Shown one piece after another: positions 1 through 64,000 of a DNA stretch of 64,000 bases. Positions within the stretch are counted from its first letter, which is position 1. Every line of letters starts with the position of its first letter. The position numbers and the translations under genes are program-made. The DNA comes from a virus. The DNA lies in the IMG/VR virus record IMGVR_UViG_3300028800_000069, positions 18,728 to 82,727 of that record. One strand, written 5' to 3'. A model generated the notes under the pieces. The model saw nothing but the letters and a program-made list of their open reading frames with translations. It made no database searches and was not told the DNA's origin.

Positions 1-2219
1 AGTACACGATTTTCTGGTGGAATTTTGGTGTGCGTATCTGGCACTTGTATTCCACGGATTTAGCCGAGCGCGTAATTCAGGCTGGAACGATTTCATTGAA
101 GAAGATGGCCGAGTTTTCCATGGCGTCGATTGCGGCGCGTCACTTCCAGTTGTTGATTGATAAGACCCTGCAGCAGACGTTTGATTTAGAATCCCCACTG
201 ACTCAGAACCAGATTGAGTACGCTGCGTTTGACGTGCGTTTCCCACACGCGATGCGGCAGGCGCAAGTCAACATTATGACTGCGGACCAACTCCTTACCA
301 CGGCTCAGATTGAAAATGATGCACTACCTACATTCGCAGACATGCCCATTAACGGGCAGAATCTGGACGACGACCGTTGGAAGCTGCGTATTCAACACGT
401 GATGGAGCGGCGTGCAGGCGAGCTAAAGACACTCGATGAAGGATTCATCCCAATAGTCGGTAAGAAGAACGAGCAGATTGATGAAGCAGAGATAGAGCGT
501 CGATATAAGCACTGGCAGGAAGACTTCCAGTTACCTACGCAACTAGAGACTGATCTTGCAGCACAGAAACGCTTAGAAAAAGACAAGACAAAGAAGGCAG
601 CACTAGGTGCTCTTTTGAAGGCAGAGGAAAAGAAGCGTGCTGAAGAAAAAGCCAAAGCACGCTCTGCTCACTCAGAATTAAGCAAGAAGCGCACTGAATG
701 GAAGAAGCTGCTGGAGAAGTGTGAAGGCGAAGCCTATATAAACTATGGCTCACGCGATCAACTATTAGCAGCGCTGCAACAGATGCCGGGAATGCGAACG
801 ATCAAGGATACGACCGATGATACGTTGCTTCGGTACAATGATCGTCCACTCATTCAGACTCTAAGGAAATTCAATAAGGGAAAGAAAGACACAGGAACAT
901 ACGGACTGCAGTGGACCCAACGATGGATTACCAAGCCTTTGTCTAAAGAAGGCTGGAGGCATCCAGTAGATGGCCGTCTGCATTGTGAGTTCAATCAGCT
1001 AGAAGCTGAAACTGGACGCACCTCTTCATCCAAGCCTAACGCACAGAACTTGCCGAAGGACGATGAAGTTCGTGCCTGTTTCATTTGCGATCCACCTAAT
1101 CCTTTGGTTCGCGTCTCGGTGTGCTGCGATTCAGACACATACCTTGTGAACAGCAAGTACACCTGCACAAAGTGTAAAGAGTACTGCGAGACCAAAGACG
1201 AAGAGATGTGCATCGTCACCTGCGACATGTCTGGAGCAGAACTCCGCATCATTGCAGAGCTAGCCAATGCCACGTCGTGGATCAACGCATTCAACAGAGG
1301 GTGGGACGTTCACTCGGTATCTACAGAAATATTAGAGCCGCAGAAATGGCCTGCACTTGCGTGTGTTGGTGGAGAAACACACTTCGACAAGGAAAAGAAC
1401 AAAGAAGTAGTTCTTCCTCCGTGCGCCTATTACGAGAAGGATGCAAATGGAGAACCTAAAAGACAGAAGTGCAAATGCCCCGGACACGTTGAGCTTCGAC
1501 AAAAAACTAAGTCTATCAACTTCTTGCTTTGTTACGGTGGAGGACCAGCGGCTCTGGCCGATGACCTTGGCATTACCGTAGATGCGGCAAAGGAATTGAT
1601 GCGGCAGCACGAAGCTGCATTCCCTGATGTGTGGTCTTACCTTGAACGTAGCGGTAAGCTGGCAAAGGCTATGCGAGAAGCTAGGGACATGTTCGGCAGA
1701 CGCCGTGCGTTCCCCGTGCCTACTCGTGAGATGGCCAAGGAATGGTGGAAGGATGAACACGAAGAGTCTCTGGAGTTAACAGAGGATGAGCAGAAAGCAA
1801 ACATCTTCAGGTTCAAATCCACGCAACTGCGCGAGCCAAACAAAGAAGAATTAAAACAGCTAACGCACAGGAACCCTACCGAGAAAGAAATCGACAGGGC
1901 CTTGTATGCTCTGGCAGGAAGCGTAGAACGCCGAGGAAAGAACCACTGTATCCAAGGAACAAACGCCTCTATCATCAAACGTGCTATGGGCTGTGGCTTC
2001 GACAAGGACGGAAAGCCCTATCTCTGGCACACGTTGATACAGTACCGTGCCAAGGTACAGAACATGGTGCACGATGAGTTGGTCATTGGCTGTCCGAAGA
2101 GATTCGGTAAGTTAGTGGCAGAACTTATTGCAGATGCGTTCAAGCGTGCGGCGGCAGAAGTCATGCATCTTGTGACAATGGAAGCTGACTACCATATAGC
2201 AAATCGTTGGATCAAATAA
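1..2219 (+). CDS. polA: Family A DNA polymerase with 3'-5' exonuclease domain (5' end probably outside window)
   Basis: Exo III YAAFD; TGRTSSSKPNAQNLP; motif A DMSGAELRIIA; motif B RQKTKSINFLLCYG; NHCIQGT; motif C VHDELV. Frame is open back to the window edge. Confidence 0.95.
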   Translation, partial: YTIFWWNFGVRIWHLYSTDLAERVIQAGTISLKKMAEFSMASIAARHFQLLIDKTLQQTFDLESPLTQNQIEYAAFDVRFPHAMRQAQVNIMTADQLLTTAQIENDALPTFADMPINGQNLDDDRWKLRIQHVMERRAGELKTLDEGFIPIVGKKNEQIDEAEIERRYKHWQEDFQLPTQLETDLAAQKRLEKDKTKKAALGALLKAEEKKRAEEKAKARSAHSELSKKRTEWKKLLEKCEGEAYINYGSRDQLLAALQQMPGMRTIKDTTDDTLLRYNDRPLIQTLRKFNKGKKDTGTYGLQWTQRWITKPLSKEGWRHPVDGRLHCEFNQLEAETGRTSSSKPNAQNLPKDDEVRACFICDPPNPLVRVSVCCDSDTYLVNSKYTCTKCKEYCETKDEEMCIVTCDMSGAELRIIAELANATSWINAFNRGWDVHSVSTEILEPQKWPALACVGGETHFDKEKNKEVVLPPCAYYEKDANGEPKRQKCKCPGHVELRQKTKSINFLLCYGGGPAALADDLGITVDAAKELMRQHEAAFPDVWSYLERSGKLAKAMREARDMFGRRRAFPVPTREMAKEWWKDEHEESLELTEDEQKANIFRFKSTQLREPNKEELKQLTHRNPTEKEIDRALYALAGSVERRGKNHCIQGTNASIIKRAMGCGFDKDGKPYLWHTLIQYRAKVQNMVHDELVIGCPKRFGKLVAELIADAFKRAAAEVMHLVTMEADYHIANRWIK

Positions 2220-2228
2220 GGAGACTCA

Positions 2229-2435
2229 ATGCCACAAGCAAGTGATGAACTACGTGCGAAGTTCCCCGGTCATGATCAAGAAGCGTTCGATGTAATTGAC
2301 GTTAACTTCTCGACCAGCCGGGGAGGTATAATCTTCCCAAAGAAACTTGGGTATAAGATGACTGAGCGTGAAGGTGACGCAATAGATTACCTGTGTGATG
2401 AATGGGACTACGCCTATTCTCCACAGGCGGTGTAG
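2229..2435 (+). CDS. Hypothetical protein
   Basis: AAGGAG RBS, 68 aa ORF, operon context. Confidence 0.7.
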   Translation: MPQASDELRAKFPGHDQEAFDVIDVNFSTSRGGIIFPKKLGYKMTEREGDAIDYLCDEWDYAYSPQAV

Positions 2436-2437
2436 AC

Positions 2438-2623
2438 ATGGCATACCTAAATTGTCCGTTTTGTCCCGGCCAAGCGGTTCCTGCAAGCACTCAGGACTCT
2501 ATGCTGCAATTTGGAATGGGCCTTACTAAACTCCGCTGCATTGCCAGCGGACATTTTTCTTACGTGGAGACTGAGGAGATTTATGGAAAAAGACAAAAGC
2601 CTAGCAATAACTTATCTCAGTAA
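2438..2623 (+). CDS. Small Zn-finger-like protein
   Basis: CPFC...C..GH pattern, ATG at 2438. Confidence 0.55.
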   Translation: MAYLNCPFCPGQAVPASTQDSMLQFGMGLTKLRCIASGHFSYVETEEIYGKRQKPSNNLSQ

Positions 2624-2987
2624 AGAACTGATCGCTGAGGGTCTTAATGAGATGGCTAAGATTTGCCGAGCAGAGGCCGATAAGTGGTATCACGAGCCAC
2701 TTACAGGTGCTCCGTTATCTCTGAACCATGGGGAACGCTTTGCTCTCATGCACAGCGAAATATCTGAAGCCATGGAAGCACACCGAAAAGACTTGGTGTC
2801 AGATCATATCCTTGAGTTCAAAGGTGTGGAAGAAGAACTAGCAGACGCATTGATCCGTATCTTCGACTACTGCGGCGACAACAACCTAAGAATCGGTGAG
2901 GCATTTGTTGCGAAGTTACAATACAACCGCAACAGACAGGACCACACGAACGCTGCACGACTGTCTCAAGGAGGTAAAAAGTTTTGA
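2583..2987 (+). CDS. MazG-like NTP pyrophosphohydrolase
   Basis: HSEISEAMEAHRK...EEELADALIRIFD...KLQYNRNR; GAGGAG RBS. Confidence 0.88.
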   Translation: MEKDKSLAITYLSKELIAEGLNEMAKICRAEADKWYHEPLTGAPLSLNHGERFALMHSEISEAMEAHRKDLVSDHILEFKGVEEELADALIRIFDYCGDNNLRIGEAFVAKLQYNRNRQDHTNAARLSQGGKKF

Positions 2988-3433
2988 TCACAGCATACAC
3001 AGACGGAGCAAGTAGAGTCAGTAAACCGGGGATGACTGCCTGTGCATGGGCATTGAATCTCCCCGGTGGTAGGGTCTCCAAAGGTTATTTCCTAGGCCCT
3101 GAGCCACACACAAATAACTATGCAGAGTACCAAGGGTTGCTGCGTCTACTCAGGCACCTGTACGAGAAGCAGTACACAGATGTGCTGATTCATTGTGACT
3201 CAATGCTTGTAGTCGAGCAGGTGAACGGGCGCTGGGATGTAAAGCACAAAGAGTTGCTTCCATACGTTAACGAAGCGTATGGTTTGCTCACGCAAGGCCA
3301 TCACAGGCTTATCCATGTGCGCGGCCATGGTAAGAATGCAAATGCCACGGACAACGAAGGCAACGACTACGTGGACAAGCTTTGCAATCAGGTTCTGGAT
3401 CAACAGGAGGTATTGGATGCTGGAAAAGTTTAA
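2984..3433 (+). CDS. rnhA: Ribonuclease HI
   Basis: YTDGASR, TNNYAEY, CDSMLVV, HVRGH, NDYVDKL catalytic motifs. Confidence 0.92.
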   Translation: MITAYTDGASRVSKPGMTACAWALNLPGGRVSKGYFLGPEPHTNNYAEYQGLLRLLRHLYEKQYTDVLIHCDSMLVVEQVNGRWDVKHKELLPYVNEAYGLLTQGHHRLIHVRGHGKNANATDNEGNDYVDKLCNQVLDQQEVLDAGKV

Positions 3434-3599
3434 GATGTGGCTACGCTGCGAATGGCTGGTATTCGTAAGAGACTACAAGGATGCCACCAGTACGTGCTGG
3501 AAGTGTGGACGCTATGGAGCATCTGTGTGCAGCCTAGTGTACCCCAAGCGATTGTGTGACCCATGCGCAGCAGCGGTGTGTCGAAGGGCGGGACTATGA
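3417..3599 (+). CDS. Small Cys-rich hypothetical protein
   Basis: GGAGG RBS before ATG 3417; CxxC pairs. Confidence 0.5.
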   Translation: MLEKFKMWLRCEWLVFVRDYKDATSTCWKCGRYGASVCSLVYPKRLCDPCAAAVCRRAGL

Positions 3600-3877
3600 T
3601 TTTCATACTAGCAGAAGATCACATGCAAGCTACATGGTTAGCCAATACACTGCGTCTAGAAAAAAAGTCATGGGTGTACCTTACACGTGTAGTGCAGCTA
3701 ATGGGTATAAGAGATGCTGTGATTTTGCGCTGGGGTAATTATTACAGGGCCGAAGAGTTTGTATGGATAATGAACACCATAGAGTATAACGGTCTGACAC
3801 TGCTCGATGTTGATGACGACTGGATGAGACGAAGGGAGCAACATGGCAAAGCGACTGACGAAGCGCACAGCAGTTGA
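3596..3877 (+). CDS. Hypothetical protein
   Basis: ATGA overlap with upstream ORF. Confidence 0.6.
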   Translation: MIFILAEDHMQATWLANTLRLEKKSWVYLTRVVQLMGIRDAVILRWGNYYRAEEFVWIMNTIEYNGLTLLDVDDDWMRRREQHGKATDEAHSS

Positions 3878-4118
3878 GGCTCCTAAGCCTCTCCCTGCAC
3901 GCGGCAAAGAGGAAGAGCCAGAGACAACGCTTGGCAAAGGCCCAGAGTCTGTTGCCGGGAAATTTGAGCCGCTAATAGGCTGGTGTGCTAATTGCGAGAA
4001 GTACCCAGCCAACTCCGAGTTCGATTACCTGTGCTACAACTGTCACAAGGATGCAGAGGGATTAGAGTACGACGAGGAAACTAAGCTCTGGATCAAGAAA
4101 GCAAAAAGGAGAAAGTAA
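3843..4118 (+). CDS. Small Zn-finger protein
   Basis: GGAG RBS; CANC...CYNC. Confidence 0.65.
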   Translation: MAKRLTKRTAVEAPKPLPARGKEEEPETTLGKGPESVAGKFEPLIGWCANCEKYPANSEFDYLCYNCHKDAEGLEYDEETKLWIKKAKRRK

Positions 4119-4606
4119 TGTGGACTAAAAAAGAATGGAGAGCAATTCATTTCGTTGAAGGACAGACCATTAAGGAGTTCTTAAAGCAGTTCAAAAACTT
4201 CACTGGAGAAGAGACTATAGTGTGGAGTGCTATAGGTGGTATTTTTAGGTCTGCCATTAGTACTCCCGGTCCAGATGGTAAGGTGCACTGCTACTTAACA
4301 GTGGTACCAAAGGAGAAAGGCCAAGAGAAAGGCCAAGGGCCAGAGGTTGACACTACCGTGTTTCCTCCTGACCAGTTTCAGAAACAAGAGAAGGGTGAGT
4401 GTGCCACAAGTAAGACCACGGAAACACTCAGACCGCCACTCACCGAGTTCGAGCAGGAACTACGCAAGCTCATCAACAGCTACTCCATGGAGAATCACAG
4501 CAACACTCCAGACAACATCCTAGCGGAGTACCTATGCTCATGCTTGGATGTGTTCGGAAGGGCAACTATGCAGCGTGAGCGCTGGTATGGAAGGAGGGTA
4601 TTCTGA
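4118..4606 (+). CDS. Hypothetical phage protein
   Basis: TAATG coupling; C-terminal INSYSMENHSNTPDNILAEYL segment resembles a common phage domain. Confidence 0.7.
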   Translation: MWTKKEWRAIHFVEGQTIKEFLKQFKNFTGEETIVWSAIGGIFRSAISTPGPDGKVHCYLTVVPKEKGQEKGQGPEVDTTVFPPDQFQKQEKGECATSKTTETLRPPLTEFEQELRKLINSYSMENHSNTPDNILAEYLCSCLDVFGRATMQRERWYGRRVF

Positions 4607-4773
4607 TGACTGACCCAATTGTCGAAGCACTGCTGGGTTTAGTAGAGACAATGCGAAAACTCACAGCGTTTATTGAGAGCATCAACCAAAGGCTTTACAA
4701 AGTAGAGGACAAGTTGGCACCACGCATACCCACCGCATCAGAAAGCAACGCACGTTTCAATCGAGAGAACTAA
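4606..4773 (+). CDS. Hypothetical protein (55 aa, not in ORF track)
   Basis: AAGGAGG RBS, TGATG coupling, ends just before terminator. Confidence 0.6.
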   Translation: MTDPIVEALLGLVETMRKLTAFIESINQRLYKVEDKLAPRIPTASESNARFNREN

Positions 4774-4790
4774 ACACATGCCTCACATCG

Positions 4791-4821
4791 GCCCCGCGCC
4801 TTTGGTGGGGCATTTTTTTTT
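4791..4821 (+). terminator. Rho-independent terminator
   Basis: GCCCCGC/GTGGGGC stem followed by T9. Confidence 0.85.
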
Positions 4822-5314
4822 GGCCCAAACGGCCTCTGGCTCGCGCCACGTTTCTGCCGTAAGGCTTCCCGAATTTTTCCAACGGCTCCCGCACAAACCC
4901 GTGGCAGTTTGCATGAAACGTTCCTAAGCGGATCGCCGCGCCGGGGCAGGACGCCCTGCGAATCGCAATGTTACAAGCTGTAACGTACAGCTACGTATCA
5001 CAATGAGATTTCCCTGCAAATGCAATGGGTTAGCTACGCAGTGGTCCTGCCATCTTGTTGTAAACAAAAGGAAAGTTACCGTCCTAGCACATTTCCTAAC
5101 TTTCCCGTACCTCAGGGCCGGGACGTTACCGTACGGGAACACCCTAGCGAGAGCGCCAGGGTCATGTCGGGGACAGGGCCGTGCGTGTGGTACACGCCTC
5201 CGCGTAGTCACCCCCACGCGCTGGAAAGGGTGGTCCGTTTAGGGGGTATCTCCGGGTCCGTTCTGCCCATAGATTCGCCTGACCTTCGCTGTGTCGATCA
5301 GCACACACCGCTAG

Positions 5315-6005
5315 GCATTCGCTACTGTCAAGCTGACCACCCCATGGCATTCGCTATGCATTCGCCCTGCGTGCCCTATGCTCAGGTACTCACGGCGTAC
5401 GCCATACGCTTTCCCTTCGCTGCCGCTGCCGCTGGTGTCGAGGCAGGAGAGAGCAGAGCACAGGGTATTCGCCACGCATTCGCTATGTCATTGACAACAC
5501 AGGATCGAGGCATTCGCCACGCATTCGCTATGCAATGGTTGAGCGAGTGGCCAAGCGCATCCGAGGACATTGCTGTGGACAGGGGCGGGGAACCTGATCC
5601 CTAGCGAATACTTAGCGAACGCATTGCGGTGAGCGTAGCTAACGCCTAGGGGAATGAATAAGATAGAGCGAAGGAAAGGCAAAGCTATGTGCTACAACCT
5701 GTAGTGTTACACCATGTAACAAAGCAAGGCAAGGGCTGGGCATGTGCTAAGAGAATACCGTTTCAATATGATAGATAGGGTTCTGCCTTGCAATCCTGAA
5801 CTGGCTCGAAGCATGGCAAAGGTACGGCTGGGAACGGTGAAGGAACAATGCTACCGCATGGTATCTGCCTGTCTTCTCCTTCTATCAGTCACTCCGACTC
5901 ATGCGCGAGAATGCGAACGTACAGCGTACGCTTTGTGCTGGTGCTGGTGCTGGTGCATTGCCGATTCGAGAACAGAGAACGGCATAGCAGACGCGTGGCG
6001 AATGC
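5315..6005. repeat. Iteron-like GCATTCGC repeats, mostly as pairs 11 bp apart, in both orientations
   Basis: Copies at 5315, 5347/5358, 5465/5476, 5510/5521; inverted at 5604/5615 and 5987/5998. Confidence 0.75.
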
Positions 6006-6222
6006 AGGATCGATTCCTAGGCGGTTTCCCTGCCGCTGGCTGCGTGATTTATCCTCCTGTGACAGTCAGAGCCTCCGCGCCGGGTTCGAGCGTAGAATCG
6101 ACGCCTAGCAGGCACATAGATAATGAGAAATGCGTGTAAGTTCTACGCAGTCAGTGATATAGCACCAACGTGCAGAACACATGGCACTAAAGTTGTAATC
6201 AGGCAAACTTTATTTCCTTTGT

Positions 6223-6298
6223 TTGCAACACTTTGGCACTGAAGTGCTATGCTTTCGCACTTTCGTGCTGTTTTCGTACATGCCCCCTGTGCTATGCT
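6223..6298 (+). promoter_or_regulatory. Two tandem extended -10 promoters (early region)
   Basis: TGC-TATGCT with the hexamer at 6248 and 6293; TTGCAA at 6223 (19-bp spacer, non-optimal); AT-rich upstream. Confidence 0.5.
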
Positions 6299-6304
6299 GG
6301 CTTC

Positions 6305-7040
6305 AGTCGCCGGAGTCCTCCACCGGACGGGCGATCAGCAGAGCCGATAAGTTAAGAGGCCGAGCGAGTCGGAAGTTGGCAGGAGAGCCCCTAGCGGGAC
6401 AGTCCAGCGACAGGCTACGAAGTACAGGGGCGCAGCAGCCCTATATCCCAATCTGCTAGGCAATCGCAGAGCACGCAGCGAAGCGACTGGAAAGCACGCC
6501 GTAGGGTAAGGCAATCGAGGGTAACTTAGAATGCCGAGGCATACGACGGGCGACAAACATCGACTGACCCCAGCCGCACACACGCAGCGCAAGCCGAGTG
6601 ATAGAGACCGAAGCGAATGAATGTAAGGGTGAAGCAACTAGCGTAGCCGTTCTAATCCGTACTGACGGGCAATTAACGGTGATCGAGGCGCTGGACAAAC
6701 CGCACCCTTATATGACGGTGAACCATTCGCAATAGGCAAGCCGAAGCCGTACCAGTCAAGGGAACGAAGCTAAGCACACCGCCATCTCGTGAGAGATCGT
6801 AGGACGCCTAGCGAACAGAGCCTCCCACTGCTACGTTAAACCAACACCTCTGTTAAAGCCGCAAAGAGTGAACCTGCAAAGAGTGAATCGGTCTAGCAAA
6901 CCGCGAGTGACCCATGCAGCGAGTGACCCATGCGCACATCTTGAGAAAATGTACAGCACACACGGGGCCTTCACAATCTGAGTCTGATGACGCAGGGTTG
7001 GCTGCAATCGAGTGTGCTGTGCCGTTTAGTCAAGACACGG
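6305..7040 (+). ncRNA. Candidate long structured leader or ncRNA
   Basis: ~740 nt between promoters and first credible RBS/ATG (7049); many hairpins and tandem repeats at 6861-6887 and 6903-6933. Confidence 0.4.
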
Positions 7041-7048
7041 AGGACACC

Positions 7049-7252
7049 ATGCGTCTAAACAACTTCGCAACGTTGCAACGTGGAGACCGCATCAAAGTGA
7101 AAATGTATCGCGCTGATAGTCAGGTAATGACTGTCACAGGAGAGCCATTCGAGAGTAATACCTTGGTGCCTGTCATAGATGAAGCAGGCAAGCAGTACAG
7201 CGTTTACTTCCGCGACGTTCTCAAGTTCGAGTACCCCAAAGATCAATTCTAA
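7049..7252 (+). CDS. Early hypothetical protein (small beta-barrel-like)
   Basis: GGAGG RBS, ATG 7049. Confidence 0.7.
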   Translation: MRLNNFATLQRGDRIKVKMYRADSQVMTVTGEPFESNTLVPVIDEAGKQYSVYFRDVLKFEYPKDQF

Positions 7253-7262
7253 GGAGACCGCC

Positions 7263-7526
7263 ATGAAGTCCGAAGCACAGCGCAGCACAATAACAACGTC
7301 AGCGCACAACGTATGGTCAGTGGCGGTGCATCATTACCTGACCGAAAAAGAATACCTCACGCTAACGTTGGGGCATGTGAAGGCTACACACGCATCCTTC
7401 AGGACATCAGGACAAGCGCTTGGTTGGATCAAAAGATTAGCCAAGAGTGAACCCGGAGGAGACGCATCCTTCAACATAGTGTGCTGGGCAGAGGCAGAGC
7501 AACCTTGGGACATATACTTCGAGTAA
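7263..7526 (+). CDS. Early hypothetical protein
   Basis: TAAGGAG RBS. Confidence 0.65.
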   Translation: MKSEAQRSTITTSAHNVWSVAVHHYLTEKEYLTLTLGHVKATHASFRTSGQALGWIKRLAKSEPGGDASFNIVCWAEAEQPWDIYFE

Positions 7527-7537
7527 AGGAGACCACC

Positions 7538-7753
7538 ATGTATGACACGCTAGAAAAACGCCTGACCGCTGCTGGCCAGCGCACCACGAAGTTACAGCTT
7601 GCCTTTGATGCGCTGGAGTTCGCTAACGGACACGTGGGCGCTGCTAAGGACATCATCGCCAAACGTGGTATCCGCATCAGCGCACGAACATGGAACAAGG
7701 CAATCACCGCTCGCCTCTGCCATCTCACCGCAGCCGAACGCTGCCCACGCTAA
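7538..7753 (+). CDS. Early hypothetical protein
   Basis: AAGGAG RBS. Confidence 0.65.
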   Translation: MYDTLEKRLTAAGQRTTKLQLAFDALEFANGHVGAAKDIIAKRGIRISARTWNKAITARLCHLTAAERCPR

Positions 7754-7870
7754 GGAGACCGCCCCTACACATACCAGTGGTGGCTATAGAAACATAGCCG
7801 CAGCATTACAAGTCAAGGGTTTGAAATAACAGTGCATTCACTTAGAATCCAATCCCAAGAGGAGAAGATC

Positions 7871-8080
7871 ATGTTTAGCAAAAAGCATTACGAGTTTCTG
7901 GCCGCATTCATTGCGTATGAGCGAAGCGTTTCCACTGGTAACAACTGGGACGCTGACCAGCAGCGCACGGCAACTATCGACGGACTTGCACGGCTATTAG
8001 CAAGGCGTTTAGAGCAGAACAATACCAAGTTCAATCGTGAGCGTTTCCTCGAAGCATGCGACGTACCGGAGGTGCTGTAA
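7871..8080 (+). CDS. Early hypothetical protein
   Basis: GAGGAG RBS; KKHYEFLA...NTKFNRERFLEAC resembles a common small phage family. Confidence 0.75.
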   Translation: MFSKKHYEFLAAFIAYERSVSTGNNWDADQQRTATIDGLARLLARRLEQNNTKFNRERFLEACDVPEVL

Positions 8081-8319
8081 TGACTAGCGCAGACCTTAAC
8101 AACAGAGCAAAGGCAATTGCTAAGCTACTAACAGATGCAAAACCCTTCAGCGTAGTGCGTCACCAGCGCTTCGGCAATGAGCAGGCCGCAAGCGTAACAG
8201 GTGGCACACTGAGACGCGGACAAATCGTAACTTTGCATCCCATGTGCGGCACTGAACGGTACATCCGCAAAGCAATCGCTCAGGACATCGCAGAGCAAGA
8301 GTGCGAGCCGTTAGTCTAA
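8080..8319 (+). CDS. Early hypothetical protein
   Basis: GGAGG RBS, TAATG coupling. Confidence 0.6.
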   Translation: MTSADLNNRAKAIAKLLTDAKPFSVVRHQRFGNEQAASVTGGTLRRGQIVTLHPMCGTERYIRKAIAQDIAEQECEPLV

Positions 8320-8354
8320 CGCCCACAGCCGCGCTACATGCGCAGGAGAATCCA

Positions 8355-8576
8355 ATGCTTTCACTTTCGCAGATGACCCCAGTAGCTTACATAACAGATG
8401 GCGCAATCGTTTGCCTCGCATGCGGTGACAAGGCTGGTCTACCAGTCAAGGACCAACTCATCGCCTACAACCTTGAATCCGACTTCTATGAGGATGGATT
8501 GAACTGTGACGAATGTGGCAAGGAACTGGTTGAGCCGTACGTTGAGGATGAACCCGAAGCAGAAGACGAGGTATAA
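8355..8576 (+). CDS. Small acidic Zn-finger protein
   Basis: AGGAG RBS; CLAC...CDEC. Confidence 0.7.
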   Translation: MLSLSQMTPVAYITDGAIVCLACGDKAGLPVKDQLIAYNLESDFYEDGLNCDECGKELVEPYVEDEPEAEDEV

Positions 8577-8710
8577 TCGCGCAGGGCCTTGAGTGCCCTG
8601 CACAGCACAGACATAAAGACCGCAAGGATAACCGCCAAGCGATACCATTGGATAACACTTGGTGAGTCTGCGCTGTGTAGGCTACTCAACTTTCACCGGA
8701 GGATACCATC

Positions 8711-8980
8711 ATGGATAACGTTGACGACATCATCGACTACGAAGACGGTAAACAGACGCACGAAGAGACCATCGCAATGTTTCAAAGCATGATCAATAGT
8801 GGCATGGCGTGGAAACTGCAAGGCAGCTATGGCCGCGAAGCAATGTCCCTAATCGAGTCTGGGCAATGCATCCTCGGTGAAGTAGGGCACCACGACTACT
8901 ACGGCAACTACGTGCCAAGCCGTTATGAGGTGAAGGCCGGGACCAAAGGCAGTGTTGAGTATGCCGCTGCACGCAACTAA
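8711..8980 (+). CDS. Early hypothetical protein
   Basis: GGAGG RBS; FQSMINSGMAWKLQGSYGR resembles a common phage family. Confidence 0.8.
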   Translation: MDNVDDIIDYEDGKQTHEETIAMFQSMINSGMAWKLQGSYGREAMSLIESGQCILGEVGHHDYYGNYVPSRYEVKAGTKGSVEYAAARN

Positions 8981-9031
8981 CGTTCGCAGCCTAACGTTCG
9001 CAGCCGCGCACAGCGCACAGGAGCACACCAT

Positions 9032-9229
9032 ATGATGGGAGCAAGCTATAAAACCAAAAAGGCCCTGAAGGAATCCGTAGGGCAATCGCTACGCTACGTT
9101 GAAACGTCCATGTTCGGGGAAGAGTACAAAGCGAACGGAACATTCTGCGTAGTCGGACCTAGCCCACTACAGCGCAAGTGGTTTGCTGAAGTGACCATGA
9201 AAGATGGCCTGATCGCAAAGGTAAGCTAA
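9032..9229 (+). CDS. Early hypothetical protein
   Basis: AGGAG RBS; YKTKKALKE...ETSMFGEEY...RKWFAEVT resembles a common phage family. Confidence 0.8.
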   Translation: MMGASYKTKKALKESVGQSLRYVETSMFGEEYKANGTFCVVGPSPLQRKWFAEVTMKDGLIAKVS

Positions 9230-9256
9230 TAGCGCACACGCGCAATGGAGACTACC

Positions 9257-9802
9257 ATGCCACGTATCCCGAAGCACACTGTAGTAGACACAGACTGCAC
9301 CAAGGCAGGCAGCGGCAACCTAGCACCCAAGGGTGCAAAGGTAGTCACGCTGAACCTGACAGGTCACACTGGCTCAATCAAGGCACGGCAGCGCATAGAG
9401 CAGACCATTGCTCTGGTCACAGCGCAGGCATTGTTAGACGCTGGGTATTCTCTAGGCGTGAACGATGGCGAGGAGACCACGATACACCACAGTCGAGACA
9501 TCGCAGCCATACAGAAAGCACTGTTCACTACGGATGAAGATTGGCTCCTTGTATACAAGCACGAAGCTGGTCACATCTACAGCGACGCAGACGGCGCACA
9601 GCATGAAGACAACCGTGCCGACTACTGGGTACGCTTTGTGTACGGCAATGATGGCTGGGACGTAATCAGCGACTACACCGTGCATCTTGAGCCTGTAATC
9701 GGGGAAGGCACCATAGTGCAGAAACTGATTGACCACGCTGAAGAGTATGGCGTGGTGCCTGACCTGACGTACCGCAATCACAAGCTGACCGTGACCGTGT
9801 AA
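9257..9802 (+). CDS. Early hypothetical protein
   Basis: GGAG RBS; FVYGNDGWDVISDY motif. Confidence 0.75.
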   Translation: MPRIPKHTVVDTDCTKAGSGNLAPKGAKVVTLNLTGHTGSIKARQRIEQTIALVTAQALLDAGYSLGVNDGEETTIHHSRDIAAIQKALFTTDEDWLLVYKHEAGHIYSDADGAQHEDNRADYWVRFVYGNDGWDVISDYTVHLEPVIGEGTIVQKLIDHAEEYGVVPDLTYRNHKLTVTV

Positions 9803-9867
9803 GCACTCAGCGCATGAACCTGTACGCCATGCGCTGGAATGTTCGCACCTCATCGAAGGAGCACACC

Positions 9868-10515
9868 ATGACCAGCAACAAGCGCACCATCGCCCTATCG
9901 GAATTGGCATTAGAAATAGCCTATAAGCTGCACTCAAACCATGGGCAGGCGTGGGAGTTTGTTAAGCCTACCGAAGACGTGTACAGCGTTTACCTACGCA
10001 ACGGCAGCGGTGCACGCATCTACCTGCAATTCGACAGCAGCAAAGGCTATGACCTGAACGACCGCGTACTGGTCACTGGTCACATGCACCTTGGCAAGAA
10101 TGGATCGTACGTTGAAGTGTACGACCGTGGGGCGGATGGCACAGGCTGGACCAAAGTATCAGCACCGCGTATTACCTCCGCATTGTCCCGTGGCCCTATG
10201 GCAATCGCAAAGGATATTGCCAAGCGGTTCCTTCCCGAGTACCTTCGCGTATTCGCACTGGCACAGGCCAAAGTACAGGCCGATGCAGACTATGATGCCG
10301 CTATCACAGCGAACCTGCAGCGCTTGGCAAAGGTCGCTGGTGTGAAACTGCCATCAGCACAGCAGTACTACAACGAAGTGAACAAGTCATTCCACTTCAG
10401 CGTAGGACAGCGGTACTACGATGTGACGGCGAGCGCTAAGGATTGCTCTATGAAGATGAGCAGCCTGAGCATTGAGCAGGCTGAACACATCATCAAGTAT
10501 CTACGTGGCAAATAA
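9868..10515 (+). CDS. Early hypothetical protein
   Basis: AAGGAG RBS, 215 aa. Confidence 0.75.
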   Translation: MTSNKRTIALSELALEIAYKLHSNHGQAWEFVKPTEDVYSVYLRNGSGARIYLQFDSSKGYDLNDRVLVTGHMHLGKNGSYVEVYDRGADGTGWTKVSAPRITSALSRGPMAIAKDIAKRFLPEYLRVFALAQAKVQADADYDAAITANLQRLAKVAGVKLPSAQQYYNEVNKSFHFSVGQRYYDVTASAKDCSMKMSSLSIEQAEHIIKYLRGK

Positions 10516-10647
10516 GCACGGCGAGGCTAAGGTGCCTCGTAGTGCACACAGTGCTGGCATGTCGTGTATATGCGGCCACAGTGCCAAGCGTACACTCCAC
10601 AGTGTGCACCACGAAGCACCTAACTCGACTTCTAAGGAGATCACACC

Positions 10648-10797
10648 ATGCAAGCATTCGATTACTACCAGAAGTATCAGCGCACACCGCTTGGCAGTAC
10701 CGTGGCCACTCGCAAGGCATCAGCGCAGGACATTCGCCAAGCAACGGGCAGCGATGCCGTAGACTTCCACATCGAACAAGCAACCGCAAAGGAGTAA
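10648..10797 (+). CDS. Small hypothetical protein (49 aa)
   Basis: TAAGGAG RBS; own translation MQAFDYYQKY... Confidence 0.55.
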   Translation: MQAFDYYQKYQRTPLGSTVATRKASAQDIRQATGSDAVDFHIEQATAKE

Positions 10798-10800
10798 GCC

Positions 10801-10899
10801 ATGAACCTGAACCCGTTGCTCACCGAAGCACTGTACGAACTTGGCCCACTGGTAGGATGGATCGTTCTGTGCGTCGTAGTCTTTGCGTACCTGAGCTAA
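10801..10899 (+). CDS. Small membrane peptide (32 aa)
   Basis: AAGGAG RBS; hydrophobic LVGWIVLCVVVFAYLS. Confidence 0.5.
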   Translation: MNLNPLLTEALYELGPLVGWIVLCVVVFAYLS

Positions 10900-11055
10900 G
10901 GAGACCTTTATGCCGTGGTGCTATCAAGGATTGCTGAGCCGTGCTGATGCAAGGCGCTGGGGTCACTACTGGACAACTCTAGGCTGGTCTGTTAGACTGC
11001 AACGGACACGTCGAGGCAACTACCATACCTTTTTGAAGTTCCCTAGGAGGGCACA

Positions 11056-11241
11056 ATGATGGACTACAAAGACAACATTCAAGCACGCGCTGAGGAGATC
11101 GCATGGAATGATTACGACTGCGACTTCTACGACTTGTCTGACGAGTTGCAAGACAAGGTGTACGCATTAGCCACAGACGGTTATGTAGACAGCATGGCCG
11201 CTCGCGCTGATTACCTGAACGACATTGCAAAGGAGAACTGA
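11056..11241 (+). CDS. Small acidic protein
   Basis: AGGAGG RBS; D/E-rich. Confidence 0.7.
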   Translation: MMDYKDNIQARAEEIAWNDYDCDFYDLSDELQDKVYALATDGYVDSMAARADYLNDIAKEN

Positions 11242-11243
11242 CC

Positions 11244-11420
11244 ATGGAATACGCAGAGGGCACACTTGAGAAGTTGCACGCACTGCGAAGGCTTGCTCTG
11301 TACAACTTGCCTTTGTACTGGGCGTTGACTCTTGCAATAGACTTCTTATTGCACGTGCCACAGAACAAGGTGGACGAGGACATCGAACGAGTACGCACTG
11401 TCCACGGCTGGAGGAGCTAA
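11244..11420 (+). CDS. Small Cys-rich protein (58 aa)
   Basis: AAGGAG RBS; CxxC pairs. Confidence 0.5.
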   Translation: MEYAEGTLEKLHALRRLALYNLPLYWALTLAIDFLLHVPQNKVDEDIERVRTVHGWRS

Positions 11421-11447
11421 GTTAGTAACTGAGCAGAGAGCACATCG

Positions 11448-11598
11448 CTGTGTCCTCTGCTCTACTCTCTTAAAGTTCATGTCAGTGGACTGGCGCAGGT
11501 TCGAGTCCTGCCCTGTCAAGAGTAGTTGTGTGGGCCTGACAGCCTGCGCAGCGAAGACAGTGTGTGGAAGCCAAAGGAGAGTAGAGCAGATGGCACAG
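11448..11598 (+). ncRNA. Structured RNA with tRNA T-arm inside a ~22-bp closing stem (Y-RNA-like architecture)
   Basis: CTGTGTC-C-TCTGCTCTACTCTC pairs with GAGAGTAGAGCAGA-T-GGCACAG; GCAGG-TTCGAGT-CCTGC at 11495-11511. Confidence 0.6.
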
Positions 11599-11617
11599 AT
11601 ATTACAAAGGAGACAAC

Positions 11618-11830
11618 ATGACGCCACAAGCCGCGAAGTCTATCATCTTCAAAGCGCTGAAAGACCTAGGCCACAATCCATTTCAATACAAACTGACTGC
11701 TCGCACAATTGACTTCAGCGACTTAGCACGCTCTGCTTGCGTGTTTGTGCGAGTGCAAGGATGGGAACCACATCCTGACTGGTTATTACTGAAGGCAGAA
11801 GCGAAGCGACACGGGTTCTGCATCGAATAA
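11618..11830 (+). CDS. Hypothetical protein
   Basis: AAGGAG RBS. Confidence 0.7.
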   Translation: MTPQAAKSIIFKALKDLGHNPFQYKLTARTIDFSDLARSACVFVRVQGWEPHPDWLLLKAEAKRHGFCIE

Positions 11831-11840
11831 GGAGCACACC

Positions 11841-12023
11841 ATGCATTACATTGCATTTCTAGACCATCCAAACCGACGCGTGGAAGTAGAAGGGGAAACC
11901 TTCTTAGCAGCACAGCATCAGGCAGCTATGTTGCTAAGCACGCGCAGAGAGCATGACATCTACCTGATAGAGACTCCGCAACGCTACACCATTGCAGAGT
12001 TCGAAGCAGACACGGAGGAGTGA
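11841..12023 (+). CDS. Hypothetical protein
   Basis: TAAGGAG RBS. Confidence 0.65.
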   Translation: MHYIAFLDHPNRRVEVEGETFLAAQHQAAMLLSTRREHDIYLIETPQRYTIAEFEADTEE

Positions 12024-12026
12024 ACC

Positions 12027-12257
12027 ATGACGCGCAACCGAGACGTAGCGCATCGCAATGACTATGACTGCTACTGCTACCACCTCCTTTGCACTGCTGC
12101 TCAGGAACTGGTACGGTATACCGCGCTGGGATATGACTGCTTCCTGTTTTCGGAGACCTATGGACGAGACAGGCAGACAGTCTACTATCTAGCGCACAAG
12201 AAGCTCAATAAGCCTACGCGCACACAGCGTGGCGCTAGTTTAGGGAGGGCAGCATGA
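12027..12257 (+). CDS. Hypothetical protein
   Basis: GGAGGAG RBS. Confidence 0.55.
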   Translation: MTRNRDVAHRNDYDCYCYHLLCTAAQELVRYTALGYDCFLFSETYGRDRQTVYYLAHKKLNKPTRTQRGASLGRAA

Positions 12258-12475
12258 GCACTGCATCAAAAGTAGCAGCGCACAAAGCAAAGCACCCAGA
12301 GCTATACTGTTTGCAACATGGATGCCTGTGGCGTATACCTGAAGATGTTTTGTTCTGTCCGCGACATAGGAATCGCCGCAAAGAAGCACCGTACATTGCA
12401 CAAGCACGGCAGATTGCCACGATGTACAACACACTCGCACAGGCTGAAGCGCGGCCTGACTTGGAGGAACAATGA
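12254..12475 (+). CDS. Small Zn-binding protein
   Basis: ATGA overlap; C..GCLW...CPRH. Confidence 0.65.
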   Translation: MSTASKVAAHKAKHPELYCLQHGCLWRIPEDVLFCPRHRNRRKEAPYIAQARQIATMYNTLAQAEARPDLEEQ

Positions 12476-13233
12476 CTGAATGGTGGGAAGACTACGACAA
12501 CGACCCAGATTACTTTGATGGGAAACGTGCTCCGGTAGAGGGCGAAGTACATAACGGGTTCCCTGATGAAGAAACAGAAATGGATGTTGACTACCCTGAC
12601 CCCGAAGTTGAGGACGCCGAGAACAACCACGGCCAACCACCAGAGCCAGCCTCCGAATACTACGAGAACATTACACCAAAGCGTTGCAGCGATGCCTGCG
12701 ATGTATGGGTGTATGAGTATGCAGGCTGTTGGTACAATTACAACACAGGCATCGCGCATACTTGTGGCTACGATCCTGAAGTGGAAGACCATCGTAATGA
12801 CTACATGCCAACAATGGAATACGTTCTGGGGAAACCCAAGGAGAACACAATGAACAACGTTAAGGTAATTCAACGCCCCACTCGCGGCATCTCTGCGCAG
12901 TCCCTGAAGATTGGGGAGTTCGCACGCATCTCTGAACCCACTGGCGACTCGCATATCGGAGACATCGTACTCAAGACGCGCACGAACGTGGTGAACATCA
13001 CGAACCCGAATGTGGTGTGGGATTCACCGTTCTCTTCTCCGTTTGTCGAGCGCTTGAACACTGGTGATACATTGCAAATAACCGTTGGCCTGACGACCGA
13101 CTTCGAAACGCGCATCCGTGACATTGCCAAGAACAACAACAAGATTCTGGCAATCAAGGAAGTGCGCGAAGCAACCAACTGGGGATTGAAGGAGTCGAAG
13201 GAGTACGTTGAATCTCTGATGTTGCAGTTCTAA
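12472..13233 (+). CDS. Protein with C-terminal ribosomal protein L7/L12 CTD-like domain (likely internal start at 12850)
   Basis: KILAIKEVREATNWGLKESKEYVE matches L7/L12 CTD; AAGGAG RBS before in-frame ATG 12850. Confidence 0.75.
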   Translation: MTEWWEDYDNDPDYFDGKRAPVEGEVHNGFPDEETEMDVDYPDPEVEDAENNHGQPPEPASEYYENITPKRCSDACDVWVYEYAGCWYNYNTGIAHTCGYDPEVEDHRNDYMPTMEYVLGKPKENTMNNVKVIQRPTRGISAQSLKIGEFARISEPTGDSHIGDIVLKTRTNVVNITNPNVVWDSPFSSPFVERLNTGDTLQITVGLTTDFETRIRDIAKNNNKILAIKEVREATNWGLKESKEYVESLMLQF

Positions 13234-13243
13234 GGAGACCACT

Positions 13244-13534
13244 ATGACCAGCGCTGATTATTCCACCATACCGAGTTCAGCGCTGGTTGCGCTGGCTCAA
13301 CTGATCCTAACCCGTGCTAAGCTTTCTCTACCATGCACAACACGTGAGCAGGCTTTACGCGTGATCCAAGGTGTAAAGCCTGCACCTCCCCGTCGTTCTC
13401 CACTCAACATCAAGACTCATGTGCCTACGTGCTTCGTGTGCCACAAGCCAATGCCTAACGGTTCGCTGTGCGATTCGCTAGGCCGCGTGCATATCAACTG
13501 CCAAGGAGATCGCAATGAAACCCGCAAAGCATGA
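13244..13534 (+). CDS. Hypothetical Zn-finger protein
   Basis: TAAGGAG RBS; CFVC...HINC. Confidence 0.55.
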   Translation: MTSADYSTIPSSALVALAQLILTRAKLSLPCTTREQALRVIQGVKPAPPRRSPLNIKTHVPTCFVCHKPMPNGSLCDSLGRVHINCQGDRNETRKA

Positions 13535-14075
13535 AATTCGATGCGCCTCACATCTAGTACCTATGCTCAATCCAAAGCGTGCAAAGTTCACGGCCAAGCA
13601 GGTTGTAAGGATGATACGTGAGCGCAAGCTGGAGTTTGATGCAATCGCGTGCCGTGGTATCTCTGGTCTGTTGATTGCTCCGATTGTGGCGATGCGTCTG
13701 AACAAAACTCTCATCGTAGTTCGCAAGGGTGAGAAGACGCATAGCTGCTACGAAGTAGAGGGAGACCACGGAGCTAAGCGTTACCTCATCCTAGATGACT
13801 TCATTGACTGTGGAGATACAGTCAGAGCGATCACAGAGCAAATCTTTGTAGTGAACCAAGGTGCTCGCTGTGTGGGTTTCATTGCCTATAAGCGCTTGTC
13901 CTTTGATACAGACGAGCCATTTGAAAGACAGATGGATCGAGCGTGGTGGGACCAAGAGACCACGGACATTAACAGGTTCTTTCCCGAAGAGTACGTTGCA
14001 CGATTGGAGGAGGGGTTCGAAAGTTTAGCCTTAGCACTGGCCGATAAAGTCAAAAGAAATTGGAGGCATTTATGA
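13515..14075 (+). CDS. Type I phosphoribosyltransferase domain protein
   Basis: PRPP-binding loop YLILDDFIDCGDT; IVVRK. Confidence 0.85.
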   Translation: MKPAKHEIRCASHLVPMLNPKRAKFTAKQVVRMIRERKLEFDAIACRGISGLLIAPIVAMRLNKTLIVVRKGEKTHSCYEVEGDHGAKRYLILDDFIDCGDTVRAITEQIFVVNQGARCVGFIAYKRLSFDTDEPFERQMDRAWWDQETTDINRFFPEEYVARLEEGFESLALALADKVKRNWRHL

Positions 14076-14623
14076 CTTGGTTAATCAAAGCTACTCGCAG
14101 AGGAAACGCTACAGACACACAGACATTTGTAGCTATGGACGGCACAGCACCATGTGAAACAAGACAGCAGGCAGTGAAGCGCGTAGCAGACTTCAACGCG
14201 TACAACGAGTTTTGGACCTACGAACTGGTGGAGCACGTGACTCAAGAAAAGGAGAGCACTGTAATACGAGATTGGGTAAAAGGTTGGAACTGGGGTTTGA
14301 CTGGGCCGAACACTCCCTCTACACCTACTGTGGGAATGGCATGTGCCGTACACGACCATAACAAAGCAATGGACAATTGGAAGCAGGGACAGCCATTTCC
14401 CAAGTCTCCTACTTGGTTTGACTACTACATTCCCATCGCATGTGGCACAGACACTGTGGCGATTGCTGTGGGGCCTGACCGCGAGGCGACAGCAGATTTT
14501 ATTGTCAAAGCATGCGTCATGGAGCAGGAACTGGCGATTGCAAAGGAACGCATTGCGGCATTGGAGCGCACCCTGCAAAGTCTCAAGGACGTTGTAGTAG
14601 ATCGCATCAAGGAGGTGTTATGA
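14072..14623 (+). CDS. Hypothetical protein
   Basis: GGAGG RBS, ATGA overlap. Confidence 0.65.
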   Translation: MTWLIKATRRGNATDTQTFVAMDGTAPCETRQQAVKRVADFNAYNEFWTYELVEHVTQEKESTVIRDWVKGWNWGLTGPNTPSTPTVGMACAVHDHNKAMDNWKQGQPFPKSPTWFDYYIPIACGTDTVAIAVGPDREATADFIVKACVMEQELAIAKERIAALERTLQSLKDVVVDRIKEVL

Positions 14624-14799
14624 CACTTCTGCACACTTGCATTCTGATCCTAGTTGCCGTAGCTACCTTGGTGGTGGGCTTTGCATTCGGTTTGTGCATC
14701 ACTGCCAAGCGAGCCGATGAGGCAATGTCTCGCGCAATGGGGAAGTACGATGAAGACCACAACGATCCTAACAACAGTGGCACATTCGATCCGAAGTAA
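14620..14799 (+). CDS. Small membrane protein
   Basis: AAGGAGG RBS; N-terminal TM helix. Confidence 0.6.
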   Translation: MTLLHTCILILVAVATLVVGFAFGLCITAKRADEAMSRAMGKYDEDHNDPNNSGTFDPK

Positions 14800-14815
14800 T
14801 TTCAAAGGAGACATA

Positions 14816-15445
14816 ATGAAGAGTTACATCGTCGTGTTCCTCATGTTTATCGTGTCCTCGCTTTGCTGGGGACAGAACATTGTGCACCCGTACGTTGCTG
14901 CTGGAGCCGTGCTGAATGGCTCTGGACAAGACAACATAGGTGGCTCTGGAGTCACAGGGATCATCGTGGATGCACCACACCTCTTCTCATACAGCGAAGC
15001 AGGGTATGAGACCGGAGGCAAGACCAACGACAACGCGAATGTGAGTCACAAAGGCCACGACCGATTCCTAGCGAACGAGACCTTGTTTCGCAAAGGTGAT
15101 TGGTACGCAGGTGCAGGGATCGACTGGTTGAAGCTATACACTCCTGCCTACACTAAGAGCCATGTGCACCCTCGCGTGACTGTGGGCCGAGAGTTCCATG
15201 GAGGCTATGTTAACAAAGTGCTCATCTCGTACGTGCATCCCGGCACCGATTGGCAAAACGGAGTGCAGGGAGTAGAGGCACAGGCGTGGTGGACTTTCAA
15301 TCACGTATTCTTTCGCATGACGGCTGGTGGGTACATCGACCATGATACGCTCACTGACCGCAACAACAAGCCAATGACAGCCGTGCAGCTATCACGCCAC
15401 AGCTTGACAAGCAAAGCGCAGTTTCTGATCGGATACCGATTCTAA
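14816..15445 (+). CDS. Putative outer-membrane beta-barrel protein
   Basis: Signal peptide MKSYIVVFLMFIVSSLCWG/Q; amphipathic strands; C-terminal LIGYRF beta-signal. Confidence 0.65.
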   Translation: MKSYIVVFLMFIVSSLCWGQNIVHPYVAAGAVLNGSGQDNIGGSGVTGIIVDAPHLFSYSEAGYETGGKTNDNANVSHKGHDRFLANETLFRKGDWYAGAGIDWLKLYTPAYTKSHVHPRVTVGREFHGGYVNKVLISYVHPGTDWQNGVQGVEAQAWWTFNHVFFRMTAGGYIDHDTLTDRNNKPMTAVQLSRHSLTSKAQFLIGYRF

Positions 15446-15643
15446 AGGGAGAAACTATGAAACCAGTAACGCACAAAGCAAAGAAGGCCGCTAAGAAGTT
15501 GTTCAAGAAGCTTCCACACACAACCCGTCCTTTCTCCTCGGAAGATTACAAGAACCTTCCCAAGGAGTAAACTAGTAACAGCGCAGGTTATGCCCTGCGC
15601 GAACTGTCATGCCTCGTTTAACTACTGGTAGAGGGACCACCAC

Positions 15644-15907
15644 TTGGCAGTTCGCGGAGGGCATCATGCATGGCTTTCCTTTAAAAAATTCGGAAGAGTT
15701 CGCAAGCAGATGCACAAAGCCAAACGTAAGTTTACTACAGAGCAGGCTGCTAGAGAGTTCCCAGCGCACGGCATACGCTCCGTGTACCTGTGTCCTTTCT
15801 GCTGCATGTATCACATCTCTACGCACGAACATACACCGCGCCATGAACAAGAGCGCTGGTGGATAATCTGGAACAAAGAAATAGGAGAACAACAACATGC
15901 CGTTTAA
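15644..15907 (+). CDS. Small Zn-binding protein (start uncertain)
   Basis: YLCPFCCMYHIS motif. Confidence 0.5.
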   Translation: MAVRGGHHAWLSFKKFGRVRKQMHKAKRKFTTEQAAREFPAHGIRSVYLCPFCCMYHISTHEHTPRHEQERWWIIWNKEIGEQQHAV

Positions 15908-16811
15908 ACCAATGCTCGCGCCCAACGAAACACCAGACTTCAGTACATTGCGGTTCCCGTTGCTCTCTTCTACAAAGCTGGATGGAATACGCGCTACGTT
16001 GCAAGGTGGACAGCTTCTTAGCAGAAGCCTGAAGCCAATTCCTAACCGCTATGTGCAGGAGCGCTTCACTAACCTAGGACTGCCCGAAGGTCTGGACGGA
16101 GAGTTAATCTGTGGCAATCCGTTTGACGACCCATACAAGCGCACGCACAGCATTGTGATGAGCGACGATAAGCCTCTGGACTTCTACGGAGACACAGTGC
16201 GCTGGCGCATCTTCGACAAGTATGATAAGGACATGGGATTCCGTGACCGTCACAACACGGCTCGCGTAGCAGTGCTAGACAATCCCAGTCCGTATGTAGT
16301 CATAGTCCCCCATGTAGTCCTAAACAGCGTAGAAGAGCTAGAAGCATTCGAACGCAATACGCTGGCACTGGGCTACGAAGGTGTCATGCTTCGTAGCATG
16401 GATGGTCCGTACAAACAAGGGCGTAGCACACTCAACCAAGGTTGGCTCCTGAAGGTAAAGCGCTATCAGGAAGCAGAAGCGCTAATCATGGACACGTACG
16501 CAGAGATGGAGAACACCAATGAAGAGTTCACGAACGAACTGGGTCGCACGGCTCGCTCATCTGCAAAAGCTGGGAAAGTTGCAAAGGCTCAGCTTGGTGG
16601 ATTCCACGTCATCGGCCAAGGTGCCTTCTACAACGGCATCGACTTCGATGTGCCAAACTCCAGCATCACGCATGAAGATCGCAAAACGCTATGGGAAAAG
16701 CGTGACGATCTGAAAGGCAAACTGCTGGTTTATAAGTTCTTTCCATGTGGATCAGACGTAAGGCCGAGGCATCCAGTGTTCAAATGGTTCCGCGACAGGA
16801 GGGATGTATGA
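15897..16811 (+). CDS. lig: ATP-dependent DNA ligase
   Basis: KLDGIR adenylation motif, LDGELI, GYEGVMLR, LLKVK, RHPVF. Confidence 0.95.
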   Translation: MPFKPMLAPNETPDFSTLRFPLLSSTKLDGIRATLQGGQLLSRSLKPIPNRYVQERFTNLGLPEGLDGELICGNPFDDPYKRTHSIVMSDDKPLDFYGDTVRWRIFDKYDKDMGFRDRHNTARVAVLDNPSPYVVIVPHVVLNSVEELEAFERNTLALGYEGVMLRSMDGPYKQGRSTLNQGWLLKVKRYQEAEALIMDTYAEMENTNEEFTNELGRTARSSAKAGKVAKAQLGGFHVIGQGAFYNGIDFDVPNSSITHEDRKTLWEKRDDLKGKLLVYKFFPCGSDVRPRHPVFKWFRDRRDV

Positions 16812-17167
16812 GCGAAGATTGCCATAGTTCTGAAAACGTTCCGCGTATACAAGCGCAATGCGCTGAGTGCGGTTTTCTATTCGACCTGTGCAAAGGCACA
16901 GATTGTCCTGCCTGTCACCACACTGGTGTCAGGTGGGCGCGGCTGGTGAATGAAGATGAAGAGGTAGCCTGCGGATTGATTGCGCAGCAACGCATGCGTC
17001 GAAGGTTAGATGCGTGGGCGAATGAAGAGGAGATGCGCAGGGCAATGCGTAGCTTTTCGCAAGGCATCCAGTACAGCAACGAGACTGGGCTACCCTTGTC
17101 AAAGGATGAACGCAAGAGCATTGATGAGTGTGAAGCCATCTATGCGTTGAAAGACGAAAGGCCATGA
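16808..17167 (+). CDS. Hypothetical Zn-ribbon protein
   Basis: AGGAGG RBS; CAEC...CPAC. Confidence 0.6.
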   Translation: MSEDCHSSENVPRIQAQCAECGFLFDLCKGTDCPACHHTGVRWARLVNEDEEVACGLIAQQRMRRRLDAWANEEEMRRAMRSFSQGIQYSNETGLPLSKDERKSIDECEAIYALKDERP

Positions 17168-17535
17168 AACACGCATGGATACTGGCGATTCTCACTACCA
17201 CGTGCTTTGCTCAGGACTTCTGGACAAAGGAACGCAAGGTGGAGACCACTGGATTAGTGGCCGCTACCTTGGTGGACGGCTACACGACTCAAACATTGCT
17301 CCATCGCGGAGCGTACGAATTGAATCCTGTAGCACGTCCACTGGTAACCCATGGAACAGCAGGGCAGGTTGCAGCAGACGTGCTGGGCGTTAGCTTAGCG
17401 CTGGGCGTGCAGTATGCCTTGCATCGCACAGGTCACACCAAAGCCGCACGCTGGGCAGGCCGCATAGCTCTGGCAGCGGAGTGGGCAAACGTTGGTAGGA
17501 ACATCTACTACGTGAAGAAAGGACCAAGCCAATGA
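17164..17535 (+). CDS. Secreted or membrane protein
   Basis: Signal peptide; DGYTT...GAYELNPVARP motif; hydrophobic helices. Confidence 0.7.
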   Translation: MKHAWILAILTTTCFAQDFWTKERKVETTGLVAATLVDGYTTQTLLHRGAYELNPVARPLVTHGTAGQVAADVLGVSLALGVQYALHRTGHTKAARWAGRIALAAEWANVGRNIYYVKKGPSQ

Positions 17536-17882
17536 ACCGCTACGAGAAACTAGACCTTATCACGGGAATATTCTACATCGTGGTGTGGATAGTCATTGTG
17601 TACTTACACGCAGGAGGACCACGGTGAGAGTTAACCCAAAAGAAGAGTGGGTCAATGAACGGATGAAGCGATTGACTGCGCGTCCGTTCTGCCCCAAGTG
17701 CTTCCTCTTCTTAGAGGAGCATAACAACAGCGCGTGTGACATGCGTTATGAGGAGGACTTACCATGTGTGTCGTGTGTACCGAAGCAGCCATCGCTGGAG
17801 TCGCTGTGCTTGTTGGTTGGAGACTCTGGCTTCACCGTGTGATTAACATTCCCAGTCAACTTAACCGAGCATTGGAGGCAAC

Positions 17883-19127
17883 GTGGAAAACCTGTTTGAA
17901 GTAATCGATGCAGGCAACGGAAAGATTGTGAAGGCGTGGAAGCGTGGTGTACCTTTCGAAGAGGGAGCCATAGAGCAACTGAAGAAGACCGCACAGATGC
18001 CGTTTGTGTTCCGCCACGTAGCAGCCATGCCAGATACGCACATAGGTGTGGGAGCCACGATTGGAACTGTGCTTCCGACCAAAGGAGCATGTATACCATC
18101 AGCCGTGGGAGTGGATTTAGGCTGTGGAATGATCGCACAGCGCTACACTTTCACACGCAAAGAACTGGAAGCCGTAGGACTTGCCAAGATTCGTGCCGCG
18201 ATTGAGGCGGCAGTACCGTGCGGACGAACCAACAACGGTGGGCCGGGAGATCGCGGAGCATGGGGCAACGTGCCTCAAAACATAGTAGATGTATGGGCAC
18301 GAGAGTTCAACGATGCGTACGAAATTATGTGTGCAAAGCATCCCGGCATGAAAGCACGCAACACATACAACCAGCTTGGCACACTTGGTACAGGAAACCA
18401 CTTCATCGAACTGTCCGAGGATGAGCAGGGGCGCGTGTGGCTAGTGCTGCATTCTGGATCACGAGGGCTGGGCAATAAGATCGGAGTGTATTTCACTGAT
18501 GTTGCCAAGCAGTTGTGTGCTAAATGGTTCATCACTCTGCCTGACCCTGACCTTGCGTATCTGCCTGTAGACACGCAGGAGTTTAAGGACTACAAAGATG
18601 CTGTGCAGTTGGCGCAGAGGTTTGCATGGCAGAATCGTTTGCTGATGGTAGATCGCATTCAGCACGTGCTGTCGGATGTAATGCATGAAGTTCAAGGAGT
18701 GCAGTGGGGAGCGATTGAAGAAGTCCACTGCCATCACAACTACATTTCATGGGAGAGACACTTTGGCGAAAACATCATGGTCACTCGCAAAGGTGCAGTT
18801 CGCGTGCAGGCTGGAGAGCTTGGCATTATCCCCGGCTCTATGGGAGCACGGACCTACATCGTTGAAGGCTTGGGAAATCGTGAATCATTCTGCACGTGTT
18901 CTCATGGAGCAGGCCGAGCTATGGGACGCAAGCAAGCTGAGCGGACCTTCACTGTTGCTGAGCATGCCGCTGCGACCGCAGGTATTGAGTGTGATAAGAC
19001 AGCGGATACGCTTGACGAAACCCCAGCTTGCTACAAGTCAATCGAAGCGGTAATGGCAGCGCAGGCAGACATCGTAAAACCTGTGCACATACTCAAACAG
19101 TTCCTTAACGTGAAAGGAAAGAAATAA
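17883..19127 (+). CDS. rtcB: RtcB RNA 3'-phosphate/5'-OH ligase
   Basis: MPDTH, VGVDLGCG, GTLGTGNHFIE, LHSGSRG, HHNY, RKGA, IPGSMG, SHGAGR, DETPACYK. Confidence 0.97.
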   Translation: MENLFEVIDAGNGKIVKAWKRGVPFEEGAIEQLKKTAQMPFVFRHVAAMPDTHIGVGATIGTVLPTKGACIPSAVGVDLGCGMIAQRYTFTRKELEAVGLAKIRAAIEAAVPCGRTNNGGPGDRGAWGNVPQNIVDVWAREFNDAYEIMCAKHPGMKARNTYNQLGTLGTGNHFIELSEDEQGRVWLVLHSGSRGLGNKIGVYFTDVAKQLCAKWFITLPDPDLAYLPVDTQEFKDYKDAVQLAQRFAWQNRLLMVDRIQHVLSDVMHEVQGVQWGAIEEVHCHHNYISWERHFGENIMVTRKGAVRVQAGELGIIPGSMGARTYIVEGLGNRESFCTCSHGAGRAMGRKQAERTFTVAEHAAATAGIECDKTADTLDETPACYKSIEAVMAAQADIVKPVHILKQFLNVKGKK

Positions 19128-19128
19128 C

Positions 19129-19338
19129 ATGGCAAAACCAGCAGGCGTTACCTCGAAGCTGAAGAAAAACGACAACAAGCACCCACGCGTGCGTGAAGAG
19201 TGGATGAAAGCAAAGAAGCTTGGAAGACCAAAGCAAGTCTTTGCTGACACCCGCGTGTCTCCTGAAGAGTTCTTCCTGATGAGTGATGCAGAAATCCTAG
19301 CATTGCCCAAGCCATGGTGGGAGAAGGTGTCGCAATGA
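19129..19338 (+). CDS. Hypothetical basic protein
   Basis: ORF directly after rtcB. Confidence 0.55.
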   Translation: MAKPAGVTSKLKKNDNKHPRVREEWMKAKKLGRPKQVFADTRVSPEEFFLMSDAEILALPKPWWEKVSQ

Positions 19339-19483
19339 GTAAAGGCTGCGGCAAACTCGACAACAACGGCAGGGCGGTTAGTGGTTCCGCTTTGCCGTGC
19401 GGAACGCGTTTAACGTATGGTGTGGGCAAAGAGCCGCGCCGGACAGACGTGCACTTATGCAAAGAGTGCTCAAAGGAGGAGCC

Positions 19484-19615
19484 ATGTACGAATACAAACT
19501 CGCAATAGATGATGAGGACTACTTCCCTACTCCTGAAGATGAGCCTGAAGATGAGTGGTGGGAGGAAGAGGAAGACACCTATGACTTCCCCGAGAACTGG
19601 GAGATGGACGAGTGA
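19484..19615 (+). CDS. Small highly acidic protein
   Basis: AAGGAGGAG RBS; MYEYKLAIDDEDYF... Confidence 0.5.
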   Translation: MYEYKLAIDDEDYFPTPEDEPEDEWWEEEEDTYDFPENWEMDE

Positions 19616-19625
19616 GAGGCTTAAT

Positions 19626-20024
19626 ATGGCGAAGTGTAATACAGTAGACAGGGGGTTCTCCGTGGCGTTTGCTACGGCACAGCTAAGCGATGCGCCACGC
19701 GCAGGTTTGAAGATGGGAGCCGCGTTGTATAGTGGTTCCCGTCTTCTGTCTGTAGGAGCAAACCTGTACGGTCGCAGCCATCCGGCATCAGAGCAGTCGA
19801 ATGCATTCTGGCGCAGTACGCATTGCGAACACGTAGCGCTGTTGAAACGGCAGCACTACGACAACCCTAGCGGACTTACGCTGTACGTAGCACGTAGGCG
19901 CAAGGATGGCAGCATAGGCAGTTCAAGGCCCTGCAAGAATTGTGTAGACCTGTGCAGGCTGGCAGGAGTATCACGCGTGTGGTTTTATGATTCGTATGGC
20001 AACCGAGAGGAGATTGCACTGTGA
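19626..20024 (+). CDS. Zn-dependent cytidine/dCMP deaminase-family protein
   Basis: HCE (HxE) and SRPCKNC (PCxxC) motifs. Confidence 0.85.
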   Translation: MAKCNTVDRGFSVAFATAQLSDAPRAGLKMGAALYSGSRLLSVGANLYGRSHPASEQSNAFWRSTHCEHVALLKRQHYDNPSGLTLYVARRRKDGSIGSSRPCKNCVDLCRLAGVSRVWFYDSYGNREEIAL

Positions 20025-20344
20025 CCAAAGCAGAAGTATATGAAGCATGCCTGCACGCAACATTGTCCTTCAAAGGACTGCCGGAAGAGGAGATTAACTC
20101 TGGTCAATGCTTTGATTGGGCAACGATTGTGTTCGATCTAATCGAAGGCTCCAAGATTGCAGGCCACAACGTGAATGGCTGTGGGCATTGCTGGGTAGAG
20201 TACAAGGGACTGTGCTTCGACGCAGAGGTTCCACGAGGGGTCAAGGACTGGAAGACTCTGCCGTTCTGGAAGCGCATACGCAAAGAAGCTGGTGAAGAGG
20301 AATGGCAGGTTGCTGTGAAGCGCACTGCGTACTGTTGCAAGTAG
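20021..20344 (+). CDS. Hypothetical protein (transglutaminase/papain-like C-H-D pattern)
   Basis: NSGQCFDWA...GHCWV...FDAE. Confidence 0.6.
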   Translation: MTKAEVYEACLHATLSFKGLPEEEINSGQCFDWATIVFDLIEGSKIAGHNVNGCGHCWVEYKGLCFDAEVPRGVKDWKTLPFWKRIRKEAGEEEWQVAVKRTAYCCK

Positions 20345-20363
20345 GGCAAATTTGTGATACAAT
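20335..20363 (+). promoter_or_regulatory. Sigma70-type promoter
   Basis: TTGCAA-17 bp-TACAAT with extended TG. Confidence 0.75.
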
Positions 20364-20387
20364 ACTTAGGGTTGAAAGAGTCTTCAA

Positions 20388-20870
20388 ATGAGAGAACTGC
20401 CGCTAACCAAAGGCTACACAGCAATCTTAGATGACCGAGACTTTGCTGTTGTTTCCCAATACAAATGGCAAGCCCATGTTGCACCGAATACTGTGTATGC
20501 CTATCGCAGCATTTATGACGCAGGAAAACGAAAAAAGATGTATTTGCATCGCTTCTTGTTGGGCATAGAAGACCCAAAGGTAGAAGTAGATCATAAAGAT
20601 CGCAATGGTCTGAACTGCCGCCGTTACAATCTTAGGCCGAGCACCAAGGCTGACAACACCCACAATACCCGAGCACACAAAGATAGTTCTTCAGGTTTCA
20701 AAGGAGTATCGCGTAATCATGGCAAATGGATTGTCCAGATACGAGGTAAATGCATAGGCAGGTTTACTAATGCCTATGATGCAGCGCGTGCCTATGATGT
20801 GGCAGCACTGAAGTTCTTTGGGGAGTTTGCCAAAACCAACGTAATGCTTGGACTTCTGGAGGTACAATGA
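20388..20870 (+). CDS. HNH-AP2 homing endonuclease
   Basis: LHRFLL...VDHKDRNGLNCRRYNLR; AP2 GFKGVS...AARAYD..A..FFGEFA. Confidence 0.92.
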   Translation: MRELPLTKGYTAILDDRDFAVVSQYKWQAHVAPNTVYAYRSIYDAGKRKKMYLHRFLLGIEDPKVEVDHKDRNGLNCRRYNLRPSTKADNTHNTRAHKDSSSGFKGVSRNHGKWIVQIRGKCIGRFTNAYDAARAYDVAALKFFGEFAKTNVMLGLLEVQ

Positions 20871-21106
20871 AAGTAGTGAACGTACAAGCGACATTCCCAC
20901 AATTGAAAGGCGGCAACTCTGGTCAAAAAGGGCGCGGAGAAGGATGCAACGTCACTTCCGCCACAAGAGCCGCTATTGCAGACCTGTTCAAACATATTAA
21001 AGTCCGCAAGACATTCACCGAATTCACCGCCAAGTTTCAGGTGCGAGATTTAGAAGAAGAGCAGGCAGCAGAGCCACAATCCAAGGACGGAATCGGAGGA
21101 TACTAA
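20867..21106 (+). CDS. Hypothetical protein
   Basis: GGAGG RBS, ATGA overlap. Confidence 0.65.
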   Translation: MKVVNVQATFPQLKGGNSGQKGRGEGCNVTSATRAAIADLFKHIKVRKTFTEFTAKFQVRDLEEEQAAEPQSKDGIGGY

Positions 21107-22438
21107 GTGATTCTAAAGTTGAAAGACATTCTGCCCAATCCTTTTCGTGATCTGAAGGCCAACCCGCTGATCGAAGCGAAGGTCGTCAGTTTGGTGGACT
21201 CAATCAATCTCACAGGGTTCTGGGACAACGTGGTCGTACGGAAGAACGCGGAGGGGAAGTATGAGTGTGCCTACGGGCACCACCGCATAGCCGCTGCGCT
21301 CCGCGCTGGTCTCGTTGAAGCTGACTTCATCGTAAAGAAATTAGACGATGCAGCAATGATTCAGATCATGGATAACGAGAACCGAGAAACTTACGGCTCT
21401 ACGCCTGCATCACTCATCGAGTCAGTAAAAGCGATTGTAAAGGCACTGGCCGCTGGGAATATACCTGCATTTGTAGTTGATCCAAAGACTCGCAAAGACC
21501 TAACTTACTACGCTCCGTCTTTTGTTCCGGGGACATCATCCCCACCGAGTGGGGATCATCCCTATACAGCTTTATGTATCTCTGTGTTCTTAGGTAGAGC
21601 GCGAAAAGGTGGGAAAGAAGCACACAAAGGTGTAGTGGCTGCTTTGGATGCCTTGTACTTAAAAGAACGCGGTCGATTCAACGATTCGTTGTTGGTCACC
21701 AAAGATAAGACAGGTACAAAGGTTCCTATCACCACCAATGAATTGCTAAGAATCACAAGTGACATAAAGCGCGACGTTGAACACACAGACAAACGCGCAG
21801 TAGAGTCTAAGCAAACGGCAGCGGAGTTCGACAAACAGCAACGCGCTATTCAAGCACAGCTAAAAGCAGTAGAGGCTGAGGCTGAGGCAGCACGTAAGAA
21901 GCTGGTGTCAGACCTTGCCAAGGCAAAAGTTGAGGAGAACAAACCAAAGGTTGAAGCTATCAAAGAGCGGATAAAGGAGAAGGAAGACCGCGCTGTTGAA
22001 AAGAAGCTAGACCTAGAAGTACGCGCTGCGGAACTCGACAAGAAAGTTGAGCAACGCAAAGCACAAGAGGCCGAGCAGAAAAAAGAAGACGCGTACCTTG
22101 CTATCAAAAGAGAGGCAGAGCGTATCCTTCACAAGCTAGAAGGAGACACAGCCACTACAAAAGAAGCACTGGTAGCAGAGATCAAATCTCTGAGCCGTCT
22201 AGCACTGAACAACACCGACCGTGAGCGTTTGCGGCAGGCTGCGCTAACGTACGGCACATGGTACTGTGAATGGGCTGCACAGCAGTTCCTGCCTCCTTTC
22301 GCACCCACCAAGCGCCTAGACGAGTATCGCAGCAGAGAAGCAGCAACCCGTCGAGCAGCAGAAGCGAAGGCCGAAAGGGAACGAGAGAAAGCCGAGCGTA
22401 AAGCCGCAAAGGAGAAGAATGCTAAATCTAAGAAGTGA
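21107..22438 (+). CDS. ParB/Srx N-terminal domain protein with long coiled coil
   Basis: PNPFR...SINLTGFW..VVVR...YECAYGHHRIAA...ENRE; K/E/A-rich C-terminus. Confidence 0.8.
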   Translation: MILKLKDILPNPFRDLKANPLIEAKVVSLVDSINLTGFWDNVVVRKNAEGKYECAYGHHRIAAALRAGLVEADFIVKKLDDAAMIQIMDNENRETYGSTPASLIESVKAIVKALAAGNIPAFVVDPKTRKDLTYYAPSFVPGTSSPPSGDHPYTALCISVFLGRARKGGKEAHKGVVAALDALYLKERGRFNDSLLVTKDKTGTKVPITTNELLRITSDIKRDVEHTDKRAVESKQTAAEFDKQQRAIQAQLKAVEAEAEAARKKLVSDLAKAKVEENKPKVEAIKERIKEKEDRAVEKKLDLEVRAAELDKKVEQRKAQEAEQKKEDAYLAIKREAERILHKLEGDTATTKEALVAEIKSLSRLALNNTDRERLRQAALTYGTWYCEWAAQQFLPPFAPTKRLDEYRSREAATRRAAEAKAEREREKAERKAAKEKNAKSKK

Positions 22439-22865
22439 AAGCATCAGCAACGAACGCGTAAATGAGGATGTGGTCGGTAGCTTCTGTGGCCAGCGTATAG
22501 TCACGATTGACGCATTAGGTGCTGACGCAGACGAGGTGGCAGACCTGCACCTCAGGCTTATGGCAAGCTCTGGTACTAGTTTCCCGGCAGAGGTTTTACC
22601 GGGAGAAGAGGTGTGCGCAGACGGAATCATCAGACGCACTACGACAGCAGAGGCTGTAGGCTACGACACTTACCACAACCAAGAACAAATAGAGACCGGA
22701 CAGAAGCGCGTATCCATAGCAGACGCACGGAAAGCCGCAAAGGATGGAGCAGTGGTTTACTTCCGACCAAACCGTGCCACGCTTGAAGTATATACTGTGG
22801 GAACAGAACTGCCTTGCTTGACTACTGAACCGGAGCCGTACGCTTTGATTAAAGAAGGTGATTGA
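22419..22865 (+). CDS. Hypothetical protein
   Basis: AAGGAG RBS. Confidence 0.6.
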   Translation: MLNLRSESISNERVNEDVVGSFCGQRIVTIDALGADADEVADLHLRLMASSGTSFPAEVLPGEEVCADGIIRRTTTAEAVGYDTYHNQEQIETGQKRVSIADARKAAKDGAVVYFRPNRATLEVYTVGTELPCLTTEPEPYALIKEGD

Positions 22866-23062
22866 TGCTCAGCCTAAAGGAGGAGCAGTCCGCTATGCGA
22901 GAGCGATGGGCTGATCCTGCCTATCGCTGGGAGCATGACTCAGAACTAAGAAAACGTTTTGTAAAGGAGTTCCGTGACAGACACGAACCGCAGGTACCTA
23001 GCAGCATGCAGAGCACAGGCCGCGAAGCTGAAGAAGGAACACGAGAAAAAGGAGAAGGATAA
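22862..23062 (+). CDS. Hypothetical protein
   Basis: Overlap coupling. Confidence 0.55.
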   Translation: MMLSLKEEQSAMRERWADPAYRWEHDSELRKRFVKEFRDRHEPQVPSSMQSTGREAEEGTREKGEG

Positions 23063-23254
23063 ATGCCTAGGCAAAAGCGCTACCTGATCGAACGTAACTG
23101 TGGTGGAGAATGGTTTCCATCTTTTAATTTTGACCACAGAAAAAGTGGGCCAACTTTTAAAACCCGTGCAGCTGCACAGCGCGGGTTAAAGAAGTACTGC
23201 AGCAAAGGGATAAAGTATCGTATCGTGCCTTATGCTAAAGGAGAATCAAAGTAA
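23063..23254 (+). CDS. Small basic protein
   Basis: AAGGAG RBS, abutting ORFs. Confidence 0.6.
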   Translation: MPRQKRYLIERNCGGEWFPSFNFDHRKSGPTFKTRAAAQRGLKKYCSKGIKYRIVPYAKGESK

Positions 23255-24793
23255 GTGAGTTTTGCTGATCTGATTGCGAAGAAGTCCGGCGCGGGGTCCG
23301 ATGAAGAGTCGTACCCCGAAGCCGAGCTACCCCAACGCTCTGGAGGGCTAGAAGCATTCATCCAGAAGTTTGGGCATGTGTCGGAAGAGTACAAGTTCTA
23401 CAACGATGAAGTCACGCTGCGTTTTAACAAAGACGAATGGCGCTGGTATCGCGTAGCAGAACTGGGTAACCTAATACCTCTGAACGGTGTGACCAATACT
23501 GTAGGCATCATCGACAAGTCTCACATGCTAACACCATGGGCAGCGAAGATGATGGCGCAGAAGTTGCTGCGCATTATGCCTACGGAAATGGTAGAGGGCA
23601 TCATACGTATTAAGGCCCTGACATTCGAAGAGTTCACCACCATTGTTCTAGAAGCCAAGGGAGCACACAAAGAAAAGCTAGATGAAGCTGGGGACATAGG
23701 TCACATGGCGCATGCGTGCCTTGAAGACTCTATCAACCACGCTATGCAGAACGATCCAGAAAGGATTGTACGCTCCTTAATAAACATACCTGCCGATGTG
23801 CAAGCAGCCAACGCGGCTGGCAGTGGCTTCAACTGGATGCAGAAGCACAACGTGCGCTGGTTAGAGACGGAATCTAAAATCTATTCCCGTGAGCACGGTT
23901 ATGCTGGTACAATGGATGGATTAGCAATTTGTGATTCTTGCAACGACAAGGCGTGCTGCCCTGAGGTATTCAAAGATCGACTCAGCCTCATCGATTGGAA
24001 ATCGTCGAACTACTTGAAAATCGAGTACCTGTTTCAGACAGCCAGCTACAAACACGCTAAGATGGAAGAGCACCCTGAGTTGAATATTCTCGACACATGG
24101 ATTCTCCGTCTTGGGAAGAGTGATGAGGAAGCTGGTAAGTTTGAGCCATGGCACATGACTCCTAAAGACTACGAGGAAGACTTCCAAGGGTTCTTGGCAT
24201 GTCTATCACTCACTCGCTTGGTGGACAGCGTAGAAGAGCGCATGAAGTCTCAGAAGAGCACTATACGCGCTGTGAAGAAAGAGCAGAAGGCAACGGCTAA
24301 GGCAATCGCCAAGGAACAAGAGAAGCTACAGAAGGCGATTGACAAAGCGGCTGCAAAGGTAGCAAAGGAAGCAGAGAAGCAACGTATCAAAGCAGAGGCC
24401 AAAGCAGAGCGCGAGCGGCTGAAAGCTGAGAAGAAACTTGGCAAAATAATGCCAGTGACCACAGCGGTTGCAAAGATGTTGGACGTGGCTGTTGACACTG
24501 CTGATTTGCCCGAAGGAATATTACCACGCGTTGATGACGTGGTGTTTATAGGAGGAGCAACATGTACGTCTACATTAAATCCGAAACCGGACTCTATACC
24601 GTTGGTTTCTACACTCCCGCCTCCAGTTGGGGAGACCCAGCCTTCATCTCTGAGTCCGACCACACCAGTGCAAAGGACGCAGCAGACAGAGTCCACTACC
24701 TTAACGGCGGAGATTAACACGCAACACGGACCCGGATTTTACATCGAGTCAGAAGAGCCATCAGCATTACCGTTTGCTTTACCCATGGAATAG
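23255..24793 (+). CDS. PD-(D/E)XK exonuclease (recombination nuclease)
   Basis: GVT..GIIDK..L.PWA; GHMAH; ETE...YAGTMD; LIDWKSS; QTASY. Confidence 0.85.
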   Translation: MSFADLIAKKSGAGSDEESYPEAELPQRSGGLEAFIQKFGHVSEEYKFYNDEVTLRFNKDEWRWYRVAELGNLIPLNGVTNTVGIIDKSHMLTPWAAKMMAQKLLRIMPTEMVEGIIRIKALTFEEFTTIVLEAKGAHKEKLDEAGDIGHMAHACLEDSINHAMQNDPERIVRSLINIPADVQAANAAGSGFNWMQKHNVRWLETESKIYSREHGYAGTMDGLAICDSCNDKACCPEVFKDRLSLIDWKSSNYLKIEYLFQTASYKHAKMEEHPELNILDTWILRLGKSDEEAGKFEPWHMTPKDYEEDFQGFLACLSLTRLVDSVEERMKSQKSTIRAVKKEQKATAKAIAKEQEKLQKAIDKAAAKVAKEAEKQRIKAEAKAERERLKAEKKLGKIMPVTTAVAKMLDVAVDTADLPEGILPRVDDVVFIGGATCTSTLNPKPDSIPLVSTLPPPVGETQPSSLSPTTPVQRTQQTESTTLTAEINTQHGPGFYIESEEPSALPFALPME

Positions 24794-24807
24794 GAGAACT
24801 AATAACA

Positions 24808-25767
24808 ATGCCTGAAGAAACAAATCAACCACAGCAGTTGACCGTGCTTAACCGCGCTCCACAAGAACTGGTCGTGGCACAGCGTGTCAATGCGTTAGCG
24901 AAGTTGTTCCAGTTAAAGCCGAAGACATTGGAGCTAGTCTCTAAGTCCACACGCCAAGAAGGTGCTGAGCCGGGAACGTTCCGCGTTACCTCTACGAATG
25001 AAAAGTTCAAAGAGCTACGCGCTGTGATCCTGTTCGAACCTTTGGAACAGCGCGAGAAGTATCGCAAGGGAGAGTACACGAAGGATTCTAAGGAATGCTT
25101 CTCTCTCGATAATGTACAGCCTCACCCTAAGGCACGTACTCCATTTGCACTGTACTGTGCAAACTGCCCCATGGGAGACAACGTGAACTGGCCGAAGTAT
25201 CGTGAAGCAAAGGCAAAGGGGATTAGTGGAGAAGCACTCTCCGCGTATCTGCCTCCTTGCCGTAAGTTCTGGCACTTGTTCATCGCGTCACGTGAGACGC
25301 AGCGTCCGTACTACTTCAATGTTAAGGGCGGAAGTGTGAAGCCCTTTGAAGATGCTATGCAAAACGTAGCGGACCTGTTCCAAATGATTATCCAAAACAT
25401 GAAAGCAGAGAACAAGACGCATGCCGCAAAGGGCGAGCCGCAAGTTCCTCTTCCAACAAGCATTGGAGACATCATCTGGCACATCAGCTTCACGATGTAC
25501 GCGTGGCAGCAGAACGGTGGTCAGTTTAAGCTGGGCATGAAAGACTTTAAGGTGATGTCTGAAGAAGACCGCAAGGACTTCGGTAAGATCATCGAAGATG
25601 TCAAGGCACGCCGCGAAGCTGGCCAACTGCAAACTCAAGAGGCGAGCGAGGCAGAAGAAGAAGCTGCCGTAGTAAGTGAACCAGCAGCCGGAAGCATTCC
25701 GGTCGCACAAGTCACCTCGGTCACGACCAACGAAGTTGCCGAGAAAAACAAGCAGATTCAAATCTAA
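24808..25767 (+). CDS. Putative ssDNA-binding or annealing protein with Zn-binding motif
   Basis: Follows exonuclease; CFSLD...CANCP...PPC; acidic tail; function inferred. Confidence 0.5.
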   Translation: MPEETNQPQQLTVLNRAPQELVVAQRVNALAKLFQLKPKTLELVSKSTRQEGAEPGTFRVTSTNEKFKELRAVILFEPLEQREKYRKGEYTKDSKECFSLDNVQPHPKARTPFALYCANCPMGDNVNWPKYREAKAKGISGEALSAYLPPCRKFWHLFIASRETQRPYYFNVKGGSVKPFEDAMQNVADLFQMIIQNMKAENKTHAAKGEPQVPLPTSIGDIIWHISFTMYAWQQNGGQFKLGMKDFKVMSEEDRKDFGKIIEDVKARREAGQLQTQEASEAEEEAAVVSEPAAGSIPVAQVTSVTTNEVAEKNKQIQI

Positions 25768-25968
25768 GTTGTCGGACTAAAGTCCGGCTGGTGGAGGAAC
25801 GCATGGCATTAGCTGTGCGCTCCCCGGAGATCGACTCAGGGTCTCCGAAGTAACAGAGCCTAAAGATGCCTGTACATAGATATGTAACGCACACAGGGCG
25901 CGGTGGAACACTCTGTTACTTTGAAGGCCCTGAGCCTTGAACCAAAACAAATTACAAAGGAGAACACA

Positions 25969-26166
25969 ATGCAATCACGCACACCTGAAGGCAAGCACAC
26001 CAAGCGGTTCATCATCTTAGTCGCGGGATCGGACAAGCAATACGTTCGCTCTGGAAACGATGGGCTTAGAGGGTTTTTTGCCACGAAGGAAGAGGCTCAG
26101 GCCGCTCTGGAACCATCCAAGGGTTTGACCAGCACAGGTTTGACCTACAAAGTTCGACAGAAGTAA
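25969..26166 (+). CDS. Small basic protein
   Basis: AAGGAG RBS; FATKEEAQAAL. Confidence 0.65.
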   Translation: MQSRTPEGKHTKRFIILVAGSDKQYVRSGNDGLRGFFATKEEAQAALEPSKGLTSTGLTYKVRQK

Positions 26167-26186
26167 GTCACCAAGTTACACACGTC

Positions 26187-26620
26187 AAAGAATGATTGCA
26201 GCATTGCAACACCTCGGTTCGAATCCGAGCAGGTCCACCAAGGGACATACATGCTGTGTACAGGCATGACACTCAAGAGCGGCGGCTGGTTAACTCAGAC
26301 CGTGCAGCGTATCAGCGAAGAACTGGACCGCAGAGTGTAAGCTGGGGAACGGCATCCCTACTGTATGTATGCCCCTCGGTGGGCCTGATACTGGTTATCG
26401 ACTGCGATGGACTGAGATCATTTTCGTGTCGGATTCTGCCTCGCCACGTTACGGAGAGTCAAAACCAAAAATGCTAACGATAACATCGTTTCTGCACCCA
26501 TGAAGGCTATGGGCGCTGCTGCTGGTCGCTAAAGCAGTAGTGCAGTCTCACCACGCGGACCCCGGCTCAGTCCGGGGCCACCCGCAGTGGGAAAGTGTGG
26601 GGAGCAATACCAACGTCTGG
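26187..26620 (+). ncRNA. ssrA: Circularly permuted (two-piece) tmRNA: acceptor piece ~26187-26240, intervening segment 26241-26380, coding piece from 26381
   Basis: T-arm CTCGG-TTCGAAT-CCGAG then CAGGTCC-A-CCA lies upstream of GGGCCTG (7-bp acceptor stem, G3:U70); helix 2 TGCGATG/CATTGCA and ATCATT/AATGAT; tag 26473-26532 ANDNIVSAPMKAMGAAAGR*. 3' end approximate. Confidence 0.92.
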
Positions 26621-26639
26621 AGAATTAGAGGAACATTAA

Positions 26640-27704
26640 ATGGGTAAATTTATCACCAAGTTTGTGGGTACACTGTTTTTACTTGTAGCTAGTTGTTTTG
26701 GGCAAACGCAGGCTCCGCTGCTGGTAAACGGAGCAACGAATCCAACCGCCATACCGGATAACGCAGCATACAGTTTAGTTTTCAGAATGCTGGCTGCTCC
26801 GCTACAGACTCCTACTAGCACAAGAATAGGTTTAGTAGGATTGACTACTCCTGCTGATGTAACTGCGCTCACAAATAGCATGGGTTCATTTGCGACACAA
26901 GCGTTTAGTCAGCAGCCACCGGATCAACTAGCGCTAGGTCAACAGTACCTATCACAGCTTCAGGTGTCCATGACCGCCACAGGTATTGGACAGTTGCAAA
27001 CTTTTGTGCAGGCACAAAAATCACGCGCAGCAGAATGGGGAATGTTCTCTAAGGGCTGCACAGGTGGAGTGTATACTCTTTACACCTACACCTATGCATT
27101 TTCTGACGACTACGGAGATTCTAATTCTGATTGGGATTTCTATGGTGACGGAATAGGCGTAGGTACGTGCAACTGTAGCGTAACTGCCACTGGCTCATCT
27201 TTAACCATCGACTCCAACGTCACACATGGTGTTGTAAGAGGAAGTACAACCTATGTTGAAAAAATCATGGCCAATGGAGGCACCTCGCTGTTTGCTGGCA
27301 CAGGTGCAATAACAACAGAGTATTTCAGCTACTATTTCTACACGGGTTGCGTAGGGTCAGTTGTAGTTACGTGGTCGATACAAAATGAGTTTGCGTACAC
27401 TAAGTTTGCCAACGTTGGTCTTAGGCTTGGCGGTGGATGCCAAGTAGTACTTGGTTCTCCTGTCTGTACCTATTCTGTGACACCTATCTGTACAAACACT
27501 AACAGTCCTGACTGGAGATACCCCGGAGGGCCTATACCTGATGCATGGATACGTGACTATGATTTTCTTGCTTGGAGATCAGTAGGTGTGTGCACAAGAG
27601 TTGTTTTTGGAAGTACACACAGCACTTGGCTATGCATTAACTCAGTAGTTGGTACGATAGGCACCGGAGATTTGACACCGGGCATTTGTACGTACAACCC
27701 GTAA
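26640..27704 (+). CDS. Secreted Cys/Thr/Gly-rich protein (moron-like)
   Basis: GAGGA RBS; signal peptide; Cys-rich beta-type C-terminal half; own terminator. Confidence 0.75.
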   Translation: MGKFITKFVGTLFLLVASCFGQTQAPLLVNGATNPTAIPDNAAYSLVFRMLAAPLQTPTSTRIGLVGLTTPADVTALTNSMGSFATQAFSQQPPDQLALGQQYLSQLQVSMTATGIGQLQTFVQAQKSRAAEWGMFSKGCTGGVYTLYTYTYAFSDDYGDSNSDWDFYGDGIGVGTCNCSVTATGSSLTIDSNVTHGVVRGSTTYVEKIMANGGTSLFAGTGAITTEYFSYYFYTGCVGSVVVTWSIQNEFAYTKFANVGLRLGGGCQVVLGSPVCTYSVTPICTNTNSPDWRYPGGPIPDAWIRDYDFLAWRSVGVCTRVVFGSTHSTWLCINSVVGTIGTGDLTPGICTYNP

Positions 27705-27712
27705 ACGAGAGT

Positions 27713-27744
27713 GGGAGGGACAGAACATCGTCCCTTCCTATTAT
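27713..27744 (+). terminator. Probable terminator hairpin
   Basis: GGGAGGGAC/GTCCCTTCC stem, weak T tail. Confidence 0.5.
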
Positions 27745-27782
27745 GCAAGGAGAGACAGTGCCATATTTCAAAGGAGAACATC

Positions 27783-27980
27783 ATGAATAGACTTACCGCA
27801 TTAAGCAAGCTGGCAAATGCATACCATGATCAGTTAGCGCAACACGGATGCATGAGCGAAGCTGTAGCAATACTTGAAGAGAAATTTGGTTACATCCGTC
27901 GTAGCCTTACACTGCAAGACCTGAAGCCACAACCAAAGAACGCAGAGGGGCTGAACCCTGTCGGACCAAAGTTTTTCTAA
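27783..27980 (+). CDS. Hypothetical protein
   Basis: AAGGAG RBS. Confidence 0.65.
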   Translation: MNRLTALSKLANAYHDQLAQHGCMSEAVAILEEKFGYIRRSLTLQDLKPQPKNAEGLNPVGPKFF

Positions 27981-28025
27981 GCAGACACGCGGTTAACGAG
28001 ACCACCAGTCACAAAAAGGGGGAAT

Positions 28026-28247
28026 ATGAAAGCACTTGAGGCGAACAGAGAAGCAATCCGAAAGCGGTGTCTCGCTGTGGCTACTAAGTTCCCTGGCCTG
28101 TCCACGGCTGGTTTCTTCGCGGAGGTGTGGTGGGCGTTCTACCCGAGAGTGGATGAGGTAGACATCAAAGCCGAAGCCCTGCGAATGGTGCGTTACGGGG
28201 AACTGGTGTATACGGTCGATTACACGGTTGAACTACCGAAACAGTGA
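28026..28247 (+). CDS. Small hypothetical protein (wHTH-like), repeat-flanked
   Basis: RBS right after repeat; stop TGA is first 3 nt of next repeat. Confidence 0.7.
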   Translation: MKALEANREAIRKRCLAVATKFPGLSTAGFFAEVWWAFYPRVDEVDIKAEALRMVRYGELVYTVDYTVELPKQ

Positions 28248-28377
28248 CACGCGGTTCACGGCACCATACGGCGAGATTGGCCGTAGCGATACAGAACAAA
28301 CGTTGACACGCGGTTAACGAGACCACCAGTCAAGGAGAATTGTCGGGTACGAGATCAACACTGGTCAAAGGAGGTAT

Positions 28378-28584
28378 ATGCGAGAACTTATATGGCAGTT
28401 GCGTCTGTGGTGGAACGACATTTGCCCTAAGCATGGCCCGTTCTTCTCTTACTACTGCTCCCGATGCGACGCAGAAGAACATACGCAAAAGAAATTCGAA
28501 CGTGTGCAAAGACGAAAACGCAGAACCGAGATGTTCGACAGCTACAACACCAGTCAAAAGGAGAATCTGGGGAGAAGACAATGA
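28378..28584 (+). CDS. Small Zn-finger protein, repeat-flanked
   Basis: AAGGAGG RBS after half-site; CPKHG...CSRC. Confidence 0.65.
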   Translation: MRELIWQLRLWWNDICPKHGPFFSYYCSRCDAEEHTQKKFERVQRRKRRTEMFDSYNTSQKENLGRRQ

Positions 28585-28790
28585 GCAGCACGCCAACACT
28601 AGATAAATTTAACCTTCACCCCCTTGGTGGGCGTTGCACTTGCATCACCCACCCCTACAGTAAGTGCAGCACATGTGAGGCGATTAAAAATCTGCAAGCA
28701 AGGTGGGCGCGGCTATCGCCTGAAAATAGACAAAGGGCAATGGCCGAGCATGACGCAATGTACGCAACATCGAATCAGGACGGACGCTGA
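28581..28790 (+). CDS. Small Cys-rich protein, repeat-flanked
   Basis: ATGA overlap; CTC...CSTC; stop lies in repeat. Confidence 0.65.
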   Translation: MSSTPTLDKFNLHPLGGRCTCITHPYSKCSTCEAIKNLQARWARLSPENRQRAMAEHDAMYATSNQDGR

Positions 28791-28830
28791 CCAGCGGTTC
28801 ACGACACCACTGGTCAAAGGAGAAATTTTA

Positions 28831-29001
28831 ATGTGTGATTGCGACGTGTACATTGACATTCTGAAGGATTGTCGAGATGCACTCAAGCTACTGCGAGAAT
28901 GCTTCGGCGACGATGGTAACCTCTCGGAACAATATCAGGACCAACTGTCCTTCGCTCTTGAAAAAGCAGACGCAGCTATCGCAACGGAAGACAAAGCCTG
29001 A
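28831..29001 (+). CDS. Small helical protein, repeat-flanked
   Basis: AAGGAG RBS after repeat; stop lies in next repeat. Confidence 0.65.
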   Translation: MCDCDVYIDILKDCRDALKLLRECFGDDGNLSEQYQDQLSFALEKADAAIATEDKA

Positions 29002-29140
29002 CTAGCGGTCTGCTCAACCACCAGATAAGAGGGGCATAAATGAAACAACGCTACAAACAAGTGAAGATGCTGCACGTGAGCCTAGGGAGCCATGTGCGGC
29101 ACCTAATGGACATTTGGTTTGTCCTTACAGGGAGAGTGTG

Positions 29141-29875
29141 ATGCATGAGCAGAGCATAGTGGGCGAGGCGATTGCTGGGCGTTCTGCACAGGTGCGTAAG
29201 CAGCTTCTACGCATGGCGTTCAGCATGAACATCTCGACTTTCGATATGATCGAACTTTTAGCAGAAGCACAGGAAAACAACTACGCTTCCCAATGGGGAT
29301 TCTCCAGTCTGCTAGACTACGGTGCCGAGGAGCTAGGGCTGAAGAAACGTAAGACTCAGTACCTGACACGTATTGGAAAAGTAACGAAGGCCGTAGGGCT
29401 GACGCGTAGTCAGTACGAACCATCTGGTGTATCGAAACTACGAGAGATATGCGACTCCTTGGACCCAGAGTCAACGTACTGGAATCCTGACACGCACGCC
29501 AATGAGGACATGGCCGAGCACATCGTCCGGCTCATACTAGACTCAGACAAGATGACCGTGGAGCAAATCAAAGAAGAGGTTCTGCGATTGCAAGGCAGAC
29601 TCGGAGCAGACCGCCCAGTCCATCGCACCACAACGTACCCACGCTCTGTGTGGGAGAACGTCATTAAGCCTGCACGAGAACTTGCACGGCATCTGCTAGG
29701 CAGTTCCGGCAGGGATGCAGATGGTAATGCAAAAGAGTATAGTGACGGAGCGTGCGATGAGGTTATATGTGCCGCATTCCTAGCAGATTTGAACAACGCG
29801 GAAGACCCCGGAGATGTAGCTGCTTCACAAGAGACACCACAAGCACCACCAATTCTACCAATGGAGAGTATATGA
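29141..29875 (+). CDS. Hypothetical protein, possible HTH DNA-binding protein
   Basis: GFSSLLDYGAEELGLKKRKTQYLTRI helix-turn-helix-like segment; TGATG coupling to a 33-aa ORF at 29040-29141. Confidence 0.7.
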   Translation: MHEQSIVGEAIAGRSAQVRKQLLRMAFSMNISTFDMIELLAEAQENNYASQWGFSSLLDYGAEELGLKKRKTQYLTRIGKVTKAVGLTRSQYEPSGVSKLREICDSLDPESTYWNPDTHANEDMAEHIVRLILDSDKMTVEQIKEEVLRLQGRLGADRPVHRTTTYPRSVWENVIKPARELARHLLGSSGRDADGNAKEYSDGACDEVICAAFLADLNNAEDPGDVAASQETPQAPPILPMESI

Positions 29876-30375
29876 CACTAAAGCAGCACGACAAGCACTT
29901 GCTAAGAGGACAGTATCTGGAAGAGATGACTTCAAACGGTAGTATTCTTGATGCTGCTGGACCAACTCCCGATGGTCTGGGTACTTGGGAAGGTGGTCCT
30001 GTTGCATTAAAGGGAAGCCCTCGCTGGGTTGCTGAGAAGTCGCACAGCAGCCGCACAGGTAATGCCAAGAACACGCCGGGGATCGACTATGCCACGAAGA
30101 TCACGCACCGTCAGGACGCGGACTTCAGTGAAGTTCGTGTCATAGAGAACGGTGATGTGATGCTGTACAATGTCAAGACAGATGCGTGGGACATCAAAGG
30201 TGACACTGTGGACATTCCACACTACATCGATGAGAACGACAAAGAATGGGCATTCAACTTCGAGACAGCAGAGTGGGACGTTCCAGTTGAAGAACTCAAC
30301 CAAAACGAAGAGGTAGGTGTTGTGGAAGTTGAACGCCTAGACTCAGGTGACGACATTGCTTCAGCGATTGCCTGA
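29872..30375 (+). CDS. Acidic hypothetical protein
   Basis: GGAG RBS, ATGA overlap. Confidence 0.65.
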   Translation: MTLKQHDKHLLRGQYLEEMTSNGSILDAAGPTPDGLGTWEGGPVALKGSPRWVAEKSHSSRTGNAKNTPGIDYATKITHRQDADFSEVRVIENGDVMLYNVKTDAWDIKGDTVDIPHYIDENDKEWAFNFETAEWDVPVEELNQNEEVGVVEVERLDSGDDIASAIA

Positions 30376-30387
30376 TAAGGAGAACGC

Positions 30388-30915
30388 ATGAAAAGAGGCT
30401 TTGATTTACTAGGAAAACGTTTTGGTCGTTTAGTGATCACTGCCGAACTAAGTCACCCTGTGGGTGTAATGTGCCACAGGGTGTGGGTTGCAGTGTGTGA
30501 TTGCGGAGAGTACACCAAAGTGTTGTCTGGAAACTTACGTGGGGGTCACATAAAAAGCTGTGGGTGCCTTGGTGCAGAGCTAAGAAAGAAACGACCATAC
30601 GAAGCGATATACAACAGACTAGTTAGAGCATCTGTGCGTACGCAAGGTAAACCTCTTCTGTATGAAGATTTCCTACCATTCACAAAGGTTGTAGAGTGTC
30701 ATTACTGTGGTGCAGAAGTAATGTGGACAAAACACTTCAAAACATGCAGAGGTTCGTCTAGGTACAACCTTGACCGCAAAGACAACGCAAAAGGGTATAC
30801 CAAAGAAAACTTGATAGTATGTTGCAGGTTGTGTAACTTTACCAAAGGAGACCGCTTTACCTACATGCAGTTTGTTGAGATAGGAAAAGTGATAAGGTCT
30901 TTCCGTGAGTCTTAG
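30388..30915 (+). CDS. HNH-type homing endonuclease
   Basis: GKRFGRLV...CDCG...SCGC; CHYCG...LDRKDNAKGYTKENLIVCCRLCNFTK. Confidence 0.88.
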   Translation: MKRGFDLLGKRFGRLVITAELSHPVGVMCHRVWVAVCDCGEYTKVLSGNLRGGHIKSCGCLGAELRKKRPYEAIYNRLVRASVRTQGKPLLYEDFLPFTKVVECHYCGAEVMWTKHFKTCRGSSRYNLDRKDNAKGYTKENLIVCCRLCNFTKGDRFTYMQFVEIGKVIRSFRES

Positions 30916-31192
30916 ACTACCTATAGAAGAGTACACAGCACTTTGTAAAGCTGTTTTGCAACGAGATGGGCATAGATGCCGTAGCTGTGGAATGCGCTCA
31001 GGGCTTCACTGCCATCATGTTGTTTTCAGAAGCCAAGGAGGAGAAGACACTATGGAAAACCTTTGCACTTTGTGCTCAAGTTGTCACTCTGGTGTCCACA
31101 CAGCAGTAAAGAACGGGGAGTATGGCTTGGTGATTACCATGGACATAAACGGGTTTACGTTCAGGCGTGCAGCTTGGTGGAGACCCCAATGA
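30905..31192 (+). CDS. Small HNH endonuclease
   Basis: RDGHRCRSCG...HCHHV.FRSQGG...NLCTLCSSCH. Confidence 0.9.
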   Translation: MSLRLPIEEYTALCKAVLQRDGHRCRSCGMRSGLHCHHVVFRSQGGEDTMENLCTLCSSCHSGVHTAVKNGEYGLVITMDINGFTFRRAAWWRPQ

Positions 31193-31204
31193 GCTACGAG
31201 GAGA

Positions 31205-31804
31205 ATGTCAATGCGAAGGAACTATTTCCTATTCGTGCTCTTGCTTTTGCTCTGCTGCAATGCCGAAGCGAAAAGGAAGCATTACAAGTCATTAAGTATT
31301 TTGCAACCAAGCCATCAATCCCTGCTCCTTCAGAACGAGACGATCAACAAGATGGGGCTGGAGCGCATTGGAGATGAGCGTAGACTTTCATATTTGGTAG
31401 AGACGGAAAGACTCGTAGCCCTCCCCATAACCGATGCGGTGAAAATCGCGCCAAGTCTTCCGTCTAACAGACGCTATGCGCTTCCCTTGGTCACCTCCTT
31501 CCTTGGGAAGCTAGCGTCTGAGTACTACGCAGAGTTCCACCAGCCCTTAATGGTGGACTCCGCTGTGCGACCGATGACAGTTCAGAAGAAGCTACGCAGA
31601 CGCAATGCGAGTGCCGCGCCTGTGCAAGGAGAGACAGCCAGCAGTCATATGGCAGGGTGTACAATAGACCTGTCCAGACGAATGACCAAACGTCAGACGC
31701 GGTGGATTGAATGGAGACTCGCGTACTACGTACTGCAGCAGTCAGTGCTGGTTGAGGAAGAAAGACATTGCTTTCACATCATGGTGACCAAGGAGATTGA
31801 ATAA
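31205..31804 (+). CDS. Signal-peptide-bearing M15-like (DUF5715-type) peptidase
   Basis: DSAVR...Q..LRRRN..AA...SSH..G.TID...EE..CFHI Zn-peptidase pattern. Confidence 0.75.
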   Translation: MSMRRNYFLFVLLLLLCCNAEAKRKHYKSLSILQPSHQSLLLQNETINKMGLERIGDERRLSYLVETERLVALPITDAVKIAPSLPSNRRYALPLVTSFLGKLASEYYAEFHQPLMVDSAVRPMTVQKKLRRRNASAAPVQGETASSHMAGCTIDLSRRMTKRQTRWIEWRLAYYVLQQSVLVEEERHCFHIMVTKEIE

Positions 31805-32457
31805 TGGAATTGCCCGGATTAGCAAAGGCATTGTATGGCATGACCAGAGCAGAGGCCATTACCGAAGGAATCTGCATCGACTGCAAGAAGACTGCGACGT
31901 GGTATAGCCCAGCAGGTGCCAAGGAGTACCGCATCTCTGGACTATGCGAACCATGCTTTGACAAAATCACAGGAGGACCGGACGAAGTGGACAGGAGAGG
32001 TAGTGACACTACAGGAACCATACGAGGAGACCACGCTCTGTTTGCAGAAGCGTACCTTAGACAAACAGGCATGGATGACCAGTGGCAGGTAGTCGTAGCA
32101 GACGATAAGACGCTGATGCTGGACTATGACAACAGGCCCTACGATGGTACTCTACCAGAGCAGTTCTACAGCACACTGGGAATCTTTGACCAAGTAGTAG
32201 GCAGTGATAATTACTTTACACACACTGCTTCCAAAGGCGGCAACACACACGTTGTGATTAATATGAGCGTTGCTCTGACAATCGCTGAGCGTATCGCGTG
32301 GCAAGCTGCATTTGGTTCAGACCCCAAGCGAGAAGCTTTGCACTTGCTAAGCGTATCACGTGACGAACTGAACCCTATCCTGCTATACATGCGCAAGCCT
32401 GAGCCACAGAAACTGCTAGGAGACGGCAATGCCGATAGACAACCTGACCAAAGTTAA
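31804..32457 (+). CDS. Hypothetical protein with N-terminal Zn finger
   Basis: CIDC...KEYRISGLCEPCFD; C-terminal LDYD...SKGGNTH. Confidence 0.7.
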   Translation: MELPGLAKALYGMTRAEAITEGICIDCKKTATWYSPAGAKEYRISGLCEPCFDKITGGPDEVDRRGSDTTGTIRGDHALFAEAYLRQTGMDDQWQVVVADDKTLMLDYDNRPYDGTLPEQFYSTLGIFDQVVGSDNYFTHTASKGGNTHVVINMSVALTIAERIAWQAAFGSDPKREALHLLSVSRDELNPILLYMRKPEPQKLLGDGNADRQPDQS

Positions 32458-32851
32458 CGCCTACGGACAGCCTATCAATGTGTCTATAGTCGTACGCGCT
32501 CTGATAGGAGCCATGAGGGACCACGAGGTTCCTGCGTACGCACGCATGCACGAGGCTCAGCGAGTGTCGTGGCACATGTGCGCAGTTATGTGCAACACAG
32601 TAGAGTTCAATCCTGATGAACTGCCAAACTACCCGTTCATCAAAGAGACCGTAGGTGGAGTGCCGCTGGTAGTAGACAACAAACTATGGCCGAGCACCAT
32701 CGTGTTCCACAATGCAGAGGGCAAAGCAGTGGCTCGTATTCAGGGCTTAGCAGTGCCTGTAGGTTTTGATGACTACCCAGCAATATGGAACAGCAAAGAC
32801 CAAGCAGAGTACGAGAAACGCATCATAGACGAGGGATGGAAATTCGAGTAA
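32429..32851 (+). CDS. Hypothetical protein
   Basis: AGGAG RBS. Confidence 0.65.
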   Translation: MPIDNLTKVNAYGQPINVSIVVRALIGAMRDHEVPAYARMHEAQRVSWHMCAVMCNTVEFNPDELPNYPFIKETVGGVPLVVDNKLWPSTIVFHNAEGKAVARIQGLAVPVGFDDYPAIWNSKDQAEYEKRIIDEGWKFE

Positions 32852-32865
32852 CCCAAAGGAGACCT

Positions 32866-33297
32866 ATGATTTCTAACACGAAGTCCACAAGCATTGAATC
32901 TTACGCCATAACCAAGACTACCAATCTAGATAAAGACCTGCTGCTAATAGAAACAGCAGCAGAGAAGGTACCTACGTTCACTGTGGACGAGCTAAGGCAG
33001 GACATACTGGACGCTAACCCGTCTCTAAAAGGTAAAGATGAGATCGGAGCACGTGTTAAAGATGCACAGCGCATCCACGGTTCTGTACAGAAGACAGGGA
33101 TCAAACGAGAGAGTAAATGCAGCGGAAGAAAAGCATTTGAGTGGTCCTTTGTGCTGCCAATAGGGCGCACAGATGCACGCCGCGCGTATTGGGAAGAACG
33201 TGCGGCAGGGTTGGAAGCTGATTATCAACAGGCGCGGAGAAAGTTGTACCGCGACGCAGCTAAAGCTGGATTCCCAATAGTAACGTTAGAAACCTAA
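32866..33297 (+). CDS. Hypothetical protein (wHTH-like)
   Basis: AAGGAG RBS. Confidence 0.6.
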   Translation: MISNTKSTSIESYAITKTTNLDKDLLLIETAAEKVPTFTVDELRQDILDANPSLKGKDEIGARVKDAQRIHGSVQKTGIKRESKCSGRKAFEWSFVLPIGRTDARRAYWEERAAGLEADYQQARRKLYRDAAKAGFPIVTLET

Positions 33298-33307
33298 GGA
33301 GAACACT

Positions 33308-35155
33308 GTGCTAGAGCTACGACCAAGACAAATCGAATGCCTTGACTCTATTCGCAACGAGTACTTGGCTGGAACCTACCAGCAACTCGTCGTAGCCGCT
33401 ACAGGTATCGGTAAGGCGGTGATCCTTGCGAACATCAGACGCTACATGCTGGACCTTCTCCCCGGCAAGATGCTGGTGTTCGCACACCGCGACGAACTGG
33501 TAAAGCAACTGATTGAAACACTGCGTGAGTGGAACCCCGATTGGAAGATCGGCAAGGAGATGGCAAATGAATACGCTGATGTTGATTGTGACATCGTGGT
33601 TAGTTGCAATGCTAGTATTGGTCGTGACGGGGCTGCTCGTCTCGGTAGGTTTGGTGGTTTTGATTGCGTCGTTTGTGATGAAGCGCATCACTCTATTGCG
33701 TCAACGTATCTTAACGTATTCGAGCAAACGGGGGTATTAAAACCTGACTCTACGCGCCTGCTGGTCGGATTCACAGCAACGCCCAAGCGCAAGAACCTGA
33801 CGCGCAACCAGAAGAAGCAGTTGACCGTTCTGGACGACGAAGAGCTTCTGTCTCTGAAGTCGGTGTACAAGAAGATAGTATTCAACTACCCAATCCGCAA
33901 GGCAATCAAAGAGGGCTGGCTAGTTCCTCTACATGGTTTTCGGTTGAAGACTAAAGTAGACCTGAGCAACATCAAGACCACTGCTGGGGATTACCAGCAG
34001 GATGAGCTAGAGACCACGGTTAACACTCCTGAGCGCAACTACGCGGTAGTCAATGCGTGGCGCAAGGACTGCGAGAATCGCCAAACGGTGGTGTTCTGCG
34101 TGCAGATTCAGCACGCTAAGGACATGGCCGAGGCGTTCCGCGCCATGGGAGTAAATGCGCAGGCGATATGGGGAGTTGACCCGGAGCGTGCAACGAAGTT
34201 AGCCAAGCATAAAGCAAAAGAGATTACTGTGCTATGCAATGCACAACTGTTGACGGAGGGTTATGATGACTGGCGAGTCTCATGCATTGTCGATGCAGCA
34301 CCAACTAAAAGCCCTAGCAAATACACTCAGTGCATCGGTCGAGGTACACGCCTTCAGGCAAGCACAGGAAACCTTCTTGAAGCAATTCAACGAGGGCTTA
34401 GGTTGGAAAAGCAAGATTGCATTATCGTGGATGTTGTCGATAACAACCGCCGCTGCTCCCTCGTCACCTTGCCTAGTCTTCTCGGACTCAACCCTGAGAT
34501 GGACCTGCAGGGTAAGTCTGTCACAGCGGTTGCTGATAAGATGGAAGAGTTGCAAGAGAAGTATCCAACGATTGATCTTTCGCAACTGACGGACATCACC
34601 AAGGTAGATGCCTACATCGAGAGCCTTGATTTGTTCGCTGCACCGTACACGGAAGAAGTAGAGAAGTTCTCTAAGCTTACGTGGATGGGATGTAGCGATG
34701 GGTCATACGTACTTCAGATTCCTGAAAGCAAAACTCTGAAGGATGCCAAAGCGTTCTCTAGATTCAAACACGAGAGGCTTAACATTACTGCAAACGATCT
34801 GGATGAGTACGTATTGTCCATTTCCTCCACCAGCGTTGAGGACAAGCAGCTAGGCATATACAACACACTTCAAGAGGCGTTTACATCAGCCGATGAAGTC
34901 ATGCAAAGGTGCCGTCCAGACCGTATGAAACTGGTGACGCGAGAGGCAGAGTGGCATACATACCCTGCCACGGACCCTGCAAAGAAATTGCTAAGGTCAC
35001 TAAGCAAGAATACACCTGTGTTATACTGTCTGTGTCCTAACCCAACTCATAAGACGCTCCCAGCGATGTGTCCTGTATGCAGACTTCAGACAGGCATAAC
35101 CGCTGGCCAAGCAAGCGTAGCGATCAACCTTCTTCAAGCGAGGAGAAAACGATGA
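33308..35155 (+). CDS. Superfamily 2 DEAH helicase
   Basis: LRPRQ, ATGIGKA, DEAHH, TATP, LTEGYD, QCIGRGTR. Confidence 0.95.
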   Translation: MLELRPRQIECLDSIRNEYLAGTYQQLVVAATGIGKAVILANIRRYMLDLLPGKMLVFAHRDELVKQLIETLREWNPDWKIGKEMANEYADVDCDIVVSCNASIGRDGAARLGRFGGFDCVVCDEAHHSIASTYLNVFEQTGVLKPDSTRLLVGFTATPKRKNLTRNQKKQLTVLDDEELLSLKSVYKKIVFNYPIRKAIKEGWLVPLHGFRLKTKVDLSNIKTTAGDYQQDELETTVNTPERNYAVVNAWRKDCENRQTVVFCVQIQHAKDMAEAFRAMGVNAQAIWGVDPERATKLAKHKAKEITVLCNAQLLTEGYDDWRVSCIVDAAPTKSPSKYTQCIGRGTRLQASTGNLLEAIQRGLRLEKQDCIIVDVVDNNRRCSLVTLPSLLGLNPEMDLQGKSVTAVADKMEELQEKYPTIDLSQLTDITKVDAYIESLDLFAAPYTEEVEKFSKLTWMGCSDGSYVLQIPESKTLKDAKAFSRFKHERLNITANDLDEYVLSISSTSVEDKQLGIYNTLQEAFTSADEVMQRCRPDRMKLVTREAEWHTYPATDPAKKLLRSLSKNTPVLYCLCPNPTHKTLPAMCPVCRLQTGITAGQASVAINLLQARRKR

Positions 35156-35547
35156 AACCGTTTAGCAAGATGGAAGCAATTGGATTGAAGAAGCCCGTGG
35201 TAACACGCGGCGGTAAGCCTGTGGCTATCATTGGAGAAGCGCAAGCAGACATAGACCAGCCTATCATCGGCCTTATACAGGACAGCGATGAAGTAGATAC
35301 ATGGTCCTCTGATGGTAAGTACTTCACCCACCATAATGCCGGAGATTCTGTGAATGACCTGCGCATGGCTTCTGAAAAGAAAGAAGGCTGGGTGGCATTT
35401 GGAGCAGTGGCTAAGTACAGTGGCAGACATGGCCTTGTAGGATTCAGTACTCATTTATTTAACACAAAACTAGAAGCTGAGTCTTCCTTCACCTCCGCAA
35501 ATGGCATAGCACCTGCAGGTACGCAGAAGATCAGTTGGGAGGAGTAA
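35152..35547 (+). CDS. Hypothetical phage protein
   Basis: GAGGAG RBS; PVVTRGGKPV...W..DG...DL pattern. Confidence 0.7.
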   Translation: MKPFSKMEAIGLKKPVVTRGGKPVAIIGEAQADIDQPIIGLIQDSDEVDTWSSDGKYFTHHNAGDSVNDLRMASEKKEGWVAFGAVAKYSGRHGLVGFSTHLFNTKLEAESSFTSANGIAPAGTQKISWEE

Positions 35548-35852
35548 TGGCAATTCCACAGATTAACGAAGCGCAACTGACTAGGCTGAAAGCATACGCC
35601 AGCGGCCTAGGAGCATTCTCTCAGGTTGTCCCGGTCGAAGAGAAGGATGGCAAGGAGAACTATGAAACGTACATGGAGACCGTCAGGGACACTGATCAAT
35701 TAGTGATCCTAGGACTGGTCAAGGACATCACCGAGCAGTGCAGCGTGAAGGTCGGACAACTCTTCACTATGACAGGGCGGTGGTTCAGAATCTACGAAAT
35801 CACCGAGGTAGGCAAAGCGTTGTTCCAAGGACCAGACAGAACGGTACAATAA
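35547..35852 (+). CDS. Hypothetical protein
   Basis: GGAGGAG RBS, TAATG coupling. Confidence 0.65.
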   Translation: MAIPQINEAQLTRLKAYASGLGAFSQVVPVEEKDGKENYETYMETVRDTDQLVILGLVKDITEQCSVKVGQLFTMTGRWFRIYEITEVGKALFQGPDRTVQ

Positions 35853-35865
35853 AAGGAGAGCACCA

Positions 35866-36063
35866 ATGGCTCTAGAAAGAGTAAATTGCCCTACGTGCCA
35901 AGGTTCAGGCAACAAGAGAAAAAGACCAGCACAGCCACGACGCAAAGTGAAATGTAACTATGGCCACATACACATTGCGCCTGCTCGCAAAGCCTATGTT
36001 TCAGTATGCAGAACGTGCGGCGGTGATGGCTGGGTACTGGAGCACAACTTTGGGAGACAATAA
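35866..36063 (+). CDS. DnaJ-type CxxCxGxG Zn-finger protein
   Basis: CPTCQGSG...CRTCGGDG. Confidence 0.75.
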   Translation: MALERVNCPTCQGSGNKRKRPAQPRRKVKCNYGHIHIAPARKAYVSVCRTCGGDGWVLEHNFGRQ

Positions 36064-38145
36064 ATGAGCAAGGCAATACCGTTAGAACTGAGCAAGAGCG
36101 CTGCAATGGCGTTTATCATCTCACAGGGATGGAACCACGGGGACTTAACCGGGGGTCAAATCCCTGTAGAGATATGCCCCTTCTGTAAAAAGGGCGAGTT
36201 CAAATTCTACGTTGCATGCTGTGATCCCGAAGAGTCTACACGCGATGGCCTTTTCTTTTGTCACCACGGCTCCTGTCAGAAGACCGGAAACCTACGTACT
36301 CTCCAAGAGCATCTGGGTGTTAGAATTGCAGGCGTGGACTCTCGCAGGGAGTGGGCTGGGCACGGCTCAAAGGACGAGCCAGAGAAGTTGCCCGATGCGG
36401 ACATGTGTCACGCAAATCTTCTTAGTGACGCTGATGCCATGGACTATCTTCTGAACGTCCGTGGGTTCTCCAAGGAGATTATTGAAAAGCAGAAACTGGG
36501 GTTAGTAGCACAGCGATTCTTCCGAGAGGCTGGTAACGTCAAAGCCTTGGTCACTCCTTATCTAGTGAACGGAAACGTAGTGTACGCAAAGTTCCGTACC
36601 CTCCCACCCTCCCCCAAGGACTTCACATCCACTACAGGATGGGATGCTCCGTTGTACAACGGCGAGGTGCTGAACGAAGACATTCACGACGTAGTGTTCG
36701 TTGAAGGAGAGTTCAATACCATCACACTGCTGAGTTATGGAGTGCACAACGTAGTAGGTGTGCCGGGAGCCAACGTAAAGAAGGCAGCGTGGATCGAAAC
36801 TCTGGACAAACTAGGGGACGGCCTGAAGAAGTACATCATGTATGATGATGACAAAGTAGGACGCAAGTCATCTCAGGAGATCGCGTCACGCATAGGCATT
36901 GAGAAATGCTGGAAGATGACTCTGCCATACTTCGAGGTAACTGTTCCTCTTGATGAGTGCAAGCTGTGCAACGACGAAGGTTACACAATCAAGGACGGCA
37001 CCGACAAGCATGTTGTCTGCTTACACAAACGTCAAGGCAAAGACATCAACGAGTGGTTTCAGAAAGGTGGCGGCACACTAGAAGGTTTTGAGATAATGAA
37101 GAAGCATGCCGTGCTCTTCGATGTAACAGGTGTGACGCCTACCAAGGACGCCTTGCAGCAACTGATGGATGAGCTAGACGGCAAGACAGACTTGGCCCCT
37201 ACGTACATCACTCCGTGGAAGGACTTAAACAAACTCGTTGGGTTCGAAGACGGAGACGTTATTGACTTTGTGGCTCCTGAGAAGATTGGCAAGACAACAC
37301 TAGGACTTAATCTTCTGGATCACATGGTTGAGGCGTACGGAGAAGACGGCCTAGTAGTGTGCTTGGAGATGACACAGGCGCGTCTAGCACGCAAGTGGGT
37401 GGCAAAGGTTACAAGTTTTGAGGATACCATCACAGAGCCGGGAACACCTGAGTCGAAAGCTAAGTTGATTGAGTTGAAAGCCGCTTGCATAAAGGCAAAG
37501 GAAATTCAACAGAAGAGAAGTGCTGATTTGTACTTCGCGTACCCCATGCAATGGCAGGAAGACCCAGATTCAATCTTCAAACTAATCAAGGACTGTATCA
37601 GGCGCTATGGTGTGAAGTGGGTGATGTTCGACAACCTGCACAAGTTCTGCGATGAGTCTCTAAAGCATCAGGGGCACCGCACGATCTACTTGTCTCAACT
37701 AAGCAAAAGATTTGCCTCCATCGCAAAGGACTATAAAATCAAGATGGTACGCATCCTGCAGCCTAAGAGGATTGAGAAAGGTGCAACGATCAGTACGAAC
37801 GACGTGGACGGCAGCAGCCAAGTGGCTAAGGACTGTGATTGTATGATCACAGGCTGGCGTAGGGCTATTGGAGAGCAGACCAAGAGTGCATACGAAGATG
37901 CATCTGAGGATTTCTCTTCTACCAACGTGTCATTCGAACCTAAGATGCGCCTCACTGTAGGGTTATCGCGTTACTCAAGTGGAGGCTCCTGCTACGTATA
38001 CTACGACGGAGCTAGGTCACAAGTGCGAGACTACACCGAAGAGATGAAGGGTAAGATTAACGCTAACCTTCAAAACTTCAACGCAGTAATTCCCATGGAG
38101 AACGGACCATCAGTCCCAGTAGCCACAGCAAACATTCCAATCTAA
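36064..38145 (+). CDS. Primase-helicase (Zn finger, TOPRIM, SF4 helicase)
   Basis: CPFC...CHHGSC; VEGEFN, MYDDDKVG, KDINE; APEKIGKT, CLEM, FDNLH, GSSQVAKDCD. Confidence 0.92.
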   Translation: MSKAIPLELSKSAAMAFIISQGWNHGDLTGGQIPVEICPFCKKGEFKFYVACCDPEESTRDGLFFCHHGSCQKTGNLRTLQEHLGVRIAGVDSRREWAGHGSKDEPEKLPDADMCHANLLSDADAMDYLLNVRGFSKEIIEKQKLGLVAQRFFREAGNVKALVTPYLVNGNVVYAKFRTLPPSPKDFTSTTGWDAPLYNGEVLNEDIHDVVFVEGEFNTITLLSYGVHNVVGVPGANVKKAAWIETLDKLGDGLKKYIMYDDDKVGRKSSQEIASRIGIEKCWKMTLPYFEVTVPLDECKLCNDEGYTIKDGTDKHVVCLHKRQGKDINEWFQKGGGTLEGFEIMKKHAVLFDVTGVTPTKDALQQLMDELDGKTDLAPTYITPWKDLNKLVGFEDGDVIDFVAPEKIGKTTLGLNLLDHMVEAYGEDGLVVCLEMTQARLARKWVAKVTSFEDTITEPGTPESKAKLIELKAACIKAKEIQQKRSADLYFAYPMQWQEDPDSIFKLIKDCIRRYGVKWVMFDNLHKFCDESLKHQGHRTIYLSQLSKRFASIAKDYKIKMVRILQPKRIEKGATISTNDVDGSSQVAKDCDCMITGWRRAIGEQTKSAYEDASEDFSSTNVSFEPKMRLTVGLSRYSSGGSCYVYYDGARSQVRDYTEEMKGKINANLQNFNAVIPMENGPSVPVATANIPI

Positions 38146-38154
38146 AGGAGACCC

Positions 38155-38340
38155 ATGAACAAAGTGTTTGACCAATACGTCACACATCTACAGAGGCTCT
38201 ATAAAAAGAAGCCAAGCGAGTCTGTTAACAAAGGCATAGCCTACTACACAGCAGCCGCTGAGACGTTAGAGGCGCTGATCAATGCTCCTACCCCGGCGTG
38301 GGTTGGGCTGAAGTTCGAACATCCCCTACGCACACGCTAA
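38155..38340 (+). CDS. Hypothetical protein
   Basis: AAGGAG RBS. Confidence 0.6.
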   Translation: MNKVFDQYVTHLQRLYKKKPSESVNKGIAYYTAAAETLEALINAPTPAWVGLKFEHPLRTR

Positions 38341-38344
38341 GAAT

Positions 38345-38380
38345 TGCCCCGGTGAAATTCCGGGGCACCATTTCTATTTC
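38345..38380 (+). terminator. Probable terminator hairpin
   Basis: TGCCCCGG/CCGGGGCA stem followed by T-rich tract. Confidence 0.55.
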
Positions 38381-38391
38381 TGGAGACAAAC

Positions 38392-38664
38392 ATGATTCAG
38401 CAAAACAGTGTATTTATTGATCCTGAAAACTGTGGGTCCAGCGTTGGATACTACATATCCATAAGTGAATACAAACCCAAGGACAAGTCCCCGGAATACT
38501 CTCTGTCATCCACTGTGGTGATGGCAGACTGCTCGCACAAGATTGACTGGAATTTCAGCGCTGGGGACATCGACAAGATTGACGCAGCAATTCACATGCT
38601 TCAGGAGTTTCGCAAGAAGTTCTTAGAGACCGAAAAGCTGATAGCAAAACTAAACAAGAAGTGA
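38392..38664 (+). CDS. Hypothetical protein
   Basis: GGAG RBS; MADCSHKIDW motif. Confidence 0.7.
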   Translation: MIQQNSVFIDPENCGSSVGYYISISEYKPKDKSPEYSLSSTVVMADCSHKIDWNFSAGDIDKIDAAIHMLQEFRKKFLETEKLIAKLNKK

Positions 38665-38670
38665 GGACTT

Positions 38671-39816
38671 ATGAGCAACAGCACGCATCGAGTTAATGTA
38701 GTTCGCATCGAAGAGATTCTGCCTCACCCAAACGCCGACACGCTGGGCATTGTGTACATCGGAGGCTACCAGTGTGTGGTGAAGAAGGACGCGTACAAGG
38801 TTGGAGATTTGGCGATCTACGTTCAACCTGATACAATCGTTCCTGCCGTCAAGCAGTTTGCTTTTCTGTGGGACGACCGAGAGTTCCCCGGTGGAGTCCC
38901 TGAGCGTAAGCGTAGGGTCACCGTACGGAAGTTCCGCAAGGAATGGAGCGAGGGACTGTTAATGCCCATCCTAGAGTTCTTGGACCCGTACAACCCAAAG
39001 ATTCACCCGTTGGATTGGGCTGAGGGCGACGACGTGGCGGAACTGCTGGGCTTCACGCACTACGAAGAGCCAGAGCCTGCGCAGAACACGCAGCAGCACG
39101 GTAAGCAATACAAGGGCTGGCCGAAGTCGCTACGAGGGTGGTTCTACTTCATCCTTGCCAAACTGTACATCTACCGCCCTGCGGTTTATGGAGCGGACTG
39201 CACCAAAGCACCTAAGCAGTTCGCCCCTATTTATGATGTGGAAGGGTTCAAAAATTACCCACGCACATTCGCAGAGGGAGAGGAAGTTGTAGTCACGGAG
39301 AAAATCCATGGCAGCAACGCGCGGTACATGTTCGACGGCGAGAAGATGCACGTGGGTTCCAAGAACCTGTGGAAGTCCGAGAAGTCAACGTGCATCTGGC
39401 GCAGGGCGTTGAGGGAGTTGCCTTGGATTGAAGAGATGTGCAGAGCATACCCTAACATCACCTTCTACGGAGAAGTTACCCCTACACAGAAGGGCTATGC
39501 ATACGGTTGTGCAGAAAGAGAAGTAAGACTCTTTATATTCGATATGCTTCTTCCTGACGGTAGGTGGGAGGACAAGCAATGGTTCACTAGATGGACTACA
39601 GAGCCAAGCCGAGTGGTACCTGTGCTGTACTCAGGTCCGTATGACGAAGCAAAGATCAAGGCGCTGGTAGAAGGGCCGTCTGCTGTGCCGGGAGCTAAGC
39701 ACATCCGAGAGGGCATTGTAATTAGCTCAGCAGTAGAACGCACAGTGCGCGGCCTAGGTCGAGCGCAGCTTAAACTGAAGTCCATGAAATTTCTTGAAAA
39801 GGATGGTAAAGAATAA
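38671..39816 (+). CDS. ATP-dependent RNA ligase (DRB0094/Rnl2-like family)
   Basis: N-terminal OB-like HPNADTL...GYQCVV; TEKIHGSN; YGEV; REGIVI; LK. Confidence 0.9.
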   Translation: MSNSTHRVNVVRIEEILPHPNADTLGIVYIGGYQCVVKKDAYKVGDLAIYVQPDTIVPAVKQFAFLWDDREFPGGVPERKRRVTVRKFRKEWSEGLLMPILEFLDPYNPKIHPLDWAEGDDVAELLGFTHYEEPEPAQNTQQHGKQYKGWPKSLRGWFYFILAKLYIYRPAVYGADCTKAPKQFAPIYDVEGFKNYPRTFAEGEEVVVTEKIHGSNARYMFDGEKMHVGSKNLWKSEKSTCIWRRALRELPWIEEMCRAYPNITFYGEVTPTQKGYAYGCAEREVRLFIFDMLLPDGRWEDKQWFTRWTTEPSRVVPVLYSGPYDEAKIKALVEGPSAVPGAKHIREGIVISSAVERTVRGLGRAQLKLKSMKFLEKDGKE

Positions 39817-40019
39817 TGGCAAACCAATCAGTACGTCTCTGGTCCGTAAAGTACGAAGCCCGTGGGACGCGCACGGTAAATCAATACCAATGCTTGTGGA
39901 TACTAGGGGACGACTCTGAAGTAGTATCACGAAAAGCCAAACGGTTCCTAAAGAAAGATGGAGGAATTAACATTCGCATAACAACCGTGGAACAGCACGG
40001 CACAGTGGATGTGTTCTAG
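39816..40019 (+). CDS. Hypothetical protein
   Basis: TAATG coupling. Confidence 0.55.
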   Translation: MANQSVRLWSVKYEARGTRTVNQYQCLWILGDDSEVVSRKAKRFLKKDGGINIRITTVEQHGTVDVF

Positions 40020-40498
40020 TGATCTACATTGGAATCGATCCGGGCTTGAGCGGAGCGGTGGGGGTGTTGATACCTAATGAGGGTGTAATGGTGTATGACA
40101 CTCCTACTGCCGTCGTTGAAGGTGAGAAAACAAAACGCAGGTATCTCTTTGGGTCTATGGCAGCATTGTTGAGGCCATATATTGGTAAAGATGTACTGGC
40201 AGTGCTGGAGAACGTTCATTCGATGCCGAAACAGGGAGTGGCATCATCATTCTGCTTCGGTGAAGGAAAAGGCGTGTGGGAAGGTATTCTAGCTGCGTTC
40301 GAAATACCTACAGAGCTAGTATCCCCACAGCGCTGGAAGAAAGAGATAATGGCAGACCAAGGAAAAGAAAAGAGCGCAGCCAGATTCAAGGCGATGGCTC
40401 TGTTCCCGTCCTTGGCAGATCAATTGAAACTGGTGAAGCATGACGGCAGAGCGGAAGCTTTGCTAATGGCAGTGTACGGACAACGATTGAGAAAGTGA
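40019..40498 (+). CDS. ruvC: RuvC-like Holliday junction resolvase
   Basis: IGIDPGLSGA, LENV, FCFG, PQRWKK, DGRAEALL. Confidence 0.9.
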   Translation: MIYIGIDPGLSGAVGVLIPNEGVMVYDTPTAVVEGEKTKRRYLFGSMAALLRPYIGKDVLAVLENVHSMPKQGVASSFCFGEGKGVWEGILAAFEIPTELVSPQRWKKEIMADQGKEKSAARFKAMALFPSLADQLKLVKHDGRAEALLMAVYGQRLRK

Positions 40499-40502
40499 GA
40501 AA

Positions 40503-40931
40503 ATGACGATCAGTGAAGTAGCGAAAAAGCACAGTTACATAGAAGAGTTTAACTGCGTAGTAGCTTTGTACTCTGTGTTGAAGGCCAATAACATGTCGCT
40601 GCGCGTGAAGCAAGTGATGTATAGAGCAGACGAGGTGGCTGCGGAGCCTATTGACTTCATTAGCGATGTAGAAGTAAAAGTTAAGCGAGCCGTAGGTCAG
40701 AGGTTCTACGATATATTCCTTCGCGCCGTCTACAATGAAAACACGGAGATACTTTCAGAGACATTACGCGAAGCACTCGGCAGAACGTTCGCTGAATATG
40801 GCTTGGGTCCGTCCGGTGCGTATGCAAGGCTTTACTACAAGATTAAAAACGATCAAGTCCGTAGCTACATGAAAGGTGTGACCAATGGAGTCTTCAGAGC
40901 AGACGACACAGAACCTGACCAATTCGATTGA
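40503..40931 (+). CDS. Hypothetical protein
   Basis: 142 aa ORF in operon. Confidence 0.65.
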   Translation: MTISEVAKKHSYIEEFNCVVALYSVLKANNMSLRVKQVMYRADEVAAEPIDFISDVEVKVKRAVGQRFYDIFLRAVYNENTEILSETLREALGRTFAEYGLGPSGAYARLYYKIKNDQVRSYMKGVTNGVFRADDTEPDQFD

Positions 40932-41406
40932 AGAAGTAGTTGCACCTGTGCCACCTGAGGCACCTCCACAGCACTTTACACGCAAGCAGATTGGGCAGCT
41001 ACGCAGGCAGTGGATAACCACCACCCACGGCACCGTACGCGCATGCGGTCACCTAGCGAAGTTCTCCAAGGACCACGATCCAAAGAATAACTGCATTCAT
41101 TGCTGGACAGCCTACTTCATGTCGAAGGATAAAGACGGAAATCCTTACGTCGATCTAGACCTGATTCACGCTGTGCTAACCACTAAGGGTGGCAAGGCAC
41201 TTGTTGCAATGAGAGGCACGAAGTTCACAAAGATGTTCCACGGGTTCCTTTCTTCACAATTACTCCCTGCACTCGCAGCGGAAATCAACAGCAAGCCTCA
41301 GGACGAGGCCCCAGCAACTATCGTAGGAGGCACCTTTGGAACAGACCAAGAACTCGTACAGACCGGAGTATCAGGTCTACCAGACAGCGAAGGATCGCTG
41401 CACTAA
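40885..41406 (+). CDS. Hypothetical protein
   Basis: AAGGTG RBS; CGH...CIHC. Confidence 0.65.
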   Translation: MESSEQTTQNLTNSIEEVVAPVPPEAPPQHFTRKQIGQLRRQWITTTHGTVRACGHLAKFSKDHDPKNNCIHCWTAYFMSKDKDGNPYVDLDLIHAVLTTKGGKALVAMRGTKFTKMFHGFLSSQLLPALAAEINSKPQDEAPATIVGGTFGTDQELVQTGVSGLPDSEGSLH

Positions 41407-41794
41407 TCCACATAGTCAACGTTGGGCTTCTCATGGTGGGCGTGGCATAAAGTTCTTGTTCAACTCCTTCACAGAGTTCATTGCAGAACTTGGACCGCGC
41501 CCTACATCGGAGCACTCACTGGACAGGGAAGATAACGACGGTAACTACGAACCGGGAAACGTGCGATGGGCGACTAGAAGCCAACAACAGAAGAACAAAA
41601 GAGCCTACGGCAAAGGTTATGGTTGGCACGAAGCCTCTGGTTTGTGGTACGCAAGAACATGTAGGAACGGAAAAGAAACATGGCTAGGTACTTTCAAAAC
41701 AAAGAGAGAAGCCAAAGCTGCACGGGAAAGGGCTGTGGATGAGCAACGCAGAAAAGTTCAAGCAAATAGAAAGACTAAGCAAACAACTAGATGA
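41336..41794 (+). CDS. HNH-AP2 homing endonuclease upstream of recA
   Basis: RCTNP...HGGRGI...SLDREDNDGNYEPGNVRWAT; WLGTFKT..EA. Confidence 0.9.
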   Translation: MEQTKNSYRPEYQVYQTAKDRCTNPHSQRWASHGGRGIKFLFNSFTEFIAELGPRPTSEHSLDREDNDGNYEPGNVRWATRSQQQKNKRAYGKGYGWHEASGLWYARTCRNGKETWLGTFKTKREAKAARERAVDEQRRKVQANRKTKQTTR

Positions 41795-42890
41795 GCAGCA
41801 CTCAATCAAGAATTTAGGGCGAGAAGTGAAGAACTCTCTAGTGCGTTTGGGAGATAAGCCTGTACTTAGGGTACCATGTATACAGACTGAACTGCCCACA
41901 CTAGACTATGATGTCCTACAATATGGGGGAATCCCACGTGGGCGCATTGTGGAGATATTTGGACCCGAGTCCTCTGGTAAAACCACCACAGCACTGTACA
42001 TAACAGGTCAAGAACAGCGCACTGGAGGCATAGCAGCCTACATTGACGCAGAGCATAAACTAGAACCTTCCTATGCACAGGTGCTGGGAGTTAACATTGA
42101 CGACTTAGTTTTCAACCAGCCTAACAGCGGTGAAGAAGCCTTGGACACTGTGGATAAATTGGTAGAGTCTGGTGCTATCACTTTGGCAGTTATTGATTCT
42201 GCCGCTGCTTTAGTTCCAGAGGCCGAGCTTGCTGGTGACATTGGTGACCAGCACATGGGACTGCAAGCAAGAATGTTCTCCCAAGCCTTACGCATTCTAA
42301 CAGGCAAAGCCGCTCGCAACGGGGTGACTTTGATTTGGTTGAATCAAATTCGTGAGAAGATTGGTGTGATGTACGGCAATCCAGAAACTACTCCCGGTGG
42401 ACGCGCCCTGAAGTTCTACTCCAGCGTGCGCTTGAGCATCAGCCGGAAAGAAGCGATCTGGGAAGGCACCAAGGAAAATATTATTGGGCACAGCATTGAT
42501 CTGCGATGTGTTAAAAATGGAGGCGGAATTCCGTTCCGGCGCACACAGATTAATCTCATCTACCCCGGCAAAGGTCGTCAACCGGGATTCGACAAAGTAG
42601 ACAACATGATTGAGTTCGCGGCTGGGCGCAACCTGTTCGACATGAAAGGAAGTTGGTACTGGCTTGACCTTGGCAATGTGCAGATGAAAGAAGAAAAAGG
42701 CAAGCAAGTACCAGTGCTAAAGGACGGCAAGCCCGTGCCTATGGGTCCAGAAAAAATCGCTAACGGAATGGAGAACCTGAAGTCATTTCTAAGCACCAGA
42801 CCGGATGTGATTGAGCTACTACAAAAACGAGTAGCAGCACTGATCAAGAAAGAAGAGGAGCAACCAGTTGGGCAGGTGACCAATGTCTAG
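41739..42890 (+). CDS. recA: RecA recombinase
   Basis: GPESSGKTT, IDAEH, IDSAAALVP, LQARMFSQALR, NQIREKIGVMYGNPETTPGGRALKFYSSVR. Confidence 0.98.
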   Translation: MSNAEKFKQIERLSKQLDEQHSIKNLGREVKNSLVRLGDKPVLRVPCIQTELPTLDYDVLQYGGIPRGRIVEIFGPESSGKTTTALYITGQEQRTGGIAAYIDAEHKLEPSYAQVLGVNIDDLVFNQPNSGEEALDTVDKLVESGAITLAVIDSAAALVPEAELAGDIGDQHMGLQARMFSQALRILTGKAARNGVTLIWLNQIREKIGVMYGNPETTPGGRALKFYSSVRLSISRKEAIWEGTKENIIGHSIDLRCVKNGGGIPFRRTQINLIYPGKGRQPGFDKVDNMIEFAAGRNLFDMKGSWYWLDLGNVQMKEEKGKQVPVLKDGKPVPMGPEKIANGMENLKSFLSTRPDVIELLQKRVAALIKKEEEQPVGQVTNV

Positions 42891-43461
42891 CCATCGCGGT
42901 TCACTTTACACGTACTCAGGTAAGATCGCCTTCCCCGGTGGAGCACCTTCTCTACTCGACACAGCTATATCGTTGTCGAGGGAAGGCCGCTTCGCTGGGG
43001 CCGGACGTAGGTTCTTCTCAGTAGCCTTACACTGCTTTGTCGTAGCTGATCTTCTGCCTTCACATCTGAAGTTCGACGGATTGTTTCACGACAACCCAGA
43101 GGTGATCACAGGGGACACGCCGAAGCCTGCTAAGACTGCAGAGATAGAAGCGTTCGAAGAGGACTTGTCTATTGCTGCGTACGCCTCGCACGGCATTACA
43201 CCGCCTAACGAACTGCAACATGCTACAGTGAAGCTCGCAGACCGTATGGCAATGCGTGGTGAGGTATATACCGTAGGCAACGTGGCACTGCAAGAATTCT
43301 ACGAGCCGTGCCCTGAAGCCGAGGAGTTGATTTTCAAGTACGTAAAGGAGTATACTTACGAAGACATGCTGGAGGCGAGCGGTCGAGTGCCGATGGAGTT
43401 TATGAGGAGGTTTCGACAGTACAAACAACAACTAGCACCAGAGAGATTTGTGAAATATTAA
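42883..43461 (+). CDS. HD-domain 5'-deoxynucleotidase (YfbR/YfdR-like)
   Basis: LSREGRFAG...SVALH...LFHDNPEVITGD.PKPAK...KLAD. Confidence 0.85.
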   Translation: MSSHRGSLYTYSGKIAFPGGAPSLLDTAISLSREGRFAGAGRRFFSVALHCFVVADLLPSHLKFDGLFHDNPEVITGDTPKPAKTAEIEAFEEDLSIAAYASHGITPPNELQHATVKLADRMAMRGEVYTVGNVALQEFYEPCPEAEELIFKYVKEYTYEDMLEASGRVPMEFMRRFRQYKQQLAPERFVKY

Positions 43462-43479
43462 AATCCTAAGGAGACAATA

Positions 43480-43992
43480 ATGTGCGCTGCAAACAATTTA
43501 CCAAGCAAGACACCCACAACTTCAACCAAGCCCTCGACAAGTACGACCAAGGAGCCGAAGTGGTTAACGATGAAGAAACAGAACAAGTCTTCAGCCGGAA
43601 AGACCGCAAAGCCTATCGCTCCGAAGTCCTCAGAAAGCAGCGCACAGAAGCCTCAGCAAGAAACACGAAACGCAAAGCGAGCACGCTGGGCTAAGAAGTC
43701 GAAGCCCGTGGCAAAGGCTCCGGTGAACCGTGGTCCTGTCCGTGAGTACATCTCTGTGTGCTGCAATGTAGGAGCTACGAAGCCTCGTGCAGGGGCAAAG
43801 GAAGCAGCTAAAGACCCAGAGACAGGTAAGGTCAAGGACAAGTCCAAGGGTCTAGGTCACTGGCGCTGCACTGGTTGCCGCAAGGCTTGCAAGGTGAAGT
43901 CTCAGGCACCAGCACCTAAGTCGGTAGTTATTGCCAGCGTACCTTTGTTCGTTCCTAATCAAAGCGTGGAGGTGACCGTTGCGACTACTTAA
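43480..43992 (+). CDS. Basic hypothetical protein with Zn-binding motif (start uncertain)
   Basis: TAAGGAG RBS; SVCC...WRCTGC.KAC. Confidence 0.6.
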   Translation: MCAANNLPSKTPTTSTKPSTSTTKEPKWLTMKKQNKSSAGKTAKPIAPKSSESSAQKPQQETRNAKRARWAKKSKPVAKAPVNRGPVREYISVCCNVGATKPRAGAKEAAKDPETGKVKDKSKGLGHWRCTGCRKACKVKSQAPAPKSVVIASVPLFVPNQSVEVTVATT

Positions 43993-44389
43993 GCAATTCG
44001 TTGTGGACTACCTAATCGGGGTAGCCCTAGTGGCTCTTATTTGCCTGCTGTCTATTTTCTCGCACGGTGCCGTAGGCAAACAGCATGTGAACTCTATTGG
44101 CACTCCAATGTACATGGACAACCCGTTCACGTATAAGGCTGGAGCGATCATCGCTGTGGCATACGTAGCAAACGGCAAAGGACTCGCCGTGCGAGTGCAG
44201 CCGATTGGAACCTATGGTCTGTTCACCGAGGACATTCTGTTTTGTGGTACGCCTACGGAGTCGTTCTTGAACATGACTAATCCTATGGTGTTGACCTACC
44301 GCACCAGAGCGAACAAAATGATTGACTACGTAGGGTGTCACGATTTGATTAGCGTGTACTCTCTCAAACCCAAGGAGAAGTTACAGTGA
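43979..44389 (+). CDS. Membrane-anchored hypothetical protein
   Basis: GGAGG RBS; N-terminal TM. Confidence 0.65.
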   Translation: MRLLKQFVVDYLIGVALVALICLLSIFSHGAVGKQHVNSIGTPMYMDNPFTYKAGAIIAVAYVANGKGLAVRVQPIGTYGLFTEDILFCGTPTESFLNMTNPMVLTYRTRANKMIDYVGCHDLISVYSLKPKEKLQ

Positions 44390-44540
44390 CATTCTTCAAC
44401 CACTTGTACAAAAACCACGAGAGAGAAGAGCTAATACGCACTGTTGACTCTATGATCTCGATCTTGCTGCAGTTGACTACCCTAGGTGTGCAGGTATTCG
44501 GACTGTGGTGGATCATGCATCACCCTCACTAAGGAGAACT

Positions 44541-44915
44541 ATGAATTGGAAGTACGAACAGAAGACAGGAAAGCTGTACGATCCGCAAGGCAACTTCGTA
44601 GCGAAGGGCTATGCAGGCGGCAACTGTGGGAAGAACCCTGAGGGCATTAACAACGCTGACATGCAAGGCGTGAAAAGTGTAGGTCCACTTCCGGTAGGTG
44701 TTTACACTCGCGGAGCAGTGGTGTTACAGTCGCACCTCGGACCCTTTGCCATTCCTCTGGTACCTGACAAGGACAATGACATGCTTGGACGTGGTGGATT
44801 TTTTATGCACGGGGACACTACACCTTCTGGCAATGCCTCGGAGGGATGCATCATCATGCTACGTGCCATACGTGAGTTGTTCTACAAATCAACTGATCCA
44901 CTGGAGGTGGTATGA
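44541..44915 (+). CDS. Tlde1/DUF2778 (L,D-transpeptidase-like) protein
   Basis: YEQKTGKL...GYAG...GPLPVGVY...GRGGFFMHGD...ASEGCII. Confidence 0.85.
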   Translation: MNWKYEQKTGKLYDPQGNFVAKGYAGGNCGKNPEGINNADMQGVKSVGPLPVGVYTRGAVVLQSHLGPFAIPLVPDKDNDMLGRGGFFMHGDTTPSGNASEGCIIMLRAIRELFYKSTDPLEVV

Positions 44916-45166
44916 TCGTAAAGCACATCGGAGCAGATGGAAGAGTACGACGGCAGTTCGAAAGTATTCACTCCATTTACCAACACGACCACAACCATAT
45001 TGTGACCGTGAATCGAGTACAAGCAGCAATCGAACCTGTAGACACTTCTAATGCGTTGCCCACAGCTTACATGCGCAACTGGAGTTTTGAATATCCAGTA
45101 GCCATCATTCATTTAGCAGAGGGCGAATCAGTGGAGAGGGTAGAGGATGAACCTACACGGGCTTAA
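44912..45166 (+). CDS. Hypothetical protein
   Basis: GGAGG RBS, ATGA overlap. Confidence 0.6.
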   Translation: MIVKHIGADGRVRRQFESIHSIYQHDHNHIVTVNRVQAAIEPVDTSNALPTAYMRNWSFEYPVAIIHLAEGESVERVEDEPTRA

Positions 45167-45460
45167 CTGGGGACAAATCATTGGGTGGTCTGGAGTCATT
45201 CAAAGCGCAGGCGCGGCAATCGGCTACGCTTGCGTTAAGGACTTTCGCCACGCTCTCTACTTCGCCTTCGCGGCGGGAATTACCGTATGTGTTATTTGGA
45301 GGTGACATGCTTTCTGAATTAAAACTCAACCTATATCGCAGTGACATACCATCCATCGGAGAAGACCTTAGGGAATTGGTACGACAGTTGGCACAGGAGT
45401 TGTACAGAGAGAGATATGGTAGGAGAGATAACGAAAATTACCGAGACTGGCTAGAGGCCA

Positions 45461-45802
45461 ATGGTCCGGGGAGGTGACATGTTAGGAGAACCGACTGGAG
45501 ACTACAAAGTGCTCAAGGCCGATGACGTTGGCACGCGCTTAACTCATATGATGGAGTTGCAGGATGTTTGGAGCACATGCTATGCTATTCTCACACGTGG
45601 CGGATACCACAGTGAGCTAGAGCAGGTAAGAGCCGCACAACTAGACGTAGCCTTGGACCTGTTGCAACATCACCTTGAGGCAGAGTACAGCGGGACATCA
45701 TACGCCAAGATAATCAATGACCTGCCCAAAGACCCAAAGGAGATTCCTGATGATAAGAACCATCCTCCTGACGACTTCACTACTCACCGCGACACTATTT
45801 AG
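45461..45802 (+). CDS. Hypothetical protein (start may be 45479)
   Basis: GGAGG RBS before ATG at 45479. Confidence 0.55.
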   Translation: MVRGGDMLGEPTGDYKVLKADDVGTRLTHMMELQDVWSTCYAILTRGGYHSELEQVRAAQLDVALDLLQHHLEAEYSGTSYAKIINDLPKDPKEIPDDKNHPPDDFTTHRDTI

Positions 45803-46241
45803 TTTCGCACAGTCTCAGGATAAGGTCGAAGCGTTTGCGCACGCAATAGCACGTACGGAAGGCTACTATGTTAAGGGAACTATCCCAAACAGACTGAGCA
45901 ATCCGGGCGATCTAACGGTAATGATTCACGGTGAGAAGTACCCCGGACAAGTAGGTACGTATAAGCGTGGTGGATTGATATACGTAAAGTTCCGCAACAG
46001 CGCAGCAGGCTACGCGGCGTTGTACCATCAGATAGACAAGATGTTGATCGGAGAATCAAAGTTCTACAAGCAGGAAATGACCCTGCTGCAGGTTGGGAAA
46101 TTGTACGCAGTAAACTCCCGGTTGTGGGCGAAGAATCTATCGAGGAATCTCGGGGTTTCGCCTAACACGACTCTGGAGGAGTATTTTGAGCTACCGCCCC
46201 GAGTAAAATTTAGTGTGCCCAAAGGAGGGCCTACATTATGA
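45750..46241 (+). CDS. Secreted lysozyme-fold or cell-wall hydrolase-like protein
   Basis: Signal peptide; AIARTEG...RLSNPGDL...F...AAGYAAL...YA. Confidence 0.6.
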   Translation: MIRTILLTTSLLTATLFSFAQSQDKVEAFAHAIARTEGYYVKGTIPNRLSNPGDLTVMIHGEKYPGQVGTYKRGGLIYVKFRNSAAGYAALYHQIDKMLIGESKFYKQEMTLLQVGKLYAVNSRLWAKNLSRNLGVSPNTTLEEYFELPPRVKFSVPKGGPTL

Positions 46242-46822
46242 AGATCGGCATTGACGTTGACGATATCTGCGCAGATTTCCAAAGTTCATACGTACGTCTG
46301 CTGTTCAAATTGTTCGGTAGGCCACCTGTGGGAACTGCCCCTATTGACTGGGAAGGTTCCAACCTTCAATTGAGCGCAGATGAGACAGTTCGTTCGTGGA
46401 AGGAAGTTTCTAAGATAAAAGACTTTTGGTCTAACCTAGCACCTCTGCCTTCTTTCGATGCGGAAACTGTACAACTACTGAAGCTGGTTGTTCTTAGACA
46501 TGATGTATTCTTTATAACAAATCGCTTCGATACACCGGGAGCCAGTCCCATGAAGCAGACAAAGTACTGGTTCAATGTACACGCGGATATCCTAGCGCCA
46601 AACGTACTCATAGCCAAGGACAAAGGCCCCATGGCTACAGTGCTGCAGCTAGACGCGTTCCTTGATGACCGCCCAAAGAACTGCCTTGACGTTCTGGCGG
46701 CACGGCCAAGTGCACGGGTATACCTTGGAGATTCGTCCCATAATAAAACCTTCAACGATCCACGCATTCCCCGCGTGAAAGACCTGAAGGAATTCCTGTA
46801 CTTGATTTTGGAGGCAAACTGA
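46238..46822 (+). CDS. HAD-family 5'(3')-deoxyribonucleotidase
   Basis: IGIDVDDICADF, FITNR, FLDDRPKN. Confidence 0.88.
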   Translation: MKIGIDVDDICADFQSSYVRLLFKLFGRPPVGTAPIDWEGSNLQLSADETVRSWKEVSKIKDFWSNLAPLPSFDAETVQLLKLVVLRHDVFFITNRFDTPGASPMKQTKYWFNVHADILAPNVLIAKDKGPMATVLQLDAFLDDRPKNCLDVLAARPSARVYLGDSSHNKTFNDPRIPRVKDLKEFLYLILEAN

Positions 46823-47298
46823 TGATGTCACCTGAAGAAGCTTATAAGTATGACAGCACATTCCGCCAAGCAGTAGATCAGATGCGTGCACTGCTTGGCT
46901 ACTATGAGATCACCCCGGCAGAACTTCGGCAGGCCGCAATGCTGGCGTCCACAATGCACGAAGCAGAGCGCATCAGGCCGTTGCTCATAAAGTATGACAA
47001 AAATGTAGCACTATTTCCCTCAATGTTCGGTGGTGACTCTGGGCGCTTCCCTAGCGATAAACCTAACCCTCCCAGCAATGGTCCTTATTGCATCTGCGGA
47101 GCAAAAGGCCCAGACTACAAGCATAGTGCTACGTGTAAGCACTACAACTGGAAGCCTACATCGTTCACGGAGCATGTGTTTGGCAAAGTGCAGGGCATCA
47201 AAGATTACGAGTTCCGCGTATGCAAGCGTTGTGGTCTGAGCGACATATACATCGGGGACAGTAAAGACGCCTGCAAAGGCACAATCAAACTGCGATAA
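46822..47298 (+). CDS. Hypothetical protein
   Basis: TGATG coupling; YKYDSTFRQAVD...TPAELRQAA. Confidence 0.65.
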   Translation: MMSPEEAYKYDSTFRQAVDQMRALLGYYEITPAELRQAAMLASTMHEAERIRPLLIKYDKNVALFPSMFGGDSGRFPSDKPNPPSNGPYCICGAKGPDYKHSATCKHYNWKPTSFTEHVFGKVQGIKDYEFRVCKRCGLSDIYIGDSKDACKGTIKLR

Positions 47299-47308
47299 GG
47301 AGAACACC

Positions 47309-48379
47309 ATGGCACTCTTCGGCACTGCACCAAAACGTGTACTAGACCTTACCAAGCGCAATCCAATTCTTGATCCTATGCTGAAGAAGATGTCTACTCG
47401 CCTAGTGGGCCAAGAGTATGCCTCGCAGGTGCTGGTGGATATGGTCGCTGTGCACCTATCAGGACTAGGCGCTCCCGGTAGGCCAGCAGGCAACGCGCTA
47501 TTGTTAGGCCCTACAGGGTCCGGCAAGACGCACGCTGTGGAAGTGCTATGCGAGGGTCTGGTGGGAGACCCTAAGGGCATGCTTAAGATAGACTGCGCAG
47601 AGTTTCAGCACAGCCACGAGATCGCTAAGTTAGTTGGCTCACCTCCGGGCTATCTGGGACACAGGGAAACTCCTCCACTCTTGACTCAGAAGCGGTTGGA
47701 CGATTTGCACAAAGACCGCATGCCACTTAGCGTGGTTCTGTTCGATGAGATTGAGAAGGCTTCGGACGCGCTGTGGCAGTTGCTGCTGGGCGTGCTCGAC
47801 AAGGCTACGCTCACTCTCGGAGATAATAGTGTAACCAACTTCGAGAAGTGCATCATCATCATGACTTCTAACCTTGGCGCTAAGCAGATGCAAGTCAAAC
47901 GCTTTGGGTTCAGCACAACCGATGCGGTGGAGATCGTGGATGACAGTAGGCTGGACGATGTAGCCAAGCAAGCTGCCAAGAAGCACTTCACGGCAGAGTT
48001 CATGAATCGTCTGGATCACGTGGTGACCTTCAAGACTCTGACCAAGGAGCAGATTGCTCAGATCATGGAGATTGAGCTAGGCATTATCCAGCAGATGTTC
48101 TGGACTAAGGCCAAGTTCCTTTATCAGCTTACCCCGGCAGCGAAGTTCACGTTGTTGGAGGAAGGCTACAGTCAGGAATACGGTGCGCGAGACCTAAAGC
48201 GTGCCATTGAACGACGTGTACGTCTACCGTTAGCTGGCCTAGTGTCATCGGGGCAAATCGCACCGGGAGATGCTTTGGTCATCGACCAGATCAATCCCAA
48301 GGACGAGAAGTTTGAGTTTTCGATTCAGAGCTTGGCATCAACCAAAATCACATTCAAGGACGTGGAGAACATTCTATGA
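47309..48379 (+). CDS. Stand-alone ClpA/ClpB-type AAA+ module (D2 only)
   Basis: VGQ, GPTGSGKT, GSPPGYLG pore loop, LFDEIEKA, MTSNLG, EFMNRLD, YGARDLKRAI. Confidence 0.93.
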   Translation: MALFGTAPKRVLDLTKRNPILDPMLKKMSTRLVGQEYASQVLVDMVAVHLSGLGAPGRPAGNALLLGPTGSGKTHAVEVLCEGLVGDPKGMLKIDCAEFQHSHEIAKLVGSPPGYLGHRETPPLLTQKRLDDLHKDRMPLSVVLFDEIEKASDALWQLLLGVLDKATLTLGDNSVTNFEKCIIIMTSNLGAKQMQVKRFGFSTTDAVEIVDDSRLDDVAKQAAKKHFTAEFMNRLDHVVTFKTLTKEQIAQIMEIELGIIQQMFWTKAKFLYQLTPAAKFTLLEEGYSQEYGARDLKRAIERRVRLPLAGLVSSGQIAPGDALVIDQINPKDEKFEFSIQSLASTKITFKDVENIL

Positions 48380-48810
48380 AATACATTATCGAGTTCAAGT
48401 TAACAAACGGCGGTTGGTTGCGTTCCAGTAACGGCCTAAAGACCGTTAAGGATGCAGCAGGGCACCATGGAACGTACGAGTTTGATAGCCTGAAAAGCGC
48501 AAAGAAAGAAATTGCCGCGCAGACAGACGGGCTTGAATACCGTGCTGTTCTTGTAGAAGTAGAAGAGGCAATTGCTACGTCTATCGCCGCGCCCATTGGT
48601 ATCGATCCTCTTTTCAAAGGCCATACACTAAGCGCTGTGGGCCAGAACAAAGCAGTAGAGATCGCAGAGTTGTTCACTCAGCTAATCGTGGGTTTGGACA
48701 GCATTTGTCCAAAGGGACGCGAATTCTCTATTGTCCGCACCAAGCTGGAAGAGGCTTCATTCTACGCTAAGAAGTCCCTCATCAGTTCCAAAGCAAACCT
48801 AGAGCAGTAA
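48376..48810 (+). CDS. Protein with C-terminal Acb2/Tad1-like helical hairpin
   Basis: CPKGREFSIVRTKLEEASFYAKKSL resembles the RE-LA-TKLEEA-W hairpin of cyclic-nucleotide sponges (from recall). Confidence 0.6.
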   Translation: MKYIIEFKLTNGGWLRSSNGLKTVKDAAGHHGTYEFDSLKSAKKEIAAQTDGLEYRAVLVEVEEAIATSIAAPIGIDPLFKGHTLSAVGQNKAVEIAELFTQLIVGLDSICPKGREFSIVRTKLEEASFYAKKSLISSKANLEQ

Positions 48811-48822
48811 AGTTCTTAGAGC

Positions 48823-48876
48823 AAAAAAATTGCCCCACCGATTCCCGAAAGGGAGTTGGTGGGGTTTTTCTTGTTT
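48823..48876. terminator. Bidirectional Rho-independent terminator
   Basis: A7, CCCCACCGA-TTCCC-GAAA-GGGAG-TTGGTGGGG, T tract; between convergent gene blocks. Confidence 0.9.
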
Positions 48877-49251
48877 CTAGCTAACTTCTGGCGCTGACGA
48901 TACGTTGCCTGCGGCTGTGGTAATGCTAGTGCTGGACACCGTGAGATTCACAGTGAGCACTGCATAGATTCCAGAACCTGTAATTGCGGTGACCACACCT
49001 TTTACCGTGATGTCGTCCCCGGCTGCTCCGTAGGCATTGCCATACGTACGTGCAGCGTGACTTGCGTCTGCTGACTGCTCTACTGCATTGCAATCGTTCG
49101 CTTGGATGTTGAAGGTGCCAGTATCGAGCGGAGCTTGGCACGTCACCGTAGCGAGCGAGCCGGACCCAGAGACTGAAACTACCTTAGCGATGATAGACAC
49201 GTGAGCGTTGACAGCTACCGTGCCGCCGTTCTTGTTGATGCCTGTTGCCAT
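48877..49251 (-). CDS. Small beta-rich protein with internal duplication (possibly structural)
   Basis: Two similar halves (VVSVSGSGSLATVT / VTAITGSGIYAVLT); GAGGA RBS. Confidence 0.7.
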   Translation of the reverse strand: MATGINKNGGTVAVNAHVSIIAKVVSVSGSGSLATVTCQAPLDTGTFNIQANDCNAVEQSADASHAARTYGNAYGAAGDDITVKGVVTAITGSGIYAVLTVNLTVSSTSITTAAGNVSSAPEVS

Positions 49252-49273
49252 GTTGAATCCTCTTTCGAAAGTT

Positions 49274-49344
49274 TGGCGCGGACGGAAGGAGTCGAACCTT
49301 CACTCAGGGTTTTGGAGACCCCTCGGCACTCGGTGCGCGTCCGC
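49274..49344 (-). tRNA. tRNA-Trp(CCA) with reduced D-arm
   Basis: GCGGACG/CGTCCGC-G-CCA; anticodon loop CTCCAAA; T-arm GAAGG-TTCGACT-CCTTC; D-arm GCAC-CGA-GTGC. Confidence 0.8.
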
Positions 49345-49424
49345 TGGGGTGACGAGTGGGAGTTGAACCCACCAGACGACAGCTTCACAGGCTGCGGCAA
49401 CGTCCCCAGAGTTGCCATCGTCAC
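49345..49424 (-). tRNA. tRNA-His(GTG)
   Basis: GTGACGA/TCGTCAC-C-CCA; anticodon loop CTGTGAA; T-arm GTGGG-TTCAACT-CCCAC. Confidence 0.85.
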
Positions 49425-49544
49425 AGTCAATCTCATTTTGATACGTTTACTGATTCTAAAGGAGTTACAAACCCGTGCCATAGCAGTGGGTGGATGGTCC
49501 CACAATTCGTTCAGCACGGGCTTAGAATAACGTTATTCTAACCT

Positions 49545-50285
49545 TTAGAATCCTGTATAGGTCTTGATAATCTGCCTACCTATGAACCCTACGACCATTC
49601 CGGCATAGAACCAGTGCCGTTTGCCTTTACGGGCGTCCGCTTTGACGACAGCTATCTGATCGGTGCATACCTTGGCATCGAGCGTGGCCTGCGTCTGGAG
49701 ACCTGCTACGCGGTCGTTTAGGGTGCTGACTTGCTGACCCTCGGCCTTGAGCAGGGACTGGGCGTTGGTCAGTTCCTCGTTCTTCGCTTCTAGTTGCTTT
49801 GTGAGGACAGGAGCCTTCTCCAATTCAATGACCGTAGCGCGTGCGCCCTCTGCCGGAAGAGTAACACCTGTTGGAGCAACCGCTGCGCCAGCCTCAGGGA
49901 CCAACACGTTCCACCGTTGTGTGAGTTCCGTTGGAGTCATCGTACGATCTGCCGCTTGCTGTTTGGTCAGTGCTGATACGAGTTGAACCTGTAGCGCCTG
50001 AAGCTGTGCATCGCGTGCTTCGATCTTGGCTGCCAGTGCTTCGTACTCGGCCTTGTCCTGTGCAACCTGCTTTGCCAACGCATCGTTCTTCTCTTGCTGA
50101 ACCGCAGCAGCCACTTTCGACTGCTCAAGGTTAGCGTGGTCGTGATTAGAAATAAGCGTATCGATCTTTCCAATGCCGAACCACAGCACTAGCCCAGCCA
50201 CAACGGCAAGAACTAAACGCTCATGCCGCTGCAGCCAAGACAGTTCTGATTTTAGTACTGCTTCTACTTTTTCAACTGAGTCCAT
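49545..50285 (-). CDS. Membrane-anchored coiled-coil protein (spanin/Rz-like candidate)
   Basis: N-terminal TM, long coiled coil, C-terminal hydrophobic segment. Confidence 0.6.
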   Translation of the reverse strand: MDSVEKVEAVLKSELSWLQRHERLVLAVVAGLVLWFGIGKIDTLISNHDHANLEQSKVAAAVQQEKNDALAKQVAQDKAEYEALAAKIEARDAQLQALQVQLVSALTKQQAADRTMTPTELTQRWNVLVPEAGAAVAPTGVTLPAEGARATVIELEKAPVLTKQLEAKNEELTNAQSLLKAEGQQVSTLNDRVAGLQTQATLDAKVCTDQIAVVKADARKGKRHWFYAGMVVGFIGRQIIKTYTGF

Positions 50286-50294
50286 TGGTACTCC

Positions 50295-50726
50295 TTAGTA
50301 TTTATCCTCTCGCCTGTTCAGCCTGACAATCACTACAGTCACCCAGACAAATGGAACGTAGGTCAAACTGTACTCTCCTGCGTATATCAGTAGGTCACCG
50401 GGGCTGTACACTGAACCTGCATCGATCCAGTCGGCTAGGAAGTTTAGATGGGTTTTGGAAGTCATGATGACATGTGTGTCGTCTAGATACCCAGCATCCA
50501 ATGCTTCGAGTTTGAACGTGGCTTCTTCCACCACATCTGCGTCTTTACTTTGCGTACCTTTTTCCAATTCCAAAGCGTACTGTGCGACTTCGTAGCTGCT
50601 GATCAGTACTGGGAAGCGATCTTGGTTTGCGTTGAGGACTGCTTGGTTAAGCCCGATGCCGATACCGAGGCACAACAGAGGCAAAGCAACAATCCATAGG
50701 GCTGTCTTACGTAGGAAACTGAACAT
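50295..50726 (-). CDS. Membrane protein (DUF5317-like)
   Basis: LNQAVLNAN..FPV...H...THLNFLADWI...SPGDLLI; two TM helices. Confidence 0.65.
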   Translation of the reverse strand: MFSFLRKTALWIVALPLLCLGIGIGLNQAVLNANQDRFPVLISSYEVAQYALELEKGTQSKDADVVEEATFKLEALDAGYLDDTHVIMTSKTHLNFLADWIDAGSVYSPGDLLIYAGEYSLTYVPFVWVTVVIVRLNRREDKY

Positions 50727-50740
50727 GTGATAATCCTAGG

Positions 50741-50878
50741 AATCCGCTCAGTCCTGAGCATTACGGATTCGGCGCGGTCTCATTGCTGAGTCCTCAGTTC
50801 CGCGTCTTACAAAATGTAAAGCCCACGCGTCCTGATCTGGCGTGGGCTGAAGGTAGATTCGAATTGTCTCAGGTACCT
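50741..50878 (-). ncRNA. Candidate small RNA with repeated GGAC-loop hairpins
   Basis: Three hairpins presenting AGGAC; stems CUGA/UCAG and CUCA/UGAG co-vary. Confidence 0.45.
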
Positions 50879-51601
50879 TTACTGCAACTTGTTACATCCG
50901 AACGGAAAGTTAGTCAGCAGTTCATCGAACGCTGTGACCGCTCCCGTTTTGAACTCTTCCAGTGTGCTGTTGTTTTCAAGGATGATGCTCCATTCCTCAG
51001 GCGACACATCTGCAAGGGCCGTTTCCGAAGCGTGCGTGCTTGGCGGTAAGCCATCACGATCTACTCGGACTGTTTCTCCGTACTGCTGCACCCATGCCAT
51101 CTCGTTAGGGAAGCGCATGTCTGTGATCAGAGCAATCTGCGGCTTCTCCAGTTCGATGCGCTGAGCGAGTTGTCGAACCCAGTACTGCTCATCTATGCTA
51201 CGACGGTACTCGGTCCCCCACCACTGATACAGCGTACGATGCTTTCCGTAAGGGTACTGTGGAGACACTTCTGGGTTCTCCTCCAGCACTACCCAGTCCG
51301 GCAGTTCAATAAAGTTCTCGTTCGCCTGCACAAGGTGAGTTGGGCGATTTACAAGGAGAAAGCTCATTGCTCCACCAGAGCGCTTGAGTGCTGCGTTTAC
51401 CTCGTCACGCAAAGCATCTGCAAAGGAGTACTTGCGAATGTCGTAGCGTCCGTCTGGTAAGTACGTAGAGCGTGGATCAAACTTCACAGTGTCATCTGTA
51501 AGTCTGATAAGTCCACGTTGCTTAATGATTTCCGCCACGGCTGTATCCTTGCCGCTTCTGGCTCGAAATCCAAAGCCTATTACAACTGAGTCGATAGCCA
51601 T
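50879..51601 (-). CDS. Deoxynucleoside monophosphate kinase
   Basis: GFRARSGKDT, SFADALR, R.LYQWWGTEYRR, ITDMRFPNE, HASET, NNSTL. Confidence 0.92.
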   Translation of the reverse strand: MAIDSVVIGFGFRARSGKDTAVAEIIKQRGLIRLTDDTVKFDPRSTYLPDGRYDIRKYSFADALRDEVNAALKRSGGAMSFLLVNRPTHLVQANENFIELPDWVVLEENPEVSPQYPYGKHRTLYQWWGTEYRRSIDEQYWVRQLAQRIELEKPQIALITDMRFPNEMAWVQQYGETVRVDRDGLPPSTHASETALADVSPEEWSIILENNSTLEEFKTGAVTAFDELLTNFPFGCNKLQ

Positions 51602-51783
51602 TACCCTAGCGTGACCTTTCCCAGTGCCTTTAGCTTTGCGTTGAGTTCTTCTTTGGTTAAGCCGTATGTTCCCCGTTCAAACAGTGCTACTCCGGGGACT
51701 ACGACCTTACCGAGTCCATAGGTGTAAGCTCTAGCAGACTCGGTGCGAATGATGTATTCCTGTTGTTCGCTCATGCTCTCCAT
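51601..51783 (-). CDS. Hypothetical protein
   Basis: Coupled between nuclease and kinase. Confidence 0.55.
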   Translation of the reverse strand: MESMSEQQEYIIRTESARAYTYGLGKVVVPGVALFERGTYGLTKEELNAKLKALGKVTLG

Positions 51784-53399
51784 TTTCCATTGTACATCGT
51801 TACTATGGCCCGTTGCCCTGAAGGGTACGTGACGGTGTGTGAATGCGACCAGCTACTAGGACCATGGCAATAATCCCATTTCAGCTTTGTGCTGGTTCCT
51901 GCTACGTACAAGCCATTCCAGATTCCTGCGCTGTGCGTGTGCGCTGTGTTGGCGCGTCTACCTACTTTTTGCAGGTTCTGTGGTGTGCCACGTGCTCCAC
52001 TTGGGCCTAGGTGGCCATGCATTCCGCATTCGATTTTACCATTGCAGATGACGAATGATTCATCAGTGCGCAGGAACTGAATCGACTTCGGGCAGTTGAA
52101 CTTTTGCATTGCCCACTCTAGCATGTGGAACCGTTCATCCCCACGCTCTAAAGCTTCGTACGTGGCATCTTGTGCCTGTAGGAAGAAGCGAGCGTTCATT
52201 GGGTCTAATCGGTAGTCATGCTCTTGCAGCCAGCGCGTGATCCAGTTGTCGTGATTCGAGTCCACAACAACAGTCTTGCACCATGGCCGCTCATACGTGG
52301 CAACTTTACTTACAGTCTGTCTGACTTCATCAGCAACCGAGGACAGTCCGCGTAGGTACGCCTTGTACTTCGCATGACAGTTCTTCGCTTCGTGGTGGTT
52401 AACTGATACGCCTTCCATGACATCGTGCAGGAACTGTGTGCTGGGCCTCAATGCATCCAGCATCTCCTGAGACAATGCCTCTACGTTCGGGTCTAGCATG
52501 GTAGCGTGTAAATCTCCCCATGTAATAGACTCAATTTTATTCCCGGTGGTTACTTTTCCGTTCTTCACCAATACGTCTAGGTCTTGTAACTCGCAGTCTT
52601 CATGCGCTGCACCTACTTGGCGTACGAACCAGTTTCCATCGTGGTTGACTTCTACTACAAGGCAGGCGTATGCATGGTGATGCTCAGCCTTTAGTCCAGC
52701 CTTCTTTTGAATGTAATTCTTCAGTGTGCAGGCACCTGTAGTATAGTTTAACTTGGTGCCCTCGCCTTGCATAGTTGCAACTGACCGCATTGCCAATTTG
52801 ACATGCGGGAAGATTGCAGATTTGCGATGCGAGTACGTCTCCAGACCAGAGAGAGGATCGTCCGAGGTGGGCATGATATTCATTTCGCCACACCAGACCA
52901 GACCTTCACCAAGTTCAATGCGATCATCGGAAATGAAAGGTTTGATGAGCGGATCGTACCATAGTTCTTTCTCTACTGGTTTTGCTTTGCCTTTCTTCAC
53001 AGCCAGTTCACCGTAATGGTTCTGGTTGTAAGAGAAGGTTCCTACCATGATCTTCGCGTCATAGTGCTCAGCCAACGCTGTGAGATTACGCCAAAAAGGT
53101 TTATTCACATACGTATTATTCTGAGCCGCAGTCAAGATGTACCGTTCGACGTGGTTCTTGGTTGGAAGTTTTGCTTGCTCCTCTACGATGCCTTTTACGG
53201 AGCCAGCCGCGAGCGGTCTCTTAATGCCGCCCATCTTTTCGATGTGGTGATGAACAGTGCCGCGAGCCAAGCCCATTTCCTGAGCAATAGCAGCGACATT
53301 GCCACCGTGTTTGGAGTAGAGTTCCGCGATGCGCTCACGCTGTAGTTCTGCGTGATTCTTACGTTCAGCGTGTGCGACGTGTTGTTCTACCTGTCCCAT
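51771..53399 (-). CDS. HTH plus calcineurin-like metallophosphoesterase, T5 A1-like nuclease
   Basis: N-terminal HTH; TAAQNNT; WGDLH, HDV, SNHD, HGH, HTHS metal motifs; GAGGA RBS before ATG 53399 (track start 53420). Confidence 0.75.
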   Translation of the reverse strand: MGQVEQHVAHAERKNHAELQRERIAELYSKHGGNVAAIAQEMGLARGTVHHHIEKMGGIKRPLAAGSVKGIVEEQAKLPTKNHVERYILTAAQNNTYVNKPFWRNLTALAEHYDAKIMVGTFSYNQNHYGELAVKKGKAKPVEKELWYDPLIKPFISDDRIELGEGLVWCGEMNIMPTSDDPLSGLETYSHRKSAIFPHVKLAMRSVATMQGEGTKLNYTTGACTLKNYIQKKAGLKAEHHHAYACLVVEVNHDGNWFVRQVGAAHEDCELQDLDVLVKNGKVTTGNKIESITWGDLHATMLDPNVEALSQEMLDALRPSTQFLHDVMEGVSVNHHEAKNCHAKYKAYLRGLSSVADEVRQTVSKVATYERPWCKTVVVDSNHDNWITRWLQEHDYRLDPMNARFFLQAQDATYEALERGDERFHMLEWAMQKFNCPKSIQFLRTDESFVICNGKIECGMHGHLGPSGARGTPQNLQKVGRRANTAHTHSAGIWNGLYVAGTSTKLKWDYCHGPSSWSHSHTVTYPSGQRAIVTMYNGKWRA

Positions 53400-53426
53400 T
53401 GGTTCCTCATTGAGTTCCACGTATTT

Positions 53427-53455
53427 AGTATACCACGAGTTGGGTTTGGTGTCAA
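53427..53455 (-). promoter_or_regulatory. Near-consensus sigma70 promoter
   Basis: TTGACA-17 bp-TATACT with extended TG. Confidence 0.85.
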
Positions 53456-53459
53456 CCTA

Positions 53460-53813
53460 CTACTTCTTGGCTGTTCTTCGGCGGGGCCTTGGGAAGCACC
53501 CTGTGTTTGCTTTGCAGTATCCTGTCATCTCTGCTTGGGACAGGGCCATGCCTGTTAGGGTGTCGGATACCTTGCCTAGCAGTTCTATTTGCCTGTCCCC
53601 TTGCGTTTGCAAGGTCTGTAGGCAGTTGGTACGCTGTGTTACTAGTTCTTGGTGGATCAGCTTCTGTTCATCTTTCAATGCAATCCACTCTTTTCTTGCG
53701 CGACGAAAAGGCCACATAAATACTCCTAGGAGGCCAGTGATTACGATTCCCACTACGGTTTTAAGTGCCAGCGGGGTTAGTTGTGTCAGTAGCGAGTCGG
53801 CTACGAAATGCAT
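53460..53813 (-). CDS. Holin-like membrane protein
   Basis: Single TM, coiled coil, basic C-terminus; follows tail fibre gene. Confidence 0.55.
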   Translation of the reverse strand: MHFVADSLLTQLTPLALKTVVGIVITGLLGVFMWPFRRARKEWIALKDEQKLIHQELVTQRTNCLQTLQTQGDRQIELLGKVSDTLTGMALSQAEMTGYCKANTGCFPRPRRRTAKK

Positions 53814-53852
53814 TGCGGTACTCCCTGAGAATAAAAATACGTAGCCTACTGA

Positions 53853-55547
53853 CTACGTTTCAAATATACAAACTGGCATTGCACCAAAGTTAGTCTGGGC
53901 TGTAACGGCTGATATGGAAGAGTTCAGCGTACCTGCAACAGTAGGAGTGTACTGGAAGCACCGCTTCACATTTCCAGAACTGTTTAAGGCAACCTCGGTA
54001 GAGGCGTTTAGAGTAATCGCAGCAAATGTAGGAACAGTACTGTTGCTTGCCCAACTGTACCAGTACCACCCCGGCTGAAGTACGACTGCTGGGCTGATAA
54101 CGTTTGTCCGTCCACCTGTTGACTGCCCAGTTGATGTGTTAAAAGTAGAGCTTACTAAAAGAGTTCCGGCCTGTGCTCCGGTACACGAGTAGATACCGTA
54201 TGTGACTTGGGTAGCTCCTGACACTGTGACCACTTCTATGGACATGTGTCCGATAGATATAGGGACGCTAACGTAAAACAGCATGCCAAAAGCTAATGTA
54301 GCACTGGCAGGAGCCGCATTCGTCGTTGTGAACGCTGCAGGAGATGGACCTGCACCTATACCACCTGTGATATATGGCTGTATGCCCCCTGCAAAGTTAG
54401 GATTCAACATGCTGGTGACGTATGCTGTCGTGGCTAACTTCGTGGAGTTGTCTCCAGCCGTTTGCGTAGTAGCTGTAGTGGTGTTAGCAATGGCTCCAGC
54501 TGTGATGTCTCCGTAGGCAGGCTGTGAGGCTGTGAACACTCCCGTAGTAGAGTCATAGCTGCGCAACCAGTTAGAGGCAATTGCTGCTTTAGTCTGGGGC
54601 AACTGAGGAGTTCCTGAGATATCCGCATAGGCAATCTGTGCCCATGCAGGAGCGGCAGACACTGGTCCTGCTGCTCCGGTCTGACTCAGGTACATCTTGG
54701 TAGTAGTTGAGTTTCCAGCTAGGCGAGTGGCTACGCCGGATGCTCCACCGTAGATAGTGTCTCCTAGAGTAGTCATCACTGTAGTTGGGATGTACGCCAA
54801 AGATGGTATATCCGCTGCTACTAAAGAACGGAACGTAGGTGCTGCTGCTGCGCCTGTAGTTGGTCCGGCCAGTACAACGTTGGCTGCTTGTGTAGAGAGT
54901 GCAAACGTAAGTGAAGGTGTGGTCGTAGCGGTTGCTACGCTAGTTGTAAAGAGTGGACTAAGCGCACCTGCGCTAAATGATGTGACTGTTCCGCTTCCAA
55001 ATCCAGAAATGGCTGAAGCAAGTACCACTGCTCCTGTACCCGTGGTACCGTTAGACAGGTCCGAGGCTGCTGGTTGTGATGCAGTGAATGTTCCTGTCGA
55101 TGCGTCATAGTTACGAAGCCAGTTAGAAGCTACAGCCGCCTTGGTCGCAGCTAGTAACATTTGGGCCGATACGTTACCAGAGCCATCGCTCTGCCAAGTT
55201 ACATTCGTCTTGCCTGCAGATGCTGCTGGAGTAGTGTCATTGAAGTTAGGATTTGCAATGGTCGAGCTATTGACCTTTACCGTAGAGGCACTGGCTGTAG
55301 AAAAATACGCCGATATGTTTCCGTTGATGTCGAACTGAAATGACACTAGAGTATTGCCTACAGGGGCTACTGGCAGTGTGCTGCTTAGGTTAGGAGAAGC
55401 TACAAGTGTTCCGTTAACATTGATAGAAGAACCAGCGCCAAACGCTTGGTCTAGAATCTCCATGTTTTCAGCTAATACTTCGTCCATCCCAAACAGGGAC
55501 AAACCTAGGTTGGTAGTGAAACGTTGATTGGGATATGTATTAGCCAT
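53853..55547 (-). CDS. Tail fibre protein
   Basis: S/T/A/G-rich; internal repeat TKAAxASNWLRxYDxxTGxFTASQPA; TQTAGDNSTKLATTAYV and GPTTGAAAAPTFRSLV fibre motifs; GGAG RBS. Confidence 0.8.
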   Translation of the reverse strand: MANTYPNQRFTTNLGLSLFGMDEVLAENMEILDQAFGAGSSINVNGTLVASPNLSSTLPVAPVGNTLVSFQFDINGNISAYFSTASASTVKVNSSTIANPNFNDTTPAASAGKTNVTWQSDGSGNVSAQMLLAATKAAVASNWLRNYDASTGTFTASQPAASDLSNGTTGTGAVVLASAISGFGSGTVTSFSAGALSPLFTTSVATATTTPSLTFALSTQAANVVLAGPTTGAAAAPTFRSLVAADIPSLAYIPTTVMTTLGDTIYGGASGVATRLAGNSTTTKMYLSQTGAAGPVSAAPAWAQIAYADISGTPQLPQTKAAIASNWLRSYDSTTGVFTASQPAYGDITAGAIANTTTATTQTAGDNSTKLATTAYVTSMLNPNFAGGIQPYITGGIGAGPSPAAFTTTNAAPASATLAFGMLFYVSVPISIGHMSIEVVTVSGATQVTYGIYSCTGAQAGTLLVSSTFNTSTGQSTGGRTNVISPAVVLQPGWYWYSWASNSTVPTFAAITLNASTEVALNSSGNVKRCFQYTPTVAGTLNSSISAVTAQTNFGAMPVCIFET

Positions 55548-55573
55548 AGAAACTCCTTCGACATGCCTGTATT

Positions 55574-56224
55574 CTAAAACGTTGAAAGTGCCGCTCTCAT
55601 CCATGTGTTGGTTGCAACACAAACATAGATGAAACTGCTGTCCCACATAACCTGTCCTTGTATTCCAAGTGCAGAGGAACTGGCAGGTGTACCTTGTTGC
55701 ATCATGTCAGAGAGCAGATGACCTGTGCCAATAGGTTTTAGTGTGTTGTCATTGTTGTCTAACTTTACACCGTTTGCTCCACTGCCGTGCGTTATCTGTA
55801 CATCTTGTGAAGAACCTGTACGCAGTATCAAGGGGCCGGACGATGCACTTACTTCTATGCCGTGTATGACCGAGCCGCCTTGTATGTTGTCATTTATTCC
55901 TGATGTTAAAGAAAAGGCGTGTTGTGGATTGGCTGTAAAGCTAGGTGCCAGAAGTAACAGGTTGCCACCTATATTGCTGCCTCCACCTGCGTCTGCTTGC
56001 ATTGACAAGTACCCGTTAGGTGCATCCAGTATTAAAACACTAAAAGGAGACGTTTGGTTGGGTAACAAAGGAAGGTAGAAAGAACTTGGGTTTCCATTTG
56101 TAATGTTCAGTGTAGGCCCTGCTGGTGTAGCTGCTGTGGTCTGTAAAGTTCCGTCTTGAAACTTAATACCAGCGGTCGATGTGTACACCGAGGTTCCGCC
56201 CATGTTGATGTTGTCGGTAGGCAT
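55574..56224 (-). CDS. Tail-associated protein
   Basis: GIKFQDGTLQTTA; C-terminal GTPASSSA.G..GQ..WD...IYVCVATNTW. Confidence 0.7.
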   Translation of the reverse strand: MPTDNINMGGTSVYTSTAGIKFQDGTLQTTAATPAGPTLNITNGNPSSFYLPLLPNQTSPFSVLILDAPNGYLSMQADAGGGSNIGGNLLLLAPSFTANPQHAFSLTSGINDNIQGGSVIHGIEVSASSGPLILRTGSSQDVQITHGSGANGVKLDNNDNTLKPIGTGHLLSDMMQQGTPASSSALGIQGQVMWDSSFIYVCVATNTWMRAALSTF

Positions 56225-56235
56225 TTTTTTTATCC

Positions 56236-56850
56236 TTAAGGCATTTGTACTACACGTGCGTTTATATCATAGTGGAACGCGTTGGCGGTGAAAGCCGTGG
56301 ATACCGTCAACGTCGTACCTGCCTTTACCGATATAGGGTATGTCTCCATTTGTATTTGCTGTACGTCTCCAACCATGTCAAAGGTTATTACATTGTTGTC
56401 AGGTGGATGTGACTGATCGGTCCACGATACAGTGCACACTAGTTTATCTGTCGGTAGTCCATCACCAGCCGTTTCCATAGACACTGATATTTGAAAAAGT
56501 GAATCTGCATCGGCTGTTAGGGACACTGATTGCGGAGTGGATACGTCACTTACTTGCAGTCTGGATTGTATAATGGCTACTACAGACCCCGGAGTGTACC
56601 CTACCAGAAGAGAGTCCAGTATACAAAAGTTGTTAGCCAACGCTGCTGGCATCTCGTCTGTAGTTAATTGCAAGTTTGGTGTTTCTTTAGAAGGGTAATA
56701 CGGAGCAGGAGATGTTGTCACTACTTGCGTATTTCCTATCGAATCTTGAGTGTTCAGATTTGCTGGATTCAAAGCAGGCTGTGGGCCGTTTTGAAATCCT
56801 TCTGATGCGGCTTGAGCTTTAGCTAACTCAGCCGGGGATAGGAATCCCAT
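56236..56850 (-). CDS. Putative structural protein
   Basis: Shares TxNLxL...NxxILD segment with the tail fibre N-terminus. Confidence 0.6.
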   Translation of the reverse strand: MGFLSPAELAKAQAASEGFQNGPQPALNPANLNTQDSIGNTQVVTTSPAPYYPSKETPNLQLTTDEMPAALANNFCILDSLLVGYTPGSVVAIIQSRLQVSDVSTPQSVSLTADADSLFQISVSMETAGDGLPTDKLVCTVSWTDQSHPPDNNVITFDMVGDVQQIQMETYPISVKAGTTLTVSTAFTANAFHYDINARVVQMP

Positions 56851-57010
56851 AATTCCCCCATAGCAGGTTTCACCCTGCATCACACGCTGCTGGCCGTGAC
56901 TTTACTACTTACAGCAGTATAGCGCCAGCATCCATATGCTGGTTCTAAGGATTATCTGTTCTGAGAACGATCTAGTCGTCTCCCCCGCTCTAAGGCGGTG
57001 TATGTATATT

Positions 57011-57472
57011 TTACGATGGTTCTTTTTGCAAAAAGCGTTCAAGAGGATTAGGCATTATTCTCTCAGTGTCTACATTTTCAGTTCCACGCATAATCAGATC
57101 GCGTAGCTCTTTCTTTGCCATTTCCTCGGCGTGCTCTAACTCATTCAAGCGCTTTCGTATTTCTTCCTTCATCTTGATGATGTTGTCTGCCGCCTCTTGC
57201 TTCTTGTTTTCTTCCTGCTCTATTGCTCTTCGGTCTTCGGCTTCTTCTCGTAACTGAGCAGCTTCTGCCTCTAGTCTTTCGGCCTTCCTTTTCTCTGCTT
57301 TGGCATCGGCTGCTTCTCGTGCCGTCTTTGCTTCGGCCTGTCGTAACTCTTCTTCTTGTCTAGCAGAGGCTATATCTTTCATAGCTTGTTCGTGGGCAGC
57401 GCGTCGTTCTTGTTCTCTTTCGTGTGCAACCTGTGCTAGGCGTTCCTGAATGTCTTGTAGTGTAGAATCCAT
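57011..57472 (-). CDS. Coiled-coil protein
   Basis: E/A/R/K-rich; AGGAG RBS. Confidence 0.7.
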   Translation of the reverse strand: MDSTLQDIQERLAQVAHEREQERRAAHEQAMKDIASARQEEELRQAEAKTAREAADAKAEKRKAERLEAEAAQLREEAEDRRAIEQEENKKQEAADNIIKMKEEIRKRLNELEHAEEMAKKELRDLIMRGTENVDTERIMPNPLERFLQKEPS

Positions 57473-57548
57473 GCTGAGTCTCCTGAGTAAAAAAAAATGT
57501 CTACGGAGGCTTTGACTCCGCTTGCTATGAATTTCGCATAGTCTTGCT

Positions 57549-58325
57549 TTACATCAAGATTTTACCGACGATGTAACCAGCGCCTGTTGCTGCGCTGATG
57601 TTCAGTCTGTAGAACCTGAAGTTAGGAATGTTAACACCTGCCTCAGCAAGTGCTCCAGTCCCTGCGGCATTGTCGTCTCCCTGACCAGACTGCCACTCAT
57701 ACGTGTTGCCTGCTGCGCCTGCGGCTGTAATGGTTCCTACCGTAGCATACTCGCTATCCAAGTCCATGTTGGCTCCTTGGATTACGGCAGTGACACCTGT
57801 CAGAGTGCTTGGGAAGGTTGTGCTGTTTGCCAGCAAAGACAACGTTACGCTGATTGATCGACCACTAGCTGGTGCACCGACTGGTGCGGCTACTGGTGCG
57901 GAAGCGCCTGCGTTAGTCGCCAAGTTAGATACGATGGCAGCCGTAAGGTTGTTTGGAACCTCAGGCTGTGCGATTGTGACTTGTCCACCGTCTGGTGTGC
58001 TAGCCTGTGTAGTAGCAGAGACAGTGTACGTAACCGTGCACATCCCAGCATCCGTGCATAGCACTGACAGGATAGTTGCGTTTGTTACGTTGAAGTTCAC
58101 GCTGTTGGCGCATCCCACTACTGTAATCAAGGAGTTCACAGCCGGGACGTTTCCAGACACAATGCGAAACACCAAGGTACCTGTGGTACCTGCTGCACTG
58201 TTGCTCTGGACGTAACCGAACGTTGGACCTGTCTTATCGTTGAAGGAGCCGTATAGGTACTCAGGCGTGCCTAGGATAAGTGCTACAGGGGTGGGTTTAA
58301 AGGGTGTCTTTAGGTAGAAGCTCAT
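57549..58325 (-). CDS. Putative virion structural protein
   Basis: Beta-rich, T/A/G/S/V composition; AAGGA RBS. Confidence 0.7.
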   Translation of the reverse strand: MSFYLKTPFKPTPVALILGTPEYLYGSFNDKTGPTFGYVQSNSAAGTTGTLVFRIVSGNVPAVNSLITVVGCANSVNFNVTNATILSVLCTDAGMCTVTYTVSATTQASTPDGGQVTIAQPEVPNNLTAAIVSNLATNAGASAPVAAPVGAPASGRSISVTLSLLANSTTFPSTLTGVTAVIQGANMDLDSEYATVGTITAAGAAGNTYEWQSGQGDDNAAGTGALAEAGVNIPNFRFYRLNISAATGAGYIVGKILM

Positions 58326-58394
58326 GTTAATTCCTTCCCCGGCTTATTCGCCGGACCTTCAGGTTGTGGGGATGGGTGAGCATCCCCATTGCAG

Positions 58395-61300
58395 TTATCG
58401 GATTTTACCGAGTGGTGCCTTCTTTTTCTTCTCACCAAGTTTTTCTAGAGGAGAGGCTTCAGGTTCGAACTCTTCTGGGTTGAACCTAACCGATTCATCG
58501 CGTAGCTGCGTGAGGTGTCCCCCTCCGGGGTTGTTCCTGTGCTCGAAGGCTGGGTTTTCTCTGAAGAGGTTCCCTTGGATTGACTTTGGTTCTGGGATTG
58601 CCCCTTTACCTCTGGCTTCTTCGATGCGGCTTCTAAGTTGCCCAGTACTGTGAGCAGTAGTTGGCGTACTTCTGCCGGAGACTTTTGGCTTGTTTTCGAT
58701 TGCTCCGAGTTTGCTGTCGAGTTGGTCAAGGTTGACTCCTAGTCCTTTGAGTAGGTCTCTAGTTTCGAGATCATTTTCTAACAGGTCTTTGAAGTCCTCA
58801 GAGTAGTGACGTACAATCTCCGGGTCTTCTACACCTTTCTCCGTAAGCGCTTGTGTGAATGACCAGATTGCGGCTTGCGCTTCTTCTGGTTCCCAACCAA
58901 GTGCTTCGGCTGCTGCACGAGTAGCTACGGACAGTGGGTGGTAGTTCTCTGGGCGAGAAAGCGCAGACTTGTCGATACCGCCGAACAGGCCCATCCAACT
59001 ATCGTTGGTTACGTTCTTCGTACCAGTGGATTCTCCACCTATCCATTTGCGTAAGTTCTCTGCGAAGGACGGTGCCTTGAACGCTGCGTTCTTAGTCAGG
59101 TCCGGCCACATCTGTTCTCCGTTGAGAGCTTTGATGATGTTTGGCACCTTGGCCTCCGGTAGAGTGAGATTCTTCAGTAGAAGATTCTCTGCTTTCCACT
59201 TTGTACCTGTAGGTGCGTAGTCCCAGTGCATTGAGGCACCTTTTTTCATGCCTCGTGCTCTTGGGCTTCCATCATCTTTCCACGCCTTGTCGGCTTCTTC
59301 ACCAAACTCTTTCCATTTGTCTATGGAGAAGTTAGGACGACCTGCGTCGTGCCATGCTTTCCAAAAACCAAGCGTCTCGCGTAGGTTCATTGCCACGGAC
59401 TGTTGCGGAGAACTTCCCGCCAGCACGCCCATGAACTTCTGCTTGTCGCTTTCTTTGAAATAGTCAGGTGCTTCTTCGTGCATTGCGTCGAATGCTGCAG
59501 TGCTACGGCTATACCACTTTCTAGAACCTTCGCCCTGTAGAGCGGCGTCGATGTACTCTTGCACCGTTGGAATGTTCTCCATGTTCTGGATAAATTTTTG
59601 GGTTCCAGCCGTACGGGGTTTTCCCGTAGCGGTAGTAGTGATACTTGCCTTCTCTTCTTCGGTCAAGTGCTTTTGTGCCAAGTCAGGTAGACTAGACTTC
59701 AGGTCTTCTACAGTCATCTTGCCAATCGACATAGGTGCTGCAGCGGCTGCGGAGCCTCCACTTACCGTGGGGTTTCCATTCTCATCGATGGGTGAACCTT
59801 TGTCGTTCAATATAGGAGCAAGACTACGTAAAGAGTTCTCCAAGTTTTCCTTGGAAGACTCTCCGTAAGGTATGACCTTGTATTCGCCTCCCGGCTTGCC
59901 TACTTCAATGAGAACTGCCCCACTTGATAGCTGTGGTGCCATCTTTTGAATGTAAGCTAACTGCTTGGCGTTTACTCCTGACTCTGGAATAGAGATTGAA
60001 ACCTCTCGGCCTCCCTTTCCTCCAGAGCGTGGTCGTACACGAATGTTTCCCTCGGCTACGAACTGCTCACGTGGCGGGTTCTTGTCGGTAGCTTTACCGC
60101 CCAGCATGATGTCGTGGTCTGTCCCCGTGTTAGCCACTCCTCTTCCATCCTTAAGAATGAAAGTGGTGTGTGCAGGGTCTCCACTAGACTCGCCATACTT
60201 CTTGATCAGAGCGTCACCTGTGGGTAACTTCTTTTCAGGTGCTCCGCCACTTACCGTTGGGTTCTTAGACTCTCCGGGGTACACTTCCATACCATTATCA
60301 TCGGCCCACCCATGCACAGCATTTTTTACCTGTTCATAGGTTCCTGTTTTGCTAAACACGGTTTTGAACCGTTGTTTAGGGTCACTAATTTCTAGTGTGG
60401 TTTCAGGTCTACCCAAAGCATCAGCCACTCTAAGCGCTTTAGCAATGGTTCCTGCTGGTGCCCCTGCATGAATGTCTATGCCAGCTTCTTCCGGTCCTGT
60501 AGTGAAGGCTCTGATGCCACCTGCCTCTTGGAATTTGTGGTAGTCTCCAGTAGGGTCATAATCAGAAAAGTCACCACTCTCGTCTTGGTACTTAGACAAT
60601 TCTTTGTCTGTATGGTTGTCCAGTATCTGGTTGAACAAGGAAGAGTGCGTGTAATCTTCGGCAGAAGGATCATAATCGTCGTAGGAGTGTACATTTCCCT
60701 CCGGTGTTACAATTATAGTTCCTTTGTCATTTATACTCTTCAGTTTTTCTCTAGCAGAAGGTTGTAACTCATGGGTGAAACCCTCTGGAGGTGCATTGTG
60801 TTCCTTTGTAGCTGTGCCTTCTTCTGGTTTGTACAGAGTTTGACTTCCAGCAGGTTGCTTTTTCTGTCCTTGGAAGCTATTGGGGTCACTAGCGTATGCC
60901 TCTGCTGCTTGCTTTGCTTCGGCTCTAGTTTCGTAATTCCCAAGATGCTCCTCATAGGAGAAAGTAGCTGCTGTGCCTTTGCGGTTAGCTGTGTCCCCTA
61001 TTGCCCTAAAACCTTCTGGAGACTTAACAACAAACCTCATAGCCCTAGCGTTCGGCTCTGCGGTAACCTCTGGGACAATCTCACCAAACTTATTGACACG
61101 ACCAGTTGTAGGCTTGTCACTTTTTTCACCTGTGCCACCAGTTTGTATTTCACCTTCACCGCCTAGGTGATAGATGCTCTTCTGGTTTGCGGCTTTGCCT
61201 GCTGCTATGGCTTCGTCGCGGTCGGTGTATAGCTTGGTAACATCGAGAACTGCTTTGCCAGTGTCTGGGTCTTTCCAAGTACCGACCGCGTGTCCTTCCT

Positions 61301-64000
61301 TGGACAACACATCGGCATTCTTCTTCTTGAACTCATCCAGACGTTCTGGTGTTAGCTTGTCAACTTGCTCTGTGCGATCAGGGTATGATCCCACGGAGTA
61401 CTTGTCGGTTCCATTTAGGTTTTTACCTTTGGAACTGAATGTTGATCCACCGCTCTTCTCGTGCTCTGCCAATTGTGTGTGTGTGTCTTTCAACTCTTGA
61501 GCACGCTTGGCAACATCAGAGATAGAAGCTTTGTCCCCTAGCTCCTTCTTTGCGTTTGCAAAGTGCTCAGTGTCCTTATCTGCAGCTTCCTTGGTTCCAA
61601 CGGTGTCAGGTGCTCCACCTGCTACTTTGGGATTGCCGAACTCATCCACAGGTCCACGGAGGCGTGGGAACATCTTGGCCGCTCGCTCTGCTCTACCTTT
61701 GGCTGAAGTGTCCGCTCCTTGAAACAGACCTTGCTTCTCGGTGGCTTCCGCTGCGCGTCCTAAGTTGATCTTCTCATCCTCTCCCATTTGCTCTGTGATG
61801 TCCTTGGCAAGCTGATCACGCTCAACACGGTGACGACGCTCGTCACGTGCTTTGAAATCGTACTCGTCAGGGTTCAAGCCGTGAGCCTTCGCTAATGTAC
61901 GAAGGTTCTCATCGCTCAGTTCATTTACCTTTTGCTCCACTGCTGGGTGGTATTGAGCCGCACTCTTTGCCGGTTCTCGTCCTTCTTCTCCTGCAGGTAC
62001 TACTTCTTCTTTCTTGGCGGCATAGCCAGTTGGCTCTTCTTTGGGAAGTGCCTTGGTCTCTGCACGGGTAGGCTCAGGGTTAGCTTGGCGTGACTGCTCT
62101 CCAACGTCCCCGGCTGCACCTTTTGCTTCTGGTGCGACTAGTTCGTTGCGACGTGCAATGACGGCATCCTTGGTAGCGTCAGTGCCTAGTTCTTTGCGTG
62201 CCTGCTCTGTAGCTTTGGCATACGCATCTGTATCAATACTTTTTTCCCCGCCTGTTCCGAACACAGACTCTTGGAAGGTTTTCTCATTGATGCCTTTTAG
62301 AACTCTACGCTCACCTTGACGGCGTTCCTCTTCTACTGGAACTTCCTCATGGCGTCGTTCGCCTGTACGTTTCTCCGCTGGGGCTTCAGGTGCTTTCTCT
62401 TCTGCCTTTGGTGCCTCGGGCTTCAGCGCCTCTTGTAGAAGTTTGTGTACGCGACCTTCAACCGTATCCTGAGTATCAACAACTTTTCCTTCCTTGGCCT
62501 TCAAGGCTCTGAGATCGGCTGCTGTTGCTACTTCAGGTTTAGGAGCCTCTACGGGCTTCTCTTCCGGCAGTTTGATCTTAGGAATTCCCTGCTTCTCTTC
62601 CGTAGCGGCTACTATATCAGCCAGTGCGGTTGAGCCAGTGGGAGGATTCTTCCCGGCTGATAGCAGCTTAGGAGTTCCCATGGTTCCCTGATCATTGGCT
62701 AATGCAATGCGACCGTACGAAGGCCGAGGTGCCTCGGTAGGCTCCTGCGGAATTGTAGTGGAAGCATGTGCTGGGCTAACGGATGGCTGTGGTGCTCCTA
62801 ACTTAGCTAACGGCGATGGAGAAGCTTCGATCTTCTCAGCAGGAACCTCTGCGACTGGCTCAGGTGCTGGCGTAGGTAGAACCTTGCCAACTGCTTTGCC
62901 AACTGCCGTGCCCACTCTCTGTGGGATCGTGGGTTGCGCTGCTTTCAACCGTGCTTCTCGCTCTGCGGCTAACTCGTGATGCGCTGACGCTTCGTCGTGC
63001 TCTGCTACAGCTTTATCGTACGCAGCCTTTACAGGTTTAGGTGCCTCAATGCCCTGCTCATGCGAGGCAACGTGTTGATCATACTTTGCCTTTGCTGTGT
63101 CCAGCTTGGATTTGGCTACCTCTCGATCCTTAGCTAGTGCTGCTGTGTTAGCTTCCGCCTGCTTTATTTCTGGAGTCTTGTTTAGGTCTGAGACCTTAGC
63201 GTTGACTCGCTCTTTGATTCCTTCCTTAAGTTTACCTGTACCTTTTTCAAATGCATACAGAGACGCAATCTGGGCCAGCGCTCCTCCGATATCTCCTTTT
63301 TCAGCTTGATCGGCAATAGACATGGCCAAGGGGCCTATGGCTGGTACATATTCTCCTAACGTGCCATGTAGGAACGAAGAAAGAGCATGCCCAACTGCTT
63401 CTGCTCCGTGTGTTTTCTTGTACTCTTCAAGTTCCGACACTGCAGCATCGTGCTCTGCTTGGCTGGGTGCCGTTATGTATTTAGCTACTAAAGTGTTGGC
63501 TTTTGGATCGGCCCACTTTGCTTCTAAAGGAGGATTTACAGCGTTTAAAAGCTGTTGCTTTGATGTGTCGGGTTTGTCTGGTATGAGTATAGGTGTCTTG
63601 GTGTTTACCAAGTCATTATACAGTCCTTTTCCAAACTGATAAATACCGTGGGCCATCTCTCCAGCTTTGTACCCTACGTGCTCTGGGGTAATACCTAGCT
63701 GTGCTGCTTCGGGAGATGCAGTGGTAGTCTGTCCTTTTGATGTTGCGGATTCTTCATCACCCATTACTCCGTGATAAAGTCCACGCACCCCTCGGGCTGC
63801 TTTCACCGCCAGTTGCTGCTCAGGAGGCAGTCCTCCGTTTTCATCAGCAGCCGTAAGCATATCTTTAGGTGCCGCAGGAGGTGCCACGGCTCCCTTCGGT
63901 GCTGCAGCAGGCTTTGATTGCTTCGCTGCTTTGAAGTCAAAGTCTGCTGGGAGTGTGTCAGGGGCACCAGCAACAGCGGCTGGCTGTGCGACTGGCTGTG
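58395..64000 (-). CDS. Very large modular (polyvalent or internal virion-type) protein, 5' end outside window
   Basis: >1830 aa, frame open to the window edge; modules separated by NP(K/T)V(A/S)GG linkers; C-terminal WY...SPQ..N...K..SF..N...VTND.WM...QAAIW domain. Confidence 0.8.
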   Translation of the reverse strand, partial: QPVAQPAAVAGAPDTLPADFDFKAAKQSKPAAAPKGAVAPPAAPKDMLTAADENGGLPPEQQLAVKAARGVRGLYHGVMGDEESATSKGQTTTASPEAAQLGITPEHVGYKAGEMAHGIYQFGKGLYNDLVNTKTPILIPDKPDTSKQQLLNAVNPPLEAKWADPKANTLVAKYITAPSQAEHDAAVSELEEYKKTHGAEAVGHALSSFLHGTLGEYVPAIGPLAMSIADQAEKGDIGGALAQIASLYAFEKGTGKLKEGIKERVNAKVSDLNKTPEIKQAEANTAALAKDREVAKSKLDTAKAKYDQHVASHEQGIEAPKPVKAAYDKAVAEHDEASAHHELAAEREARLKAAQPTIPQRVGTAVGKAVGKVLPTPAPEPVAEVPAEKIEASPSPLAKLGAPQPSVSPAHASTTIPQEPTEAPRPSYGRIALANDQGTMGTPKLLSAGKNPPTGSTALADIVAATEEKQGIPKIKLPEEKPVEAPKPEVATAADLRALKAKEGKVVDTQDTVEGRVHKLLQEALKPEAPKAEEKAPEAPAEKRTGERRHEEVPVEEERRQGERRVLKGINEKTFQESVFGTGGEKSIDTDAYAKATEQARKELGTDATKDAVIARRNELVAPEAKGAAGDVGEQSRQANPEPTRAETKALPKEEPTGYAAKKEEVVPAGEEGREPAKSAAQYHPAVEQKVNELSDENLRTLAKAHGLNPDEYDFKARDERRHRVERDQLAKDITEQMGEDEKINLGRAAEATEKQGLFQGADTSAKGRAERAAKMFPRLRGPVDEFGNPKVAGGAPDTVGTKEAADKDTEHFANAKKELGDKASISDVAKRAQELKDTHTQLAEHEKSGGSTFSSKGKNLNGTDKYSVGSYPDRTEQVDKLTPERLDEFKKKNADVLSKEGHAVGTWKDPDTGKAVLDVTKLYTDRDEAIAAGKAANQKSIYHLGGEGEIQTGGTGEKSDKPTTGRVNKFGEIVPEVTAEPNARAMRFVVKSPEGFRAIGDTANRKGTAATFSYEEHLGNYETRAEAKQAAEAYASDPNSFQGQKKQPAGSQTLYKPEEGTATKEHNAPPEGFTHELQPSAREKLKSINDKGTIIVTPEGNVHSYDDYDPSAEDYTHSSLFNQILDNHTDKELSKYQDESGDFSDYDPTGDYHKFQEAGGIRAFTTGPEEAGIDIHAGAPAGTIAKALRVADALGRPETTLEISDPKQRFKTVFSKTGTYEQVKNAVHGWADDNGMEVYPGESKNPTVSGGAPEKKLPTGDALIKKYGESSGDPAHTTFILKDGRGVANTGTDHDIMLGGKATDKNPPREQFVAEGNIRVRPRSGGKGGREVSISIPESGVNAKQLAYIQKMAPQLSSGAVLIEVGKPGGEYKVIPYGESSKENLENSLRSLAPILNDKGSPIDENGNPTVSGGSAAAAAPMSIGKMTVEDLKSSLPDLAQKHLTEEEKASITTTATGKPRTAGTQKFIQNMENIPTVQEYIDAALQGEGSRKWYSRSTAAFDAMHEEAPDYFKESDKQKFMGVLAGSSPQQSVAMNLRETLGFWKAWHDAGRPNFSIDKWKEFGEEADKAWKDDGSPRARGMKKGASMHWDYAPTGTKWKAENLLLKNLTLPEAKVPNIIKALNGEQMWPDLTKNAAFKAPSFAENLRKWIGGESTGTKNVTNDSWMGLFGGIDKSALSRPENYHPLSVATRAAAEALGWEPEEAQAAIWSFTQALTEKGVEDPEIVRHYSEDFKDLLENDLETRDLLKGLGVNLDQLDSKLGAIENKPKVSGRSTPTTAHSTGQLRSRIEEARGKGAIPEPKSIQGNLFRENPAFEHRNNPGGGHLTQLRDESVRFNPEEFEPEASPLEKLGEKKKKAPLGKIR

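Follow-up and report, generated by a model that had tools for sequence, protein, structure and literature searches.

A 29-bp inverted-repeat motif between small genes at apparent points of gene exchange in uncultured soil phages

The window analyzed here is the whole 64,000-nt stretch, which belongs to an 82.7-kb record of an uncultured soil phage (G000) rated 75% complete. On the + strand, positions 27983-29027 hold five 29-bp sites with an 11-7-11 layout (arm, spacer, arm) and two right half-sites, and the rest of the 82.7-kb record is without any. The sites and the small open reading frames (ORFs) of this block are listed below.

27783..27980, + strand: first small ORF of the block, 65 aa, with its TAA stop 3 nt 5' of site 1; no Pfam match
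27983..28011, + strand: site 1, a full 11-7-11 site, AGACACGCGGT-TAACGAG-ACCACCAGTCA, spacer class TAACGAG
28026..28247, + strand: small ORF, 73 aa, whose stop is the TGA of site 2 and whose upstream neighbor differs in locus L040
28245..28273, + strand: site 2, TGACACGCGGT-TCACGGC-ACCATACGGCG, left arm and spacer intact, right arm decayed beyond motif position 22
28274..28303, + strand: non-coding remnant that completes the 59-bp "empty" unit of sites 2-3
28304..28332, + strand: site 3, full, identical to site 1 at 28 of 29 nt, with AGGAGA next and a credible start codon absent
28357..28367, + strand: right half-site AACACTGGTCA, immediately 5' of the Shine-Dalgarno sequence (SD) of ORF 28378
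28378..28584, + strand: small ORF, 68 aa, in the array between site 3 and ORF 28581
28546..28556, + strand: right half-site AACACCAGTCA, within the 3' end of ORF 28378 and 5' of the SD of ORF 28581
28581..28790, + strand: small Cys-rich ORF, 69 aa, with an ATGA overlap with the preceding ORF; it terminates at the TGA of site 4
28788..28816, + strand: site 4, full, TGACCAGCGGT-TCACGAC-ACCACTGGTCA, spacer class TCACGAC, with 10 of 11 arm positions pairing
28831..29001, + strand: small ORF, 56 aa, whose stop is the TGA of site 5
28999..29027, + strand: site 5, TGACTAGCGGT-CTGCTCA-ACCACCAGATA, with GATA instead of GTCA in the outer right arm
29040..29141, + strand: 33-codon ORF, whose TGA overlaps the ATG of a 244-aa gene (29141-29875)

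These positions bear out the five sites and two right half-sites of the initial annotation, and its description of their surroundings holds as well: the upstream gene terminates at the leading TGA in three copies (sites 2, 4, and 5; ORFs 28026-28247, 28581-28790, and 28831-29001), RBS-like sequence (AGGAG, GGGGG, or AGGGG) follows the sites, and a near-empty 59-bp unit lies between sites 2 and 3. With at most one mismatch, the 17-nt core gave 9 matches in the window against 3.77 expected, the 5 clustered matches all being on the + strand, and an arms-only pattern with at most three mismatches found 5 sites in the 82.7-kb record compared with 0.2 in 20 mononucleotide shuffles. Besides its occurrence in the array, the exact core has one copy elsewhere in the record, which carries an unrelated spacer.

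The small ORFs between the sites (73, 68, 69, 56, and 33 aa, with that of 65 aa upstream) had been called unrelated, and indeed none has a Pfam match and no two of them fall into a common blastp family. ORF 28378 matched only itself among 5.8 billion proteins, and ORF 28581 has 70% identical homologs, one of them in an unrelated phage contig without the motif (L139). The 244-aa gene, the first after the array, is conserved in locus L050, and a related-locus search with it found no relative. In the ESM Atlas, this gene and a 319-aa neighbor fell into unnamed viral clusters only, with leads below 0.9 to ParB-HTH/DUF3102. An N4-type virion polymerase with hairpin promoters was considered and dropped; the giant ORF at 58395-63998 is without PDB, PHROG, or Pfam assignment.

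The sites belong to a conserved motif family. Retrieval patterns that contained neither an SD nor a start codon (at most three mismatches to the arms) yielded 67 unique sites across 32 loci of uncultured phages. At 38 of these 67 sites, an upstream ORF of at least 30 codons ends in frame on the motif TGA, and at 8 the upstream stop is the spacer TAA; an SD and a start codon come after the motif at 56 (median 13 nt). The spacers fall into the classes TAACGAG (26 sites), TCACGAC (23), CTGCTCA (5, including site 5 of the window and sites in other loci), TCACGAG (4), and TACCGAA (3), and a few variants carry spacers of 4, 12, or 16 nt with both arms kept. Among 59 distinct sites of 11-7-11 layout, 4 columns are invariant, 9 more are at least 90% conserved, and mean column identity is 81%. 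The motif is always oriented as the downstream gene, and in the record G002, where sites lie on both strands, each follows the local genes. Left arms from the same locus resemble one another more than left arms from different loci do (0.827 vs. 0.770; 0 of 1000 permutations), whereas spacers and right arms show no greater within-locus likeness, and lone remnants comprise 14 left-arm-only and 3 right-arm-only copies.

Four motif-bearing records (G000-G003) were compared at the protein level, and neither a family common to all of them (phmmer E<=1e-3) nor a protein that could read the site was found. With its single copy of the motif, G001 does not use it as a general signal for expression. Positions 26000-33900 gave no blastn match to cultured phages, and a 35-nt motif query returned chance-level matches only. 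By DNA polymerase, the nearest cultured relatives are the Tunturiibacter phages Tunturi_3 and Tunturi_4 (44-45% aa identity), which have 0 core-pattern matches and offer a weak hint that the host may belong to the Acidobacteriota. No strict motif match occurred in 185,579 species genomes; most of the 76 loose matches, of which 1 is in Acidobacteriota, are perfect GC-rich palindromes, an unrelated Acidimicrobiia family among them. Several known elements were considered and rejected: a host dif site (no host group has a matching once-per-genome site), a REP element with RAYT (no strict match in these host genomes, and Y1 transposase PF01797 absent from the four records), and a tRNA-arm mimic, CtrA box, LexA box, or ECF-sigma promoter, all of which fit poorly by eye to their consensus sequences.

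As judged by comparison of the loci, the motif marks joints of small-gene gain, loss, and replacement between phages. In three loci (L033, L053, and L058), the end of the upstream gene and the motif are identical and are followed by three unrelated genes, and a 57-aa cassette is 96% identical in L033 and L041, with unrelated flanks on both sides; more generally, cassettes of 96-100% identity were found in differing contexts. Locus L040 is like the window from motif position 2 on, and L038 diverges from it at motif position 22 and has an intact site and another gene in place of site 2. Similarly, G001 and G002 have only 84 nt in common, consisting of the motif, the SD, and 13 codons, and one upstream gene and its left arm continue into TAACGAG in L041 and into CTGCTCA in L058. 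The initial annotation had proposed to look for gene content that varies with breakpoints in the 7-bp spacer. Related phages are alike up to a site and unlike beyond it, so that gene content does vary with breakpoints at or inside the sites, but the joint position is not fixed: joints fall at motif positions 1-2, 11, 22, 26, and 29-30, and identity between copies hides most true crossover points. Arrays occupy three different backbone positions in G000, L050, and L044. In assembled contigs from four DNA runs, with low and patchy depth, no joints were seen at the sites, and one loose end lies at 27780.

We also asked of the symmetry of the motif whether it is kept as a structure or as a sequence. 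Across the 59 distinct sites, 72.4% of cells pair between the arms compared with 74.5% in column shuffles, 499 of 500 shuffles being at least as high, and pairing on the bottom strand is likewise no higher than in shuffles; covariation was found on neither strand. Positions 5 and 6 are unpaired in 49 and 44 of the 59 sites, position 8/22 is C.A in 35, T-A in 11, and C-G in 7, and loop and mismatch positions are conserved as sequence. A bottom-strand hairpin, in which C.A at 8/22 would read as G.U, was rejected on the same shuffles, and the missing combination would be expected only about twice. Of the RNA folds in the window, 6 of 7 were no better than shuffles (z -0.15 to +0.38) and site 4 alone reached -1.73; it and site 5445 of G002 are able to form stems of 10-11 bp. 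The array region has no Rfam family match, and no T-run comes after the motif. Symmetry is a property of the consensus that is not kept by compensatory change, in formal agreement with the earlier remark that arm pairing is not maintained. As covariation is absent on both strands, recognition by a protein fits better than a hairpin, which supports the earlier preference for a protein-bound site; the sites behave as sequence-recognized elements.

The array had also been interpreted as integron-like. Its cassette-like character, with content between sites differing among relatives, was upheld, but an integron or tyrosine-recombinase mechanism was not: G000 (75% complete), G001, and G002 (the latter two rated 100% complete) lack PF00589, and only G003, one of the four records, has a match. 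No recombinase had been recognized in the window, and the PF00589 search of G000 agrees with this. Resolvase (PF00239) and Y1 transposase were found in none of the four records. A dedicated recombinase accompanying the motif is absent from most motif-bearing genomes examined, and a divergent or host enzyme may act instead. Other enzymes are encoded nearby. Immediately 5' of its sites, G002 encodes a YqaJ exonuclease and an annealing protein of the ERF family, and G000 has a PHROG "exonuclease" 3 kb upstream of the array (with its neighbor, at 23255-25767). A small HNH gene family (window 30905-31192) adjoins arrays in L027, L030, L033, and L050; the search of G001-G003 turned up no member of it. 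Next to the array of G003 lie an integrase and an HNH gene. Two other HNH genes of the window are at 20388-20870 and 30388-30915. For transcription, sigma-70 region 2 gave no match above the family cut-off in the four records (sub-threshold in G002, none in G000), and T7-type RNA polymerase (PF00940) gave no match, the control likewise having none in any genome.

We consider it about evenly balanced (probability roughly 0.5) that the repeat is a portable stop-site-RBS boundary module, analogous to the PeSLs of T4-type phages and the ESAS of mycobacteriophages, which would be swapped by general short-homology recombination. Such a module would consist of a stop codon (TGA at motif positions 1-3 or TAA in the TAACGAG spacer), the 29-bp quasi-palindromic 11-7-11 site, an SD, and a start, and would punctuate small accessory-gene arrays in a set of uncultured phages. 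A protein probably reads the site as sequence, most likely a factor controlling expression of the accessory block, and a candidate role, already suggested for stoperators and ESAS, is that of an operator or elongation road-block; the operator array, which the initial annotation gave as its alternative, would then form part of this reading. Because the same ~29 bp flank every cassette, cassettes could be swapped by short-homology recombination, and Erf/YqaJ-type annealing with occasional illegitimate joins may do so at the sites, as in T4-type PeSLs. Each exchange at a site would leave the upstream gene correctly terminated and the downstream gene correctly initiated. Several points count against the boundary module, among them the lone copy in G001 and the negative searches for a reader protein and for a family common to the four records. 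A length of 29 imperfect bp is near the lower limit for annealing-type recombination, and the homogenization of left arms and the 14 vs. 3 asymmetry of lone arms are not predicted by simple homologous exchange. In addition, arrays at backbone positions that are motif-free in relatives need events beyond motif-to-motif exchange, and with neither a sigma-70-type promoter nor a supported stem-loop, two defining parts of PeSLs are missing.

Similar but non-identical arms in an 11-7-11 layout, discrete asymmetric spacer classes, and sites read as sequence rather than as hairpins would also suit a dedicated cassette-mobility system, in which a specific enzyme excises and inserts single-gene cassettes at the 29-bp sites; this enzyme would be an unrecognized recombinase, an HNH protein whose nicking or cleaving leads to gene conversion, or a host factor. 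The near-identical cassettes in different contexts, the arrays at different backbone positions, the homogenization of left arms but not of spacers and right arms together with the surplus of lone left arms, the HNH genes by four arrays, the integrase and HNH gene of G003, and the occurrence of integron parts in phages (PMC9892861) all point in this direction. We nevertheless judge such a system unlikely, as G000, G001, and G002 lack PF00589, PF00239, and PF01797, no protein is common to the four records, the HNH family does not extend to G001-G003, joint positions vary, as does spacer length in a few sites, and the motif has no dif-like counterpart in any host group. The joining of one upstream gene and left arm to two spacer classes is likewise unexpected from a recombinase that depends on spacer identity. 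A more detailed proposal, which we regard as quite improbable, would be an undescribed phage cassette system unrelated to integrons, with the sites as substrates that an enzyme (e.g., the array-adjacent small HNH nuclease or a host factor) cuts at the boundary of left arm and spacer, and with cassettes of spacer, right arm, RBS, gene, and left arm moving among co-infecting, otherwise unrelated soil phages. If a dedicated enzyme does exist, it would provide a new recombination tool.

The fixed place between stop codon and SD, in the orientation of the gene, would accord with punctuation at the RNA level, for which the early RNase III sites of T7 are a precedent: the motif would be a processing site, a stabilizing hairpin, or a translational-repressor site on a polycistronic early transcript, and shuffling a by-product. 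The stems possible at site 4 and at site 5445 of G002, the combinations at position 8/22, and the few sites that keep both arms despite a changed spacer length are consistent with this, but the lack of covariation, pairing below that of column shuffles on both strands, the frequent mismatches at positions 5 and 6, the near-zero z of most window folds, the conservation of loop and mismatch positions as sequence, and the absence of an Rfam match make it improbable. A functionless repeat, i.e., a hitch-hiking junction sequence that is copied with cassettes, persists briefly, and decays, would account for the commonness of decayed and partial copies (site 2 of the window and the lone arms), for the single copy in G001, which arrived with the 84-nt patch, and for the homolog of ORF 28581 in a phage without the motif. 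This is very unlikely, because neutral sequence would not remain so uniform, with its invariant and highly conserved columns, between unrelated flanking genes in phages with almost no proteins in common. The least credible reading is a promoter serving host or phage RNA polymerase, one per small gene as in PeSLs. The TGACA of the left arm resembles a -35 element by eye, and the motif stands 5' of nearly every small gene. However, none of the promoter-like sites listed by a sigma-70 scan, whose consensus may not be that of the host, starts at a motif copy, a -10-like element is missing, and no sigma region-2 match exceeds the family cut-off (G000 having none at all). In addition, the best-conserved part of the motif would be the promoter spacer, and the SD begins 0-3 nt past the motif, which leaves no space for a leader.

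Much of the "dark matter" of phages consists of small accessory genes of unknown function, whose transfer is understood in few model groups. Here, one short, searchable motif appears to mark gene-exchange points in uncultured soil phages whose protein content otherwise hardly overlaps. It may serve as a handle for cataloging the cassette pool and, outside T4-type phages, as a testable example of shuffling mediated by gene boundaries.

Among known systems, integron attC sites and CALINs occur in phage genomes, sometimes without a nearby integrase (Qi et al., 2023, PMC9892861), and, as described there, they resemble the array in that single small genes are parted by imperfect palindromes in one orientation. 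By the box definitions of that source, R' (GTTRRRY) occurs in 0 of the 59 distinct sites and R'' (RYYYAAC) in 6, all of the CTGCTCA or CCGCTCA spacer class. Sequence is conserved here and structure is not, the reverse of attC, and an integrase was not found in three of the four motif-bearing records. Whereas attC sites are about 57-141 nt long, the motif has 29 nt. We rejected attC identity on the missing R' box and on pairing that does not exceed shuffles on either strand. The general plan of a tyrosine-recombinase core (dif/loxP/att), inverted arms of 11-13 bp around an asymmetric spacer of 6-8 bp, is seen in the 59 distinct sites, but a tyrosine recombinase (PF00589) was matched in G003 only. 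The pdif modules of Acinetobacter plasmids have 11-bp arms and 6-bp spacers in alternating orientation and bound small accessory-gene modules. The likeness to these XerC/D sites lies in 11-bp arms, a short asymmetric spacer, and multiple copies bounding small accessory modules, whereas here the spacer is 7 bp, all sites are direct, and no host group has a once-per-genome counterpart.

Repeats of mycobacteriophages offer further parallels. Stoperators are sites of 13-14 bp, bound by a monomeric immunity repressor that blocks elongation, and are spread over the whole genome of a temperate phage. With those of Cluster A mycobacteriophages (PMC9283540), the motif has in common that a short asymmetric site recurs many times in narrow gaps between genes, always facing the same way with respect to transcription; it differs in consisting of 29-bp dyads confined to one small-gene array, and a repressor was not found. 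The ESAS of Cluster K mycobacteriophages, as described by Pope et al. (2011, PMC3203893), have 17-bp arms and 4-13 bp spacers and are tied to the 13-bp SAS GGGATAGGAGCCC; their function is still unverified (PMC12699233). According to the description of ESAS in PMC3203893, both are imperfect inverted repeats around a spacer, immediately 5' of the SD and start of non-structural genes and in one orientation, the upstream stop may fall inside the repeat, departures in the arms are not compensatory, and host genomes are without copies. The 11-bp arms here are of unrelated sequence, the spacer is nearly always 7 bp, the SD is of the generic AAGGAG type, and there is no SAS; moreover, a role as cassette joint is not described for ESAS in the part of PMC3203893 drawn on here.

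The PeSLs of T4-type phages combine a strong sigma-70 promoter with a stable terminator stem-loop, according to the descriptions used here (Arbiol et al., 2010, PMC2839356; Comeau et al., 2014, PMC4122927). Compared with PeSLs so described, the window motif has no promoter-like site at its 5 copies, by a consensus that may not be that of the host, and no supported stem-loop, and it is shorter (29 bp) and common to phages with almost no shared proteins. In both systems, a repeated motif extends from the upstream stop to the SD and start of a small ORFan, and plastic regions have it at the boundaries of insertion, deletion, and replacement between related phages. Shuffling at the motif appears much like that at the motifs of T4-type phages and mycobacteriophages, and, beside mycobacteriophage ESAS, the array may represent a second system with a putative protein-read dyad directly 5' of the RBS, which might help to find the function of both.

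The 29-bp motif (11-nt left arm, 7-nt spacer, 11-nt right arm) is a boundary element that is conserved, has a set orientation and occurs only in phages; it combines a stop codon, a dyad and a ribosome-binding site. Exact-pattern scans recovered it in three further IMG/VR records (G001, G002 and G003), in loci L027-L029 and in 29 metagenome contigs; all of these relatives are metagenomic fragments found via the motif itself, and one locus, L057, is not independent, being almost identical to the window region. An arms-only rescan (up to three mismatches) gave 67 unique sites at 32 loci, with at most five unique sites per locus (L041 carries six copies in the raw scan) and a median site-to-site spacing of 339 bp. 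The consensus is TGAC-NN-G[C/T]GGT, a 7-nt spacer and ACC[A/G]C-NN-GTCA, and aligning the 59 distinct sites shows four invariant columns plus nine others conserved at 90% or above. Spacer classes among the 67 sites include TAACGAG (26), TCACGAC (23), CTGCTCA (5, the type of the window's fifth site), TCACGAG (4) and TACCGAA (3). At 38 of the 67 sites an upstream ORF of 30 codons or more terminates in frame at the motif's TGA, and at eight a TAA within the TAACGAG spacer serves as the stop. A Shine–Dalgarno (SD) sequence and a start codon follow 56 of the 67 at a median distance of 13 nt, and this enrichment is not an ascertainment effect, since the patterns used for retrieval extended no further than GTCA. 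A variety of small ORFs lies downstream (median 74 aa for 50 complete unique ORFs), and in G002, where sites occur on both strands, each is oriented with the local genes. The motif was not found in cultured phages, the strict pattern matched none of 185,579 species genomes, and the sequence string had no match in the literature searched. At L050:879 and L050:4549, two copies at one locus, the left arm and spacer are followed by a second palindrome, GTTCACG..CGTGAAC, which may be a different partner element.

The parent record (G000; 82,727 bp, rated 75% complete, the ratings being the collection's own figures) belongs to a tailed phage whose replication and nucleotide-metabolism block, on the plus strand, encodes a DNA polymerase, RtcB, a ParB N-terminal-domain protein, an exonuclease, a helicase, a primase-helicase and an RNA ligase. 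By DNA polymerase (44-45% identity), its nearest cultured relatives are two phages of Tunturiibacter (Acidobacteriota), and the motif is missing from both. The array is flanked by a 354-aa ORF and a 244-aa gene, the latter kept in a relative, and lies 1.4 kb downstream of the tmRNA among the following features of the window:

17883-19127: RtcB ligase
20388-20870: HNH endonuclease gene in the replication block
26148-26623, plus strand: circularly permuted (two-piece) tmRNA (ARAGORN tag ANDNIVSAPMKAMGAAAGR; Rfam RF04321 at 52.3 bits)
30388-30915: HNH endonuclease gene in the replication block, adjacent to and overlapping the next
30905-31192: HNH endonuclease gene in the replication block
38671-39816: RNA ligase
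49274-49424: tRNA-Trp and tRNA-His genes

Together, the two ligases, the two tRNA genes and the tmRNA equip the phage unusually well for RNA repair and translation rescue.

Direct reading of 27600-29400 bore out the initial annotation's description of the array: five full sites, all on the plus strand (27983, 28245, 28304, 28788 and 28999), right half-sites at 28357 and 28546, and SD-like purine runs downstream of sites. The TGA opening sites 2, 4 and 5 ends the ORFs 28026-28247, 28581-28790 and 28831-29001, respectively. A 17-nt core with up to one mismatch matched nine times in the window, where 3.77 matches would be expected, the clustered ones being the five array copies only, and the arms-only pattern (up to three mismatches) found just these five sites in the entire 82.7-kb record, compared with 0.2 in mononucleotide shuffles. 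The inter-site ORFs matched no Pfam family and, in line with the claim that they are unrelated, no two are connected by a blastp family. A GC hairpin (gggagggacagaacatcgtcccttcc) at 27700-27782 and a weak promoter-like site, GGGACA-16-TATTAT at 27717-27744, lie ahead of the first small ORF, and the array's transcription unit may start there. A 70% identical homologue of ORF 28581-28790 occurs at L139:3109-3312 on a 65.9-kb contig from an unrelated phage, where it belongs to an operon of tightly overlapping genes; an ATGA overlap is present here too, and there is no trace of the motif.

Comparison of flanks between phages revealed that homology stops at the sites, which mark cassette joints. 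In L033, L053 and L058, an identical upstream gene end and motif are followed by three unrelated genes, and a 57-aa cassette is 96% identical across 245 nt between L033 and L041, starting 2 nt ahead of one motif and ending at position 26 in the following one, with both flanks unrelated. The window's 73-aa gene recurs in L040, 99% identical from motif position 2, behind other cassettes; in L038 an intact site and a different gene come after its end, and the break with the window falls at motif position 22, the window side holding the decayed site 2 and a 59-bp remnant. L041 and L058 have the upstream gene and left arm in common and diverge from position 11 (TAACGAG vs CTGCTCA). G001 and G002, complete genomes that are otherwise unrelated, have in common only an 84-nt patch, 92% identical (G001:40325-40408 and G002:59079-59162; L006, L009), that spans the motif, the SD and 13 initial codons (MKTVDTYTATIYV); beyond it the genes diverge wholly. 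The backbone position of the array also differs: upstream of the 244-aa gene in G000, between homologues of 30905-31192 and 31205-31804 (neighbours in G000) in L050, and between a homologue of 20021-20344 and the exonuclease in L044. Identical gene order in all relatives, the outcome that the initial annotation had named as refuting a shuffling array, is thus not what is seen.

Left arms resemble one another more within a locus than across loci (0.827 vs 0.770; 0 of 1000 label permutations), with no such excess for spacers and right arms, and solitary left arms outnumber solitary right arms (14 vs 3, two of the latter in the window). Part of this asymmetry can be traced to paralogy of upstream gene ends, of which L051 is an example; the remainder may reflect a preferred break near the boundary between left arm and spacer. 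The stretch is contained in 20 DNA runs labelled rhizosphere metagenome, and no RNA run containing it is listed. Contigs of four runs on 27300-29900 were short, of low depth and without site joints, and are uninformative either way. Contigs of runs X12 and X16 match the window to 27780 and then continue into unrelated sequence, so that this strain variant diverges just before the first small ORF, not at the motif.

The motif is not maintained as a hairpin, which confirms the earlier remark that arm pairing is not kept. Across 59 distinct sites, standard pairs fill 72.4% of cells of the 11-bp helix vs 74.5% in column shuffles (499 of 500 shuffles paired at least as well), and the complementary strand behaves likewise (78.9% vs 81.0%). 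Position 5 is unpaired in 49 of the 59 sites and position 6 in 44, linkage at position 8/22 (C.A 35, T-A 11, C-G 7) is not significant, and seven RNA folds gave z-scores near zero except at site 4 (-1.73). The dyad symmetry is thus a feature of the consensus that compensatory change does not uphold. This favours a site read as sequence, the simplest reader being a protein that binds duplex DNA. A role as RNA punctuation is unlikely; the sole point for a stem-loop is a few sites that keep both arms around spacers of 4, 12 or 16 nt. That the motif is itself a promoter seems very improbable.

A dedicated nuclease or recombinase system acting on the sites is about as doubtful as RNA punctuation. 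Most motif-carrying genomes have no recognisable recombinase: the initial annotation's failure to see one extends to the whole of G000 and to G001 and G002, both rated 100% complete, where PF00589 is absent, and breaks down in G003 only, where a 298-aa integrase and a NUMOD4-HNH gene adjoin the array. Neither resolvase nor Y1 transposase was detected in G000-G003, and phmmer (E<=1e-3) found no protein family common to the four. In L027, L030, L033 and L050, arrays have a member of the 95-aa HNH family of 30905-31192 nearby; none was found in G001-G003. The integron-like reading fared poorly: none of the 59 sites contains the attC R' box. When bacterial genomes were scanned loosely for the arms alone, 76 stretches matched, of which most are perfect palindromes rich in GC and only one is from Acidobacteriota, so no host dif-like or REP-like counterpart was seen. 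Among these hits is a multi-copy family unrelated to the phage motif: Acidimicrobiia and other Actinomycetota assemblies (L081, L084, L097, L102 and others) repeat the perfect palindrome TGACTCGCGGT-N7-ACCGCGAGTCA many times, the loop varying between copies. The family appears REP-like, its likeness to the arms being forced by the search pattern.

We give a probability of roughly one half to the reading that a putative protein recognises the site, probably for control of the accessory-gene block, and that cassettes would be exchanged there by general short-homology recombination. Directly upstream of two of its sites, G002 encodes a YqaJ exonuclease and an annealing protein of the ERF family, and a PHROG 'exonuclease' lies 3 kb upstream of the array in G000. 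A hitch-hiking junction devoid of function is less likely than either an enzyme system or RNA punctuation.

Integron parts have been reported in phages (PMC9892861), but the motif lacks those attC features that were tested. Among the closest systems are the PeSLs of T4-type phages, alike in position and shuffling role, which differ in comprising a promoter and a terminator (PMC2839356, PMC4122927). Also among the closest are the ESAS of Cluster K mycobacteriophages, imperfect inverted repeats directly ahead of the SD-containing SAS, which have a single orientation, no compensatory changes and no known function (PMC3203893); a 2025 paper still regards their function as to be experimentally verified (PMC12699233). 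Stoperators offer the precedent for oriented intergenic protein sites (PMC9283540).
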